DNA of 48,665 nucleotides, from IMG/VR virus record IMGVR_UViG_3300012913_000003, positions 1 through 48,665 of that record, one strand, 5' to 3'. Under the pieces are notes generated by a model that saw nothing but the letters and a program-made list of their open reading frames with translations, was not told where the DNA came from and did not search any database. The first letter of the stretch is position 1. Each line of letters opens with the position of its first letter. Origin of the DNA: a virus. Its lineage: Duplodnaviria; Caudoviricetes. Below are positions 1 through 48,665 of this stretch, piece after piece. The position numbers were made by a program, and so were the translations under genes.

Positions 1-82
1 GGCTTCTCGCAATCTGTACGGCCTGCCCAACTCCATAGAGTCACATTCCGTGATCCGGCTACTCAGGGTGAGGTGACTCTCC

Positions 83-493
83 GTGGCGCAGACTGTCCCC
101 CCGAAGCCGGACGCCGTCCGCCGCAACGCCCGCCCCGGCATGACGATGCTCCCCGCCGGCGGCCGCGAGGGCGACGCGCCCGATTGGCCGCTCGACCTGG
201 GCAATCCCTCCGAGATGCAGCTCTGGCGTGATCTGTGGGCCACTCCGCAAGCTGTCGCCTGGGAGAACTTCGGCTGGACGCGCGTCGTCGCCCGCTACGT
301 GCGCTGCGTCATCATCGCCGAGGGCATGGACAAGGACGCCCTGTCCGAGTCCCGCCAGCTCGAGGACCGCCTCGGCCTCACGCCGAAGGCCATGCGCATG
401 CTGATGTGGCAGATCGCCCCGGACGAGGTCGCCGAACAGCGCGCCTCGACGCCGGCGCCGAGCGCGCGGGGTCGGATCAAGGCCGTAGGCTGA
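83..493 (+). CDS. terS: Terminase small subunit
   Basis: First gene, overlapping the terL start. Motif LWRDLWATPQAVAW...RQLEDRLGLTPKAM is typical of actinophage small terminases. Confidence 0.8.
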   Translation: MAQTVPPKPDAVRRNARPGMTMLPAGGREGDAPDWPLDLGNPSEMQLWRDLWATPQAVAWENFGWTRVVARYVRCVIIAEGMDKDALSESRQLEDRLGLTPKAMRMLMWQIAPDEVAEQRASTPAPSARGRIKAVG

Positions 494-2094
494 TGCCCTG
501 GCGTGGCCCTCAGGAGCCGGGTGAGTTTCCGACCCTGGGCTACGACGTCGGCGAGTGGATCGAGGCCCACTGCGTCATCCCGGACGGCTACCTGCAGGGC
601 CAGCCGTACCGGCTCACCGACGAGATGTGGACGTTCCTCATCCACTTCTACCGGCTCTACCCGTACGCCGCGCCCTGGCCGGCCCCTGACTCGCTGCGCT
701 ACACCGGCGCCCAGCTCCGGCGCTCGCAGAAGTGGGGCAAGGACCCGTTCGGCGCTGCCATGATCTGGGCAGAGGCGCTCGGCCCGACCCGCTTCGACGG
801 CTGGAACGCCGACGGCGACCCGGTCGGTGCGCCGTATCCGACGCCGCTGATCGTCTGCCTCGGCACGTCCGAGGAGCAGACCGACAACACGTGGCGCCCG
901 TTCGTCGCCTCCGGCCAGCTCGGCCCGCTCGCGAACGTGCCCGGCCTCGACATCGGCCTCACCCGGTGCCTGCTGCCCGGCGGCGGCAAGGTCGAGCCGG
1001 TCACCACCTCGGCGAAGGCCCGGCTCGGTGCCCCGCTGACGTTCCTCACGATGACCGAGTCGCACCTGTTCACGCTGCAGGGCGGCTACCGCAAGGTGGC
1101 CGGCGCCGTGAAGCGGAACGTTGCCGGCATGGACGGCCGCTGGCTGGAGCTCACCAACGCGTGGGACCCGACCGAGGGCTCCGAGGCGCAGGTCACGGGC
1201 GACAACCCGGACGAGCGCACCTACGTGGACGCGATCGAGCCGCACCGGGTCGAGGACCTGGCCGACGACGACGCGCTCTACGCCGAGCTGCTGCGCCAGT
1301 ACGGCGACAGCTCCCGGGAGCGCGGCGGCTGGGTGAACATTCGCGGCCGGATCTTCGGCGAGGCGCGCTCGGCCAAGCACATGGAAGCCGACCGGCGGCG
1401 CTTCTTCCTGAACGAGATCGTGGTCGGCCAGTCCGTCTTCGTCGATCCGATCCGCTGGGACGCCCTGGCGCGCGAAGAGACCCTGGCCCCGGGCGAGCGC
1501 ATCGCCCTCGGCTTCGACGGCTCGAAGTTCCGGGACGCCACCTCGCTGATCGCCTGCCGGTTGTCCGACGGCAAGCTGTTCAACCTGCGCACCTGGGAAC
1601 GCCCCGCGGACGCCCTGCAGTGGAAGGTGCCCTCGGCCGAGGTCGACCAGGTCGTGCAGGACACCTTCGACGCGTACGAGGTCGCGCTTCTGTTCGCCGA
1701 CCCGTACCGGTGGCAGGACTACCTGGACGTGTGGGCCGGCCGCTGGCCGAAGCAGATCGTCGAGTTCCCAACGAACGTCGAGCAGCGCATGGACAAGGCG
1801 ATCGAGCGGTTCACCACCTCGTTCGGCGCCGGTCAGATCTACCACGACGGCGACGAGATCCTCACCCGGCATGTGAAGAACGCGGTGCTGGTGAAGGGCT
1901 CGAAGAAGAAGCTCCGCCCCGGCGAAGAGGAAGACATCGCCTCGCACTACCTGAAGATGGCCAAGCGCGGCACCGGCCAGCTCATCGACGCCGCGGTGGC
2001 CGCGGTGCTGGCGTACGCCGCCCGTGGGCAGGCCGTCGAGGACGGCGCGCTGGTGCCGGAGCAGACCCAGCAGTTCTTCGCGTCCTGGCGGTGA
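493..2094 (+). CDS. terL: Terminase large subunit
   Basis: ATG at 493 overlaps the terS stop. Walker A-like RSQKWGKD, Walker B-like LTMTESHL, nuclease motifs LGFDGS and IDAAVAAVLA. Confidence 0.92.
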   Translation: MPWRGPQEPGEFPTLGYDVGEWIEAHCVIPDGYLQGQPYRLTDEMWTFLIHFYRLYPYAAPWPAPDSLRYTGAQLRRSQKWGKDPFGAAMIWAEALGPTRFDGWNADGDPVGAPYPTPLIVCLGTSEEQTDNTWRPFVASGQLGPLANVPGLDIGLTRCLLPGGGKVEPVTTSAKARLGAPLTFLTMTESHLFTLQGGYRKVAGAVKRNVAGMDGRWLELTNAWDPTEGSEAQVTGDNPDERTYVDAIEPHRVEDLADDDALYAELLRQYGDSSRERGGWVNIRGRIFGEARSAKHMEADRRRFFLNEIVVGQSVFVDPIRWDALAREETLAPGERIALGFDGSKFRDATSLIACRLSDGKLFNLRTWERPADALQWKVPSAEVDQVVQDTFDAYEVALLFADPYRWQDYLDVWAGRWPKQIVEFPTNVEQRMDKAIERFTTSFGAGQIYHDGDEILTRHVKNAVLVKGSKKKLRPGEEEDIASHYLKMAKRGTGQLIDAAVAAVLAYAARGQAVEDGALVPEQTQQFFASWR

Positions 2095-2103
2095 GGGAGA
2101 CCC

Positions 2104-2352
2104 GTGACGTTCTTCGACCAGACGGTGACCGACCGGATCACCGCCGACGCCCGCCAGATCAACTTCCGCCACACCGCCCTGGCCGCGCTGCGGGCTTTGC
2201 TGACCGCGATCGCCGCGGTGCTCTACGCCGTCGGCTGGATCACCTTCAAGACGCTCGCCGGCCTCTGGTTCGCCGCCGCCTGGGTCGGTGCCGCCGTGAA
2301 GGTGGGCTGGCAGGAGGCCCGTACGGAGGCGGTTCATGGACAGTCTCGATGA
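2104..2352 (+). CDS. Small membrane protein
   Basis: RBS GAGGGAG, GTG start, two hydrophobic segments. Confidence 0.6.
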   Translation: MTFFDQTVTDRITADARQINFRHTALAALRALLTAIAAVLYAVGWITFKTLAGLWFAAAWVGAAVKVGWQEARTEAVHGQSR

Positions 2353-2551
2353 GCTATTCCGGCTGGTAGGCGACGAGGACTGCGGCGTCGGCATCGACTG
2401 CCGGGCCTGCGACCGGGGTGGTGCGCCGATCGCCTACTACGCCGGCCTCGACCAGCCGTACCCGACCGACGCGGCGCCCGACGTCATCCCGGTCGACACC
2501 ATCGATGCGCTACTGGCCGCCGCTGCCGAGCACGCCGCCGCCCACACGTGA
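2336..2551 (+). CDS. Hypothetical protein (CxxC)
   Basis: RBS GGAGG before ATG; fills the gap before the portal gene. Confidence 0.5.
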   Translation: MDSLDELFRLVGDEDCGVGIDCRACDRGGAPIAYYAGLDQPYPTDAAPDVIPVDTIDALLAAAAEHAAAHT

Positions 2552-2568
2552 CAGGAACGGGGTGACCG

Positions 2569-3936
2569 GTGGGACTGCTCGAGCGTATTGCCGCAGCCCG
2601 CGGTCGCGAGGAGAGCCGGTTCGCGGCTGACCAGTGGCTCAGCGAGTACCTGATCCCGTCATCGTTCTCCTACGGCGGCAACAGCTACCCGTTCGGCATG
2701 ACGCAGACCCTGGCCGGCCAGCGCGTTCAGCAGGTCTCGGCGACCCTGCCCGGCTATGCGGCCGCCCTGCGCGCCTGCCCGCCCGCGTTCGCCGCCCAGA
2801 TGGTCCGTGCGCTGGTCCTCAGCCAGGCCCGGTTCGTGTTCCGCAACCGTCCCGGCTCGCGGACGCCGCGGCGCACGTTCGGCACCAGTGAGCTGTCGAT
2901 CCTGGAGACGCCGTGGCCGAACGCGACGACCGGCGACCTGCTGGCCCGCATGGAGTGGCACGCCGGGCTGACTGGTAACGCGTTCGTGGTCCGGCAGCCG
3001 AACCGGCTGCGTGTGCTGCGACCGGACTGGACGGCCGTCATCTACGGCTCGCAGTCCGAGCCGGACGACCCGGCGGGCGCGCTCGACGGCGAGGTCCTCG
3101 GCTACGTCTACCAGAACGGCGGCATCGGCTCCGGTCGCGGCAAGCCCCAGACGATGCTCCCCGCCGACGTGGCGCACTGGTCGCCGCTGCCTGACCCGGA
3201 GCGGCCCGACATGGGCCAGTCCTGGGTGACCGCGGCGCTCGCCGACATCCAGGGCGACCGGGCGGCGACGCAGCACAAGCTGAAGTTCTTCGAGAACGGC
3301 GCGACGCCGAACATGGTGGTCAAGGGGATCACCGCGGCGAACCGCGAGCAGTTCGACGAGATCGTCGCGTCGATGGAGGAGAACCACGCCGGCGTGGCGA
3401 ACGCGTACAAGACCCTCTACCTGGTCGCGGGCGCTGACGCCACGGTGGTCGGCGCGGATCTGAAGCAGCTCGACTTCAAGGCCACGCAGGGCGCCGGCGA
3501 GACCCGGATCGCGATGCTGAGCCGGGTGCCGGCTCCGCTGCTGGGCATCTCGGAGGGCCTGGCCGGGTCGTCGCTGAACGCGGGCAACTTCGGTATGGCC
3601 CGGCGCATCTTCGCCGACTCGTGGATCTACCCGAGCCTGCAGGACCTGTGCTCGGCGGTCTCGTCGATCATCCGCGTGCCGGGTGACGCCGAGCTGTGGT
3701 TCGACACGGCCGACATGCCGCTGCTGCGCGAGGACGCCAAGGACGCCGCCGAGATCACGTCGGTGCAGGCCTCGACGATCGGCCAGCTGGTCCGCGACGG
3801 CTACACCTCCGACTCGGCCAAGGCGGCCGTGGTCGCGAACGACATGAACCTCCTGGTCCACACCGGCCTCGTCAGCGTGCAGCTCCAGGTGCCCGGCTCC
3901 ACTCCGACCTCTGCCCCGACAGGAGGCCAAGCGTGA
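2569..3936 (+). CDS. Portal protein (HK97-like)
   Basis: Position after terL; GNAFV, KFFENGATP and GETRIA...VP motifs. Confidence 0.9.
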   Translation: MGLLERIAAARGREESRFAADQWLSEYLIPSSFSYGGNSYPFGMTQTLAGQRVQQVSATLPGYAAALRACPPAFAAQMVRALVLSQARFVFRNRPGSRTPRRTFGTSELSILETPWPNATTGDLLARMEWHAGLTGNAFVVRQPNRLRVLRPDWTAVIYGSQSEPDDPAGALDGEVLGYVYQNGGIGSGRGKPQTMLPADVAHWSPLPDPERPDMGQSWVTAALADIQGDRAATQHKLKFFENGATPNMVVKGITAANREQFDEIVASMEENHAGVANAYKTLYLVAGADATVVGADLKQLDFKATQGAGETRIAMLSRVPAPLLGISEGLAGSSLNAGNFGMARRIFADSWIYPSLQDLCSAVSSIIRVPGDAELWFDTADMPLLREDAKDAAEITSVQASTIGQLVRDGYTSDSAKAAVVANDMNLLVHTGLVSVQLQVPGSTPTSAPTGGQA

Positions 3937-4727
3937 CCACGCTGACCGAGAGGTCCCCCATCTGCCTGCGCGCGGCCGAGTTCCGCGCCGAGGGCGACGC
4001 CGGCGACGGCCGCACCCTGGAGGGCTACGCCGCGGTCTTCAGCACCCCGACCCGGATCCAGTCCTGGGAGGGCGAGTTCGACGAGGAGATCGCCCCCGGC
4101 GCGTTCAAGCGCACCCTGCGCTCCCGGACCCCGGTGCTCCAGTTCGACCACGGACGCGACCAGCGCACCGGCACCGTCCCGATCGGCTCCATCGAGGAGC
4201 TGAAGGAGGACAGTTCGGGCTTGTTCGTCTCGGCGCGGCTGTTCGACAACGACCTGGTCGAGCCGATCCGGCAGGCCATCGCCGGCAAGGCCATCACCGG
4301 CATGTCGTTCCGGTTCGCTGTCGCCGACGAACGCTGGACCGACGCCAAGGGCGTGCGGGTCAAGGAGGGCGAGCTGGCGGAGCTGCTGTGGCAGCCCGGC
4401 GACCGTGGGCCGCTGAAGCGGACCATCCTGCGCGTCGACCCGCTGTTCGAGCTCGGCCCGGTCGTGTTCCCCGCCTACGACAGCACCTCCGTCGGTGTGC
4501 GGTCGCTGCTTGCGCAGCTGACCCCCGACGAGCACCGCACCATGCTGCGCGAGTTGGCCGCCGAACTGCGGCAGCACGCGGGCATCACAGACCTCGCCGT
4601 GGAGGCCAGCACCAGGGGTGCGGATGACGGCGAACCCGGTACGCAGCCAGAGAGCGGCGAGCGGCCAAATCTCACCATCCGCACGCGCGCCGACAGCGAC
4701 GCGCTTCGCCTTCGAGGAATCCTGTGA
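3933..4727 (+). CDS. Prohead (capsid maturation) protease, HK97 family
   Basis: GTG at 3933 overlaps the portal stop. LEGYAAVF, FDHG, GMSFRF and ELGPVVFPAY motifs. Confidence 0.92.
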   Translation: MTTLTERSPICLRAAEFRAEGDAGDGRTLEGYAAVFSTPTRIQSWEGEFDEEIAPGAFKRTLRSRTPVLQFDHGRDQRTGTVPIGSIEELKEDSSGLFVSARLFDNDLVEPIRQAIAGKAITGMSFRFAVADERWTDAKGVRVKEGELAELLWQPGDRGPLKRTILRVDPLFELGPVVFPAYDSTSVGVRSLLAQLTPDEHRTMLRELAAELRQHAGITDLAVEASTRGADDGEPGTQPESGERPNLTIRTRADSDALRLRGIL

Positions 4728-6292
4728 ACATCCGTCGTAAGCCGGCCCTGCTCGGCTACCGCAAGAACGGCGCCCCGATCTGGCTGGCCCAGGGCGGCGC
4801 CCCCGACCTCACCGAACAGGTCGCCCGCGGCCTGGAAGGCAAGGACGTCGCCGACATCAAGGACGGCGTCACCCCCGACGAGCTGCGGGGCATGACCCCC
4901 GACCAGCTCGTCCAGTACGTCCAGATCCTGGACGCGCACCTGCGCTCGATCCACCAGGACGAGGACACCGGCGAGCTGCGCGAGAAGACCCCGGAGGAGC
5001 GCAAGGCGTTCGACTTCGGCTTGAAGCTGCGCGACCTCGCGAACAAGAAGATCGAGGAACACCGCAGCATCCAGGAGATCTTCGGCCGCAAGCCGAAGGC
5101 CGTCCGGCAGGCCCTCGCGAACATCCGCCACGGTCTCGACGACAACGCCACCGTGACCCGGATGACCATCCCCGAGGCCCGCGATGCGGCCCTGCGGGTG
5201 CTCGACGACCGGAACTCCGTGCGGCACCTCGCCACCGACCAGGTCGACCAGGTCGAGAAGGCGATCCGCCGCAACACCGACACCGCCCGCCGGATCCTCG
5301 TCACCGAGAACGAGGGCTACCGCACGGCGTGGATGAAGCTGGTCTCCGAGCCGCACCCGATGCTCACCGACGACGAGCGCAACGCCGTGCTCGCCTACAA
5401 CGAGTACCGGGCCATGGCCGAGGGTTCGACCACCGCCGGCGGCTTCGGCATCCCGGTGTTCATCGACCCGTCGATCATCCTGACGGCGCAGGGCTCCGGG
5501 AACCCGTTCCTGAGCCTGGCCAAGCAGGTCGACGTCAACACGAACATGTGGAAGGGCGTCAGCTCGGCCGGCGTCTCCTGGGCGTTCCAGTCCGAGGGCG
5601 TGGCGACCACCGACAACTCGCCGACCCTGGCGCAGCCGTCGGTGCAGGTCTACATGGCCCGCGGCTTCATCCCGTACTCGATCGAGGTCGGGCAGGACTA
5701 TCCGGGCTTCGCCGACGAGATGCAGACCCTGCTGGCGTCCGGCTACGACGAGCTGCTCGTCGACAAGTTCACCCGCGGCTCCGGCACGGGCGAGCCGTTC
5801 GGCATCGTGACCGCGCTGTCGGCCAACACCAACGTCCGGGTCCGGGTCCAGACGAACGGCGCGTTCGGCCAGGCCGACCCGTACACGGTGTGGAAGGCGC
5901 TGCCGCAGCGGTTCCGCCGCCAGGCGAACTGGATGATGAGCGTCGGCGTGAACAACGCGGTCCGCCAGCTCGGCACCGCGAACGTGTTCCACGCCTTCAC
6001 CGACAACCTGCCGGCCGAGTGGGCTGACACCCTGTTCGGTAAGGGCGTCTACGAGTCGCCGTACATGAACGACGTGACGTCGTCCACATCGGCTACCACG
6101 GAGCTCGCGGTCGTCGGCGACTGGTCGAACTACGTGATCGCCCGTCGCGGCGGCATGTCCGTCGAGCTGGTGCCGCAGCTGTTCGACGTGACCAACAACC
6201 GGCCGACCGGCCAGCGCGGCTGGTTCGCGTACGCCCGGATCGGCGGCAACTCGGTCAACGACCTGGGCTTCCGCCTGCTGGTCAACACCTGA
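4724..6292 (+). CDS. Major capsid protein (HK97 fold, N-terminal delta/scaffold region)
   Basis: Coiled N-terminus, AGGFGIP, GSGTGEPFGI, VVGDWSNYVI, GQRGWFAYARIGG. Confidence 0.92.
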   Translation: MNIRRKPALLGYRKNGAPIWLAQGGAPDLTEQVARGLEGKDVADIKDGVTPDELRGMTPDQLVQYVQILDAHLRSIHQDEDTGELREKTPEERKAFDFGLKLRDLANKKIEEHRSIQEIFGRKPKAVRQALANIRHGLDDNATVTRMTIPEARDAALRVLDDRNSVRHLATDQVDQVEKAIRRNTDTARRILVTENEGYRTAWMKLVSEPHPMLTDDERNAVLAYNEYRAMAEGSTTAGGFGIPVFIDPSIILTAQGSGNPFLSLAKQVDVNTNMWKGVSSAGVSWAFQSEGVATTDNSPTLAQPSVQVYMARGFIPYSIEVGQDYPGFADEMQTLLASGYDELLVDKFTRGSGTGEPFGIVTALSANTNVRVRVQTNGAFGQADPYTVWKALPQRFRRQANWMMSVGVNNAVRQLGTANVFHAFTDNLPAEWADTLFGKGVYESPYMNDVTSSTSATTELAVVGDWSNYVIARRGGMSVELVPQLFDVTNNRPTGQRGWFAYARIGGNSVNDLGFRLLVNT

Positions 6293-6311
6293 TCCGGATT
6301 CGCCTTCGGCT

Positions 6312-6348
6312 GGGCGGGTATTGGTGCTGACGTACCGATGTCCCGCCC
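6312..6348 (+). terminator. Stem-loop downstream of the capsid gene (attenuator or mRNA stabiliser)
   Basis: GGGCGGGTATTGGTGC-TGAC-GTACCGATGTCCCGCCC forms a long hairpin with G-U pairs and no U tract. Confidence 0.45.
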
Positions 6349-6363
6349 TTCAAGGAGTTCGCC

Positions 6364-6606
6364 ATGGCGGAAGCCAGCAAGACCACCGAGACCAAGAACG
6401 CCGATGCGAAGCCGGCGGAGCAGGCAACTGCCGCCCCGGGTGAGCGGCGTTCCGCGCCGGTCGGCAGCAAGCTCGCGCCGGCGGCCGAGTCGTCCGACCC
6501 GGCCGTGCACCAGCTGCTCGCCGAGATCCAGACGGCGCAGATGAACGACGACAAGGATGCCGAGTCCGCGGCCCGCAAGGAGCTGCGCCAGCTCGGCTAC
6601 GAGTGA
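6364..6606 (+). CDS. Small acidic protein with EQATAAPGERR motif
   Basis: RBS AAGGAG; motif shared with the next gene. Confidence 0.7.
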   Translation: MAEASKTTETKNADAKPAEQATAAPGERRSAPVGSKLAPAAESSDPAVHQLLAEIQTAQMNDDKDAESAARKELRQLGYE

Positions 6607-6637
6607 CACGCAACCTGCGGTAGCGCACCGCAGGCGA

Positions 6638-6670
6638 GGCGGCCCCGGGATCCCAGGTTCCGGGGCCGCC
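6638..6670 (+). terminator. GC-rich stem-loop
   Basis: GGCGGCCCCGG...CCGGGGCCGCC, an 11-bp inverted repeat in the intergenic space. Confidence 0.45.
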
Positions 6671-6690
6671 GCATACCTGGGAGAGGTTTC

Positions 6691-6921
6691 ATGGACATCG
6701 TCTACGCGACCGCGAATTCGTCGGTTGCCACCCCCGAGGGCGGCCAGGTCCTGGTCCGGGCCGGCTCGCACTGGCCGGCGAACGATCCGGTGGTGCTGGC
6801 TCAGCCGTCGCTGTTCTCGACGGACGCCCGCCACGGCCTGAACTTCAGCTCGCCGCCTGAACCCGATCCGGTGGTGGAGCAGGCGACGGCGGCGCCGGGC
6901 GAGCGGCGGGCCCGGCGGTGA
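6691..6921 (+). CDS. Small protein with EQATAAPGERR motif
   Basis: RBS GGAGAGG; stop overlaps the next start. Confidence 0.7.
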   Translation: MDIVYATANSSVATPEGGQVLVRAGSHWPANDPVVLAQPSLFSTDARHGLNFSSPPEPDPVVEQATAAPGERRARR

Positions 6922-7706
6922 TCGAGCGCAAGGATTCGGTCGCGGTCGCCTACGTCTGCGACAACACGGTCATCTACTCGTGGGTTCGCAGCATGTTCGA
7001 GCTGCTCGAGTACGACACGGCGACGTCGGGCCGGGTGCACGCCGGCGGCCACATCGCGATGCGCTGCGGCACGGACGGCCTGGTCGCCGCCCGCAACGAG
7101 GCGGTCCGGAACTTCCTGAAGTACGAGCGGGCGGACTGGCTGTTCTGGGTCGACACCGACATGGGCTTCGCTCCGGACACGGTGGACCGGCTGCTCGAGG
7201 CGGCCGACCCGGTGGAGCGGCCGATCGTGGGCGGGCTGTGCTTCTCGCAGCGCGAGGACGAGGCCGACCAGCTCGGTGGCTTCCGGTGCACGGCGACGCC
7301 GACGGTGTTCGACTGGGCGCAGGTGGAGGGCCAGTACGGCTGGCAGGTTCGCTGGAACTACGCCCCGAACGCGCTGACGCAGGTCGGCGGCACCGGCGCG
7401 GCGTGCATCCTGATCCACCGGTCGGTGTTCGAGAAGATCGAGGCCAAGCACGGCCAGGTCTGGTATGACCGGGTGCCGAACACGACCACCGGTCAGCTCA
7501 TCGGCGAGGATCTGTCGTTCTGCCTGCGCGCGGGCGCGCTTCAGATCCCGATCTACGTGCACACCGGCGTCCCGACGACCCACTTCAAGCACCTGTGGCT
7601 GGGCGAGCAGGACTACTGGCAGCAGGTCGCGCTGCGCTCGGCGCAGGACGAGATCTCCGCCCAGCTGTCGGCCGCGGATTCCGAGGCCGAGCCGGTGGCG
7701 TCATGA
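6918..7706 (+). CDS. Glycosyltransferase (GT-A/GT2-like)
   Basis: ARNEAV...DWLFWVDTDM (DxD motif), GAACILIHRSVF, GEDLSFC. Confidence 0.85.
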   Translation: MIERKDSVAVAYVCDNTVIYSWVRSMFELLEYDTATSGRVHAGGHIAMRCGTDGLVAARNEAVRNFLKYERADWLFWVDTDMGFAPDTVDRLLEAADPVERPIVGGLCFSQREDEADQLGGFRCTATPTVFDWAQVEGQYGWQVRWNYAPNALTQVGGTGAACILIHRSVFEKIEAKHGQVWYDRVPNTTTGQLIGEDLSFCLRAGALQIPIYVHTGVPTTHFKHLWLGEQDYWQQVALRSAQDEISAQLSAADSEAEPVAS

Positions 7707-8386
7707 CCGACCTCGTGGTGATCGTGCCGTCCCGCGGCCGGCCGCACGCCGCGGTCGAGCTGGCCGGGGCGTTTGGGGAGACCAAGGCCACCTCGCGGCT
7801 GGTGTTCGCGGTCGATGACGACGACCCGACCCGCAACGACTACCTGGCTGCCCTCGAGGCCTACCCGTGGACGACCGTGCACTTCGGCCCGTCGCCGTCG
7901 ACGATGGTCAAGGCGCTGAACGGCGTCGCGTCGTTGTACGCGAACGAAGCATTCGCGCTCGGCTTCATGGGCGACGACCACCGCCCCCGGACGATGCACT
8001 GGGACGCCATGTACCTCACGGCGCTCGACCAGCTCGGCACCGGGATCGTTTACGGCAACGACCTGCTCCAGGGCGAGAACATCCCGACCCAGGTCGCCAT
8101 GACCGCGGACATCGTCCGGGCGGTCGGCCACATGGCGCCGCCGGCCCTGACGCACCTGTATGTCGACAACTACTGGAAGGACCTCGGCGAGAAGGCCGGG
8201 TGCCTGCGGTATCTGCCGAGCGTGGTGGTCGAGCACATGCACCCGCTGGCCCACAAGGCCGCGTGGGACGAGGGCTACGCCCGGGTCAACGACCGGTCGA
8301 TGTACCAGCACGACGGCGACGCCTACGCCGACTACGCCGGCTCGCACCTGGCCGACGACGTCGAGACGGTGCGGGCGCTGCGGTGA
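7703..8386 (+). CDS. Glycosyltransferase (GT-A/GT2-like)
   Basis: N-terminal VVIVPSRGRP, FAVDDDD, GFMGDDH, HLYVDN, VEHMHP. Confidence 0.8.
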   Translation: MTDLVVIVPSRGRPHAAVELAGAFGETKATSRLVFAVDDDDPTRNDYLAALEAYPWTTVHFGPSPSTMVKALNGVASLYANEAFALGFMGDDHRPRTMHWDAMYLTALDQLGTGIVYGNDLLQGENIPTQVAMTADIVRAVGHMAPPALTHLYVDNYWKDLGEKAGCLRYLPSVVVEHMHPLAHKAAWDEGYARVNDRSMYQHDGDAYADYAGSHLADDVETVRALR

Positions 8387-8991
8387 CCGCCTGGAAGCTG
8401 TTCCCGGGCCAGGTCGCGCACGTGTCGACGCCGGAGTTCCACGCCGGCCGCGAACGCGCCGATCACCTGGGTGACCCGGTGCACCGGCCTCGGCTGCTGA
8501 AGGCGGCCGACATGGTCCGGCAGGCGGCGCTGCTGGCCGTCGACCCGACCGTCTCGGACCTGGGCTGCGGTGACGGTGGCCTGCTGTCGCTGATCCCGGA
8601 GTTCGACGCCTGGGGATACGACTTCACCCCGGCGAACGCCGCGGGCTGGCCGGAGCGCGGTGTGAAGGCCGAGCTGCTGGACATCTTCGGCGCCGACCAG
8701 GACCGGGTGCGCCTGGGCACGATCGTCGTGATGACGGAGGTGCTCGAGCACCTGTCGGATCCGGCGGCCGCGGTGCGCTGGGTGCGCGGAAACTCCCGCT
8801 TCCTGGTCGCGTCGTCGCCGTGGGTCGAGAACGGCCGGGCGTACAACGACTGCCACGCGTGGGCGTTCGACCCGGCCGGCTACCGGCTACTCCTCGAGGC
8901 GGCAGGGTTTGTGATCCTCCGGCATGAGCTGGTGGGCAACTTCCAGGTGCTGCTGGCGGAGAACGCGACGGCAAGGGCGGCCCTCCCATGA
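8383..8991 (+). CDS. Class I SAM-dependent methyltransferase
   Basis: Motif I DLGCGDGGLL; TEVLEHL. Confidence 0.85.
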   Translation: MTAWKLFPGQVAHVSTPEFHAGRERADHLGDPVHRPRLLKAADMVRQAALLAVDPTVSDLGCGDGGLLSLIPEFDAWGYDFTPANAAGWPERGVKAELLDIFGADQDRVRLGTIVVMTEVLEHLSDPAAAVRWVRGNSRFLVASSPWVENGRAYNDCHAWAFDPAGYRLLLEAAGFVILRHELVGNFQVLLAENATARAALP

Positions 8992-9551
8992 TGCGCACCC
9001 GTCTGCGGCCCACGCCGACCGCTGACGAGTTGGCCAAGCTCTACGCGGTCCCGCACAACCACCTGAAGTGGGAGGACCACGTCTTCCGGGTGGACGTCAC
9101 TTCGGCGCTGGCCCATCACCTGATGAAGCCGGGCGGCCGGGTGGCGGACCTGTCCTGCGGCAACGCCCTGATCGCCCGCCGGCTTCAGGACTCGCACGGG
9201 GCGACGCTGGTTCTGGGCGACTTCGCGCCGGGCTACGAGCACACCGGCCCGATCGAGCAGACCATCGAGCAGATCGACCCGGTGGATCTGTTCGTGTGCT
9301 CGGAGACGATCGAGCACCTCGACGACCCGGACGCGGTGCTGCGGCAGATCCGGCGCAAGACGAACCGGCTGCTGCTGTCCACCCCGGACGGCGAGATCGA
9401 CGACTCCAACCCCGAGCACGTGTGGGGCTGGGACGCCGAGGCCGTCGAGAAGATGCTGACCGCCGCCGGCTTCAGCCCGGACCTGCGGGCAACCGTGGAT
9501 ATCCGGCCTGCGGGCGGGGTCTACGCCTACCAGATCTGGGCATGCCGATGA
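8988..9551 (+). CDS. Class I SAM-dependent methyltransferase
   Basis: VADLSCGN, CSETIEHLDDP, LLLSTP. Confidence 0.8.
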   Translation: MMRTRLRPTPTADELAKLYAVPHNHLKWEDHVFRVDVTSALAHHLMKPGGRVADLSCGNALIARRLQDSHGATLVLGDFAPGYEHTGPIEQTIEQIDPVDLFVCSETIEHLDDPDAVLRQIRRKTNRLLLSTPDGEIDDSNPEHVWGWDAEAVEKMLTAAGFSPDLRATVDIRPAGGVYAYQIWACR

Positions 9552-10480
9552 AGGCGCTCGTGACCGGAGCGGCCGGGTTCGTGGGTCGGCACACGGTCGC
9601 CGAGCTTCAGCGGTGCGGCTGGGATATCCATTCCATCGACCTTGAGCCGATGCGGGTAGACGTCGATCTCCGCAAGTCTGCTCACCTACACGTAATCGAC
9701 GATGTGCTGAGCGCCTTCCAGGGGGCTGGACCGGGCGGCATCCGCTATGACCTGGTCGTCCACGCCGCAGCCTCGTCCCCGCACCGGGCCGCGATCGACG
9801 GCGAGCCGCAGCACTTCGCCCGCAACCTGCAGCTCGACGCGGCCATGTTCGACTGGGCGGTCCGCACCGGCCAGGGCCGGGTGCTCTACCTGTCGTCGAG
9901 CGCCGCCTACCCGATCGACCTGCAGGACGACCACGCCACCGCGTGCAACCTGCGTGAGGACGACATCCGCTGGACGGGCCGCCGGAACATCGGCAACCCG
10001 GACGCGGTGTATGGCTGGACCAAACTCACGGGCGAGCGCCTGGCCGATCAGGCGCGCGCCGCCGGCCTGCCGGTGACGGTGGTCCGTCCGTTCTCCGGCT
10101 ACGCCGAGGACCAGAGCGAGAACTTTCCGTTCCGGGCGCTCGTCGAGCGGGCGCGCCGCCGTGAGGACCCGTTCGTGATCTGGGGCGACGGCAACCAGGT
10201 CCGCGACTGGATCCACATCGACGACGTGGTGAAGGGGATGCTCGCGGTCGCCGAGTCCGGCACCGACGAGCCCGTCAACCTGTGCACCGGCGTCGGCTGG
10301 TCGATGGCGGAGTTGGCGTACATCGCCTGCGACCAGGTGGGCCACAAGCCGCGGTTCGAGTACCTGACGGACAAGCCCGCGGGCGTGGCCTACCGGGTCG
10401 GCGACCCGGCGCGGTTCCACGAGATCTACAAGCCGACGGTCACCCTCGCCGAGGGCGTGGCCCGGGCACTCAAGGCCTAG
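9548..10480 (+). CDS. NAD-dependent nucleotide-sugar epimerase/dehydratase (extended SDR)
   Basis: LVTGAAGFVG Rossmann motif, YLSSSAAY, catalytic YGWTK, WGDGNQVRDWIHIDD. Confidence 0.92.
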   Translation: MKALVTGAAGFVGRHTVAELQRCGWDIHSIDLEPMRVDVDLRKSAHLHVIDDVLSAFQGAGPGGIRYDLVVHAAASSPHRAAIDGEPQHFARNLQLDAAMFDWAVRTGQGRVLYLSSSAAYPIDLQDDHATACNLREDDIRWTGRRNIGNPDAVYGWTKLTGERLADQARAAGLPVTVVRPFSGYAEDQSENFPFRALVERARRREDPFVIWGDGNQVRDWIHIDDVVKGMLAVAESGTDEPVNLCTGVGWSMAELAYIACDQVGHKPRFEYLTDKPAGVAYRVGDPARFHEIYKPTVTLAEGVARALKA

Positions 10481-10490
10481 GGGGCGCGCC

Positions 10491-11030
10491 GTGCCGCAGT
10501 ACGCGACCGCCGAGGAGCTGGCCTCCTACCTGCAGGTCCCCTCGGTCGACACGATCACGGCCAACCTGGTGCTCACCGTCGCGTCCGGCCAGTTCTCGCA
10601 GTCGGCGTGCACCTGGTTCGAGCCGACCGCGGTCACCTACACGACCACCGGCACCGTCGGCTCGTCGATCCGGCTCCCGTTCCGGCCGGTCACGGCCGTC
10701 TCGGCGGTCCGCATCAACGGCGTCGCGGTGACCGGTTGGACACTGGTGAAGAACTCGCTGTGGCGCGCGGCCGGGTTCGGTACGTCCTGCAAGGTTCCGC
10801 CCGACGAGGTCGAGATCGACCTGATCCACGGCCTCACCGATCCGACCGACGACGTGAAGGGCGCGGTGCTGGAGACGGCCGCGACCGCATACACGGCCCC
10901 GATCGGCGCGGTGCTCGGCGAGAAGATCGACGACTACGAGATCCGGGTCAGCGCGTCCGCCGGCGGCGTTGAGCTGACCAGCGCGGCGCAGAAGCTCGCG
11001 CAGCAGTACCGTGGCACGTTCGCCGCCTGA
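10491..11030 (+). CDS. Head-to-tail adaptor
   Basis: N-terminal YATAEELASYL, EKIDDY near the C-terminus, synteny. Confidence 0.75.
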   Translation: MPQYATAEELASYLQVPSVDTITANLVLTVASGQFSQSACTWFEPTAVTYTTTGTVGSSIRLPFRPVTAVSAVRINGVAVTGWTLVKNSLWRAAGFGTSCKVPPDEVEIDLIHGLTDPTDDVKGAVLETAATAYTAPIGAVLGEKIDDYEIRVSASAGGVELTSAAQKLAQQYRGTFAA

Positions 11031-11074
11031 CGATTGCTTTCCGCAACTCCGACGATCTCGCGAGGTAGGTAACC

Positions 11075-11371
11075 ATGACCGCCGGCCGATCGATCAGCAA
11101 GGACGAGCTCAACAACCAGGCGGGCGGGATCGCCGTCAGCCTGTTCGCGACGTTGGACAACGTCCGGAAGCTGAAGGCCGTTCTGGACGGCTACTCCGCC
11201 CAGAACCTGGTCGACAACTTCGGGTTCGTTCTCGCCGACGCAAACCTCCTGAAGTCGGCCGTCCTGGACATGGACACCCTTCGGCAGGTCTGGGAGGGCA
11301 CGTCGGCGAAGACTCCGGCCGCCGACATGCGTGCGTTCGCCAAGCAGCTCCTGGGCACCGGGATCTACTGA
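11075..11371 (+). CDS. Hypothetical protein
   Basis: RBS GAGGTAGG, coding-like codon usage. Confidence 0.65.
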   Translation: MTAGRSISKDELNNQAGGIAVSLFATLDNVRKLKAVLDGYSAQNLVDNFGFVLADANLLKSAVLDMDTLRQVWEGTSAKTPAADMRAFAKQLLGTGIY

Positions 11372-11391
11372 GCCGGTAGGGAGGCGAGCCC

Positions 11392-12867
11392 GTGGCCACG
11401 CCGCCCACCTTCGTCGCCGAGTACGAGACGGCCTGGAACTCGAACAGCACCCCGAAGACCGCGTCGGTCACCGTCGTAGCCGGCGACACGCTGGTGGTCT
11501 TCGGCATGACCGAGGACGCGGCGTACACGCTGTCCACCCCGACCGGCGGCGGTCTGACCTACACGCTGAAGCAGTCGGTGGTCCTGACGGACTACTGCAC
11601 GGTTTATGTGTGGACCGCCCCGGCCCCGACCAGTCAGTCGTTCACCATGTCGGTGAGCATGACGGGCTCGGCGGGCTGGTGGGGCTTCAACTGCGTCCGC
11701 TGGTCCGGCTCGTCCGGCATCGGCGCGACGAACAAGACGAACGCCACCACGGGCGGTCCGTCGCTGGCGCTGACCACGACCGGCGACAACTCGGCGATCG
11801 TGGCCGCCAGCTCCGACTGGACGGCCGCCGACGGCTCCTCCCGCACCTGGCGCACCGTAAACGGCATCACCCCGACGGCCGGGAACAGCAAGGAACTCAC
11901 CTACTTCCGCGACGCCGTCCACTACGCCGCCTACGGCGCGTACTGGGACGACGCGGGCACCGCAGGCAGCAAGACGGTCGGGGTCTCGTCGCCGTCCAGC
12001 CAGAAGTACGGCATCGTCGCCGTCGAGGTCCTCGGCGTGGCCGGCGGGTCGCCGGTCGACGCCGACGCGGCCCTGGCCGTCACCGCGACATTCGCCGCCT
12101 CGGCGACCGGCTCGCGCCCTACCGCGGCCACTCTCGCGGTCACTACCGCGCTCGCCGCGTCCGCCGCAGGCACGCACCCGGTCGACGTCGCCCTGGCCGT
12201 CACGACGACGCTGACGGCGGCCGCAGCGGTCACCCCCGCGGGCGTTGCGGCATCTCTGCCGGTCACGACCACACTGACCGCGGCCGCCGCATATACCGGC
12301 GCCGCAGCAGCGAGCCTGCCCGTCACCACGACCTTGACCGCCGCCGCGGCCGCCGCCCGGCCCGTCGATGCCGCCCTGCCGGTGACCACGACGCTGGCCG
12401 CCGCAGCTACCCGCACGGCCACGGCCAGCGCGGCGCTGAGCGTGACCACGACGCTCGCCGCCGCGATCACCTACACCGGAGCCGGGGCGGCCACCCTCGC
12501 GGTCACCACGACCCTGACGGCCTCGACCGCCACCGTTGTCACCGCGAGCCTGTCGCTCACCACGACGTTCGCCGCGGCGGCGGGCCGCTCGACCTTCCCG
12601 TCGGCCGGGCTGAGCATCACGGCCACCCTGGCAGCCGCCACAACCCGGACCGCGACGACGGCCGCATCCCTCCCGGTCACGACGACCTTTACCGCGGCCA
12701 GCGCCGGCCAGCAGGCCATCGCCGCGGCGCTCGCGATCCTCACGTCCTTCGCCGCCGCGGCCGCCTCGGCGGGAGGCATCACCTATCGCCCGTTCGCCGG
12801 GACGACCGCCCGGCCCGGAACCGGCCGCACCAGCCGCCCGTTCGCGGGCACCACGCCCCGACCGTAG
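11392..12867 (+). CDS. Putative virion protein with Ala/Thr-rich repeats
   Basis: Beta-rich N-terminal domain, about 12 repeats of ~20 aa (AxLxVTTTLxAAA), C-terminal RPxxGxT repeats. Confidence 0.7.
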   Translation: MATPPTFVAEYETAWNSNSTPKTASVTVVAGDTLVVFGMTEDAAYTLSTPTGGGLTYTLKQSVVLTDYCTVYVWTAPAPTSQSFTMSVSMTGSAGWWGFNCVRWSGSSGIGATNKTNATTGGPSLALTTTGDNSAIVAASSDWTAADGSSRTWRTVNGITPTAGNSKELTYFRDAVHYAAYGAYWDDAGTAGSKTVGVSSPSSQKYGIVAVEVLGVAGGSPVDADAALAVTATFAASATGSRPTAATLAVTTALAASAAGTHPVDVALAVTTTLTAAAAVTPAGVAASLPVTTTLTAAAAYTGAAAASLPVTTTLTAAAAAARPVDAALPVTTTLAAAATRTATASAALSVTTTLAAAITYTGAGAATLAVTTTLTASTATVVTASLSLTTTFAAAAGRSTFPSAGLSITATLAAATTRTATTAASLPVTTTFTAASAGQQAIAAALAILTSFAAAAASAGGITYRPFAGTTARPGTGRTSRPFAGTTPRP

Positions 12868-12877
12868 AGGGAGAACC

Positions 12878-13243
12878 ATGGCAGCGAACATCGGAGAGGG
12901 CCGGGTCCTGCGGGTCTGTGACCTGTGCGGCGGCGTCGACGACCACCCCCGTCACGTCATCGCCGGAACAGCAGAGGACGCCTTCGCGAAGCCCTCCGAC
13001 GAGATCCTGCAGAAGGTGATCGCCGCGGCCCCGAAGGCCGAGGTCGGCCGCCTGGTCCGCGACCTGGTCGACACGACCTCGTCCGACCGGCACCTGGACT
13101 GCTGCGCCGCCGCCGGCTGCCCGAACGACCTGTGCGGCCCGCAGGTCGCCGGAGCGCCCGGCACCGGAGCGCAGATGCTCGAGCACCTGGTGAACCTCGA
13201 CGATCCGTTCGCGGACCGCGACGACGTGGTGAAGGCGGCCTGA
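12878..13243 (+). CDS. Hypothetical Cys/His (Zn-binding) protein
   Basis: CDLC...DDHPRH and HLDCC...C...C; RBS GAGGGAG. Confidence 0.65.
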   Translation: MAANIGEGRVLRVCDLCGGVDDHPRHVIAGTAEDAFAKPSDEILQKVIAAAPKAEVGRLVRDLVDTTSSDRHLDCCAAAGCPNDLCGPQVAGAPGTGAQMLEHLVNLDDPFADRDDVVKAA

Positions 13244-13244
13244 C

Positions 13245-13637
13245 ATGACGCGGGGACTCTCGGCGGTCAACACCGCGAACGCGTGGCTGAACGTCATCTC
13301 CGGCACCACCTTCACCGGTGCGGCCGGATCGTTCATCCAGCTGCACACCGGCGACCCGGGGGCGTCCGGTACGGCCAACGTGTCGTCCGTGACCACCCGC
13401 CCGGCGCAGACCTGGAACGCGGCGTCGGCCGGCGCGAAGTCGGCCAGCGGCACCCCGTCGTGGACGTCTTGGGCCGGCACGTCGCCAGAGACGGTGACGG
13501 ACGTGTCGGACTGGGGCGCGAGCTCGGCGGGCACGTTCTACTTCTCGGTCGCGCTCACCGCGTCGAAGGCTGTGCAGACCGGCGACACCCTGACTCTGAA
13601 CTCGATGTCGGTGTCGCAGTCGCCGATCGCGGCCTGA
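13245..13637 (+). CDS. Putative virion structural protein (fibre/decoration-like)
   Basis: IQLHTGDPGASGTAN...GTFYFSVALTASKAVQTGDTL, a motif set common in small actinophage virion proteins. Confidence 0.65.
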   Translation: MTRGLSAVNTANAWLNVISGTTFTGAAGSFIQLHTGDPGASGTANVSSVTTRPAQTWNAASAGAKSASGTPSWTSWAGTSPETVTDVSDWGASSAGTFYFSVALTASKAVQTGDTLTLNSMSVSQSPIAA

Positions 13638-13638
13638 C

Positions 13639-13971
13639 GTGATCCTGCACGACCCGGTCACCCGGCTGCGTGCGGTCCTGACCTCGGACGGCTACGGCAA
13701 CCAGGCCCGCAACTGGTCGAGCGTCACCTCGACGGACTTCCTGGTGCACTGGTCGGCCCGGACCGTCGAGGAGACGGTCGGCGACGAGCCGCGGACCTCC
13801 GGCACGGTGAAGCTGTTCGGCGGCCCGGACTTCGACCTCGAAGCCACGGACCGGATCGTCGGCCCGGACGGCCTGACGTACGAGGTTGACGGCGAGGTCA
13901 TGCGCTCGTACGTGCGCGGCCAGCTTCACCACATCCGCGCCTACCTGCGTCGCATCGCGACCAAGGACTAG
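13639..13971 (+). CDS. Head-to-tail stopper/closure protein
   Basis: DGYGN...W and DRI...YEVDGE motifs; synteny. Confidence 0.75.
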   Translation: MILHDPVTRLRAVLTSDGYGNQARNWSSVTSTDFLVHWSARTVEETVGDEPRTSGTVKLFGGPDFDLEATDRIVGPDGLTYEVDGEVMRSYVRGQLHHIRAYLRRIATKD

Positions 13972-14077
13972 CTAGGGGGCCCGCCGCACGGGCACCGCTG
14001 GCCGGCCCGCTTCGGTCGGGTTATAGCCCCCTGTTTGGGCGGACCCCACCCCTCGACTGTACGCCGGAGGTGAGGCC

Positions 14078-14467
14078 GTGACGTACCCGCAGCTTCCCGA
14101 CGCTGAGGCCGCGCTGGTCGCCTTCCTCGCCGCGCACTCGGCCCTCGCGCCGCTGCATGGCGGCCGCGTCGGCACCGAGCTGCAAGCTGACCTGGCCTGC
14201 CTGCAGGTGACCTCGCTCGGCGGCCCGCAGCCCTGGCCGTGGGAGGCCGCGCCGGAGTTCCAGGTATCGGCGTGGGGCGGCACCAAGGCCGAGGCCAGCG
14301 CGCTCGACCGCGCGGTCCGCGCCGTGGCCTGGGAGCTGGTCGGCACCGGCGTCACCGGCGGCCGCGTGACCGGCATGAGCATCCGCCTCGCCGGGCTCTG
14401 GTCGCCTGCCGATGACACCGGCCGTGCCCGGTATCGCAGCGACATCGCACTGACCGTCATGCCCTGA
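14078..14467 (+). CDS. Tail terminator
   Basis: PDAEAALVAFL, QVSAWGGTKAEA, ARYR; lies upstream of the major tail gene. Confidence 0.75.
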   Translation: MTYPQLPDAEAALVAFLAAHSALAPLHGGRVGTELQADLACLQVTSLGGPQPWPWEAAPEFQVSAWGGTKAEASALDRAVRAVAWELVGTGVTGGRVTGMSIRLAGLWSPADDTGRARYRSDIALTVMP

Positions 14468-14481
14468 AAACCGGAGGACCA

Positions 14482-14715
14482 GTGGGCCCATTCATCGCCA
14501 AAGAGGACATCGCCGTCGGTGAGGCGCTCGCCTATGCCCGCGGCCAGCGCGTCGAAGCCGACGCCGTGAAGGCCAACGGCTGGGAGGCCCTGGTCGTCGG
14601 CGAAGGCACCAGGGAAGCCGCCGCCGTCATGGCCGAGCTCGGCCACCAGCCGGCGGAATCCGAAACCAAGACCAGCGGTCCGGCGAAGAGCGCCACCGCG
14701 AAGACGGAGGGCTGA
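14482..14715 (+). CDS. Hypothetical protein
   Basis: RBS GGAGG, GTG start. Confidence 0.6.
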   Translation: MGPFIAKEDIAVGEALAYARGQRVEADAVKANGWEALVVGEGTREAAAVMAELGHQPAESETKTSGPAKSATAKTEG

Positions 14716-14718
14716 TCC

Positions 14719-15306
14719 GTGGCCGTCAACCCCATCACCTCGGCGGCGGTCCAGACCGGCCCCGGCCGGATCCGGTACGCGCCGCTGCTGACCACGATCC
14801 CGACGTTCTCGGTGACCGGGTCGAAGTTCAACCCGACGTGGACGAGCTGGGTCGACGTCGGCTCGACCGACGCGGGCATCACCTACACCGAGGCCGCCGA
14901 GACCGCCGACATCAAGGTCGCCGAGAGTCTCTACCCAATCCGCACGACCGTGACCGGCAAGTCCAGCCAGATCTCCGGCGTCCTCAACGAGGTCACCGAC
15001 ATCAACTGGAAGCTGGTCAACAACGGCGGCACGATCAACATCACCGGATCGACCGGCACGAAAATGTCGGAGTACATCCCGCCGCTGGCCGGCTCCGAGG
15101 TCCGGGTGATGCTCGCGTTCCAGTCGAACGGGGACGACGAGATCATCGTGTGGCCGCAGGTGTTCCAGGTCGGCTCGATGGAGTACGTCCGGGGCACGTT
15201 CGAGACCAAGGCCGGGCTGTCCTTCCAGTTCAACGCCGAGATTCCGGCGTCCGGCTACACCACGCCGTACCGCCGGTTCACCGCCGGGGCGCTCGCGCTC
15301 GGCTGA
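14719..15306 (+). CDS. Major tail protein
   Basis: GPGRIRYAP...WVDVGSTDAGITY; followed by a terminator and the chaperone genes. Confidence 0.8.
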   Translation: MAVNPITSAAVQTGPGRIRYAPLLTTIPTFSVTGSKFNPTWTSWVDVGSTDAGITYTEAAETADIKVAESLYPIRTTVTGKSSQISGVLNEVTDINWKLVNNGGTINITGSTGTKMSEYIPPLAGSEVRVMLAFQSNGDDEIIVWPQVFQVGSMEYVRGTFETKAGLSFQFNAEIPASGYTTPYRRFTAGALALG

Positions 15307-15320
15307 TCCGCCCTCAGTCC

Positions 15321-15343
15321 GCCGCCTTCCGGGGCGGCTTTTT
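15321..15343 (+). terminator. Intrinsic terminator
   Basis: GCCGCCTTCCGGGGCGGC hairpin followed by TTTTT. Confidence 0.8.
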
Positions 15344-15411
15344 CGTGCCCGGCCGCCGCCCCCGAACCGGTGGCCGGGCACTTCGTTCGGGATGTTCGGG
15401 TAGGAGAAACA

Positions 15412-15897
15412 GTGGCATCTCTCGGTTCCTTCGGCGCTGCGGCGCGGGAGTACGACCCGGCCGTGGCCGAGCGCCCGACCATCGAGTTCTACGGCGAGAC
15501 GTTCACCATCTGGGACGAGATCCCCGCCATCCTCGAGCTGACCCTGACGGCGGCAGCTGCCGGGAAGGTGTCCGCGTTCGAGGGTGACGTCGCGTTGCAC
15601 GAGGCGCTGCGGCATGCCCTGTCCGTCCCGGCGCACGAGGCCGACGGGAAGAAGGTCAAGGCCGACGGCGCGCAGTGGCGGCGCTTCGCGCAGCTCGCGG
15701 CCGACAACTGTGCGCCGAGCGAGCTGCTGACCGACGTCTGCTTCCGGATCATGGGGTGGCAGGTCGGCCGCCCTACCGAGCAGCGGTCCACCTCTTCTCC
15801 TGGATCGCTGCCAACTTCGACGAGTTCGAGCAGCTCTGCCTCGGGCTCCCCGGGCTCGCCGGACTCAACCCCGGACGCCGCGGGCTCGGCTGGCTGA
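15412..15897 (+). CDS. Tail assembly chaperone (G-like)
   Basis: RBS AGGAG with GTG at 15412; ends GRPT plus a Ser-rich tail; lies between the major tail and tape measure genes. Confidence 0.75.
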   Translation: MASLGSFGAAAREYDPAVAERPTIEFYGETFTIWDEIPAILELTLTAAAAGKVSAFEGDVALHEALRHALSVPAHEADGKKVKADGAQWRRFAQLAADNCAPSELLTDVCFRIMGWQVGRPTEQRSTSSPGSLPTSTSSSSSASGSPGSPDSTPDAAGSAG

Positions 15898-16124
15898 ACG
15901 ACGTCTCCGGCCGGCTGCTGCTCAACATCGCCGACCGGCATCTGCGGCCCACCCAGCACGGCCAGCGCTGCGTCCCGCAGCAGTGCCGTCCGGGCTGCCC
16001 GATCCACGAGTACGAGGCCAACCTGCACGAGCCGGTCCTGGCGTCGGAGATCGCCGAGGCGAAACGGCAAGAGGAACGGCTGAAGGCGTACGCCGCCGGC
16101 GAGACACCCGAGGGGGCGCCATGA
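15769..16124 (+). CDS. Tail assembly chaperone GT extension (probable -1 frameshift product)
   Basis: Open -1 frame overlapping the chaperone 3' end with no good independent start; CGC CCT ACC at 15769-15777. Confidence 0.55.
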
Positions 16125-16456
16125 AGACCGACAACCGGCCCACCTCGCAGGCAGCGCTGCGCGAGCTTGCGAACTCGGAGCAGGCGCAGGACGCGGCACG
16201 GGCAACCGCGCTCGACATCCGCAACGACGCCCGCCGTCTGGCGGCGAAGCGGACCGGTAACCTGCGGCGCCACATCGTGGTCGAGGAGTACACCGACCTC
16301 GAGACCGGCATCGAGGGCTTCGCCGTTGGCTGGGACGACCGGGCCTGGTACGGCTGGATCGTCGAGAACGGCACCGAGGACACGGCGCCGAAGCCCCACC
16401 TCGTCCCGGCCGCCATCAAGAACGGCGCGACCTTCCAGGGTGGCGGTGGGCTGTGA
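16121..16456 (+). CDS. HK97 gp10-like neck/tail-completion protein
   Basis: ARRLAAKRTGNLRRHI...YGWIVENGT...PKPHLVPA. Confidence 0.75.
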   Translation: MKTDNRPTSQAALRELANSEQAQDAARATALDIRNDARRLAAKRTGNLRRHIVVEEYTDLETGIEGFAVGWDDRAWYGWIVENGTEDTAPKPHLVPAAIKNGATFQGGGGL

Positions 16457-19101
16457 CCGTCCTGCGCCGTGGATACGTCCCGGTCGAGCCGGATGTCACC
16501 GGGTTCGACGACAAGCTGAAGGACAAGATCCGGCAGCAGGACCCGGGCGGCAAGGCCGGCAAGCAGATCGGCGGCCAGCTCAACCGGGCGCTGAAGAAGG
16601 TCAACCTCGACCCGATCGACATCAAGGGCAACCCGCGGGACGCCCTGGCCGCGATCCGGGAGACGGAGCTGAAGCTCCGGGCGCTGGCCGGCGACTCGGC
16701 CACCGTCGAGGTGAAGATCCAGACCGAGCGGGCGCTGGGTCAGCTCGCCCGGTTCAAGAAGCAGCTCGGCGACGTCGTCGAGGACGAAGCCGCCCCGGTC
16801 GCGGCCCGCGGGTTCGTCAACAAGTTCTCCGAGGACGTCAACCAGCTACTGCAGAAGGCACCGATCAACCCGGGCATCGTCGCCGCGGGCGTCGCTGCCG
16901 CCCCGCTGTTGGCCGGCGTCATCTCCGGCGCGGTGGTCGGCGCGGCCGGTCTGGGCGGCGTGATCGGCGGCATCACGCTGGCCGCCCGCGACCCGGCCGT
17001 GCAGACGGCGGGCCTGCAGCTCGGCGCTACCCTCCTCGGTGGTCTGCAGAAGCGGGCATCCGGCTTCGTGCAGCCCACCCTCGACGGCATTGCGAAGGTC
17101 GAGCGCCGATTCAACGAGCTCGGCCCGGACCTCGACCGGATCTTCGCCTCGTCCCGGTTCGTCGACCCGCTGGTCAACGGGATCACCCGCGGCGCGCAGG
17201 GCTTCGTCAAGGGCTTCGCCGATGCGATCGAGAACGCCGACCCGGTCATACGTCAGCTCAGCAGCACCTTCGAGCGGCTCGGTACCGCCACCGGCGACCT
17301 GTTCTCCAAGATGGGCCAGAACGCCGAAGAGGGCGCTTCCGCGATCGGCGACCTCACCGACGCGACTGTCGAGTTCATCGACAAGGCCGGCGACACGGTC
17401 GTCGTCCTCACCAGGATCTACGGCGCGGTCGACAACTTCAACGACCTGTTCGAGAAGACCACGCACGGCCTGAGCCTCCTCGAGGCATTCAACCCGGCGG
17501 CCCCGTTCCTCTCGCTGTACGAGGCGCTCAACGGGACTAAGAAGAGCACCGAGCTGACCACGGCCGCGCTGTCCACCTACCAAGAGGTGCTGGAAAAGAC
17601 GCGGGCCGCTGCGGGCGGCGTGGTTGACGCCAGTAAGCAGATGGTTGCCACTGACGACGACGTCAAGGCGTCCCGGGTCGCTTTGACGCAGACGCAGGAG
17701 GACTTCAACCAGTCGCTCGCCAACATGGGCCCGGCCGGCAGCGAAGCGACGAGGATCGTTGACGGCCTGCGGAAGGCGACCGCGAGCCTGTACGGCACGC
17801 AGGAATCCGGCATCGACGCGAACGAGGCGTATCAGGCGAGCTGGGACGGCCTGTCGGAGTCGGTCAAGTCGAACAAGCGCAGCCTCGACGTGCACACCGC
17901 CGCGGGCCGCGCCAACCGGGATGCGCTCGAAGCACTGCTCACCAGCTCTCGCGACATGTACTTCGCCGACATCAACGCCGGTGTTGCGATCGACGATGCG
18001 CGCAAGAAGCATGAGAAGCGCACGGGTGCGATCGAGCGGGAGGCCGGCAAGCTCAAGCTGAACAAGGACGCCACCAAGGATCTGATCGGCACCTACGGCA
18101 AGATCCCGGCGAAGAAGGAGACCGACCTCGTCCTCGACGGCGTCAGCAAGGTCGTCAGCGCGCTGAAGGACCTGTACGTCTACCAGCGGTCCCTGGCGAC
18201 CGGCGAGCCCATCGGCTCGATCATTGCCCAGCTCAACAAGGAGAAGGGCCCGGCCAAGCGCTACGGCGGGTACCACACCGGCGGCTTCACGGGCGACGGC
18301 GGCAAGTACGAGCCGGCCGGCATCGTGCACCGCAGCGAGTTCGTTCTCCGCAAGGAGGCGACCAGCAGCATCGCGCGCACGCACCCGGGCCTGCTCGAGG
18401 AAATGAACGCGACCGGCCAGGTGCCGGGCTACGCCGCCGGCGGCCAGGTTGCCCCGGTCGAGGCTCGCGGCCTGCGGTACCTGATCAACGCCCGTGGCAC
18501 CGAGATCCCGTCCCGGGCGCAGGTCGCCGCGAAGGTGACGCCGGAGTTCGGCAACTGGCCGTCCAGCCCCAGTGCCCAGCGCGGCGACTCCGGCGTGTGG
18601 CGCCGGGTGGTAGCCCTGATCAAGGGCACGGGGCCGGTCTCCGGCAGCTTCGGCAACGCGTACCGGCCGGGTGACCCGCTGTGGCACGGCTCCGGCCGGG
18701 CGGTCGACTGGATGGGCTACGAGCAGGACGCCCTGGCCACCTTCCTAGCGTCGAAGCGGCCGCTCGAGCTGATCCACCGCACCGCGCAGCGGGACTACGC
18801 GTACACCCGCGGGAAGAACAAGGGCTCGTTCAACGAGGGCCTGATGAACGCCCACCGCAACCACGTCCACATCGCCATGGATGACGGCGGCATGCGGATG
18901 CTGCAGCCCGGGATGAACCTGATCCCGAACGGCACCGGCCGGCCCGAGCCAATCGCCGGACCTGCGGCGATGGCGGCCCTCGGTGGCGACGTCCACATCC
19001 ACATCCACGACTCGGTGATCACGAGCGAGCGCGCGGCTGTCGACCTGGTGGCGAGGGCCTACAACACCGCGGTCGCCGAACGGAAGATCAGGAAGCCATG
19101 A
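16453..19101 (+). CDS. Tape measure protein with C-terminal putative peptidoglycan peptidase domain
   Basis: Long Ala/Gly-rich helical protein; YHTGGFTG...EPAGIVHRSEFV; HGSGRAVD...HRNHVHIA. Confidence 0.88.
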   Translation: MTVLRRGYVPVEPDVTGFDDKLKDKIRQQDPGGKAGKQIGGQLNRALKKVNLDPIDIKGNPRDALAAIRETELKLRALAGDSATVEVKIQTERALGQLARFKKQLGDVVEDEAAPVAARGFVNKFSEDVNQLLQKAPINPGIVAAGVAAAPLLAGVISGAVVGAAGLGGVIGGITLAARDPAVQTAGLQLGATLLGGLQKRASGFVQPTLDGIAKVERRFNELGPDLDRIFASSRFVDPLVNGITRGAQGFVKGFADAIENADPVIRQLSSTFERLGTATGDLFSKMGQNAEEGASAIGDLTDATVEFIDKAGDTVVVLTRIYGAVDNFNDLFEKTTHGLSLLEAFNPAAPFLSLYEALNGTKKSTELTTAALSTYQEVLEKTRAAAGGVVDASKQMVATDDDVKASRVALTQTQEDFNQSLANMGPAGSEATRIVDGLRKATASLYGTQESGIDANEAYQASWDGLSESVKSNKRSLDVHTAAGRANRDALEALLTSSRDMYFADINAGVAIDDARKKHEKRTGAIEREAGKLKLNKDATKDLIGTYGKIPAKKETDLVLDGVSKVVSALKDLYVYQRSLATGEPIGSIIAQLNKEKGPAKRYGGYHTGGFTGDGGKYEPAGIVHRSEFVLRKEATSSIARTHPGLLEEMNATGQVPGYAAGGQVAPVEARGLRYLINARGTEIPSRAQVAAKVTPEFGNWPSSPSAQRGDSGVWRRVVALIKGTGPVSGSFGNAYRPGDPLWHGSGRAVDWMGYEQDALATFLASKRPLELIHRTAQRDYAYTRGKNKGSFNEGLMNAHRNHVHIAMDDGGMRMLQPGMNLIPNGTGRPEPIAGPAAMAALGGDVHIHIHDSVITSERAAVDLVARAYNTAVAERKIRKP

Positions 19102-20648
19102 CGGTCCGCGGCTACCGGCTCGGCCTGGACTGGTCGCGCGCCGGAACGTACGCCGGCCCGTACGAGGATGCGTCGGTCTCGTCGGACACCAGCATCGTGA
19201 TCGACGTCGGCCGGGACACCTCCCGCGCCACCGCCGACCTCCCCGCAGGGACGCTCAGCTTCAAGCTCGACGACAGCGCCCGCGCTCTCGCCCCCGACCG
19301 CACCGCCTCGCCGCTCTACGGCAAGGTGGCCCCGGGCGTCCCGGGTCGGCTGGACCTGACCGTCTCCAGCGTGACGACGGCGCTGTTTGTCGGCGCCCTC
19401 GACAAGCTGACCTACGACCCGAACGAGTGGTCGCTGTCCGGCACCCTGATGGACGCATGGGGCCTGGTCGCCAGCCAGAAGATCAGCACCGCGGTCTACC
19501 AGGGCATGCGCACCGGCGACCTGATCGGCATCATCCTCGACGCGATCGGCTGGCCGGCCGACAAGCGCAGCCTCGACCCCGGCGCCACCGTCGTGCCGTT
19601 CTGGTGGGTCGAGGGCAAGGGCGCAGCCGACGCGATCCAGGAGCTGGCCGACAGCGAGGGCCCGCCTGCGATCTGCTACGTCGACCAGGGCGTGTTCGTC
19701 TTCGAGGACCGCCATCACCGGCTGCTGGCCGCCCGGTCGACGACGGCGCAGGCCACCTACACGCACATCTACCCGGAGGGCACCGGCCCGGGTGGGGACA
19801 TCAAGATGCTGCGCGGGTCGATCAGCTATGACCACGGCCGCAGCAACATCGTCAACTCGGTCAGCTTCGAGGTCGACATCCGCGCTCCCGCCGAGACTGC
19901 GGTCGTCTGGTCCACCGACACGCCGTTCGTGGTGCCCGCGGGAACGACGAACACCATCCTGGCGCAGGCGCAGACGGACCCGTTCATCAACGCGGTCGTC
20001 GAGGCGGGCGACTACACGCTGCTCGGCGGCACGATCACCGTCGCCCTGGACCGCGACTCCGGCCAGGCGCTGGCCATCTCGGTCACCGCCGGCGGCACCG
20101 ACGCGACCGTGGCGACGTTGCAGGTGCGGGCCTCACCGCTGTCGGTTGTCCGCACGGTGAAGGTCGAGGCCGAGGACGCCGGGTCGGTGCTGTCGAAGGG
20201 CCACAAGTCCTGGGACCGGCCGCTGCCGTGGGCGGGGCCGTACGACGCGCAGGCCATCGCCGACCGCATCGTCTCCACCTACGCCACCGCCCGGCCCGTC
20301 CTGACCTTCAGCATCGACGGCGCGATCAACAGCACCTACCTGGCCGAGTTCGCCGCCCGCAAGATCTCCGACCGGATCACGGTCCGCGAGGACATCGTCG
20401 GCGTCAACGGCCCGTTCATCGTCGAGAAGATCAGCCGCGAAATCGTCTCGCTCGGCGTCAACTCCCGCCTGACCATCACGTGCGAGCCGCCGCAGCCGAC
20501 CCAGGCCGCCAACGCGCTGACCTTCGACGTGGCCGGCAAGGGCTTCAACGACGGCGCGTTCACAGCCGACGGCGTCGACAACCCAGCCACCCTGTTCCGC
20601 TTCGACGTCGCCGGCGTCGGCTTCGACCAAGGAGTGTTCGGGACGTGA
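19098..20648 (+). CDS. Minor tail/baseplate protein
   Basis: Directly after the tape measure gene; beta-rich; duplicated C-terminal FDVAGxGFxxGxF. Confidence 0.7.
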   Translation: MTVRGYRLGLDWSRAGTYAGPYEDASVSSDTSIVIDVGRDTSRATADLPAGTLSFKLDDSARALAPDRTASPLYGKVAPGVPGRLDLTVSSVTTALFVGALDKLTYDPNEWSLSGTLMDAWGLVASQKISTAVYQGMRTGDLIGIILDAIGWPADKRSLDPGATVVPFWWVEGKGAADAIQELADSEGPPAICYVDQGVFVFEDRHHRLLAARSTTAQATYTHIYPEGTGPGGDIKMLRGSISYDHGRSNIVNSVSFEVDIRAPAETAVVWSTDTPFVVPAGTTNTILAQAQTDPFINAVVEAGDYTLLGGTITVALDRDSGQALAISVTAGGTDATVATLQVRASPLSVVRTVKVEAEDAGSVLSKGHKSWDRPLPWAGPYDAQAIADRIVSTYATARPVLTFSIDGAINSTYLAEFAARKISDRITVREDIVGVNGPFIVEKISREIVSLGVNSRLTITCEPPQPTQAANALTFDVAGKGFNDGAFTADGVDNPATLFRFDVAGVGFDQGVFGT

Positions 20649-21070
20649 GAACCGCGCTGGCCTACCTCAACTGGGGGCGCTGGGTGGCCGACTGCCCTGA
20701 GGCGGGTTGCTTCGACGCCCGCGCCGTCTACCACCCGGAGACCGGGCAGCGGCAGGCCGAGGACGTATGCAAGAACGGCCACCCGTTCCGGATCGACATG
20801 CCGCCGCCGTCCCTCGAGGCGCAGTTGCTCGCCGCGGTGGTCGAGCGCCAGAACGACGCCGACCGGAGCTGGTATCCGAAGGGTCACCCGCGGGCGACGC
20901 TGGCCGGCCTGCCCACCGGGCAGTCCGTCACGGAGCTGATCGCCGAGGGCAGGCAGGTGGAGACGTACCGGGCGGCGGAGCAGGAGAGCGAGCGCGGCCG
21001 GCTGCGCGAGTTGCTGAGCGGGCTCGGCCTGAAGGTCGGTCCTGATGGTCGCGTCGAGGGGAACATCTGA
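20645..21070 (+). CDS. Hypothetical tail-region protein (Cys-containing)
   Basis: GTG overlaps the previous stop; NWGRWVADCP...C. Confidence 0.6.
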   Translation: MRTALAYLNWGRWVADCPEAGCFDARAVYHPETGQRQAEDVCKNGHPFRIDMPPPSLEAQLLAAVVERQNDADRSWYPKGHPRATLAGLPTGQSVTELIAEGRQVETYRAAEQESERGRLRELLSGLGLKVGPDGRVEGNI

Positions 21071-21603
21071 TGGCCTGGTCCACCCCGCTCACCGCGGTTT
21101 CGAATGCGACGCTGACGGCCGCGCAGTGGAACGCCTCGGTTCGCGACAACATGCTCGTCACGCCGGCGGCGCTGGCGACCACCGCGGGCAGCATCTTCGT
21201 GGCGACCGGCACGAACGCGATCGCCCAGAGGACGCCGGCGGCGAACACGGTGCCCACGTCGCAGACCACGACCAACACGTCCTACGTGGACCTGGCCACG
21301 GCCGGGCCTGCGGTGACCGTGACCACCGGCACGACGGCGCTGGTGATGATCGACTGCGAGATCTCCCACGGCTCCACGGGCGTCTCGGCCTATATGGGCT
21401 ACGCGATCTCCGGCGCGACCACGCTGGCCGGCACCGACACCACTGCGTTGAAGTCGACCAACGCGTCCGGTTACCCGATCGCCGCGACCCGCGCGATTCT
21501 TCAGTCGGTGACCGCCGGCAGCAACACGTTCACCGCGAAGTACCGGGTCGACTCGGGCACGGGCACGTTCGTGCAGCGCCACATCAACGTCATACCGTTC
21601 TGA
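21070..21603 (+). CDS. Minor tail/fibre protein
   Basis: MAWSTPLTAV...WNASVRDN N-terminus; Thr/Gly-rich beta domain. Confidence 0.7.
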   Translation: MAWSTPLTAVSNATLTAAQWNASVRDNMLVTPAALATTAGSIFVATGTNAIAQRTPAANTVPTSQTTTNTSYVDLATAGPAVTVTTGTTALVMIDCEISHGSTGVSAYMGYAISGATTLAGTDTTALKSTNASGYPIAATRAILQSVTAGSNTFTAKYRVDSGTGTFVQRHINVIPF

Positions 21604-21616
21604 TCGGGAGGACCTA

Positions 21617-21982
21617 GTGGACTGGTCGGCGGGCTACGTGCCGCCCCTGCTGAAGGGCATGCACAGTGTGCGGGCGGACGTCGGCTCGTCGCCGATGTTC
21701 ACCGACCGCACCCAGTACCTGGTGACGCTGGAGATGTTGTCGCTGATCAGCATGGTGATGAAGGTCGTGCAGGACCTCGCGCCGGCGACCGTCACCGATG
21801 CGTTCTGGCAGGCGCGGCTGAACATCGCGATCGACACCGGGCCGAACGGTGACCGGTCGGGCTGGCCGGGCTGGGTGTTCCTCCAGGTCCCGCCGGAGCA
21901 GCTCGCCCGGTACGGCGCGACCGAGGCCGACTCGATCGCCGTGCTTCAGGCGAAGATCAACGCCTACAACGCGGGGAGCTGA
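21617..21982 (+). CDS. Hypothetical protein
   Basis: RBS GGGAGG, GTG start. Confidence 0.6.
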   Translation: MDWSAGYVPPLLKGMHSVRADVGSSPMFTDRTQYLVTLEMLSLISMVMKVVQDLAPATVTDAFWQARLNIAIDTGPNGDRSGWPGWVFLQVPPEQLARYGATEADSIAVLQAKINAYNAGS

Positions 21983-21984
21983 CC

Positions 21985-22860
21985 ATGCCCGCCTGGACCG
22001 TCGTCCCGTGCCTGCTGAAGCTGCGCGACGAGTTCAACCGGCTCAGCCCCGGCCGGGACAAGGGCGCCGACGGCACGATCGGCGACAGCAACCACACCTC
22101 GACCTCGGACCACACCCCCGACGAGGACTCGACCGCCCTGCGCGGCAAGGACGCCGACAGCAGCAACGAGGTCCACGCCCTCGACATCGACAGCTCCGGC
22201 CCCTGGCCGGACGGCAAGCGCGGGGACATCGAGGGCAGCTGGTTCGACAAAGAGATCAAGAAGCTGATCGCCGAGGAGAAGCGGCGCTGGCTCGATCCGA
22301 ACGACATGTGCCGCCTGAACTACATCATCTGGCGCGGCCACATCTACGACAAGGACGACAACGACTTCGCGCCGAGGGCCTACACCGGCGCGGACCCGCA
22401 CACCAACCACGCCCACTTCAGCGCCCGGTACGAGACCCGCGCCGAAAACGACACCCGCCCCTGGGGCATCTGGGAGGACGACGACATGGCACTGAGCAGC
22501 GCCGAATTGGACGACATCGCCGAGCGGGTGTGGGCGCGCAAGCTGCGCAACCCGTACAGCAACACCGACCAGGCAGCCGGCGACATCCTGCGGTACGCGC
22601 CGAGCCGGCAGGGCCACCTCGATACGCAGACCGCGATTGCCGCGCTGTCGGCGCAGCTCGCCCAGTTCGTCACCGCCGAGGCCACCGACGACGCGGCCCG
22701 GGCGGCGGCGCAGACGCAGATGCGGGAGGCCCTCGACGGCTTGGCTGCCAGCGTCGTGGCGCAGGTGATCGCCGCGCTGCCCGAGGGTTCCGACCCGGTC
22801 AGCCAGGAGGAAGTCACGACCGCGGTGAGTGCCGCGTTCCGGTCGGCGTTCGCCGCGTGA
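21985..22860 (+). CDS. Endolysin (Zn peptidase, M15-like catalytic domain)
   Basis: DGTIGD..H....SDH.PD, VHALDID, YIIW, DPHTNHAHFS; lies after the tail genes. Confidence 0.8.
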   Translation: MPAWTVVPCLLKLRDEFNRLSPGRDKGADGTIGDSNHTSTSDHTPDEDSTALRGKDADSSNEVHALDIDSSGPWPDGKRGDIEGSWFDKEIKKLIAEEKRRWLDPNDMCRLNYIIWRGHIYDKDDNDFAPRAYTGADPHTNHAHFSARYETRAENDTRPWGIWEDDDMALSSAELDDIAERVWARKLRNPYSNTDQAAGDILRYAPSRQGHLDTQTAIAALSAQLAQFVTAEATDDAARAAAQTQMREALDGLAASVVAQVIAALPEGSDPVSQEEVTTAVSAAFRSAFAA

Positions 22861-22892
22861 TCCGGCTTGTGCCGGGCAAAGGCGGATCATGA

Positions 22893-23162
22893 GTGAGCCC
22901 CGAGAAGCTGATTGGCTATATCAGGGACGCGGGCTGCGTGCTGGTGGGCCTGGGCGGGATCACGTACCAGATCGTCAGCGGCGAGGTGAACGGCCAGCTC
23001 CTCACGACGTGCATGGGGCTGCTGGGCATCGCGGGCGGGATCCGGGTGTGGCAGCTGCGGCCCGGTTCGAGCACGGCTGGTCGTGGACGATCGTCGGGGT
23101 CACGCTCGTCGGGCTCACGCTCGCGGTCGCCCTCCTCTTCGTCGGCGGACGGTGAGCCGTGA
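22893..23162 (+). CDS. Two-TM membrane protein (lysis cassette)
   Basis: Two hydrophobic helices and a Ser/Arg-rich tail, directly after the endolysin. Confidence 0.6.
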   Translation: MSPEKLIGYIRDAGCVLVGLGGITYQIVSGEVNGQLLTTCMGLLGIAGGIRVWQLRPGSSTAGRGRSSGSRSSGSRSRSPSSSSADGEP

Positions 23163-23440
23163 CCACGCCGAGGGTGCGGCTTTGGTACGCGCTGCTGGTG
23201 AGCTTCGTGGCGTGCGTGGTCGTGGCCGGTTCGTCGGTCGGGTATGCGAGCTGGGTGAACCAGCAGGCTGAGCGGCGCTCGGAGGCGGCCCGGCAGGAGT
23301 CGGACCGGCGCTGGTGTGCCCTGCTCACCGACCTGGACGACGCGTACCAGGGGCCGCCGAAGCCGACGACCGCGCTGGGGCTGAAGGTGGCCGAGGAGAT
23401 CCACCGGCTGCGCCTCGGCTTCGGCTGCCCGGCACGCTGA
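23159..23440 (+). CDS. Single-TM membrane protein (lysis cassette)
   Basis: N-terminal TM, coiled segment, WC...C. Confidence 0.6.
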   Translation: MTTPRVRLWYALLVSFVACVVVAGSSVGYASWVNQQAERRSEAARQESDRRWCALLTDLDDAYQGPPKPTTALGLKVAEEIHRLRLGFGCPAR

Positions 23441-23772
23441 ACGCACGCAGGGCCCGGCGGCTGGTGACCGCCAGGCCCTGTCGCGCTTGCTGCCACGGGA
23501 TCCCGGGGCCTCCCCCTGGGGCTGTGGCCAGCCCCGCCAGTCCGGCTGGCACGGTGTCGGTCGTTTGCCCGCGTCCGGGCGTGGAGGCCTCCTCCACCCC
23601 GCCGGTTTGCCCTGGTGGGGCGCGCCCGGCGGGGGCGCTGCCTGGCCGCCGGCACCACCCGCTGCGTCCTGACACCCCTAGCGTCGCACCCTGAAAATTC
23701 AGGCACAAGCGCCTGAATATGTCTCACCTGATCGGCTTGCTACACCTGGCCGTTCGGCTGATACGCCCCAGG

Positions 23773-24027
23773 TCAGGGGCTTGCCTCGACCCAGGTCCCG
23801 CCGACGGTCCGCATCCAGCGCCGCGCCGTAGCCCGCGCCAGCCGCTCGGCACCCAGCCCGGCGTATACGCACGCCCCCGGGCGCAGCGGGCCGACGCCGT
23901 ACCAGCGCGCATACCAGCCGCCCACCACCGTGCCGACCGCGACGAACGTGGCGGCCTGGTCCCACTCGCCGCCGTTGCGCCACCGCTGCCGCTCGGCGTG
24001 CCGCCCCAGCGCCGTCACCCGCTCCAT
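23773..24027 (-). CDS. Hypothetical protein
   Basis: Leftward ORF inside the lysis region; weak support. Confidence 0.35.
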   Translation of the reverse strand: MERVTALGRHAERQRWRNGGEWDQAATFVAVGTVVGGWYARWYGVGPLRPGACVYAGLGAERLARATARRWMRTVGGTWVEASP

Positions 24028-24062
24028 CCCGCCAGTAGAACACGCGTTCGAAGGGAACTGCC

Positions 24063-24416
24063 ATGTCGTTCAAACCCTCGCGCGACCCCGCGCTCTACCT
24101 GTTCCTGGTCGCGACCGGCGTCCGGCTGCTCTCGGCCTTCGTCCTGCACGTCGACGACGAGACTCAGGCGCTGATCAACGCCCTCGCCACCGCGATCGCG
24201 GGCGCGATCGTCGCGCTCGTCGTGGTCCGCGACAAGCAGGTGCCCGCCCTGCTCGGCGTCACCCAGGCGCTGCTCGCGCTCGCGGTCGGCCTCGGCCTGG
24301 ACGTGTCGGCCGAGAACCAGGCCCTAATCATGTCGTTCGTCGGCGGCCTCGCCGCGGCGTTCGTCCGCACCCAGGTCACCGCACCGGTCAGCTCCATCGG
24401 AGACCGCCAGATCTAG
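24063..24416 (+). CDS. Holin-like 4-TM membrane protein
   Basis: RDPAL N-terminus, four hydrophobic segments, VRTQVTAP C-terminus; RBS AAGGGA. Confidence 0.75.
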   Translation: MSFKPSRDPALYLFLVATGVRLLSAFVLHVDDETQALINALATAIAGAIVALVVVRDKQVPALLGVTQALLALAVGLGLDVSAENQALIMSFVGGLAAAFVRTQVTAPVSSIGDRQI

Positions 24417-24455
24417 CACCGGGCCGCGCATCCTAGCGGCACCCACCGACAAGTT

Positions 24456-24487
24456 CGGCCCCTCGCCTTCGGGCGGGGGGCCGCTTT
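24456..24487. terminator. Terminator between convergent operons
   Basis: CGGCCCCTCGCC-TTCG-GGCGGGGGGCCG-CTTT. Confidence 0.75.
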
Positions 24488-24499
24488 CGCGTGTCCGGG

Positions 24500-24967
24500 C
24501 TACTTCTTCTGGATGGTGATGTCCAGGCCGCTGTCCGGATGGTAGGTCCACCGGGCCGAGTATCCGGGCCAGGAGTCGGTCTGCTGACCGTCGAGCGCCC
24601 GCGTCCCGTCGATGTGCTGCACCACCGCGGCCGGGGCCTTCAGCTCCTTGAGGATGCACGCCTCGGTCTGGACGTCGACCGGGCCGAGGATCTGCTTCGT
24701 CCCGGCCGCGTCGATGATCAGCGTCCGGCCGCCGTCGGCGAGGGTCGTGCTGGTCCGGCCGTCGTTGCACGCCTTGTCGGCGTCGGCGAGCGCCGAACCG
24801 GACGCGCGGTTCCAGATCAGCGAACCGGCGCCGACGAGCACGATCAGGACGGCGACGATGATGCCGCGGGTCCGGCCCGACCAGGCGGACCAGCCGGACC
24901 GGGCCGGCGTCGGGGCCGGCCAGCCGGCGGGCTCAGTCGGCGGCTGCGGTGCGGGCTGATAGGTCAT
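24500..24967 (-). CDS. Membrane-anchored protein (possible superinfection exclusion or spread function)
   Basis: Pro-rich N-terminus, one TM helix, extracellular domain with two Cys. Confidence 0.65.
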   Translation of the reverse strand: MTYQPAPQPPTEPAGWPAPTPARSGWSAWSGRTRGIIVAVLIVLVGAGSLIWNRASGSALADADKACNDGRTSTTLADGGRTLIIDAAGTKQILGPVDVQTEACILKELKAPAAVVQHIDGTRALDGQQTDSWPGYSARWTYHPDSGLDITIQKK

Positions 24968-25089
24968 CGCGGCGTCCCTGCTCGATCGGTGACGGGTCGC
25001 TCACAGGGTGAGGCCGGATCGGGCTGGCGTCGAGCGCGCAGCCGACAGATCAGATGATCGGCCCCGGTCACTGTGGATGATCGGCCGAC

Positions 25090-26793
25090 CTACTCCGCGC
25101 CGACCCACGCCTTCAGGTCCTCGACGGCGTAGGCGTTCACCCCCCGCTTCTCCCCGACCGGTGCCGGCACCGTCCCCACCTTCCGCTGCAACCGCTTCTT
25201 CGTGGCCTCGTACGACCAGGGCAGCACACCGGCGTCGATGGCGTCCCGCAAGGTCATCATGTCCCCGTCCCCAGGGACATTGCTGCTCAGGCCGCTATCA
25301 AGCCCCGCCGGGACTTCCGCGAGACCCCTTGCCTGCTTTGCGGTCAAATACGCAACTTGTACCTCAGTGGCCGTTCCGCCGATCACAACCTGCCAACGGC
25401 CCAACGTGCGACTCGCACGCGGCATCGCAGCCTCCGGCACGAGCATCTTCCACGCGTTCGTCGTGTACCGCGCCAGGCACCGGATGCCGAAGTTCTCCCG
25501 CGCCTCGGGCCCGCCGATCGCCCGCGCCGTCAGCATCTGCGCGATCGCCAGCACGTTGACCAGCGCGCTGCGGCCCATGAACAGGATGTCGGCCAGCGCG
25601 GCGATCGCCGGCGACTTCTTCGGATCGGACTTCTCCCGCGTCTCCGCCCAGTAGTTCGTGAGCTGCCCGATCGTGGCGTTCAGCTCCTCGCAGATCACGA
25701 AGTACCGCTCGCCCGGGACCCAGTCGTCGTCCTCGTACAGCGCCATGTCGTTGCGCTCGTTCGCCAGGCCGGCCAGCCGGATCAGCGCGTCGTGCATCTG
25801 GTGCGGCTTCGTGCAGTAGTCCACGCCCGGCAGCCCCACCGCCCAGCGGTGCGAACCCTTCCGGTCCAGGATGACCACCCGGCCGCCGCGCCGGAGCACC
25901 TGCACCGCGATGAGCTGGGCGAGGACGCTCTTGCCCGCGCCCGAGCCGGCCGAGAGCGCGATGTGCGGGCTGTCGTCCTTGAGCGAGATGATGACCGGCA
26001 CGTCGCCCGGCCCCTGGCCGACGTAGAACTCCCACTCCTGCAGCCGGTCCAGGTGCCGCATGACGTGCTCAAGGTTCACCTGGGCGGGCGGCCGCTTGCG
26101 CACGGTCCAGCGGGCGCGGACCCGGCGGCCGACCTGGTTCCACGACTCGACCAGGTCGGACACGGGGATCTTGCTGGTGATGATGCTGCTCACGAGCTGC
26201 CGCTGCTCGGCGGTCAGGTACGGCGTCTCGACCAGCAGCTCGATCCGCGGGCCCAGCACCTCACCCGGCCGCCGGAACACGACCAGCTTCGACGTGGCGG
26301 GCCGCGCCCAGCCCTGCACCCGCCACACCCCGCGCTGCACCCGCTCCGGCAGCCAGCGCAGCACTGGCTCCACCCGCTCGCCGTACCAGCGCCGCGCCGC
26401 CACCTCCGCCGGGGACAGCGGCTTCGCCAGCCGCGGCGTGAGCTGACCGAGCGCCGGGTCCACCAGCAGCCGTACCCGGATGTCGTCCAGGCCGAGTGCG
26501 GGCGACATCGCGGCCAGCGTCGGCGCGATGTACTCCCCGACGAACCGGGACCGCCGGGCGAACCGCGGCCCGCGCCACACGGCCAGCAGGACCAGGGCGC
26601 CGACGACAACCTGGGCGGCCGTTTGGTCGAACATCGCCACCACGACGGCCGGGGGCAGGCCGAGCCGCCACGCCTGCCGCTGCCACCCGGCCAGCCGGGC
26701 CGGGCCGGGCCGCAGGTAAGGGTGCCCGGTCCGGCCGTCGATGGGCCGGCCGGAGGCGTACCGGTAGAGCCAGTGCTTGCCGTCGTCGGCCAC
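25090..26793 (-). CDS. TraB/Tra-like FtsK-SpoIIIE family DNA translocase (actinomycete plasmid transfer type)
   Basis: N-terminal TM helices; Walker A SAGSGAGKS; VVILDRK; Walker B FVICEELN; ARENFGIRCLARY arginine-finger region; small C-terminal wHTH-like domain. Confidence 0.8.
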   Translation of the reverse strand: MADDGKHWLYRYASGRPIDGRTGHPYLRPGPARLAGWQRQAWRLGLPPAVVVAMFDQTAAQVVVGALVLLAVWRGPRFARRSRFVGEYIAPTLAAMSPALGLDDIRVRLLVDPALGQLTPRLAKPLSPAEVAARRWYGERVEPVLRWLPERVQRGVWRVQGWARPATSKLVVFRRPGEVLGPRIELLVETPYLTAEQRQLVSSIITSKIPVSDLVESWNQVGRRVRARWTVRKRPPAQVNLEHVMRHLDRLQEWEFYVGQGPGDVPVIISLKDDSPHIALSAGSGAGKSVLAQLIAVQVLRRGGRVVILDRKGSHRWAVGLPGVDYCTKPHQMHDALIRLAGLANERNDMALYEDDDWVPGERYFVICEELNATIGQLTNYWAETREKSDPKKSPAIAALADILFMGRSALVNVLAIAQMLTARAIGGPEARENFGIRCLARYTTNAWKMLVPEAAMPRASRTLGRWQVVIGGTATEVQVAYLTAKQARGLAEVPAGLDSGLSSNVPGDGDMMTLRDAIDAGVLPWSYEATKKRLQRKVGTVPAPVGEKRGVNAYAVEDLKAWVGAE

Positions 26794-26898
26794 GTCGTCC
26801 TTTCAAGGTGGTGGCGCAGGCCGCGTCGACTGCGACCTGCGCCCCTCTTACCTGCTACTTCGGGTCGTTGTCGAAGATCCCGGTGCCCTTCTTCGCCA

Positions 26899-27024
26899 TC
26901 AGCCGTTGCCGCCCTTCGCCTGCTCGTTGGCCAGCCGTCGGTAGGCCTCCTGGCCGGCCTGCTTGGCCGTCTTGCCCTCCTGCCGCAGCTCCTTCTTGAC
27001 CTGCTCGTACTTTTTGTCCGCCAT
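26899..27024 (-). CDS. Small charged protein (41 aa) of the transfer operon
   Basis: Not in the ORF track. RBS GAGGAGG; MADKKYEQVKKELRQEGKTAKQAGQEAYRRLANEQAKGGNG. Confidence 0.6.
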   Translation of the reverse strand: MADKKYEQVKKELRQEGKTAKQAGQEAYRRLANEQAKGGNG

Positions 27025-27039
27025 CTCGTTCACCTCCTC

Positions 27040-27837
27040 TCAGCTCTCCTCTGTGTGGACGAGGTGCCGCAGCGCGGCGCCCATGCCGAGCACGGCAACC
27101 GGGACGCCGGACACGGCGAGCGTGATCCACCACGGCGCCGAGGTCATGCCCGCCGCGATCATCAGGTGGTACGCCGCCTGACCTGCGAAGCCGAGGACCA
27201 GCGAGCCCATCGCCGACCACCGGGCGAACCTGCGCGCCTTGGCCGGCACCGCCCCGGACATCCACACGTTCAGCGCGTACGCGGCGTAGGCCTCCAGGCC
27301 GATGGGCAGGGTGATCGCCGTGTTGAGCTGGGCGTCGTCCCAGATTCCCGGCAGCGGGTGGACGATCCCGAACCCGGTCAGCCGGCCGAGGTCGACCCAC
27401 CCGGACCAGATGGCGACGAACGCGCCGAACGCGATCAGCACCACCGGCCACGACCGCGGCCGCCGACGGGCCGGGTGCTTCCCGGGTGCTTCCGAGATCA
27501 CCTCGGCGGGCAGCGGGGCGGCAGGCTCCAAGACCATCGGGACCTGGTCGGCGTTGACGGTCGGGAAGCGGACCCGCGGGACCGGCCCCGATCCCGGGTG
27601 GCGCTTCCGAGACGTCAACCGGCGCAGCGTCTTCCGGGCGTCCCGGCGCCGCTGCACGCCAGCCTCGCGGGCCTCGTCGCCGAGACGCGAAAGCACCTCG
27701 TTGACGACCGGCCACCCCTTCGACAGGTGCCGCTGAAGCTCCCGCTTCGACGGCAGCCGGCCGCCGGCGGTCAGCTCGCGGCCCCTCGCGAGGAGGTCGG
27801 CGTCGACCTCGACACGGCCGTTGTCGGTGATCGTCAT
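27040..27837 (-). CDS. Spd-like plasmid spread membrane protein with N-terminal HTH-like region
   Basis: Four TM helices; WSGWVDLGRLTGFG and LPIGLEAYAAYAL; N-terminal LPSKRELQRHLSKGW. Confidence 0.65.
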   Translation of the reverse strand: MTITDNGRVEVDADLLARGRELTAGGRLPSKRELQRHLSKGWPVVNEVLSRLGDEAREAGVQRRRDARKTLRRLTSRKRHPGSGPVPRVRFPTVNADQVPMVLEPAAPLPAEVISEAPGKHPARRRPRSWPVVLIAFGAFVAIWSGWVDLGRLTGFGIVHPLPGIWDDAQLNTAITLPIGLEAYAAYALNVWMSGAVPAKARRFARWSAMGSLVLGFAGQAAYHLMIAAGMTSAPWWITLAVSGVPVAVLGMGAALRHLVHTEES

Positions 27838-28133
27838 CGCGCACCGACCTGGTCGCGCTCGGCCGCTGGCTCGTCGGCGGGGCTGAGGTCATCGGCGATG
27901 CGCCGCTCCATCAGCAGCAGCGTCACCCAGCCGACGCCCCACGGCACGACGACGCCTGCGGCCACCAGCTTCGCGCTGACGTCGGCGAACGGAAGGTAGG
28001 CGGGCGCTGCGATCCACAGCGAGGTGGCGGTCGTGCACAGCGCCGCAGTAGCGGCGAGGCGCTTGAGGCCGACCCGCGGCAGCGACAGGGACACGCTGTA
28101 GGGGAGGCTGCGGAGCCACGTAGCGGGTGTCAT
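27834..28133 (-). CDS. Two-TM membrane protein, first gene of the transfer operon
   Basis: ATG at 28133 lies within an operator palindrome; two hydrophobic segments. Confidence 0.55.
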   Translation of the reverse strand: MTPATWLRSLPYSVSLSLPRVGLKRLAATAALCTTATSLWIAAPAYLPFADVSAKLVAAGVVVPWGVGWVTLLLMERRIADDLSPADEPAAERDQVGAR

Positions 28134-28200
28134 GACACCCACGCTAACATGGGTGTCATGACACCTACAACCGTGACTACGCGATCAGGTCATGACACCC
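28125..28200. promoter_or_regulatory. Three copies of palindromic operator GGGTGTCATGACACCC in a divergent promoter region
   Basis: Perfect 16-bp palindrome at 28125-28140, a 15/16 copy at 28151-28166, and a partial copy at 28185-28200. Confidence 0.8.
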
Positions 28201-28208
28201 TGATCGGC

Positions 28209-28391
28209 GTGACGTCGAAGGGCACCGACCGCCGGACCATCCGGGTCGAGCCAGACCTGTGGGATGAGTTCGGCGTCGCTGCTGACGCACAACCCGACAA
28301 ACGGTCGGGCGTGCTGCGCGAATTCATGCGCTGGTACCTCGGCAAGCCCGGCGCCGAACTGCCGAGTCGCCCGGCCGCCGACGATGAGTGA
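28209..28391 (+). CDS. Ribbon-helix-helix (Arc/CopG-like) regulator
   Basis: RRTIRVEPDLWDEF...RSGVLREFMRWYL has the RHH pattern; adjacent to the operators. Confidence 0.75.
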   Translation: MTSKGTDRRTIRVEPDLWDEFGVAADAQPDKRSGVLREFMRWYLGKPGAELPSRPAADDE

Positions 28392-28881
28392 CAGCCCGAA
28401 CCTCGACGAGATCCCGGTCGCGCTCTACCGCTTCTTCGACGCCGATAACGAGCTGCTCTACGTCGGCATCACGATCAACCCCAGCGCGCGGTTCGCCAAG
28501 CACCGAGCCGTCGCGGCCTGGTGGTCGGCGGCCGACCACAAGACGATCACCTGGTTCGACACCCGAGAGGACGCGGTCAAGGCCGAACTGGCCGCCATCC
28601 GGTCGGAGAGCCCGCGCTACAACCTGGCCGGAACCAAGGCCTTCAACGGTGGCGGAGGGCGGCCCGTCACGGTGCTCACCGACCAGCAGCGCGCTGCCCT
28701 CGCCGACCTCGCACTGAAGGCCGACGCGGCGCGCGACGCCGAGGCTCTGATGTGGCAGGCGGCGCTGGACGCGCGGGCTGCCGGCGTTCCTGACGTGCTT
28801 CTGTGCGAGGAGTCGGGCCTGAGCCGGGCCACCCTGAACCGCAAGTTCGGCCCCCGGCGCGAGCTGCTGGCGAGCCGATGA
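28384..28881 (+). CDS. GIY-YIG nuclease-like domain fused to C-terminal HTH
   Basis: ALYRFFD...LLYVGIT...RFAKH...AE..AI..E.P.YN; C-terminal LCEESGLSRATLNRKF. Confidence 0.75.
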   Translation: MSDSPNLDEIPVALYRFFDADNELLYVGITINPSARFAKHRAVAAWWSAADHKTITWFDTREDAVKAELAAIRSESPRYNLAGTKAFNGGGGRPVTVLTDQQRAALADLALKADAARDAEALMWQAALDARAAGVPDVLLCEESGLSRATLNRKFGPRRELLASR

Positions 28882-28900
28882 CCTGACCGCCTGGGACGCA

Positions 28901-28937
28901 AGAACGGCCCCTCACCTTCGCGGGTGAGGGCCGTTCT
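28901..28937. terminator. Terminator between convergent genes
   Basis: AGAACGGCCCCTCACC...GGTGAGGGCCGTTCT long stem. Confidence 0.7.
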
Positions 28938-28944
28938 GCGTTGC

Positions 28945-29151
28945 TCAGCTCTCCGGCTTCTCGGCGATCTCGGGCCGGTGCTCGCGGATCCAGCGTTCGA
29001 CGTCGGTGGAGCGCCACACCTTGCCGCGGGCGAGCTGCCGCCACGGGTCGGGGAAGTCCTTGCGGCCCACGATGATGTAGGCGCGCTGGGTGGAGACGCC
29101 GAGGCGTTCGCGGATCTCCTGCGCGCCCATCGGGAACAGCTCCTCGGCCAT
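28945..29151 (-). CDS. AlpA/excisionase-like HTH DNA-binding protein
   Basis: MGAQEIRERLGVSTQR...DFPDP...KVWRSTDVERW. Confidence 0.75.
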   Translation of the reverse strand: MAEELFPMGAQEIRERLGVSTQRAYIIVGRKDFPDPWRQLARGKVWRSTDVERWIREHRPEIAEKPES

Positions 29152-29311
29152 ACCCCTGAAGGTAGACAGCCCGTGATCTTGATGTAACGCAAACGGTCTA
29201 AGGGGTATGGCCTAGGGGGTTGATATGGACTAACCTCCCCTGCATCGGGAGGCGGGTGTCAGGCAGGTAGGCCGGCGCCCGTCGCCCTCCCGCAGCGGAG
29301 GGGTTGAGGCC

Positions 29312-29551
29312 ATGTACCACCAGGGCGACCGCGTCACCATCGAGCCGATCGACGCCGACCCGTGGATCCTGCACATGCAGCAGCAGGTCACCGTCGACTC
29401 CCGGCACGCGGGCGGCGGCTACATGGTCAAGGTCGGCTCGGCGTCGGACGACAACACCGTTCATGGACCGATCCCCGACGCCCGGCTCCGGCCCGGCTGG
29501 GTCGAGCAGGACGGCACGGTCCGCGTCGGCATGAACGGCCGACGCCCGTGA
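29312..29551 (+). CDS. Hypothetical protein
   Basis: RBS GGAGG/GAGG; overlapping stop-start with the next gene. Confidence 0.55.
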   Translation: MYHQGDRVTIEPIDADPWILHMQQQVTVDSRHAGGGYMVKVGSASDDNTVHGPIPDARLRPGWVEQDGTVRVGMNGRRP

Positions 29552-29673
29552 AGGCCTGGATCCACATGCTGTGCGGCAGGGCGGCGAAGTTCCCCGCGGG
29601 CACCGACCCGAACGCCAAGCAGACGCCGTGCCCGAACTGCGGCGTCGCTCTCGGCGGCTGGGCTCCGGCGTGA
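29548..29673 (+). CDS. Small Zn-ribbon-like protein
   Basis: HMLC...CPNC; GTGA overlaps at both ends. Confidence 0.45.
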   Translation: MKAWIHMLCGRAAKFPAGTDPNAKQTPCPNCGVALGGWAPA

Positions 29674-30005
29674 ACGGCCCGGTGATGGACTTCTTCGCCA
29701 CCCCGGCGCCCCTCGGGCGCAAGGGTCAGGTGCGGTCTCTCGGCGACCGGAACCGGCGGGTGCTGGCCAAGCGGGCCGGCGACCCGAAGGGCTCGGCTGA
29801 GGCGTGCGAGGACCTGGAGCGCGCGCACCCTGGCATCGTCGTCTGCTGGTTCCCGCGCAACACCTGCCGCGGCTTCGAGCGCGATCCTGGCTTCTACGCC
29901 TGGCCGGCCGGCACCGATCCGGGTTGGATGTCGACGACCGGCTGGGTACGGCGGCACGAGTGGTACGGCGCGACGGCCGAGGAGCTGGCCGTACAGCTTC
30001 CCTAG
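29670..30005 (+). CDS. Hypothetical protein
   Basis: GTGA overlap with the upstream gene. Confidence 0.5.
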   Translation: MNGPVMDFFATPAPLGRKGQVRSLGDRNRRVLAKRAGDPKGSAEACEDLERAHPGIVVCWFPRNTCRGFERDPGFYAWPAGTDPGWMSTTGWVRRHEWYGATAEELAVQLP

Positions 30006-30199
30006 TCCTCGGCCGGGTCGGGCCGGTGCACGGCCGCCCATGCTTCGACGTCGTCGCGGTGCCAGACCCTGCCCATGGCGAGCACGGCGACCGGCCGCGG
30101 GAAGTCGGGACGGCGGACGATGGAGTCGACCCGCTGGGCGCTGACGCCGCCGAAGCGCACGCGGAGCTCGGCCGTGCCCATGAGCGGAATCGGGTCCAT
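30002..30199 (-). CDS. AlpA/excisionase-like HTH protein (paralog of 28945-29151)
   Basis: MGTAELRVRFGGVSAQR...DFPRP...RVWHRDDVEAW. Confidence 0.72.
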   Translation of the reverse strand: MDPIPLMGTAELRVRFGGVSAQRVDSIVRRPDFPRPVAVLAMGRVWHRDDVEAWAAVHRPDPAED

Positions 30200-30456
30200 T
30201 GGGGCGACCGTAGGGATACCGCAAGTTGCTGATCATCACGTTGGTGACCACCAACTAGGCAGCCCGCATCCTGCACCGAGAGGTAGCGCTTGGCAACAGT
30301 CTGTGCGGGGGAATGGCCGATCATCCCATTGCACTGTGTCTGGACGTGATCACTGAGCGTGGATCTCGGGGGTCGGGTGGGCCGTTACGACGATGACGTT
30401 CCCGCAGCTCACGGCGAATAGTCGGCACTCTCAGAGATCCACCGGGGAGGGATCCA

Positions 30457-30792
30457 ATGCTCAACGCGGTCAACGCAATCATCTATCTACCGATCGGCAT
30501 AGCCCTCGACAGCGTCTACTCCAGACAGTGCATGCAGCACGTCGTCCGCCGCGGCTACGAGCTGCTCACCATCGTCCAGCAGTGGTCCGCCGTCGAGCAG
30601 CTCCTGAAGGCCGGCCGCGCCCAGGTCGTCGTCTTCGCCAGCCGGGATCACTGGAGCGACGACTTCTCGCCGCGGATCGAGTTCGTCGGCGAAGACACCG
30701 TCGACCTGGTCCGCATCGGCCGCTCCCGGCCACGCAACGAGCGCCGGACGGGCGACGACCGCAGTCGCCGCCCGGGCCGCATCACCCGCTGA
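30457..30792 (+). CDS. Hypothetical protein
   Basis: RBS GGGGAGG; converges on the recombinase gene. Confidence 0.5.
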   Translation: MLNAVNAIIYLPIGIALDSVYSRQCMQHVVRRGYELLTIVQQWSAVEQLLKAGRAQVVVFASRDHWSDDFSPRIEFVGEDTVDLVRIGRSRPRNERRTGDDRSRRPGRITR

Positions 30793-30799
30793 AGACCGA

Positions 30800-31627
30800 T
30801 CACACCGCGACCGGAAGGCTGGCCACAGCGGCCGCCATCCGGTCGCGATTGACCTCTACGTATCTCCTGGTGGTGCCCGGTTCGGAGTGGCCGAGTAGCT
30901 CCTGCACCGCGACCAGATCCCGGGTGCTGTCGTAGGTCATCGTCGCGAACCGGTGCCGCAGGGTGTGCATGCTGATCCCCCGGAAGCCGAGCTTCGCAAT
31001 CCGGTAGTTCCCGCGGTGCGCTACCTGCGCCGCCGTCAGCCGGCGGCCGGCATCGTCGACCGCGATCGGGCCGGACGGCAGACCCTTGACCGCCTCCCAG
31101 ATCAGCGGATGGCACGGCACGAACCGCTCCCGGTCACCCTTGCCGTGCAGCCAGATCCGCTCGGCCGTGATGTCATCGCGGTTGAGCCGGCTGATCTCGA
31201 TGCACCGCAACCCCCCGAATGCGGCCAGCAACACCCAGACCAGGAACGGCATCGGGATCCGCCCCCGGATCTCGGCCAGGATCCGCTCCGGCGCCGGCTT
31301 CGGCTTGCCCTTCGTCGGCTTGATCTCCGGCAGCTCCGCGGTCGCGTCGAAGTCCAGCCGGGGCCGCTTGGGATCGGTCGCCCACCGGCCGAACCCCCGC
31401 AGGATCCGCACGTAGTGCGAGCGGGTCGTCTTGCCGCGCTCGCCGCCGCCGCGTTTGGCCGGCGACGTGGAGAACAGCCAGTCCTCGAGCTCCTCGGTGC
31501 TGGCCGAGTACAGCCCGTACGGCAGCTCCCGGTCGGCCTGGCGCAGGGTGCGGACGTAGGTGGCGATCGTGTTGGGGGAGCGGTCGAGCCGGCGCAGGTG
31601 CCGCTCGTAGTCGTCGATCAGGTCCAC
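30800..31627 (-). CDS. int: Tyrosine recombinase/integrase (short, XerC/D-like)
   Basis: Catalytic R (GLRCIEI), K (HGKG), HxxR (HTLRHRFAT), H (LLGHS) and Y (TTRRY). Confidence 0.92.
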   Translation of the reverse strand: MDLIDDYERHLRRLDRSPNTIATYVRTLRQADRELPYGLYSASTEELEDWLFSTSPAKRGGGERGKTTRSHYVRILRGFGRWATDPKRPRLDFDATAELPEIKPTKGKPKPAPERILAEIRGRIPMPFLVWVLLAAFGGLRCIEISRLNRDDITAERIWLHGKGDRERFVPCHPLIWEAVKGLPSGPIAVDDAGRRLTAAQVAHRGNYRIAKLGFRGISMHTLRHRFATMTYDSTRDLVAVQELLGHSEPGTTRRYVEVNRDRMAAAVASLPVAV

Positions 31628-31629
31628 GG

Positions 31630-31872
31630 TCAGGCTTCCTCTCCGGCGAGCGCTTCGGCCAGGGCGTCGAGCACGACGAGCGTGCCGACGCGGGCCTGGC
31701 GATCGGTGATGGCGGGGCTGGCGTGCAGCGCCTCGATCTGGTCGACGGCGACGGCGTAGGCGGCTTCCGGTGCGCGGTTGCGCATCCGGTCGGCGAGGGT
31801 GCCGACGAGCTGGTGTCGGGCGCTGGCGCGGTCCATCGTCCGAGCGTTGTCCGGTGTGCGGGATCTGGGCAT
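31630..31872 (-). CDS. Hypothetical protein
   Basis: Lies between repressor and integrase on the same strand. Confidence 0.55.
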   Translation of the reverse strand: MPRSRTPDNARTMDRASARHQLVGTLADRMRNRAPEAAYAVAVDQIEALHASPAITDRQARVGTLVVLDALAEALAGEEA

Positions 31873-31883
31873 CGGTCGCGGAC

Positions 31884-32339
31884 CTATCGCTGGGTGGGCC
31901 GGTCGCCGGGGCGGACCGGGTTGGGCCGCCGCTTGCGTGCCGGAACGGCTGAGACGGGGCGGGTGTGGCCGGGCTTCGGCTGCCTGATCGGCCGAGGCGG
32001 CTTGCGGGATTCCGGCACCGGGCTCACCCCTTCGGGTCGGCCGACGAGAGCTTGTCCTATCGTCACGAGCCGCTCGGCGGGCGCTTGATCAAAATCCCGC
32101 CCCGACCCCCTGTCCTTGGGGATCAGGTCGGCGATGTCGACGTCGAGGACCTGGGCGATTGCCTCCAGGTCGTCAAGGTCGAATGCGACTGCCCCGTTGA
32201 GCCGCCGGGAGAAGTACGGCTGGCTCTTGCCGATCTGTTTGGCGAGCTGGACGCCGCTCATCCGGCGTCTGGCCAGCAGTGCTCGGACCTCTTCGGCGAC
32301 TGCTGGCCCTAGCCGCCTCTGGGTTGACCCCTCATCCAT
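31884..32339 (-). CDS. Immunity repressor (XRE/Cro-CI HTH)
   Basis: VRALLARRRMSGVQLAKQIGKSQPYFSRRLNG HTH; divergent from a Cro-like paralog. Confidence 0.8.
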   Translation of the reverse strand: MDEGSTQRRLGPAVAEEVRALLARRRMSGVQLAKQIGKSQPYFSRRLNGAVAFDLDDLEAIAQVLDVDIADLIPKDRGSGRDFDQAPAERLVTIGQALVGRPEGVSPVPESRKPPRPIRQPKPGHTRPVSAVPARKRRPNPVRPGDRPTQR

Positions 32340-32480
32340 GCGTTACATGTTGGTCGGTCACCGACCATGAACGCAAGCCTTAGACGGTGCCTAATCGACG
32401 TAATCCGATGCGGTAGACCTCTGACCTGGCAGTAGTCTTTTTCCTTGACTCCTATGCGCTAAGCGACTAACTTAGTCGGC
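32340..32480. promoter_or_regulatory. Lysis/lysogeny switch: divergent, probably leaderless promoters with palindromic operators
   Basis: Rightward TTGACT(32445)-N17-TAACTT(32468), 7 nt before the cro ATG. Leftward TTGCGT-N18-CAACAT, 7 nt before the repressor ATG. Palindromes TGGTCGGT-C-ACCGACCA (32351-32367) and CGACTAA-C-TTAGTCG (32464-32478). Confidence 0.75.
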
Positions 32481-32711
32481 ATGCCAGCATCCCCCTTCAC
32501 AGAACTCGTCGCGGAGAACGTCCGCGCCGAGATGGGCCGCGCTCGCGTCTCCGGCGTTCAGCTGGCTGCGCTCATCGGGAAGACCCACCCGTACATGTCC
32601 CGCCGCCTGACCGGAAAAGTCGCTTTCGACACGGACGACCTGACCGCGATCAGCAGCGCGCTCGGCATCAACGTTCTCGACCTCATGCGGGCACCGGAGC
32701 GCGCGGCATGA
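32481..32711 (+). CDS. Cro-like HTH regulator
   Basis: VRAEMGRARVSGVQLAALIGKTHPYMSRRLTG; clear paralog of the repressor HTH. Confidence 0.8.
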   Translation: MPASPFTELVAENVRAEMGRARVSGVQLAALIGKTHPYMSRRLTGKVAFDTDDLTAISSALGINVLDLMRAPERAA

Positions 32712-33223
32712 GCCGGGACTACGTCGCGGAGATGCGCGCGGTCATCGACGCCGAGGCGACCGGGACGTACGTGCCCGGCATCGTCGCGGCCCACATCGTC
32801 GAGAAGCTCCGCGAGACCGACGGCGAGTTGCTCTCCGGCTGGCTCGATGCGCAGGCCGAGACGTTCATCCGGCAGGCGATCAACAACCGCGACAACTCCC
32901 AGCGCACGGCGGCTCGGCACTCGCGCCCTCGGTCGGTGTTCGCGGACGACGCCGAGGCGGCCGAGGCGGGTGAGCCGGAGCGGTTGGCCGGCTGGCTCGG
33001 CACGCGGTTCACGGTCGAGGACGGCTCACGCAAGCCGCTGGCTGAGCTGGCGCACGACGAGCTGCTCTTCGTCGCCGACGCGTACGAATCCCGGGCTCGC
33101 GAGAACAAGCTCACGGCCGCCTTCGCCAAGGCCATCGCCCGAAAGGTCAAGACCGGCGTGGTCGGCGATCACTTCACGGATGACCAGCTCAGCACGATGT
33201 GGGACTCGCTGAGCGGGCGTTGA
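32708..33223 (+). CDS. Hypothetical helical protein, candidate accessory gene of the RAMP/array locus
   Basis: ATGA overlap with cro; ends immediately before the repeat array. Confidence 0.7.
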   Translation: MSRDYVAEMRAVIDAEATGTYVPGIVAAHIVEKLRETDGELLSGWLDAQAETFIRQAINNRDNSQRTAARHSRPRSVFADDAEAAEAGEPERLAGWLGTRFTVEDGSRKPLAELAHDELLFVADAYESRARENKLTAAFAKAIARKVKTGVVGDHFTDDQLSTMWDSLSGR

Positions 33224-33228
33224 CGGAT

Positions 33229-33956
33229 GACAACCCACCCCGAGGCATACCGGCCCTCGCCTTCCCGTCCCGACATGCCTTTCCTGCCCCCGGCCGTCCT
33301 CGCCACCCCGACCCAGCCCAGCGCGACTATCCAAGTCCTCCCCTGCCAGGCCCAATCCGCCCCGACTGCCCTTCCCATGCCTGCCCTTCCCGCCTCGACC
33401 CAGGTCGACTCCCCACTCCTTCCCAGCTCCACGCGTCCCGCCCCGACTCCCCATCCCGTCGCACCCCCCGACCGCGTCTCTCCCGACTTCCCTCCCCTTG
33501 CCCCGGCCCTCCAATCCTTCCGACTACCCATCCCCGCCCCAGGCCTCGCGACCCCGCCCGGCCCATACCGACTACCCGACAACCCGGCCCGCAGCTCGCC
33601 CCATCAAGCCCGATCCCTTCCCCGTCCGACTGCCCATCTCAGCCCAGATCTGCCCGGCTCGGCTCACCTCCCTCCCGACTTCCCAGGTCTCGCCAAGGCT
33701 CCACTTCCCGCTCCGACGCCCCCGCCCTTCCCCGCCCAGCTCGTCTCGCCGCGCCCCACCCCGCTCCGACTTCCCGACCCACCTGCAACCCATCCCCGGT
33801 CCATCCCAGGCCCTCCCGTCCCATCCCGCGCCGACTTCCCGCCGCAACCCGACCCTGGCCCTTCCGCCTCCGACTGCCCTCGCCTACCCCATCGCCGCCC
33901 CCGCCAAGCCGACTACCCAGAGATCCCCTCCCCATCCCGACCCCTCCGACTACCCC
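33229..33956. ncRNA. Array of about 16 pentamer-periodic units (CCGACTNCCC-bounded, NN-CCC modules); putative guide-RNA (VIPR-like) array
   Basis: CGAC delimiters at 33271, 33324, 33363, 33406, 33444, 33484, 33521, 33569, 33627, 33676, 33714, 33767, 33832, 33871, 33910 and 33947. 5-nt periodicity between them. Abuts a RAMP-like gene. Confidence 0.7.
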
Positions 33957-33969
33957 AAGGAGACATGAC

Positions 33970-34641
33970 GTGACCAGCGTGTTTGCCAAATTCCAGCCCG
34001 ACATGTTCCCGTACCGCTTCTCCGGCGAGCTGCTCGTCGGCTGCATCGCCGGTGGCACCCCGACCGACCCGAACGTCGCCGAGGGCTGGATCAAGACCAA
34101 GCTCGGCGCGAAGGACGACCTGCTCCGCGAGATGGTCGCCGAGACCATGGTCGAGCGCGGCGTCACCGCCGACGAGGCCGCCAAGGTCGTCGACAGCCTC
34201 AAGCACCTCAACGGCTTCAAGCGTGACCCCGAGCACGGCCTCTACATCGAGGGCCGCCAGCTCAAGGCCGCGCTCAAGGAGGCCGCCTCCTGCGCCGTCG
34301 CCGCCGGCAAGCTCAACGCCCGCGGCTGGGGCAAGACGAACAAGGGCCTGCTGTCCTACCTCGCCGAGCACGTCTTCGTCGTCGAGGACCGGCTCTACCT
34401 CGGTGTGGCCGAGCCGAGCGGCATCAACCAGCGCTTCGTCCACACCTTCCGCGGCTCCGGCATCCAGTACGAGGAGTACGTCGAGGACGCCAAGATCTCG
34501 TTCACGGTCATGGCCGACCACGACTTCTCCGAGAAGGAGTGGGCCGCGATCTGGACCTCCGGCGAGCAGCAGGGCATCGGAGCTTCCCGCTCGCAGGGCT
34601 ACGGCCGGTACGAGGTCACCCGCTGGGACCGGCAGGCATGA
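33970..34641 (+). CDS. Stand-alone Cas7/RAMP-like protein (Vipr-like)
   Basis: RBS AAGGAG with GTG at 33970. LYIEGRQLKAALKEAA resembles the RAMP YIPGSSLKGALR motif; C-terminal G-loop GIGASRSQGYGRYEV. Confidence 0.8.
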   Translation: MTSVFAKFQPDMFPYRFSGELLVGCIAGGTPTDPNVAEGWIKTKLGAKDDLLREMVAETMVERGVTADEAAKVVDSLKHLNGFKRDPEHGLYIEGRQLKAALKEAASCAVAAGKLNARGWGKTNKGLLSYLAEHVFVVEDRLYLGVAEPSGINQRFVHTFRGSGIQYEEYVEDAKISFTVMADHDFSEKEWAAIWTSGEQQGIGASRSQGYGRYEVTRWDRQA

Positions 34642-34967
34642 CCACCGCCTCGACGTCCGTCCCGCCGGGCACGCCCCCACCGTCCCCGCCGCCCGGCGGC
34701 CCGACCCACCCGGGGCCCACGCACCCGCCGTCGAAGTACGCCGCCGTCTTCGACCTGCTGGTCGCTGAGATCGGCGCCTCGCTGCGCCACCTGCTCGCGC
34801 AGGGCGTGGACGGCAGGGCTGTGCTCGCCGCCCGCTTGGCCGCGCTCGGCGGCGAAGGCGGCTCGGGTTTCGCCCTGCCGGTGACGCCCCGGTTCTCGAT
34901 GGGCGCGTACCCCGACGGGTCGCCCATCCCGCCCGGCACGCCGCCCACGCCGCCGCCCGCTGATTAG
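34638..34967 (+). CDS. Pro-rich hypothetical protein
   Basis: ATGA overlap with the RAMP gene; Pro-rich termini around a helical core. Confidence 0.5.
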   Translation: MTTASTSVPPGTPPPSPPPGGPTHPGPTHPPSKYAAVFDLLVAEIGASLRHLLAQGVDGRAVLAARLAALGGEGGSGFALPVTPRFSMGAYPDGSPIPPGTPPTPPPAD

Positions 34968-35002
34968 CAAGACGTTCGCAACGGATTGGCAAGGAGAAGC
35001 GC

Positions 35003-35077
35003 ATGGACCTCATCCCGATCGGCAGCAAGCCCCCGCCGCCGCCGCCGCCCCCGCCGCCGAAGCCCGACCCGAAGTGA
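35003..35077 (+). CDS. 24-aa polyproline peptide MDLIPIGSK(P10)KPDPK
   Basis: Strong RBS AAGGAG upstream; below the ORF-track cutoff. Confidence 0.45.
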   Translation: MDLIPIGSKPPPPPPPPPPKPDPK

Positions 35078-35156
35078 AAGACGGCGGGCCACCCGGATTC
35101 GCCCCAGGTCGCCCGCCAGATCACCGGATCAACCCTCCACCAAGAAAGGCCATCCG

Positions 35157-36068
35157 ATGAACGATCCGAGCGTACGCAAGGACAAGAGCGGGGACCAGCT
35201 CGCGCCCGGTGACTGGCTCGCCCCGGGCGAGCTGCTCGACCGGTTTGCCGAGGTGCTGTTCGCGCTGCCGTACCCGGGCAACGGCGGCACGCACGTCCAC
35301 CTGGTCGCCCGGGCGCTGTCCGCAGTCACGCCGTACTCCGACGTCGTAGGCGGGAACACGCTGTTCAAGCTGGCGTCGGAGGCGGACCTGGCCGAGTGGC
35401 GCGAGGCAGCGAAGCGCGCCCAGAAGATCGCCGACATCCGGACCTACGCGGACTGGCTGGAGGCCAACCCCAGCGAGCCGCTCGGCTACGGATTCGGCGG
35501 CCAGGCCGACGTCCCCGGCGAGAACACGGCCGAGGCCGTGGCCAAGGTGCGTGAGTTCGCTGCGCGGTACGGCGCCGATGTTCGCGAGTTGGACGCCTGC
35601 ACGTCGGCACGCCTGCACTTCGGCTCCGTCGAGCACGTGGTGATCGCCTGGCACCGCGAGGGCCGCCCGACCGAGTCCGCGCCGGAGCCGGCCGAGCACC
35701 AGGAGGTGCGCGGCTGGAAGGGCGACGTGGTCGACGGCTACGGCGTGGAGTGCGCCTGCGGCGTGACCTACAACGGCTTCGACACCCCGGCCGAGGCCTC
35801 GAAGTTCCTGGCGCAGCACATCGCCGACCCGACGGGCCAGGACTACGGCCGCAACGACACCGCCGAGGCCGACGACCCGACGCCGGTCTCCCCGGCCCGG
35901 GTGCCGCTGCACACCGGCGAGATGGTCGGGACCGCCCGCGACGCCCGCCTGGTCGACGCCGACGCGCCGGAGGGCCGGGTGATCGGCCGGGCCGCGGTCG
36001 AGTCCGGTGACGAGTCCGGCCCGACGGTCCAGTTCGGCAGCGCCCACTGGCAGGGCGGTGCCCCCTGA
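35157..36068 (+). CDS. Hypothetical protein
   Basis: RBS GAAAGG with ATG at 35157. Confidence 0.65.
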   Translation: MNDPSVRKDKSGDQLAPGDWLAPGELLDRFAEVLFALPYPGNGGTHVHLVARALSAVTPYSDVVGGNTLFKLASEADLAEWREAAKRAQKIADIRTYADWLEANPSEPLGYGFGGQADVPGENTAEAVAKVREFAARYGADVRELDACTSARLHFGSVEHVVIAWHREGRPTESAPEPAEHQEVRGWKGDVVDGYGVECACGVTYNGFDTPAEASKFLAQHIADPTGQDYGRNDTAEADDPTPVSPARVPLHTGEMVGTARDARLVDADAPEGRVIGRAAVESGDESGPTVQFGSAHWQGGAP

Positions 36069-36316
36069 TGGCCGCCGACGACCCGTGCCGCGCCGGCTAC
36101 CTGGCGATCGCGACCGCGTTCTTCCGCAACGGCCCCGTCGAGCTGGACGAGCTGGCCTGCCCGCATCCGGCCGAGACGATCGCCACGGTGCGCGAGGTGT
36201 GGCCGGGCCTTGAGGCCGAGCTGCACGCGGCTCTGTGCCGGGGTCACGACCAGGCGTTGCAGGCGGCTGACGGCTACGTGAAGTCGATCCCGATCCGTCG
36301 CCGCGTCGCCACCTGA
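36068..36316 (+). CDS. Hypothetical Cys-containing protein
   Basis: TGATG overlap. Confidence 0.55.
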   Translation: MAADDPCRAGYLAIATAFFRNGPVELDELACPHPAETIATVREVWPGLEAELHAALCRGHDQALQAADGYVKSIPIRRRVAT

Positions 36317-36420
36317 GCTTCCGGCGCGGCGGCCCCCGTTCTACGTCGCGCCGGTTGGCCGGGCTCCCCAGGGCCCGGCAGGCCCGGGTCGTGGCCGCTA
36401 CTGCGGCCCGGGCCACCCGA

Positions 36421-36453
36421 ACTTCGCACCAACTTCGCACGCCGACTTCGCAC
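36421..36453 (+). repeat. Three direct repeats of ACTTCGCAC
   Basis: Copies at 36421, 36432 and 36445 in the intergenic region. Confidence 0.7.
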
Positions 36454-36467
36454 GAGGGACATAAGCC

Positions 36468-37043
36468 ATGAGCCACTTTTCGGTACTGATCTGCCTCCCC
36501 GGAAGCACACCGCTCGAAAAGCTCGACGACGAGATCGCCCGGCGCATGGAGCGCTGGGACGAGAACCGCGACGTCGAGTCCTACCGCGACTACGAGGAGG
36601 GCGGGGCCGAGGACTACTGGTGGGTCAGCTCCGTCCGCCGTGGCGCGAAGGAGGTCACCCCCATCGCCACGCCGTGGCCCGACTTCGTGAGCCTCGCGCA
36701 GCTCGGCGACATCACGTGGGACGAGGCTCGTCGCCGCTACCGCGAGCAGCCCCGGATCGCGGCCGCGATGAAGCTCGACGAGCTGGCCTGGGGTGACTGC
36801 CCGGTCGTGCGGTTCATGTCCGGCCGCGAGGAGTACGTGGCCGAGGCCCGTAAGGGCGCGGTGCCCGGGTTCGCGCTGGTGACGCTCGACGAGGAGTGGA
36901 TCGCCCCCGGCCGCATGGGCTGGTTCGGCATGAGCAGCGACGGACCCGGCGAGCGCTCCGGCTACAACTCCGCCGTCAACGCCTACCTCGCGGACAAGCT
37001 CGCCGCCGACGACTTCGTGATCGCACTCGACTGCCACATCTGA
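36468..37043 (+). CDS. Hypothetical protein
   Basis: MSHFSVLI...W..PGRMGWFG...LDCHI; flanked by a 15-bp direct repeat. Confidence 0.7.
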   Translation: MSHFSVLICLPGSTPLEKLDDEIARRMERWDENRDVESYRDYEEGGAEDYWWVSSVRRGAKEVTPIATPWPDFVSLAQLGDITWDEARRRYREQPRIAAAMKLDELAWGDCPVVRFMSGREEYVAEARKGAVPGFALVTLDEEWIAPGRMGWFGMSSDGPGERSGYNSAVNAYLADKLAADDFVIALDCHI

Positions 37044-37059
37044 TCGAAGGACATAAGCC

Positions 37060-37473
37060 ATGACCGACGTTCTGCCTCCCCGCGAGCAGCTCACCCAGCC
37101 GATCGCCCACCGGTGGCTCACCACCAGCACCATCTATGACCCGAACAAGACCGCGATCCTCCGCCCCGACGAGACGCTGATCCTGAACGTCGCCGGTCCG
37201 GACACCTCCGGCGAGATCGTGCCGCTGATGCGCATGCTCCAGGACCCGCCGACCGGCACGCCCCCGCCGCTGCCCGTGCCGCCGGCCCCGGAGGTCGAGG
37301 CGTGGATGCGGCCCGGCCGCACGGTCGAGTACTTCCAGGACGGGCCGCCCGGTCACCGCGGCCTGCACCGCAAGCCGCCGTGGCCACGCTGGGCGGATCA
37401 GCTCATCGGCGCCGGGTGGGCGACGGTGGCGTGGTCGCTGCTGGGCCTGGCCATCCTGGCGGTGATCCGGTGA
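37060..37473 (+). CDS. Hypothetical protein with C-terminal TM helix
   Basis: Pro-rich with a hydrophobic C-terminus. Confidence 0.6.
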   Translation: MTDVLPPREQLTQPIAHRWLTTSTIYDPNKTAILRPDETLILNVAGPDTSGEIVPLMRMLQDPPTGTPPPLPVPPAPEVEAWMRPGRTVEYFQDGPPGHRGLHRKPPWPRWADQLIGAGWATVAWSLLGLAILAVIR

Positions 37474-38069
37474 CGCTCGATACCCGCGTTTACGTGATTG
37501 ACGAGATCGACCTGCGCGAGCTGTTCACCAAGTGCCAGTCGCTGCTCACTCCGTACGACGAGGCGCGGCGGACGCCCGACCAGCAGAAGTCCAAGCTCTA
37601 CCCCAAGTCGCTGGACAACGAGCCCATGCAGGATCTTCCCGCCTGGCTCATGGTCCACACCGGCGGCGAGCGGCCCCACCGGACGGCCGAGCAGGCTGCC
37701 GTCCACGACTACTGCAACCATCCGGACTCGCCCGACGCCGAGTACTACGAGGCCGACGCGCCGGTCTGCGTCAAGACCGAGCACGATCCGGTGTGCTGGT
37801 ACGAGATCAGCTGGGACACCGCGTACGGATATCGAGGCCCGGACGGCATGGGCTGCGGCGACCTGCACGCGCGGCTCGTCGCCGAGCTGGGTGCGTGGCT
37901 CGACGCCAGGGGCGTCCGCTGGAAGTGGAAGAACGAGTTCAGCGGCGAGGTGCACGAGGGCTACGAGCGGCTGATCGAGCTGGCTTCCGGTGGCTTTGAG
38001 GCAACGTCCTGGTTCCGGACCATGGTGGTTCCGGCCATCGCCGCGCGGGCCGCTGGCGGTGCGCTGTGA
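37470..38069 (+). CDS. Hypothetical protein
   Basis: GTGA overlap; WDTAYGY...CGDLHARLV...W.W.NEF.GE.H. Confidence 0.65.
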   Translation: MTLDTRVYVIDEIDLRELFTKCQSLLTPYDEARRTPDQQKSKLYPKSLDNEPMQDLPAWLMVHTGGERPHRTAEQAAVHDYCNHPDSPDAEYYEADAPVCVKTEHDPVCWYEISWDTAYGYRGPDGMGCGDLHARLVAELGAWLDARGVRWKWKNEFSGEVHEGYERLIELASGGFEATSWFRTMVVPAIAARAAGGAL

Positions 38070-39050
38070 CCACGGCCGTGTCCGTCACCGTGGTCCTCGA
38101 CCGCGCCCCCGAGCCCGACATCTACGCCCACGTCTGGCGTGACGGCTGGCGCGCCTGCTGGTCCATCACCGCCGGGCGTAACGGCGTCACCCTGACCCAC
38201 GGCACGACCTGGACGCGGGGCGGGGCACTGGTCCAGGCCCACACCGCCGCACAGCACCCGGGCCTCAGCGCCCAGATCAGCCGCCGGGGCGGTCAGTCGT
38301 GAGCCTCGCGATCATCGCCGGGCACGTCGTCGAGCGGCCCAACCGGGAACTCACCGACGCCGACGCCCACCGCATCACCGTCGCCCTCGCCGCCCAGGGC
38401 ATCCACATCGCCCCCGTCGTCGACGTCTACCGCACCGTCCATCTCTGGGCGCAGCAGCCCGTCAGCACCACCGACGAGGTCCGGGCGCTGAAGGCCTACG
38501 CCGACGTCACCGACAGCCGGCTGGCATGGCACGAGGCGGTGGCCAGTGCCTAGCGTCGGTCAGCCCTGCGGCGTCTGCGGCGTCATTCTCGCCTTCGTCC
38601 AAAGCCCCGGCCTGCCGACGGGCGCAACGTTCGGCTCCTGGCAGGGCTGGTTCCACCTGCAGGAGACGAGCTGCAAGCACTTCGCCAACGTCGGCTGGTC
38701 CCAGCTCGTTATCCCCGACAAGCCGCACCGGACGGTGCCCGATGCGTGAGCCGGCCAGCATCATCCGCTGGGCGACCCCGCCGCCGACCAGCCTGCGCGG
38801 CGAACGCACCACGGCTCCGTGGAGCCGCTACAACGACCTCGCCGACGAGCTGCGCGCCCGGCCCGGCGAGTGGGCCGTGATCGCCGAGTTCAACGGACGC
38901 CATACCGGGCTGGCCACGCACGTCCGCATGGGGTCGATCGCCTGCTTCACCCCGGCCGGGGACTTCGACGCCGTGTCGCGCCAGGTCGGCAAGTGCACGG
39001 CCATCTACGCCCGCTACGTCGGCGACAATCAGGAAGAGAGCGGCTTGTGA
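38066..39050 (+). other. Four overlapping small hypothetical genes (38066-38302, 38299-38553, 38546-38749, 38742-39050)
   Basis: Chain of overlapping start and stop codons on the + strand. Confidence 0.55.
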
Positions 39051-39889
39051 GAATCGTCCGCAAGAACACCGCCAAGGGCCACTACTACGTCGACGCCGAC
39101 GCCGGCAACGAGCGGGTGCCCGGCGTGACCACCATCGGCGGCAACGGCCTTCCCAAGCCCGCCCTGCTCAACTGGGCAGGCGAGGCCACCGCCGAATACG
39201 CCGTCGACAACTGGGACGAGCTGGCCAAGCTCCCGCTCACCGAACGCCTGAAGAAGATCAAGGGCGGCCGGTACGAGAAGCGCGACGCCGCCGCCAACAA
39301 GGGCACCGCCGTGCACGCCATGGCCGAGCGCCTGATCGCCGGCGAGAAGGTCACCGTGCCCGACGAGCTGACCGGCTACGTCGACGCCTGCGTCGGCTTC
39401 CTCGACGCCTTCGACGTCCGGGCCGTGCACGTCGAGGCGGTCGTCTACTCCGAGACCAACCGGCACGTCGGCACCTGCGACCTGATCGCCGACGTGCTGC
39501 TGCCGGACATGCCGGAGTACGACCACATCGGCCGCGACGGCGAGGGCTACTCGCGCGGGCTGCTCGACTGGAAGACCAGCAAGTCGGGGATCTTCGGCGA
39601 GGTCGCGCTCCAGCTCGTCGCCTACCGGCACTCCGAGTTCCTCGTCCTCGAGGACGGCGGCGTCATCGACATGCCGACCGTTGACTTCTGCGCGGGCATC
39701 CACCTGCGCCCTGACGGCTACAGCTTCGTGCCGCTCGAGACCGGCGACGACGTGTACCGCGACTTCCTCTACGTCCAGCAGGTGGCCCGGGTCGTCGGCG
39801 GCCTGCGCGACCTGGTTGGCGACCCGATCGTCCCGCCGACCGCCTCGCAGTACGTGCTGGCCAAGGCCACCGAGGAGGTGCCGTTCTGA
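39047..39889 (+). CDS. PD-(D/E)XK exonuclease (RecE/Cas4-like recombination nuclease)
   Basis: VPGVTTI, KPALLNWA, GTAVH, GTCDL, LLDWKT, QLVAY; adjacent to ERF. Confidence 0.8.
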   Translation: MRIVRKNTAKGHYYVDADAGNERVPGVTTIGGNGLPKPALLNWAGEATAEYAVDNWDELAKLPLTERLKKIKGGRYEKRDAAANKGTAVHAMAERLIAGEKVTVPDELTGYVDACVGFLDAFDVRAVHVEAVVYSETNRHVGTCDLIADVLLPDMPEYDHIGRDGEGYSRGLLDWKTSKSGIFGEVALQLVAYRHSEFLVLEDGGVIDMPTVDFCAGIHLRPDGYSFVPLETGDDVYRDFLYVQQVARVVGGLRDLVGDPIVPPTASQYVLAKATEEVPF

Positions 39890-40656
39890 TGGCCATCCCG
39901 AAGAACATCGACGAGGCCCTGCTCATGCTCCAGGCCGACCCGCCCGTGCTGGCCAAGACGAAGGCCGGCCAGGTCGGGAACCAGAAGACGAAGTACGCCG
40001 ACCTCGTGGAGGTCAACAGGGTCGTGCTGACCCAGCTCAACGCCCTCGGCGTGACGTGGGTCTGTCTGCCGACACTGCTGCCGGACAGCGCGACAGGCCC
40101 GGGCAAGTTCGTGCTCCGCTACTCGCTGCTGCACGTCGCGTCGGGCACCGACAAGGCCGGCGACTGGCCGCTCGGCGCGGGCGAGCCCCAGAAGATGGGC
40201 TCGGCCGTCACCTACGCCCGCCGATACGCGCTGCTCGCGGTGACCGGCATCGCCGCTGAGGATGAGGACGACGACGGCGACGCGGCCAGCGGCCGGAACT
40301 ACGCCCAGCGTGGCGCTCAGCGCACCCGCCAGCAGGCACCGGTCGAGCCTGCTGCCGACGGCGGCCGGACCGCCCAGCGTGGCGTTCAGCGTTCGCGCGG
40401 CACTGGACCGGCTCTGCCCGGCGAGGACCCGGCTGGACCGGTCGGTGCCGACCAGCATCGCCACATGCGTGCGCTCTGGAATGAGCAGGGCATGGGTGGC
40501 GAGGAGAACCGGGATGCCCGGCTGGCCGACGTCGCGACGATCCTGGGCTTGCCGAACCTGAACTCCAGCGCCGACCTGACGCGCGGCCAGGGCGACCAGG
40601 TCATCGCCAAGCTGCGCGAGCGCAAGGCCGCCGCAACCTCGGACGCCGACCAGTGA
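39889..40656 (+). CDS. erf: ERF-family single-strand annealing protein
   Basis: KYADL and QKMGSAVTYARRYALLAVTGI...EDEDDDG signature. Confidence 0.9.
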   Translation: MAIPKNIDEALLMLQADPPVLAKTKAGQVGNQKTKYADLVEVNRVVLTQLNALGVTWVCLPTLLPDSATGPGKFVLRYSLLHVASGTDKAGDWPLGAGEPQKMGSAVTYARRYALLAVTGIAAEDEDDDGDAASGRNYAQRGAQRTRQQAPVEPAADGGRTAQRGVQRSRGTGPALPGEDPAGPVGADQHRHMRALWNEQGMGGEENRDARLADVATILGLPNLNSSADLTRGQGDQVIAKLRERKAAATSDADQ

Positions 40657-43600
40657 CCGCCGTCGACGTGGGTGCCGCGAACGGCAGCGTCCCGGTGGAG
40701 CCGACGCGGTGCACCTGCCGTCACCTGGTGTCGCTGCACGTGGTGAACGCCCGGGGGATGCGTGCGGCGTGTTCGAAGCGCGGCCCGAACCCGTGCGACT
40801 GCCGCCTGTTCGTCAAGGCGGGTGCGAGCCGTGGCTGACAACCAGTGGGTGACGGCAACGACTGAGGAGTTCGCCGTCTGGCTTCGCGGTGACCTCGGGC
40901 AGGTGGGCTCCGAGATCCTTATGGAGCCTCAAGCTGAGGACGCGGCGCGCAAGCGGCTGAGCTGGTGGCGCGAGAACCGTCCGGACGTGCAAAGCGTGCT
41001 GCTGGTACGCCAGGTGGTTCGCCGCCCCTGGGCCGTCGCGGTCCGTTCCGGCCAGGCGGTGAGCTGATGCCCGGCTTCATCGGCCGCATCCGGCCCGCCT
41101 TCGTCTCGGCCCCGGTCGAGCCCACCCCCGCCGCCCAGATCGAGGAGATCGACCGGCAGCTGACCGCGCTCACGCTGATCCCCGCCGACGCCCGCACGCC
41201 GGTGCAGCGGTCGAAGCTGGACGTGCTCCTCGACCGCCGCCTGCGCCTGAGCCGAGGCCCGTCGTGAGCAGCCTCTGGTGGTGCTGGACGGAGAACGAGC
41301 CGTCCACCTTCCGCTGCCGTGAGCGCCTCCACGACGTGCGCGAGTTCAGCCCCGGCACGCCGGTCGGCAGCAGCAACTCGACCGTTCAGGAGCAGTCCAC
41401 GTCGGCGCGGCTGCGGGAGGTCCAGGGCGCGCTCGCCGCATCCCAGGCCGACCTCACCCGGGTCGAACGCCAGTACGCCGAGACGCGCGAGGAGCTGCGC
41501 CTGACCCGGCTCCGGCTCGCTGAGGCTGAGACCGAGCTGACCACCCTGCGCGGCGCCGCAGGGCTGTGCCCCGACAAGGAGACAACGTGACCCCCGAAGA
41601 GCACTACCAGCGCGGCCTTGCCCTGCTTGAAGAGGCCGAACGGATCAGCGCCGTCGACCACAGCCGGGCGCAGACGCTGGCCGTCATCGCCACCCCACAC
41701 TTTCAGGCGGCCGTCGCGGGCGTCGGCATGCGGGCGATGGAGATCATGAACAATCCGCTCCAGACGGTCTCCGTCCCGGCGCCGGACGGCACCAATGGCT
41801 AGCGACTACCCGTACGGGCGCAACAAGCTCGACAAGCGGCCCGACCCGCCCCCGCCGCTCACCGAGCCCGACGAGCTGGACCGCACCGCCCGCCAGGTCC
41901 GCCTCGACCACGAGGACGTCACCGTCCACGCGCTGCGCGAGGTCTTCCACGGCGAGACCGGGCCCTGGTACATCACCGAGTGCGAGGACGTCATGTCCAA
42001 GGCCGAGGGCGCGATCCTGACCACGCGCGAGGCCACCTGCGAGGCGTGCCGTGGTTGACATCCATCCGTCCCTGCGCGCCGAGCTGGACCGCGAACTCGC
42101 CTCCGCCGTCGACAGCCTGCTCGGTGAGGCCGCGAAGCACGACGGCAAGGACCTCATCGAGGCCAACGTCGACCTCATGAACGACCTGTTCGTCGGGGGC
42201 CTCAGCCGGGCCCAGCTCGCCGCTGGCGTGGCCGGACTGGCGATCCGTCTACGCCGCTCCGGAGGCAGCCGTGGTTGAGCCGACCTACGTGCCCGCCGAG
42301 GACGACAACCCGCGCCCCAGCCGCCTGCGCACCTGGCTCACCGCCCGCCGCAACCGCCACTGCGGCGTCACGGGGCCGGCCGGGCTGAGCTGCCTGCGCC
42401 GCCCCCACCGCACCGGCATGCACCGGGCCGCAGGCGTCGACTGGGGGCGGGCGTGAACGAGACCAAGTGCCCCACGACCGCGCTCGGCCGCAGCGAGTGC
42501 GCCGAGTTCCTCAAGGCCGAGATGGCCCGCATCGGCGCCGAGGCCGGAGAGACCTGCGAGATCGTCGTCAGCACCGCACCGCCGCTCGTCGCCAGTCCGT
42601 ACGGCGCTAACGGCTACGAGTGCCCGCACGGCGTCACGTACTGGATCGAGCCCACCTCGGAGCAGATCGCCGAGTGGAACCGGAAGGGCGTGCGATGAGC
42701 GACCTACAAACGGCCAGCCGCGACGGCGTCCACCTCGCCGACGAGACCCGCGCCGACGCCGCCCGCTACCTGACCCGCAAGGGCTACGCCGACCTGCTGC
42801 CCATCCTCGGCCTCAGCGACGCGCCGACCCGGGAGCGGCCGCCGTGCCCGTCGTGCGGCAAGCCCCTGCCCGACCCGATCACCAACGGTGGCCGCAAGCC
42901 GTGCCAGCGACGCCGGTGCCCGGCCGGGCCGGTAGCGCGAGGGGTGAAGCGATGATCGGCATCGCGGTCGGCCCGGTCGTCGACCACATCCCGGCCTGGC
43001 GCCGGGAACGCGGTGCGACGACCGGCAACGTCGTCCACCTGCTCGCCACGATGTGGCTCGGCCCGGCCTGCAACAACGGCGTCGACCCGGCCGCCCGGCT
43101 GGTCCCGGGCTGGGAGATCGAGGCGCCGGCGGTCACGTGCGCCGCGTGCCGGGAGCTGCTCGCCGGAGGTGCCCGGTGATCGAGCTGACCGCCGAGATGC
43201 GCGACGCGTACACCGCGGGCACCGGCGAGCCCAACTGGTTCCTGCCCCGCCGCCACAACGAGGGCCTGGCCGCCGTGCTCGCCATCGTCGAGCGGGACTA
43301 CCCGCTGATCAGGCCGTGCCCGAGCGGACCTGCCGGGCGCTGCCTGGCGATCCGGCACAGCCCGGCGAACGCGGGGATCTGCGCGTCCCTGGGCTGCGTC
43401 TATCCGGGAGACGCGTCATGACCGCCAAGCCGCGCCTGACCTCCGCCCACCGCGTCTGCGGCGGCATCTTCACGCCCGACCCGGACGTCCCCGCCGACCA
43501 CAACGGCCTGCGGGTGTGCCGCTGCAACCTGCTCGGCCAGCCCGGCGACGCCCACCACACGCTGCCGCCCCCGGTGCCCGACGTCCAGTCACTCCGGGCC

Positions 43601-43920
43601 GGCGAACGGAGCAAGGAATGAAGGCCAAGCCGTACCGCGTGCTCCCGGTCGATGACGAACAGACGTTGGCGCTTATCCGCTACGACGGGGATCCCGACGT
43701 GTTCACCGCACTGGCCTGGGCCTACCTGGTCGACAACGACATCGACTACTCGATCGAGCCACCAGAGCCGCGCCTGTTCCGGATCAACCCGGACATCACC
43801 GGCGAGTACTCGTGGCTGATGACCGAGGCGACCAAGCGAGGGCGCGGCGTATTCCTCGGCGCGCGCGTGGACCGTGGCGAGTATTTCGAGCCCGAATGGA
43901 TTCGGAAAGGGGCCGCCTGA
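40653..43920 (+). other. Run of about 14 small, translationally coupled hypothetical genes, many with CxxC/Zn-finger motifs
   Basis: ORFs 40653-40838, 40831-41067, 41067-41267, 41264-41590, 41587-41802, 41795-42058, 42051-42278, 42271-42456, 42453-42698, 42695-42955, 42952-43179, 43176-43421, 43418-43621 and 43618-43920, with overlapping stop-start codons. Confidence 0.6.
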
Positions 43921-44249
43921 CTCCCGGCCGTGACCATTCCCGGGCGGCCAGGACCGCATTCCCATTCGCATGGTCCGGCAATTTATACCAATGCACAGGA
44001 TATGAATCAGAGCACAAGGGCAGATGTGATCAACATGGCAGAGGGAAACGGCGCGGCGCTTATTGACAGCCGACGTCGGGTGAGAGAATTGGGTGCCCGG
44101 GAAATGGCGCTTGCGACGCCAGATCCCGGGGCTAAGGCACGTCCCGATTCGACTCAACCGAACGGAAGGAGCCCTGGCCTCATGATGCCATGGCGAAGCC
44201 CTCTGCTGTCCACTGGCCACGCTGCGCGATTCCTCACGGCGGTGGCGTG

Positions 44250-45086
44250 ATGTCGAGAGTCTCCAAGCGCCTACGGTACGAAATCCTCCGCCGCGACGGC
44301 TTCAAGTGCCGGTACTGCGGAGCGGTGGCTGCCGAGACCGAGCTGCGCGTCGACCACGTCGTCCCGACCGCACTTGGCGGATCGAGCGAGCCGTCGAACC
44401 TGGCCACCGCATGCGATCCCTGCAACAGCGGCAAGTCATCTGTGCCGCCGGATGCCCCGGTCGTGGACCAGGTCGCCGACGACGCCCTCCGCTGGGCGGC
44501 CGCGATGGAGCGGGCGGCGGCCGACATGGAGGCGAAGCTCAAGGAGCGTGACGGCCAGAACGCTGTCTTCCTCGACGAGTGGAACAGCTACGCCTCCGGC
44601 GGCCAGCACCTGCCGCTTGATCCGACCTGGAACGCGACGCTGGTCCGACTCCGAACGGCCGGCCTCACCGACCGGCTGATCATTGAGGCGGTGAGCGCGA
44701 CGATGGGCGCGCAGAAGGTGCTGCCGGAGAACCGGTTCCGCTACTTCTGCGGCGTCTCTTGGAACATGATCACCCAGCTCCAGGAGGCTGCCGGAATCAC
44801 AACTGCCGACGGCGGCGACGATGGCGACACGGCCTACTACCCGCACCTAGACCGGTGGGAGGTTGACGAGACTCTTGCGAAGTACGAGTTCCTTATTGAG
44901 CAATTCTTGAAGCGCGTTCCCAGTTGGCTTGCCGGAGCTGCGGAACAGTTGGCCCAGGAGGACTTCGAAAAGGCCGAGGAGTCCGACGCGACGCGTACCG
45001 ACGTTCTCCCGCAAGTTCTGCGCCATGCGGGCGATGTGCTCTCCGAGTGCACCATCGAATACGGCGCGCCGAAGGGTGATTCCTGA
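44250..45086 (+). CDS. HNH endonuclease-domain protein
   Basis: RYEILRRDGFKCRYCG...VDHVVP...GG....NLATACDPCNSGK. Confidence 0.85.
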   Translation: MSRVSKRLRYEILRRDGFKCRYCGAVAAETELRVDHVVPTALGGSSEPSNLATACDPCNSGKSSVPPDAPVVDQVADDALRWAAAMERAAADMEAKLKERDGQNAVFLDEWNSYASGGQHLPLDPTWNATLVRLRTAGLTDRLIIEAVSATMGAQKVLPENRFRYFCGVSWNMITQLQEAAGITTADGGDDGDTAYYPHLDRWEVDETLAKYEFLIEQFLKRVPSWLAGAAEQLAQEDFEKAEESDATRTDVLPQVLRHAGDVLSECTIEYGAPKGDS

Positions 45087-45814
45087 TGCCCAGGATCCGC
45101 ACCATCAAGCCGGGCTTCTTCAAGTCCGACGACGTGTCGGCGCTGCCAATGCGAGCACGCCTCACGTGGGTCGGCCTGTGGACGCAGTGCGACGACCACG
45201 GCCGGTACAAGGACTCCGTCCGGCTGATCAAGGGCGACCTCTGGTCCCTCGACGATGTCTCGCTACGGGAGATCGAAGAGGACCTGAACATCCTCGAACA
45301 AGAGCGGCGACTGGTCCGCTACGAGGTTGACGGGAAGCGCTACCTGGCGGTCGTGAACTGGCATGCCCACCAGGCGATCAACCGTCCCGGCAAGCCGAAG
45401 TTCCCGGCACCTCCGACGCCTCTCGGGTCCAGCGACCCGGACGCCGAGAACTACTGCGACGTCTGCGCCAAGCCCGGCGCCGGGATCCTCACCGATCCCT
45501 CACCCACATCTCACGGAGGGCTCACTGAGCCCTCACGCCAGGAAGGGAAGGGAAAGGAAGGGAAAGGAGGGGACGCGCGTGAGGCCGTGAGTGCAGAAGG
45601 TCCACCACCCCCCAAATGCCCAAGGCACCTTGGCGAAATCAAGCCACCCAACTGCGGACCGTGTGCCGATGCCCGCAAGGCCCGCACGCGATGGGACCTG
45701 GCCGACTCCGAGCGCCGCAGGCTCGCACCGAAATGCACCCGGCACCGTGGCCAACCCGCAGACAACTGCGCGCTCTGCCGCTCAGAAGCTCTTGCCGATG
45801 AGGAGACACCGTGA
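45086..45814 (+). CDS. Replication initiator (lambda O/replisome organiser-like)
   Basis: MPRIRTIKPGFF N-terminus, DDHGR, NWHAHQ.INRP, internal iterons, EGKGKEGKG linker, C-terminal Cys/His fingers. Confidence 0.75.
   Translation: MPRIRTIKPGFFKSDDVSALPMRARLTWVGLWTQCDDHGRYKDSVRLIKGDLWSLDDVSLREIEEDLNILEQERRLVRYEVDGKRYLAVVNWHAHQAINRPGKPKFPAPPTPLGSSDPDAENYCDVCAKPGAGILTDPSPTSHGGLTEPSRQEGKGKEGKGGDAREAVSAEGPPPPKCPRHLGEIKPPNCGPCADARKARTRWDLADSERRRLAPKCTRHRGQPADNCALCRSEALADEETP
45488..45575 (+). repeat. Candidate replication origin: five CTCAC iterons at 11-bp spacing plus a purine-rich tract
   Basis: CTCAC at 45488, 45499, 45510, 45521 and 45532; GGAAG/GGAAA run at 45541-45575. Confidence 0.6.
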
Positions 45815-46104
45815 CCATCGACCTGCGCACCCAGCTCGCCGACTTCGACGCCGCCGCCCGCCGGCTCCTGCCCACCCACGACCCCATCCACCTCGCCCGC
45901 AGCAGCGACCTCGGCCAACTCCTGCGCGACCTGCGCCACCAGCGCGGCCTCAGCCAGCGCGACGTCGCCCGCGCCACCCACATCTCCAAAAGCGGGCTCG
46001 CCGCCCGCGAACAGCGCAGCAGCATGCCCGTCGGCGCGCTCATCGGGCACGCCCAAGCGCTGGGCTACACCGTCGCCCTCATCCCCGCCCGGAGGAACGC
46101 GTGA
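45811..46104 (+). CDS. XRE-family HTH protein
   Basis: LRDLRHQRGLSQRDVARATHISKSGLAARE. Confidence 0.75.
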   Translation: MTIDLRTQLADFDAAARRLLPTHDPIHLARSSDLGQLLRDLRHQRGLSQRDVARATHISKSGLAAREQRSSMPVGALIGHAQALGYTVALIPARRNA

Positions 46105-46406
46105 TCCACGAACTGAAGACCTGGCCCGGCTACTTCGAGCGAATCGTCAACGGCTCCAAGACCTTCGAAATCCGACGCAACGATCGCGGCTTTCAGGCCG
46201 GTGACGTCCTGCGCCTACGCGAGTACGAACCGGCAGGCGACCACGACGAATGCCCGGACACCCGCTGCACGGGCAGGCGCTACAGCGGGCGCGAGGTGCT
46301 CCGAAGCGTCGGCTTCGTTGCTGCGGGTCGACTCTTCGGCCTCGACCTCGGTGAGCACGTTGTGTTGTCGCTGGTTCCGCCTCACGACGCCGAGGTGACC
46401 CCGTGA
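46101..46406 (+). CDS. ASCH/PUA-like (DUF3850-type) protein
   Basis: IHELKTWPGYF...GSKTFEIRRNDRGFQAGDVLRLREY. Confidence 0.8.
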   Translation: MIHELKTWPGYFERIVNGSKTFEIRRNDRGFQAGDVLRLREYEPAGDHDECPDTRCTGRRYSGREVLRSVGFVAAGRLFGLDLGEHVVLSLVPPHDAEVTP

Positions 46407-46648
46407 TTCGCCTGACCGACCCCACGCGCATCGGGCCCGCCCTCGCCGAGGTGCGCAACCTGCAACTCACCACCCGGCGCCAGCTCGCCCGCACCATCGC
46501 CGCCGCCACCGGACGCACCGAGACCTCCGTCAACGCCCAGCTGTGGACCTGGGACGTCGGCACCCGCAAACCCGACCTGGCGTCGCTCGGCGTGCTCCTC
46601 GACGCCCTCGGCTACGACCTGGCCCTCGTGCCCCGGGAGACGCCGTGA
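46403..46648 (+). CDS. XRE-like HTH protein
   Basis: LAEVRNLQLTTRRQLAR...PDLASLGVLLDALGYDLALVP. Confidence 0.65.
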   Translation: MIRLTDPTRIGPALAEVRNLQLTTRRQLARTIAAATGRTETSVNAQLWTWDVGTRKPDLASLGVLLDALGYDLALVPRETP

Positions 46649-46905
46649 GCTTCGTACGGTTCGGTGCCGACAGCCAGGTCTACATCTACGACGACGTGCG
46701 CGGATACAAGATCTGCTGCTTCTGCGGCCTGGCCAAGATCACCCCAGCGCCCACGGAGGACGACCCGGACGCCATCCACTGGGACGACTTCCACACCACC
46801 GACCTCGACGCCATGCTCGCCCACGTTGGCGAGCACCGGGCCGCCGGACACATGGTGCCCAAGTGGGTCGACCAGGCACTACGCGACGAATGGGAGACGC
46901 CGTGA
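46645..46905 (+). CDS. Hypothetical Zn-binding protein
   Basis: CCFC...H...H; flanked by a 16-bp direct repeat. Confidence 0.6.
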   Translation: MSFVRFGADSQVYIYDDVRGYKICCFCGLAKITPAPTEDDPDAIHWDDFHTTDLDAMLAHVGEHRAAGHMVPKWVDQALRDEWETP

Positions 46906-47810
46906 GCGCCACCTGTGTGCGGTGCTCTCGGCCGATGGCGGACTCGGCCTACGCCTGCACCGACGAGACGCGTAAGGCAGCCGAGCAGCTCCGGCAGATC
47001 ACCGAGACCGTCCCCGCCGCCCGCGACGTCGCACACGGGCTCAGCAGGCGGGGCGGAGGTGACACCAGCGGCAAGCCCGGGTCGCGTCTGCCCCTCGACC
47101 TGGGCGCGATGGCCAAGCTCGACGCGGTGCAGGCCGAGCTGACGACGTGGGCCCGGGCGACGGCCGAGGAGCGCATCGGGCACACGCTCAAGCACGTCGG
47201 GACCGATCCGATCCTGCACGCCGTCGGCTACCTGCTGGCCAACCTGGAGTGGTGGCGGCACCGGGCCGAGGTGGACGAGTTCCTGGGCGACGTGGAGGCG
47301 TGCGCCCGGATCGTGGCCGGGATCGCGCGGGGGCCGGCGCCGCAGCGGTACCTCGGGCCGTGCGGGGCAGCGCGGGAGCACGGCGGCCTCTGCGGACGAG
47401 GCAAGGCTGACCCCTGCTTCGAGGACGACTTCACCGCCGAGTGCGACTGCTGGTGCCACAAGGGCGAGCCCGAGATCTGCGATGGCGACATCTACGCCCG
47501 CGAAGGGGCCTCAAACGGCGCGTGCCGCCTCTGTGGGGCTCAGGTGTCCACTGACGCACGGCGGGCCTGGCTGGACGCTGAGGCGCGCTCACACGCCTAC
47601 ACGGCCGCCGAGATCGCCGCCGCCTACCCGATCAAGGCCAACACCATCCGGCAATGGCTGTCACGAGGGCTGCTCGTGCAGCACGGGGAACTGGACGGGC
47701 GGCCGCTGCTGCTGCTCGGCGACGTCCTCGACCTGGCCGCCGGCGACGCAGCCCGACGCGAAACCGCACGAGCCGAACGGGCACGACGCAAGGAGGCGAG
47801 CGCAGCATGA
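46902..47810 (+). CDS. Zn-finger plus C-terminal HTH protein (candidate late-gene regulator)
   Basis: CxxC pairs; YTAAEIAAAYPIKANTIRQWLSRG HTH; lies near the end of the early operon. Confidence 0.6.
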   Translation: MSATCVRCSRPMADSAYACTDETRKAAEQLRQITETVPAARDVAHGLSRRGGGDTSGKPGSRLPLDLGAMAKLDAVQAELTTWARATAEERIGHTLKHVGTDPILHAVGYLLANLEWWRHRAEVDEFLGDVEACARIVAGIARGPAPQRYLGPCGAAREHGGLCGRGKADPCFEDDFTAECDCWCHKGEPEICDGDIYAREGASNGACRLCGAQVSTDARRAWLDAEARSHAYTAAEIAAAYPIKANTIRQWLSRGLLVQHGELDGRPLLLLGDVLDLAAGDAARRETARAERARRKEASAA

Positions 47811-48073
47811 GTATCTGGTCCAGCACGCCCGAGGACGTTCCGGCCATCGACATGCACGACCCGCGCGCCGACCAGTACGCAGGGACCGGGCCCGTGGAGT
47901 GCAACATCGACGTAGCGACCGCGCGGTCATGGCACGGCATGATCCGGATCAGCGCGTACTCCGAGGGAACCACGCCTGCGTTGGACGCCGAGTTCATGCT
48001 GACGCATGACGCGGCGGCGGCCCTGATGCGCAACCTTGGTCGAGCACTGTCAGCGGTGGTTGACGGGGCTTGA
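47807..48073 (+). CDS. Hypothetical protein
   Basis: ATGA overlap, RBS AAGGAGG. Confidence 0.55.
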   Translation: MSIWSSTPEDVPAIDMHDPRADQYAGTGPVECNIDVATARSWHGMIRISAYSEGTTPALDAEFMLTHDAAAALMRNLGRALSAVVDGA

Positions 48074-48131
48074 TCCTCAGCGCTACTGTCACGCCTGTCT
48101 GGAGCGGTAGTCTGCCCAAACGCCAACATCG

Positions 48132-48156
48132 GGCCCCGCCTCACAGCGGGGCCTTC
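48132..48156 (+). terminator. Stem-loop after the early operon
   Basis: GGCCCCGC-CTCACA-GCGGGGCC-TTC. Confidence 0.55.
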
Positions 48157-48227
48157 GTCGTCTCCGGGGGTGGGGAGATGGAACCCCGGGCCTGATCACC
48201 TCGGGGCTCCGTCACACAGGAGGGCCC

Positions 48228-48572
48228 ATGCCCACCCGCCCCTGCCTCGGGCTACCCGGTCAGCCCTGCACCCGCCTCACCTCCCGCCCCGACTCCCGCT
48301 GCGACCAGTGCGCCAGCAGGCGAGGGCAGGCCCGGGACGCGGCACGGGGCAGCCGGCACCAGCGCGGGTACGGCAGCGGGCATGACGCCGTGCGTGCTGC
48401 CCTGCTGGCCAGGCTCAGGCCAGGTGCGACGTGCGACCGATGTGGTCAGCCGATGTACGCGAGCCAGGACCTGGACGCTGCGCACCCACATGACGCTCCA
48501 CTGCGTACGCATCGCAGCTCGGTCGCTGACCACCTTGAGCACTCGCACTGCAACCGCGGTGCACAGGACTGA
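48228..48572 (+). CDS. Packaging-associated HNH endonuclease
   Basis: RGYGSGH, CDRCG, LDAAH...EHSHCNR; last gene before terS in the circular order. Confidence 0.8.
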   Translation: MPTRPCLGLPGQPCTRLTSRPDSRCDQCASRRGQARDAARGSRHQRGYGSGHDAVRAALLARLRPGATCDRCGQPMYASQDLDAAHPHDAPLRTHRSSVADHLEHSHCNRGAQD

Positions 48573-48665
48573 GGATCGTCACGCTGCGCTATGTGACTGG
48601 CGAGAGGCCGGGTCGCGCAGGGTAGGGGGGTGGGCCGATCACGCAAAACGGACAGGCCAAGAGGA

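Follow-up and report, generated by a model that had tools for sequence, protein, structure and literature searches.

An array of C-rich five-base modules in a phage genome is, in our judgement and with good confidence, a set of about 16 separate guide RNAs of the VIPR type. The guides likely lie on the C-rich strand of a cro-vap-vipr transcript and would be used by a protein with a predicted Cas7 fold against competing phages. VIPR is a CRISPR-like silencer described in 2026 (bioRxiv 10.64898/2026.04.26.720920), and the type II models named in the text of the two founding preprints are those of Escherichia phage SUSP1 and a Pseudomonas fulva prophage (10.64898/2026.04.26.720920; 10.64898/2026.04.26.720927). 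The stretch of DNA analysed here, termed the window, is a whole virus record of 48.7 kb (48,665 nucleotides) with head, tail, integrase and repressor genes. The nearest named relatives of this phage point to actinomycetes.

The array and its genomic setting

The array fills the gap between a vap-like gene and a vipr-like gene, which follow a cro-like gene on the same strand; the cI-like gene is divergent from this array-bearing operon (Table 1). Transcription of cro, vap, the array and vipr probably starts from the promoter-like site ahead of the cro-like gene. A promoter and terminator scan of positions 30500-37500 returned 0 sites, the site at 32445 having fallen under its threshold. Of 42 related loci with enough flanking sequence, 30 have a vap-like homolog upstream in the same orientation, and the neighbours of the vap-like protein in the Atlas are viral hypothetical proteins. 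In a set of 108 related loci that includes duplicates and the window twice, 88 have the C-rich array in the same orientation as vipr, and many of the others are short of flank. Elsewhere in the window, positions 25090-27837 (-) encode a TraB/FtsK-like ATPase (DUF87) that shares approximately 41-45% identity with plasmid proteins of Streptomyces and Pseudonocardia and adjoins a membrane protein with a winged-helix match, forming a plasmid-transfer-like cassette within a tailed phage. Also, two glycosyltransferase-like genes (6918-8386, +) are located inside the head module.

Table 1. Features of the array-bearing region, in window coordinates
Feature	Position	Strand	Remarks
Repressor-like HTH gene (cI-like)	31884..32339	-	Pfam HTH_26, HTH_31, HTH_3; PHROG transcriptional repressor
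Promoter-like site	32445..32473	+	TTGACT, 17 nt, TAACTT; found by eye in the sequence, directly before the cro-like gene
Cro-like HTH gene	32481..32711	+	Pfam HTH below curated cut-offs; PHROG repressor, E 1e-15
Vap-like accessory gene	32708..33223	+	171 aa; no Pfam family
Putative guide array	33229..33956	+	16 GAC-opened units of 6-12 modules, one 8-nt stub, closing GAC module
Unit 1	33229..33271	+	43 nt, 8 modules; outside the count of the sequence-only reading
Unit 2	33272..33324	+	10 modules; code common to L003:9844 and L041:16
Unit 4	33364..33406	+	8 modules; code common to L051:354
Unit 10	33628..33676	+	9 modules; code common to L051:241
Vipr-like gene	33970..34641	+	predicted stand-alone RAMP/Cas7 fold, 223 aa, G-rich loop

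The predicted model of the vipr-like protein has a pLDDT of 80.9 and matches 82 PDB chains at E ≤ 0.001, all among the matches listed being type III or type VII CRISPR effectors. The closest solved folds are RNA-targeting Cas7/Csm3 proteins, and comparison with VIA gives a Z score of 9.6 and an rmsd of 4.0 Å over 137 residues. Judged from this model, the protein is a stand-alone RAMP fold outside a CRISPR locus. No cas family was found among 41 window proteins compared with PHROGs or among eight neighbours compared with Pfam, and Rfam gave 0 matches in the window. A CRISPR reading was rejected because the locus has no multi-gene cas operon, no repeat-spacer array and no duplicate units.

The vipr-like protein has no Pfam family and no PHROG family, and its own family comprises 1904 proteins at E ≤ 0.001. 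The profile of this family scores SUSP1 Vipr at a pairwise E of 7.8e-5, against 0.0094 for the best of 200 shuffles. The hhalign alignment to SUSP1 Vipr is weak (probability 15%, E 0.0017) and the residue mapping is tentative. In this weak alignment, the SUSP1 guanine readers D177, W178 and R138 correspond to A205, S206 and E168, and R179 of the pyrimidine pocket corresponds to R207, such that the G-loop reads A-S-R in the window Vipr and D-W-R in SUSP1. R207 is invariant in all 88 translations, of 94, in which the loop was found.

Grammar of the array

The C content of the array span (33229-33956) is 56% (406/728), and its autocorrelation peaks at a lag of five bases (z 5.6 against 1000 dinucleotide shuffles), as a reading of the sequence alone had predicted. 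In the same comparison, lag 10 has a z of 4.2 and lag 3 a z of -4.6, with dips at lags 2 and 3 and further peaks at 43 and 48. The presence of period 5 and the depletion of period 3 bear out the earlier argument that the periodicity does not arise from codon structure. The hexamer CCGACT occurs 12 times in the array, whereas shuffled sequences contain 0.73 copies on average and 4 at most.

The sequence-only reading had listed sixteen CGAC delimiters. All 16 are present, but the span holds 24 CGAC tetramers in total, and the listed set consists of those that are in register. The form CGACT is taken by 14 of the 16, and the 15 spacings were recovered exactly as reported, as were the three units parsed in full (33522, 33715 and 33364). 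Seven of the 15 spacings equal 5n+3 (binomial p 0.018) and 13 are within 1 nt of it (p 0.027), a signal that is weak in the window alone; across 24 loci, 61 of 125 units follow the 5n+3 rule (p 6e-13).

Each unit consists of GAC followed by 6-12 modules, wherein a module is a free dinucleotide plus a triplet ending in C. Parsing of 84 distinct arrays on this basis gave 1029 units, mostly with 6-9 modules (mode 7). In 61 clean units the first two positions are flat, each base having a frequency of 0.23-0.27, and the triplet is C-rich with a near-fixed last base (C 0.62, 0.75 and 0.96 at its successive positions), which is the pattern originally described from the window. A parser-free profile built on 176 CGACT anchors yields last-position C frequencies of 0.96, 0.91, 0.91 and 0.90 in modules 1-4.

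The earlier view that the array bears information and is not a satellite is upheld by several observations. No unit duplicates another within the array, and decoded units match conserved genes (see below). Furthermore, related phages keep the free bases while the triplets vary: among 259 module pairs from homologous units, dinucleotides are 90% identical and triplets 49%, with 19% expected at random. Similar codes recur between phages in 37 pairs, compared with 1 after shuffling. Matches extend from the first dinucleotide after one GAC to the last dinucleotide before the next, and on the evidence of these matches each GAC-bounded unit behaves as a single guide.

In the window, an additional delimiter, TGAC (GAC at 33229), opens a first unit whose length is an exact fit to eight modules, and the 58-nt unit is probably divided by the GAC at 33578, leaving a stub of 8 nt and a unit of 50 nt. 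The closing GAC module precedes the vipr ribosome-binding site. Eight-base stubs, each consisting of GAC and one module, recur between full units in the window (33570-33577) and in the arrays of L001 and L010. The first dinucleotide after GAC is skewed, with TA in 268 and TT in 154 of the 1029 units. This dinucleotide matches the target in the confident cases, none of which starts with TA, and 30 TA-starting guides searched with the first module dropped gave no strong match.

Decoding and targets

Units were decoded with the published VIPR rule, under which one base of the target is passed over between successive free dinucleotides. When 367 guides were compared with 0.75 Mb of sequence, a skip of 1 gave four perfect matches of at least eight modules, and skips of 0, 2 or 3 or shuffling gave 0. 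A comparison of 273 guides with 2.56 Mb produced 13 strong matches at skip 1, against 1-3 per shuffle round; two of the 13 (the portal and HTH loci) are circular, as these loci were fetched using the guide pattern. The other skips gave 1 (skip 0), 0 (skip 2) and 7 (skip 3) matches, and six of the seven at skip 3 are unmasked array copies, with one other. In a first local search, covering 59 guides and 0.49 Mb, the skip rules could not be told apart. A looped-out base in a 6-nt module was seen in L051:241 only.

In the window set, unit 33628 has an 18/18 match to one portal-gene site, encoding GVPPHLLMQ, in 103 viral records. The same nine codons are matched in 103/103 records, and the 54 distinct site sequences differ at skipped bases. 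The guide is complementary to the portal coding strand, and its skips fall on wobble bases. Moreover, 64 of the 103 sites also fit four bases of the L051 guide that lay outside the search pattern. Of 34 records that were looked up, 30 are 12-18 kb and four are 36-39 kb in length, and seven have direct terminal repeats. Three annotated records encode terminase, portal, protease, capsid, short tape measure and integrase, so the portal-site records appear to be compact tailed temperate elements. Loci L114-L216, L220-L239 and L283-L292 make up a large family of tailed temperate elements, high in GC and 12-18 kb long. The best listed matches of the mini-phage portal to GenBank phages are approximately 33% identical, and none reaches 60%.

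A small gene of the window (28945-29151, -) has an 89% identical counterpart in L225, one of the targeted mini-phages, and positions 30002-30199 of the window also have a 55% match in that element. The 89% match suggests shared hosts and gene exchange. The window's own portal gave no alignment with the target portal. The portal code has 0 matches in 301 actinomycete-class genomes and is absent also from five other cellular genomes searched. A search of 20 mini-phages with one strict pattern found no orphan C-rich arrays.

Unit 33364 matches a repressor-like HTH gene (at LSAKHINQ) at 16/16, in antisense orientation and with wobble alignment, and this target rests on a single 87-kb provirus record. 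A search of 18 VIPR-phage records did not turn up its code, and five of the six matches of its consensus were set aside as copies of one out-of-phase site in contigs of 47% GC. For the remaining 14 of the 16 window units, no target exceeded the shuffles. Exact scans of viral sequence gave 0 matches for units 33272, 33715 and 33578, and the single match of unit 33522, in an AT-rich contig, was treated as chance. Three matches of the 33272 consensus are to unrelated proteins and look like chance, and a 17/20 match of this unit to a glycosyltransferase gene in L018 was rejected on the grounds that shuffles reach the same score. No target was found for unit 33229; its best score against vipr start regions, 12/16 in start-codon register, is a lead only. 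Against the window genome itself, guides of at least eight modules match at 75% or less (seven tested) and shorter guides at 79-92%, which is chance-like, and no window site is among the best matches of unit 33229.

Guides of related phages add targets of several kinds. Four of them match the vipr genes of other phages perfectly, one at 24/24 and three at 16/16, at conserved stretches. The three owners compared score 21/24, 14/16 and 14/16 at the matched site of their own vipr (2-3 mismatches), and the vipr-targeting phages apparently escape their own guides by amino-acid change. Two of these four guides, L032:237 and L043:216, fit the window's own vipr without a mismatch, at 34059 and 34419 respectively. 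One guide has an 18/18 match to a Walker-A-like stretch of a 491-aa gene with no Pfam family, which is presumably terminase-like, and one has an 18/20 match to a capsid-adjacent gene of mini-phages. A single guide code is carried by six loci (L003:9577, L004:9733, L006:9407, L021:9733, L034:85 and L042:1460). Two of these six guides match an HTH protein with HELGHLVLH at 17/18, the best match being an HTH-protease gene in L294, and we take HELGHLVLH to be the motif of an ImmA/IrrE-type protease (HExxH).

We favour the view that these guides act on double-stranded DNA to silence transcription, the outcome measured for SUSP1 VIPR. A rival account, which we regard as doubtful, holds that the C-rich guides are aimed mainly at the mRNA of competing phages, or only at the non-template DNA strand. 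This account draws on the orientation of the strong matches, of which 11 of 13, at 10 distinct sites, are antisense and wobble-aligned, pairing with the coding strand, and 0 are sense, pairing with the template; the two classes are equally common in the searched database. All 10 coding-phase sites are antisense to the mRNA, whereas SUSP1 VIPR targets lie on both strands. A result of 10/10 has a p of 0.002 at even odds, and of about 0.03 if a bias toward U-first guides favours antisense by an estimated 70:30. Matches to Vipr proteins are likewise antisense for four of 651 guides and sense for 0, SUSP1 VIPR can bind single-stranded RNA in vitro, and the closest solved folds belong to RNA-targeting proteins as noted above.

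Several considerations weigh against mRNA as the main target. A mixture fit over 352 units, which has little power, is near even for sense (0.26) and antisense (0.29), with 0.43 uniform, and the U-first bias of the guides alone favours antisense sites. The sample of matches is small and partly guide-selected. Also, full assembly of SUSP1 VIPR depends on a third strand of DNA, and it silences whichever strand is targeted. We treat the antisense bias as a lead toward non-template-strand or mRNA targeting, and not as a finding. A more sweeping proposal would recognize a widespread actinophage VIPR branch with a G-to-C flip of the code, GAC-separated and tail-less guides within the vap-vipr mRNA, swapped guanine readers and an aim at the coding strand only, whose complex may act on rival mRNA; taken whole, this seems to us unlikely. 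If true, an mRNA-acting, C-coded branch would link DNA-silencing VIPR to RNA-targeting CRISPR (type III and VII Cas7).

Guide strand, proposed mechanism and known systems

Three indirect lines of evidence, namely the direction of the arrays relative to the genes, the setting of one inverted array and the exchanged guanine readers, make it quite likely that the guide RNA is the C-rich sense strand. The C-rich strand is the gene strand wherever the array lies, whether before vap, between the genes or after vipr; in SUSP1 it is the G-rich strand of the GGY arrays that coincides with the vipr strand. One array of about 1 kb (L094 3104-4180) is inverted and lies beyond a 13-bp hairpin that closes a convergent gene run; because this hairpin is terminator-like, the C-rich strand would follow transcription there too. 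In L005, sigma-70-like promoters on the C-rich strand precede two arrays by 20 and 8 nt, and a looser promoter scan overall, with 3/56 on the C side versus 2/84 on the G side, did not separate the strands. SUSP1 holds the third base of its triplet, a pyrimidine, in a purine-excluding pocket, and with the C-rich strand as the RNA the strict base of the window triplet would be a pyrimidine at this same position. At both L005 sites (6010-6060 and 7880-7930) the -35 boxes lie within a near-identical inverted repeat, a possible operator.

It is considerably less probable that the same system and code employ the G-rich antisense strand (GGG-NN) as the guide, i.e. that the array represents the published NNNGG VIPR variant. 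The reverse strand does read NNNGG-like, a repeat in the VIPR discovery preprint, and all tested VIPR guides are G-rich. The targets are of no help in choosing, since DNA targets are strand-blind and a double-stranded DNA target cannot tell the RNA strand. However, a G-rich guide would need an antisense promoter inside or beyond vipr as its source, and a separate one wherever the array moves, whereas the C-rich strand tracks gene direction, the inverted L094 array included. Mostly G would then occupy the pocket that is purine-excluding in SUSP1, and the guanine-reading residues appear lost in the tentative mapping. Furthermore, the G strand carries nine G-quadruplex motifs and folds far more strongly than the C strand (-259 versus -122 kcal/mol).

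That the span is a proline-rich protein (ORF 33227-33973, 248 aa), an N-terminal extension of vipr or low-complexity structural DNA is scarcely credible, for although open frames cross the array and the G strand could form quadruplexes, period 5 is present where period 3 is depleted, the ORF lacks phage third-position GC bias and a Pfam family, a stop-free frame is missing from 14 of 55 long arrays, dinucleotides are kept while triplets vary, and decoded units match other genes, and the protein-coding reading was rejected.

Taking the grammar, the RAMP fold of the model, the skip code and the target matches as observed, we infer the strand, processing, binding and silencing of the C-rich guides as follows. 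Vipr subunits would coat the C-rich transcript, one per five-base module, each gripping the triplet, with its strict C in the pyrimidine pocket, and presenting the dinucleotide. Its hold on the triplet would be looser at the two positions read as guanines in SUSP1, and an extra base in a triplet would be looped out. The three extra bases at GAC would break the five-base register, so that each unit would act alone, either by cutting or as a filament end. Competing phages would then be silenced through gapped pairing with their portal, regulator and vipr genes at wobble-tolerant sites.

The window system resembles VIPR type II in having a phage-borne stand-alone RAMP gene with one accessory gene, five-base modules composed of a fixed triplet and a free dinucleotide, a one-base wobble skip, and targets in competing phages, other VIPR systems included, with no self match. 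Judged from its sequence, the window has the broad VIPR features of a RAMP, an adjacent accessory gene, five-base repeats, a wobble skip and no self-targeting, and the resemblance of its protein to SUSP1 Vipr is weak. Unlike SUSP1 type II, which uses GGY, the gene-strand triplet is C-rich and its third base alone is strict; the reverse strand of the triplet gives G, not Y, at the third position and also departs from GGY. A VIPR variant distinct from GGY is what the first reading had guessed. The units are shorter than those of SUSP1 (mode 7 modules versus 9-16), and they abut, opened by GAC, with no structured 3′ tail where SUSP1 has an invariant tail; the C-rich RNA folds less than its shuffles. 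The position of the array between vap and vipr is a further difference from SUSP1 type II.

The text of the VIPR discovery preprint (10.64898/2026.04.26.720920) describes staggered vrRNA arrays and NNNGG, YNNNG and NNNNG variants. As described there, the staggered arrays share with the window head-to-tail guides, a register shift and a relaxed triplet, but they overlap by 1 nt, whereas in the window clade the register commonly shifts by +3 at GAC. The 667 VIPR systems published may include the window clade, possibly annotated on the other strand. A second preprint (bioRxiv 10.64898/2026.10.21.760802) presents 21 non-canonical VIPR-like clusters and names GAC/NN, CAC/NN, WGT/NN and TGH/NN triplets; like the window clade, these have period-5 arrays beside Vipr-like folds and non-GGY triplets. 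In its main text, ‘CCC’ and ‘Actino’ are absent at word start, and the cluster descriptions consulted come without punctuation, strand assignment or targets.

A third preprint (bioRxiv 10.64898/2026.10.15.759431) concerns a conflict between SUSP1 and satellites and reports solo vrRNAs that target vipr. Its text describes, as we find here, wobble-aligned guides that are aimed at vipr and at genes essential to small competing elements. The vipr-targeting guides there belong to VIPR-null phages, whereas those found here belong to VIPR-positive phages whose vipr differs at the site; also, the small targets here carry full head and tail modules. The RAMP fold with a G-rich loop is shared with the Cas7/Csm3 backbones of Class 1 CRISPR (types III and VII), from which the window system differs in having no cas operon, no repeat-spacer array and a gapped five-to-three code. 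No account of a C-rich, GAC-punctuated VIPR branch and its targets was found in the literature text consulted, and the figures or supplements of the preprints may cover the clade.

VIPR has been proposed as an ancestor of CRISPR effectors, and according to the text of the preprints the published biochemistry is for GGY-type guides only. The window clade suggests that the scaffold triplet can be rewritten along with the reading residues of the protein while the skip code is unchanged. If the antisense bias holds, DNA versus RNA targeting in early RAMPs would become directly testable. Pairs ready for testing are available, namely a short guide together with the portal site that it naturally matches, and guides directed at the vipr genes of rivals, and very short, tail-less guides would suit multiplexed gene silencing in actinomycetes. 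L242 (PP395641.1, labelled Microcystis phage Mae-JY09) could serve as a bench model. This record of a cultured phage is high in GC and carries, at 1950-3620, a candidate vap, a vipr of 34% identity and, following vipr, a C-rich GAC-punctuated array. The host label Microcystis looks odd given the base composition of this record.
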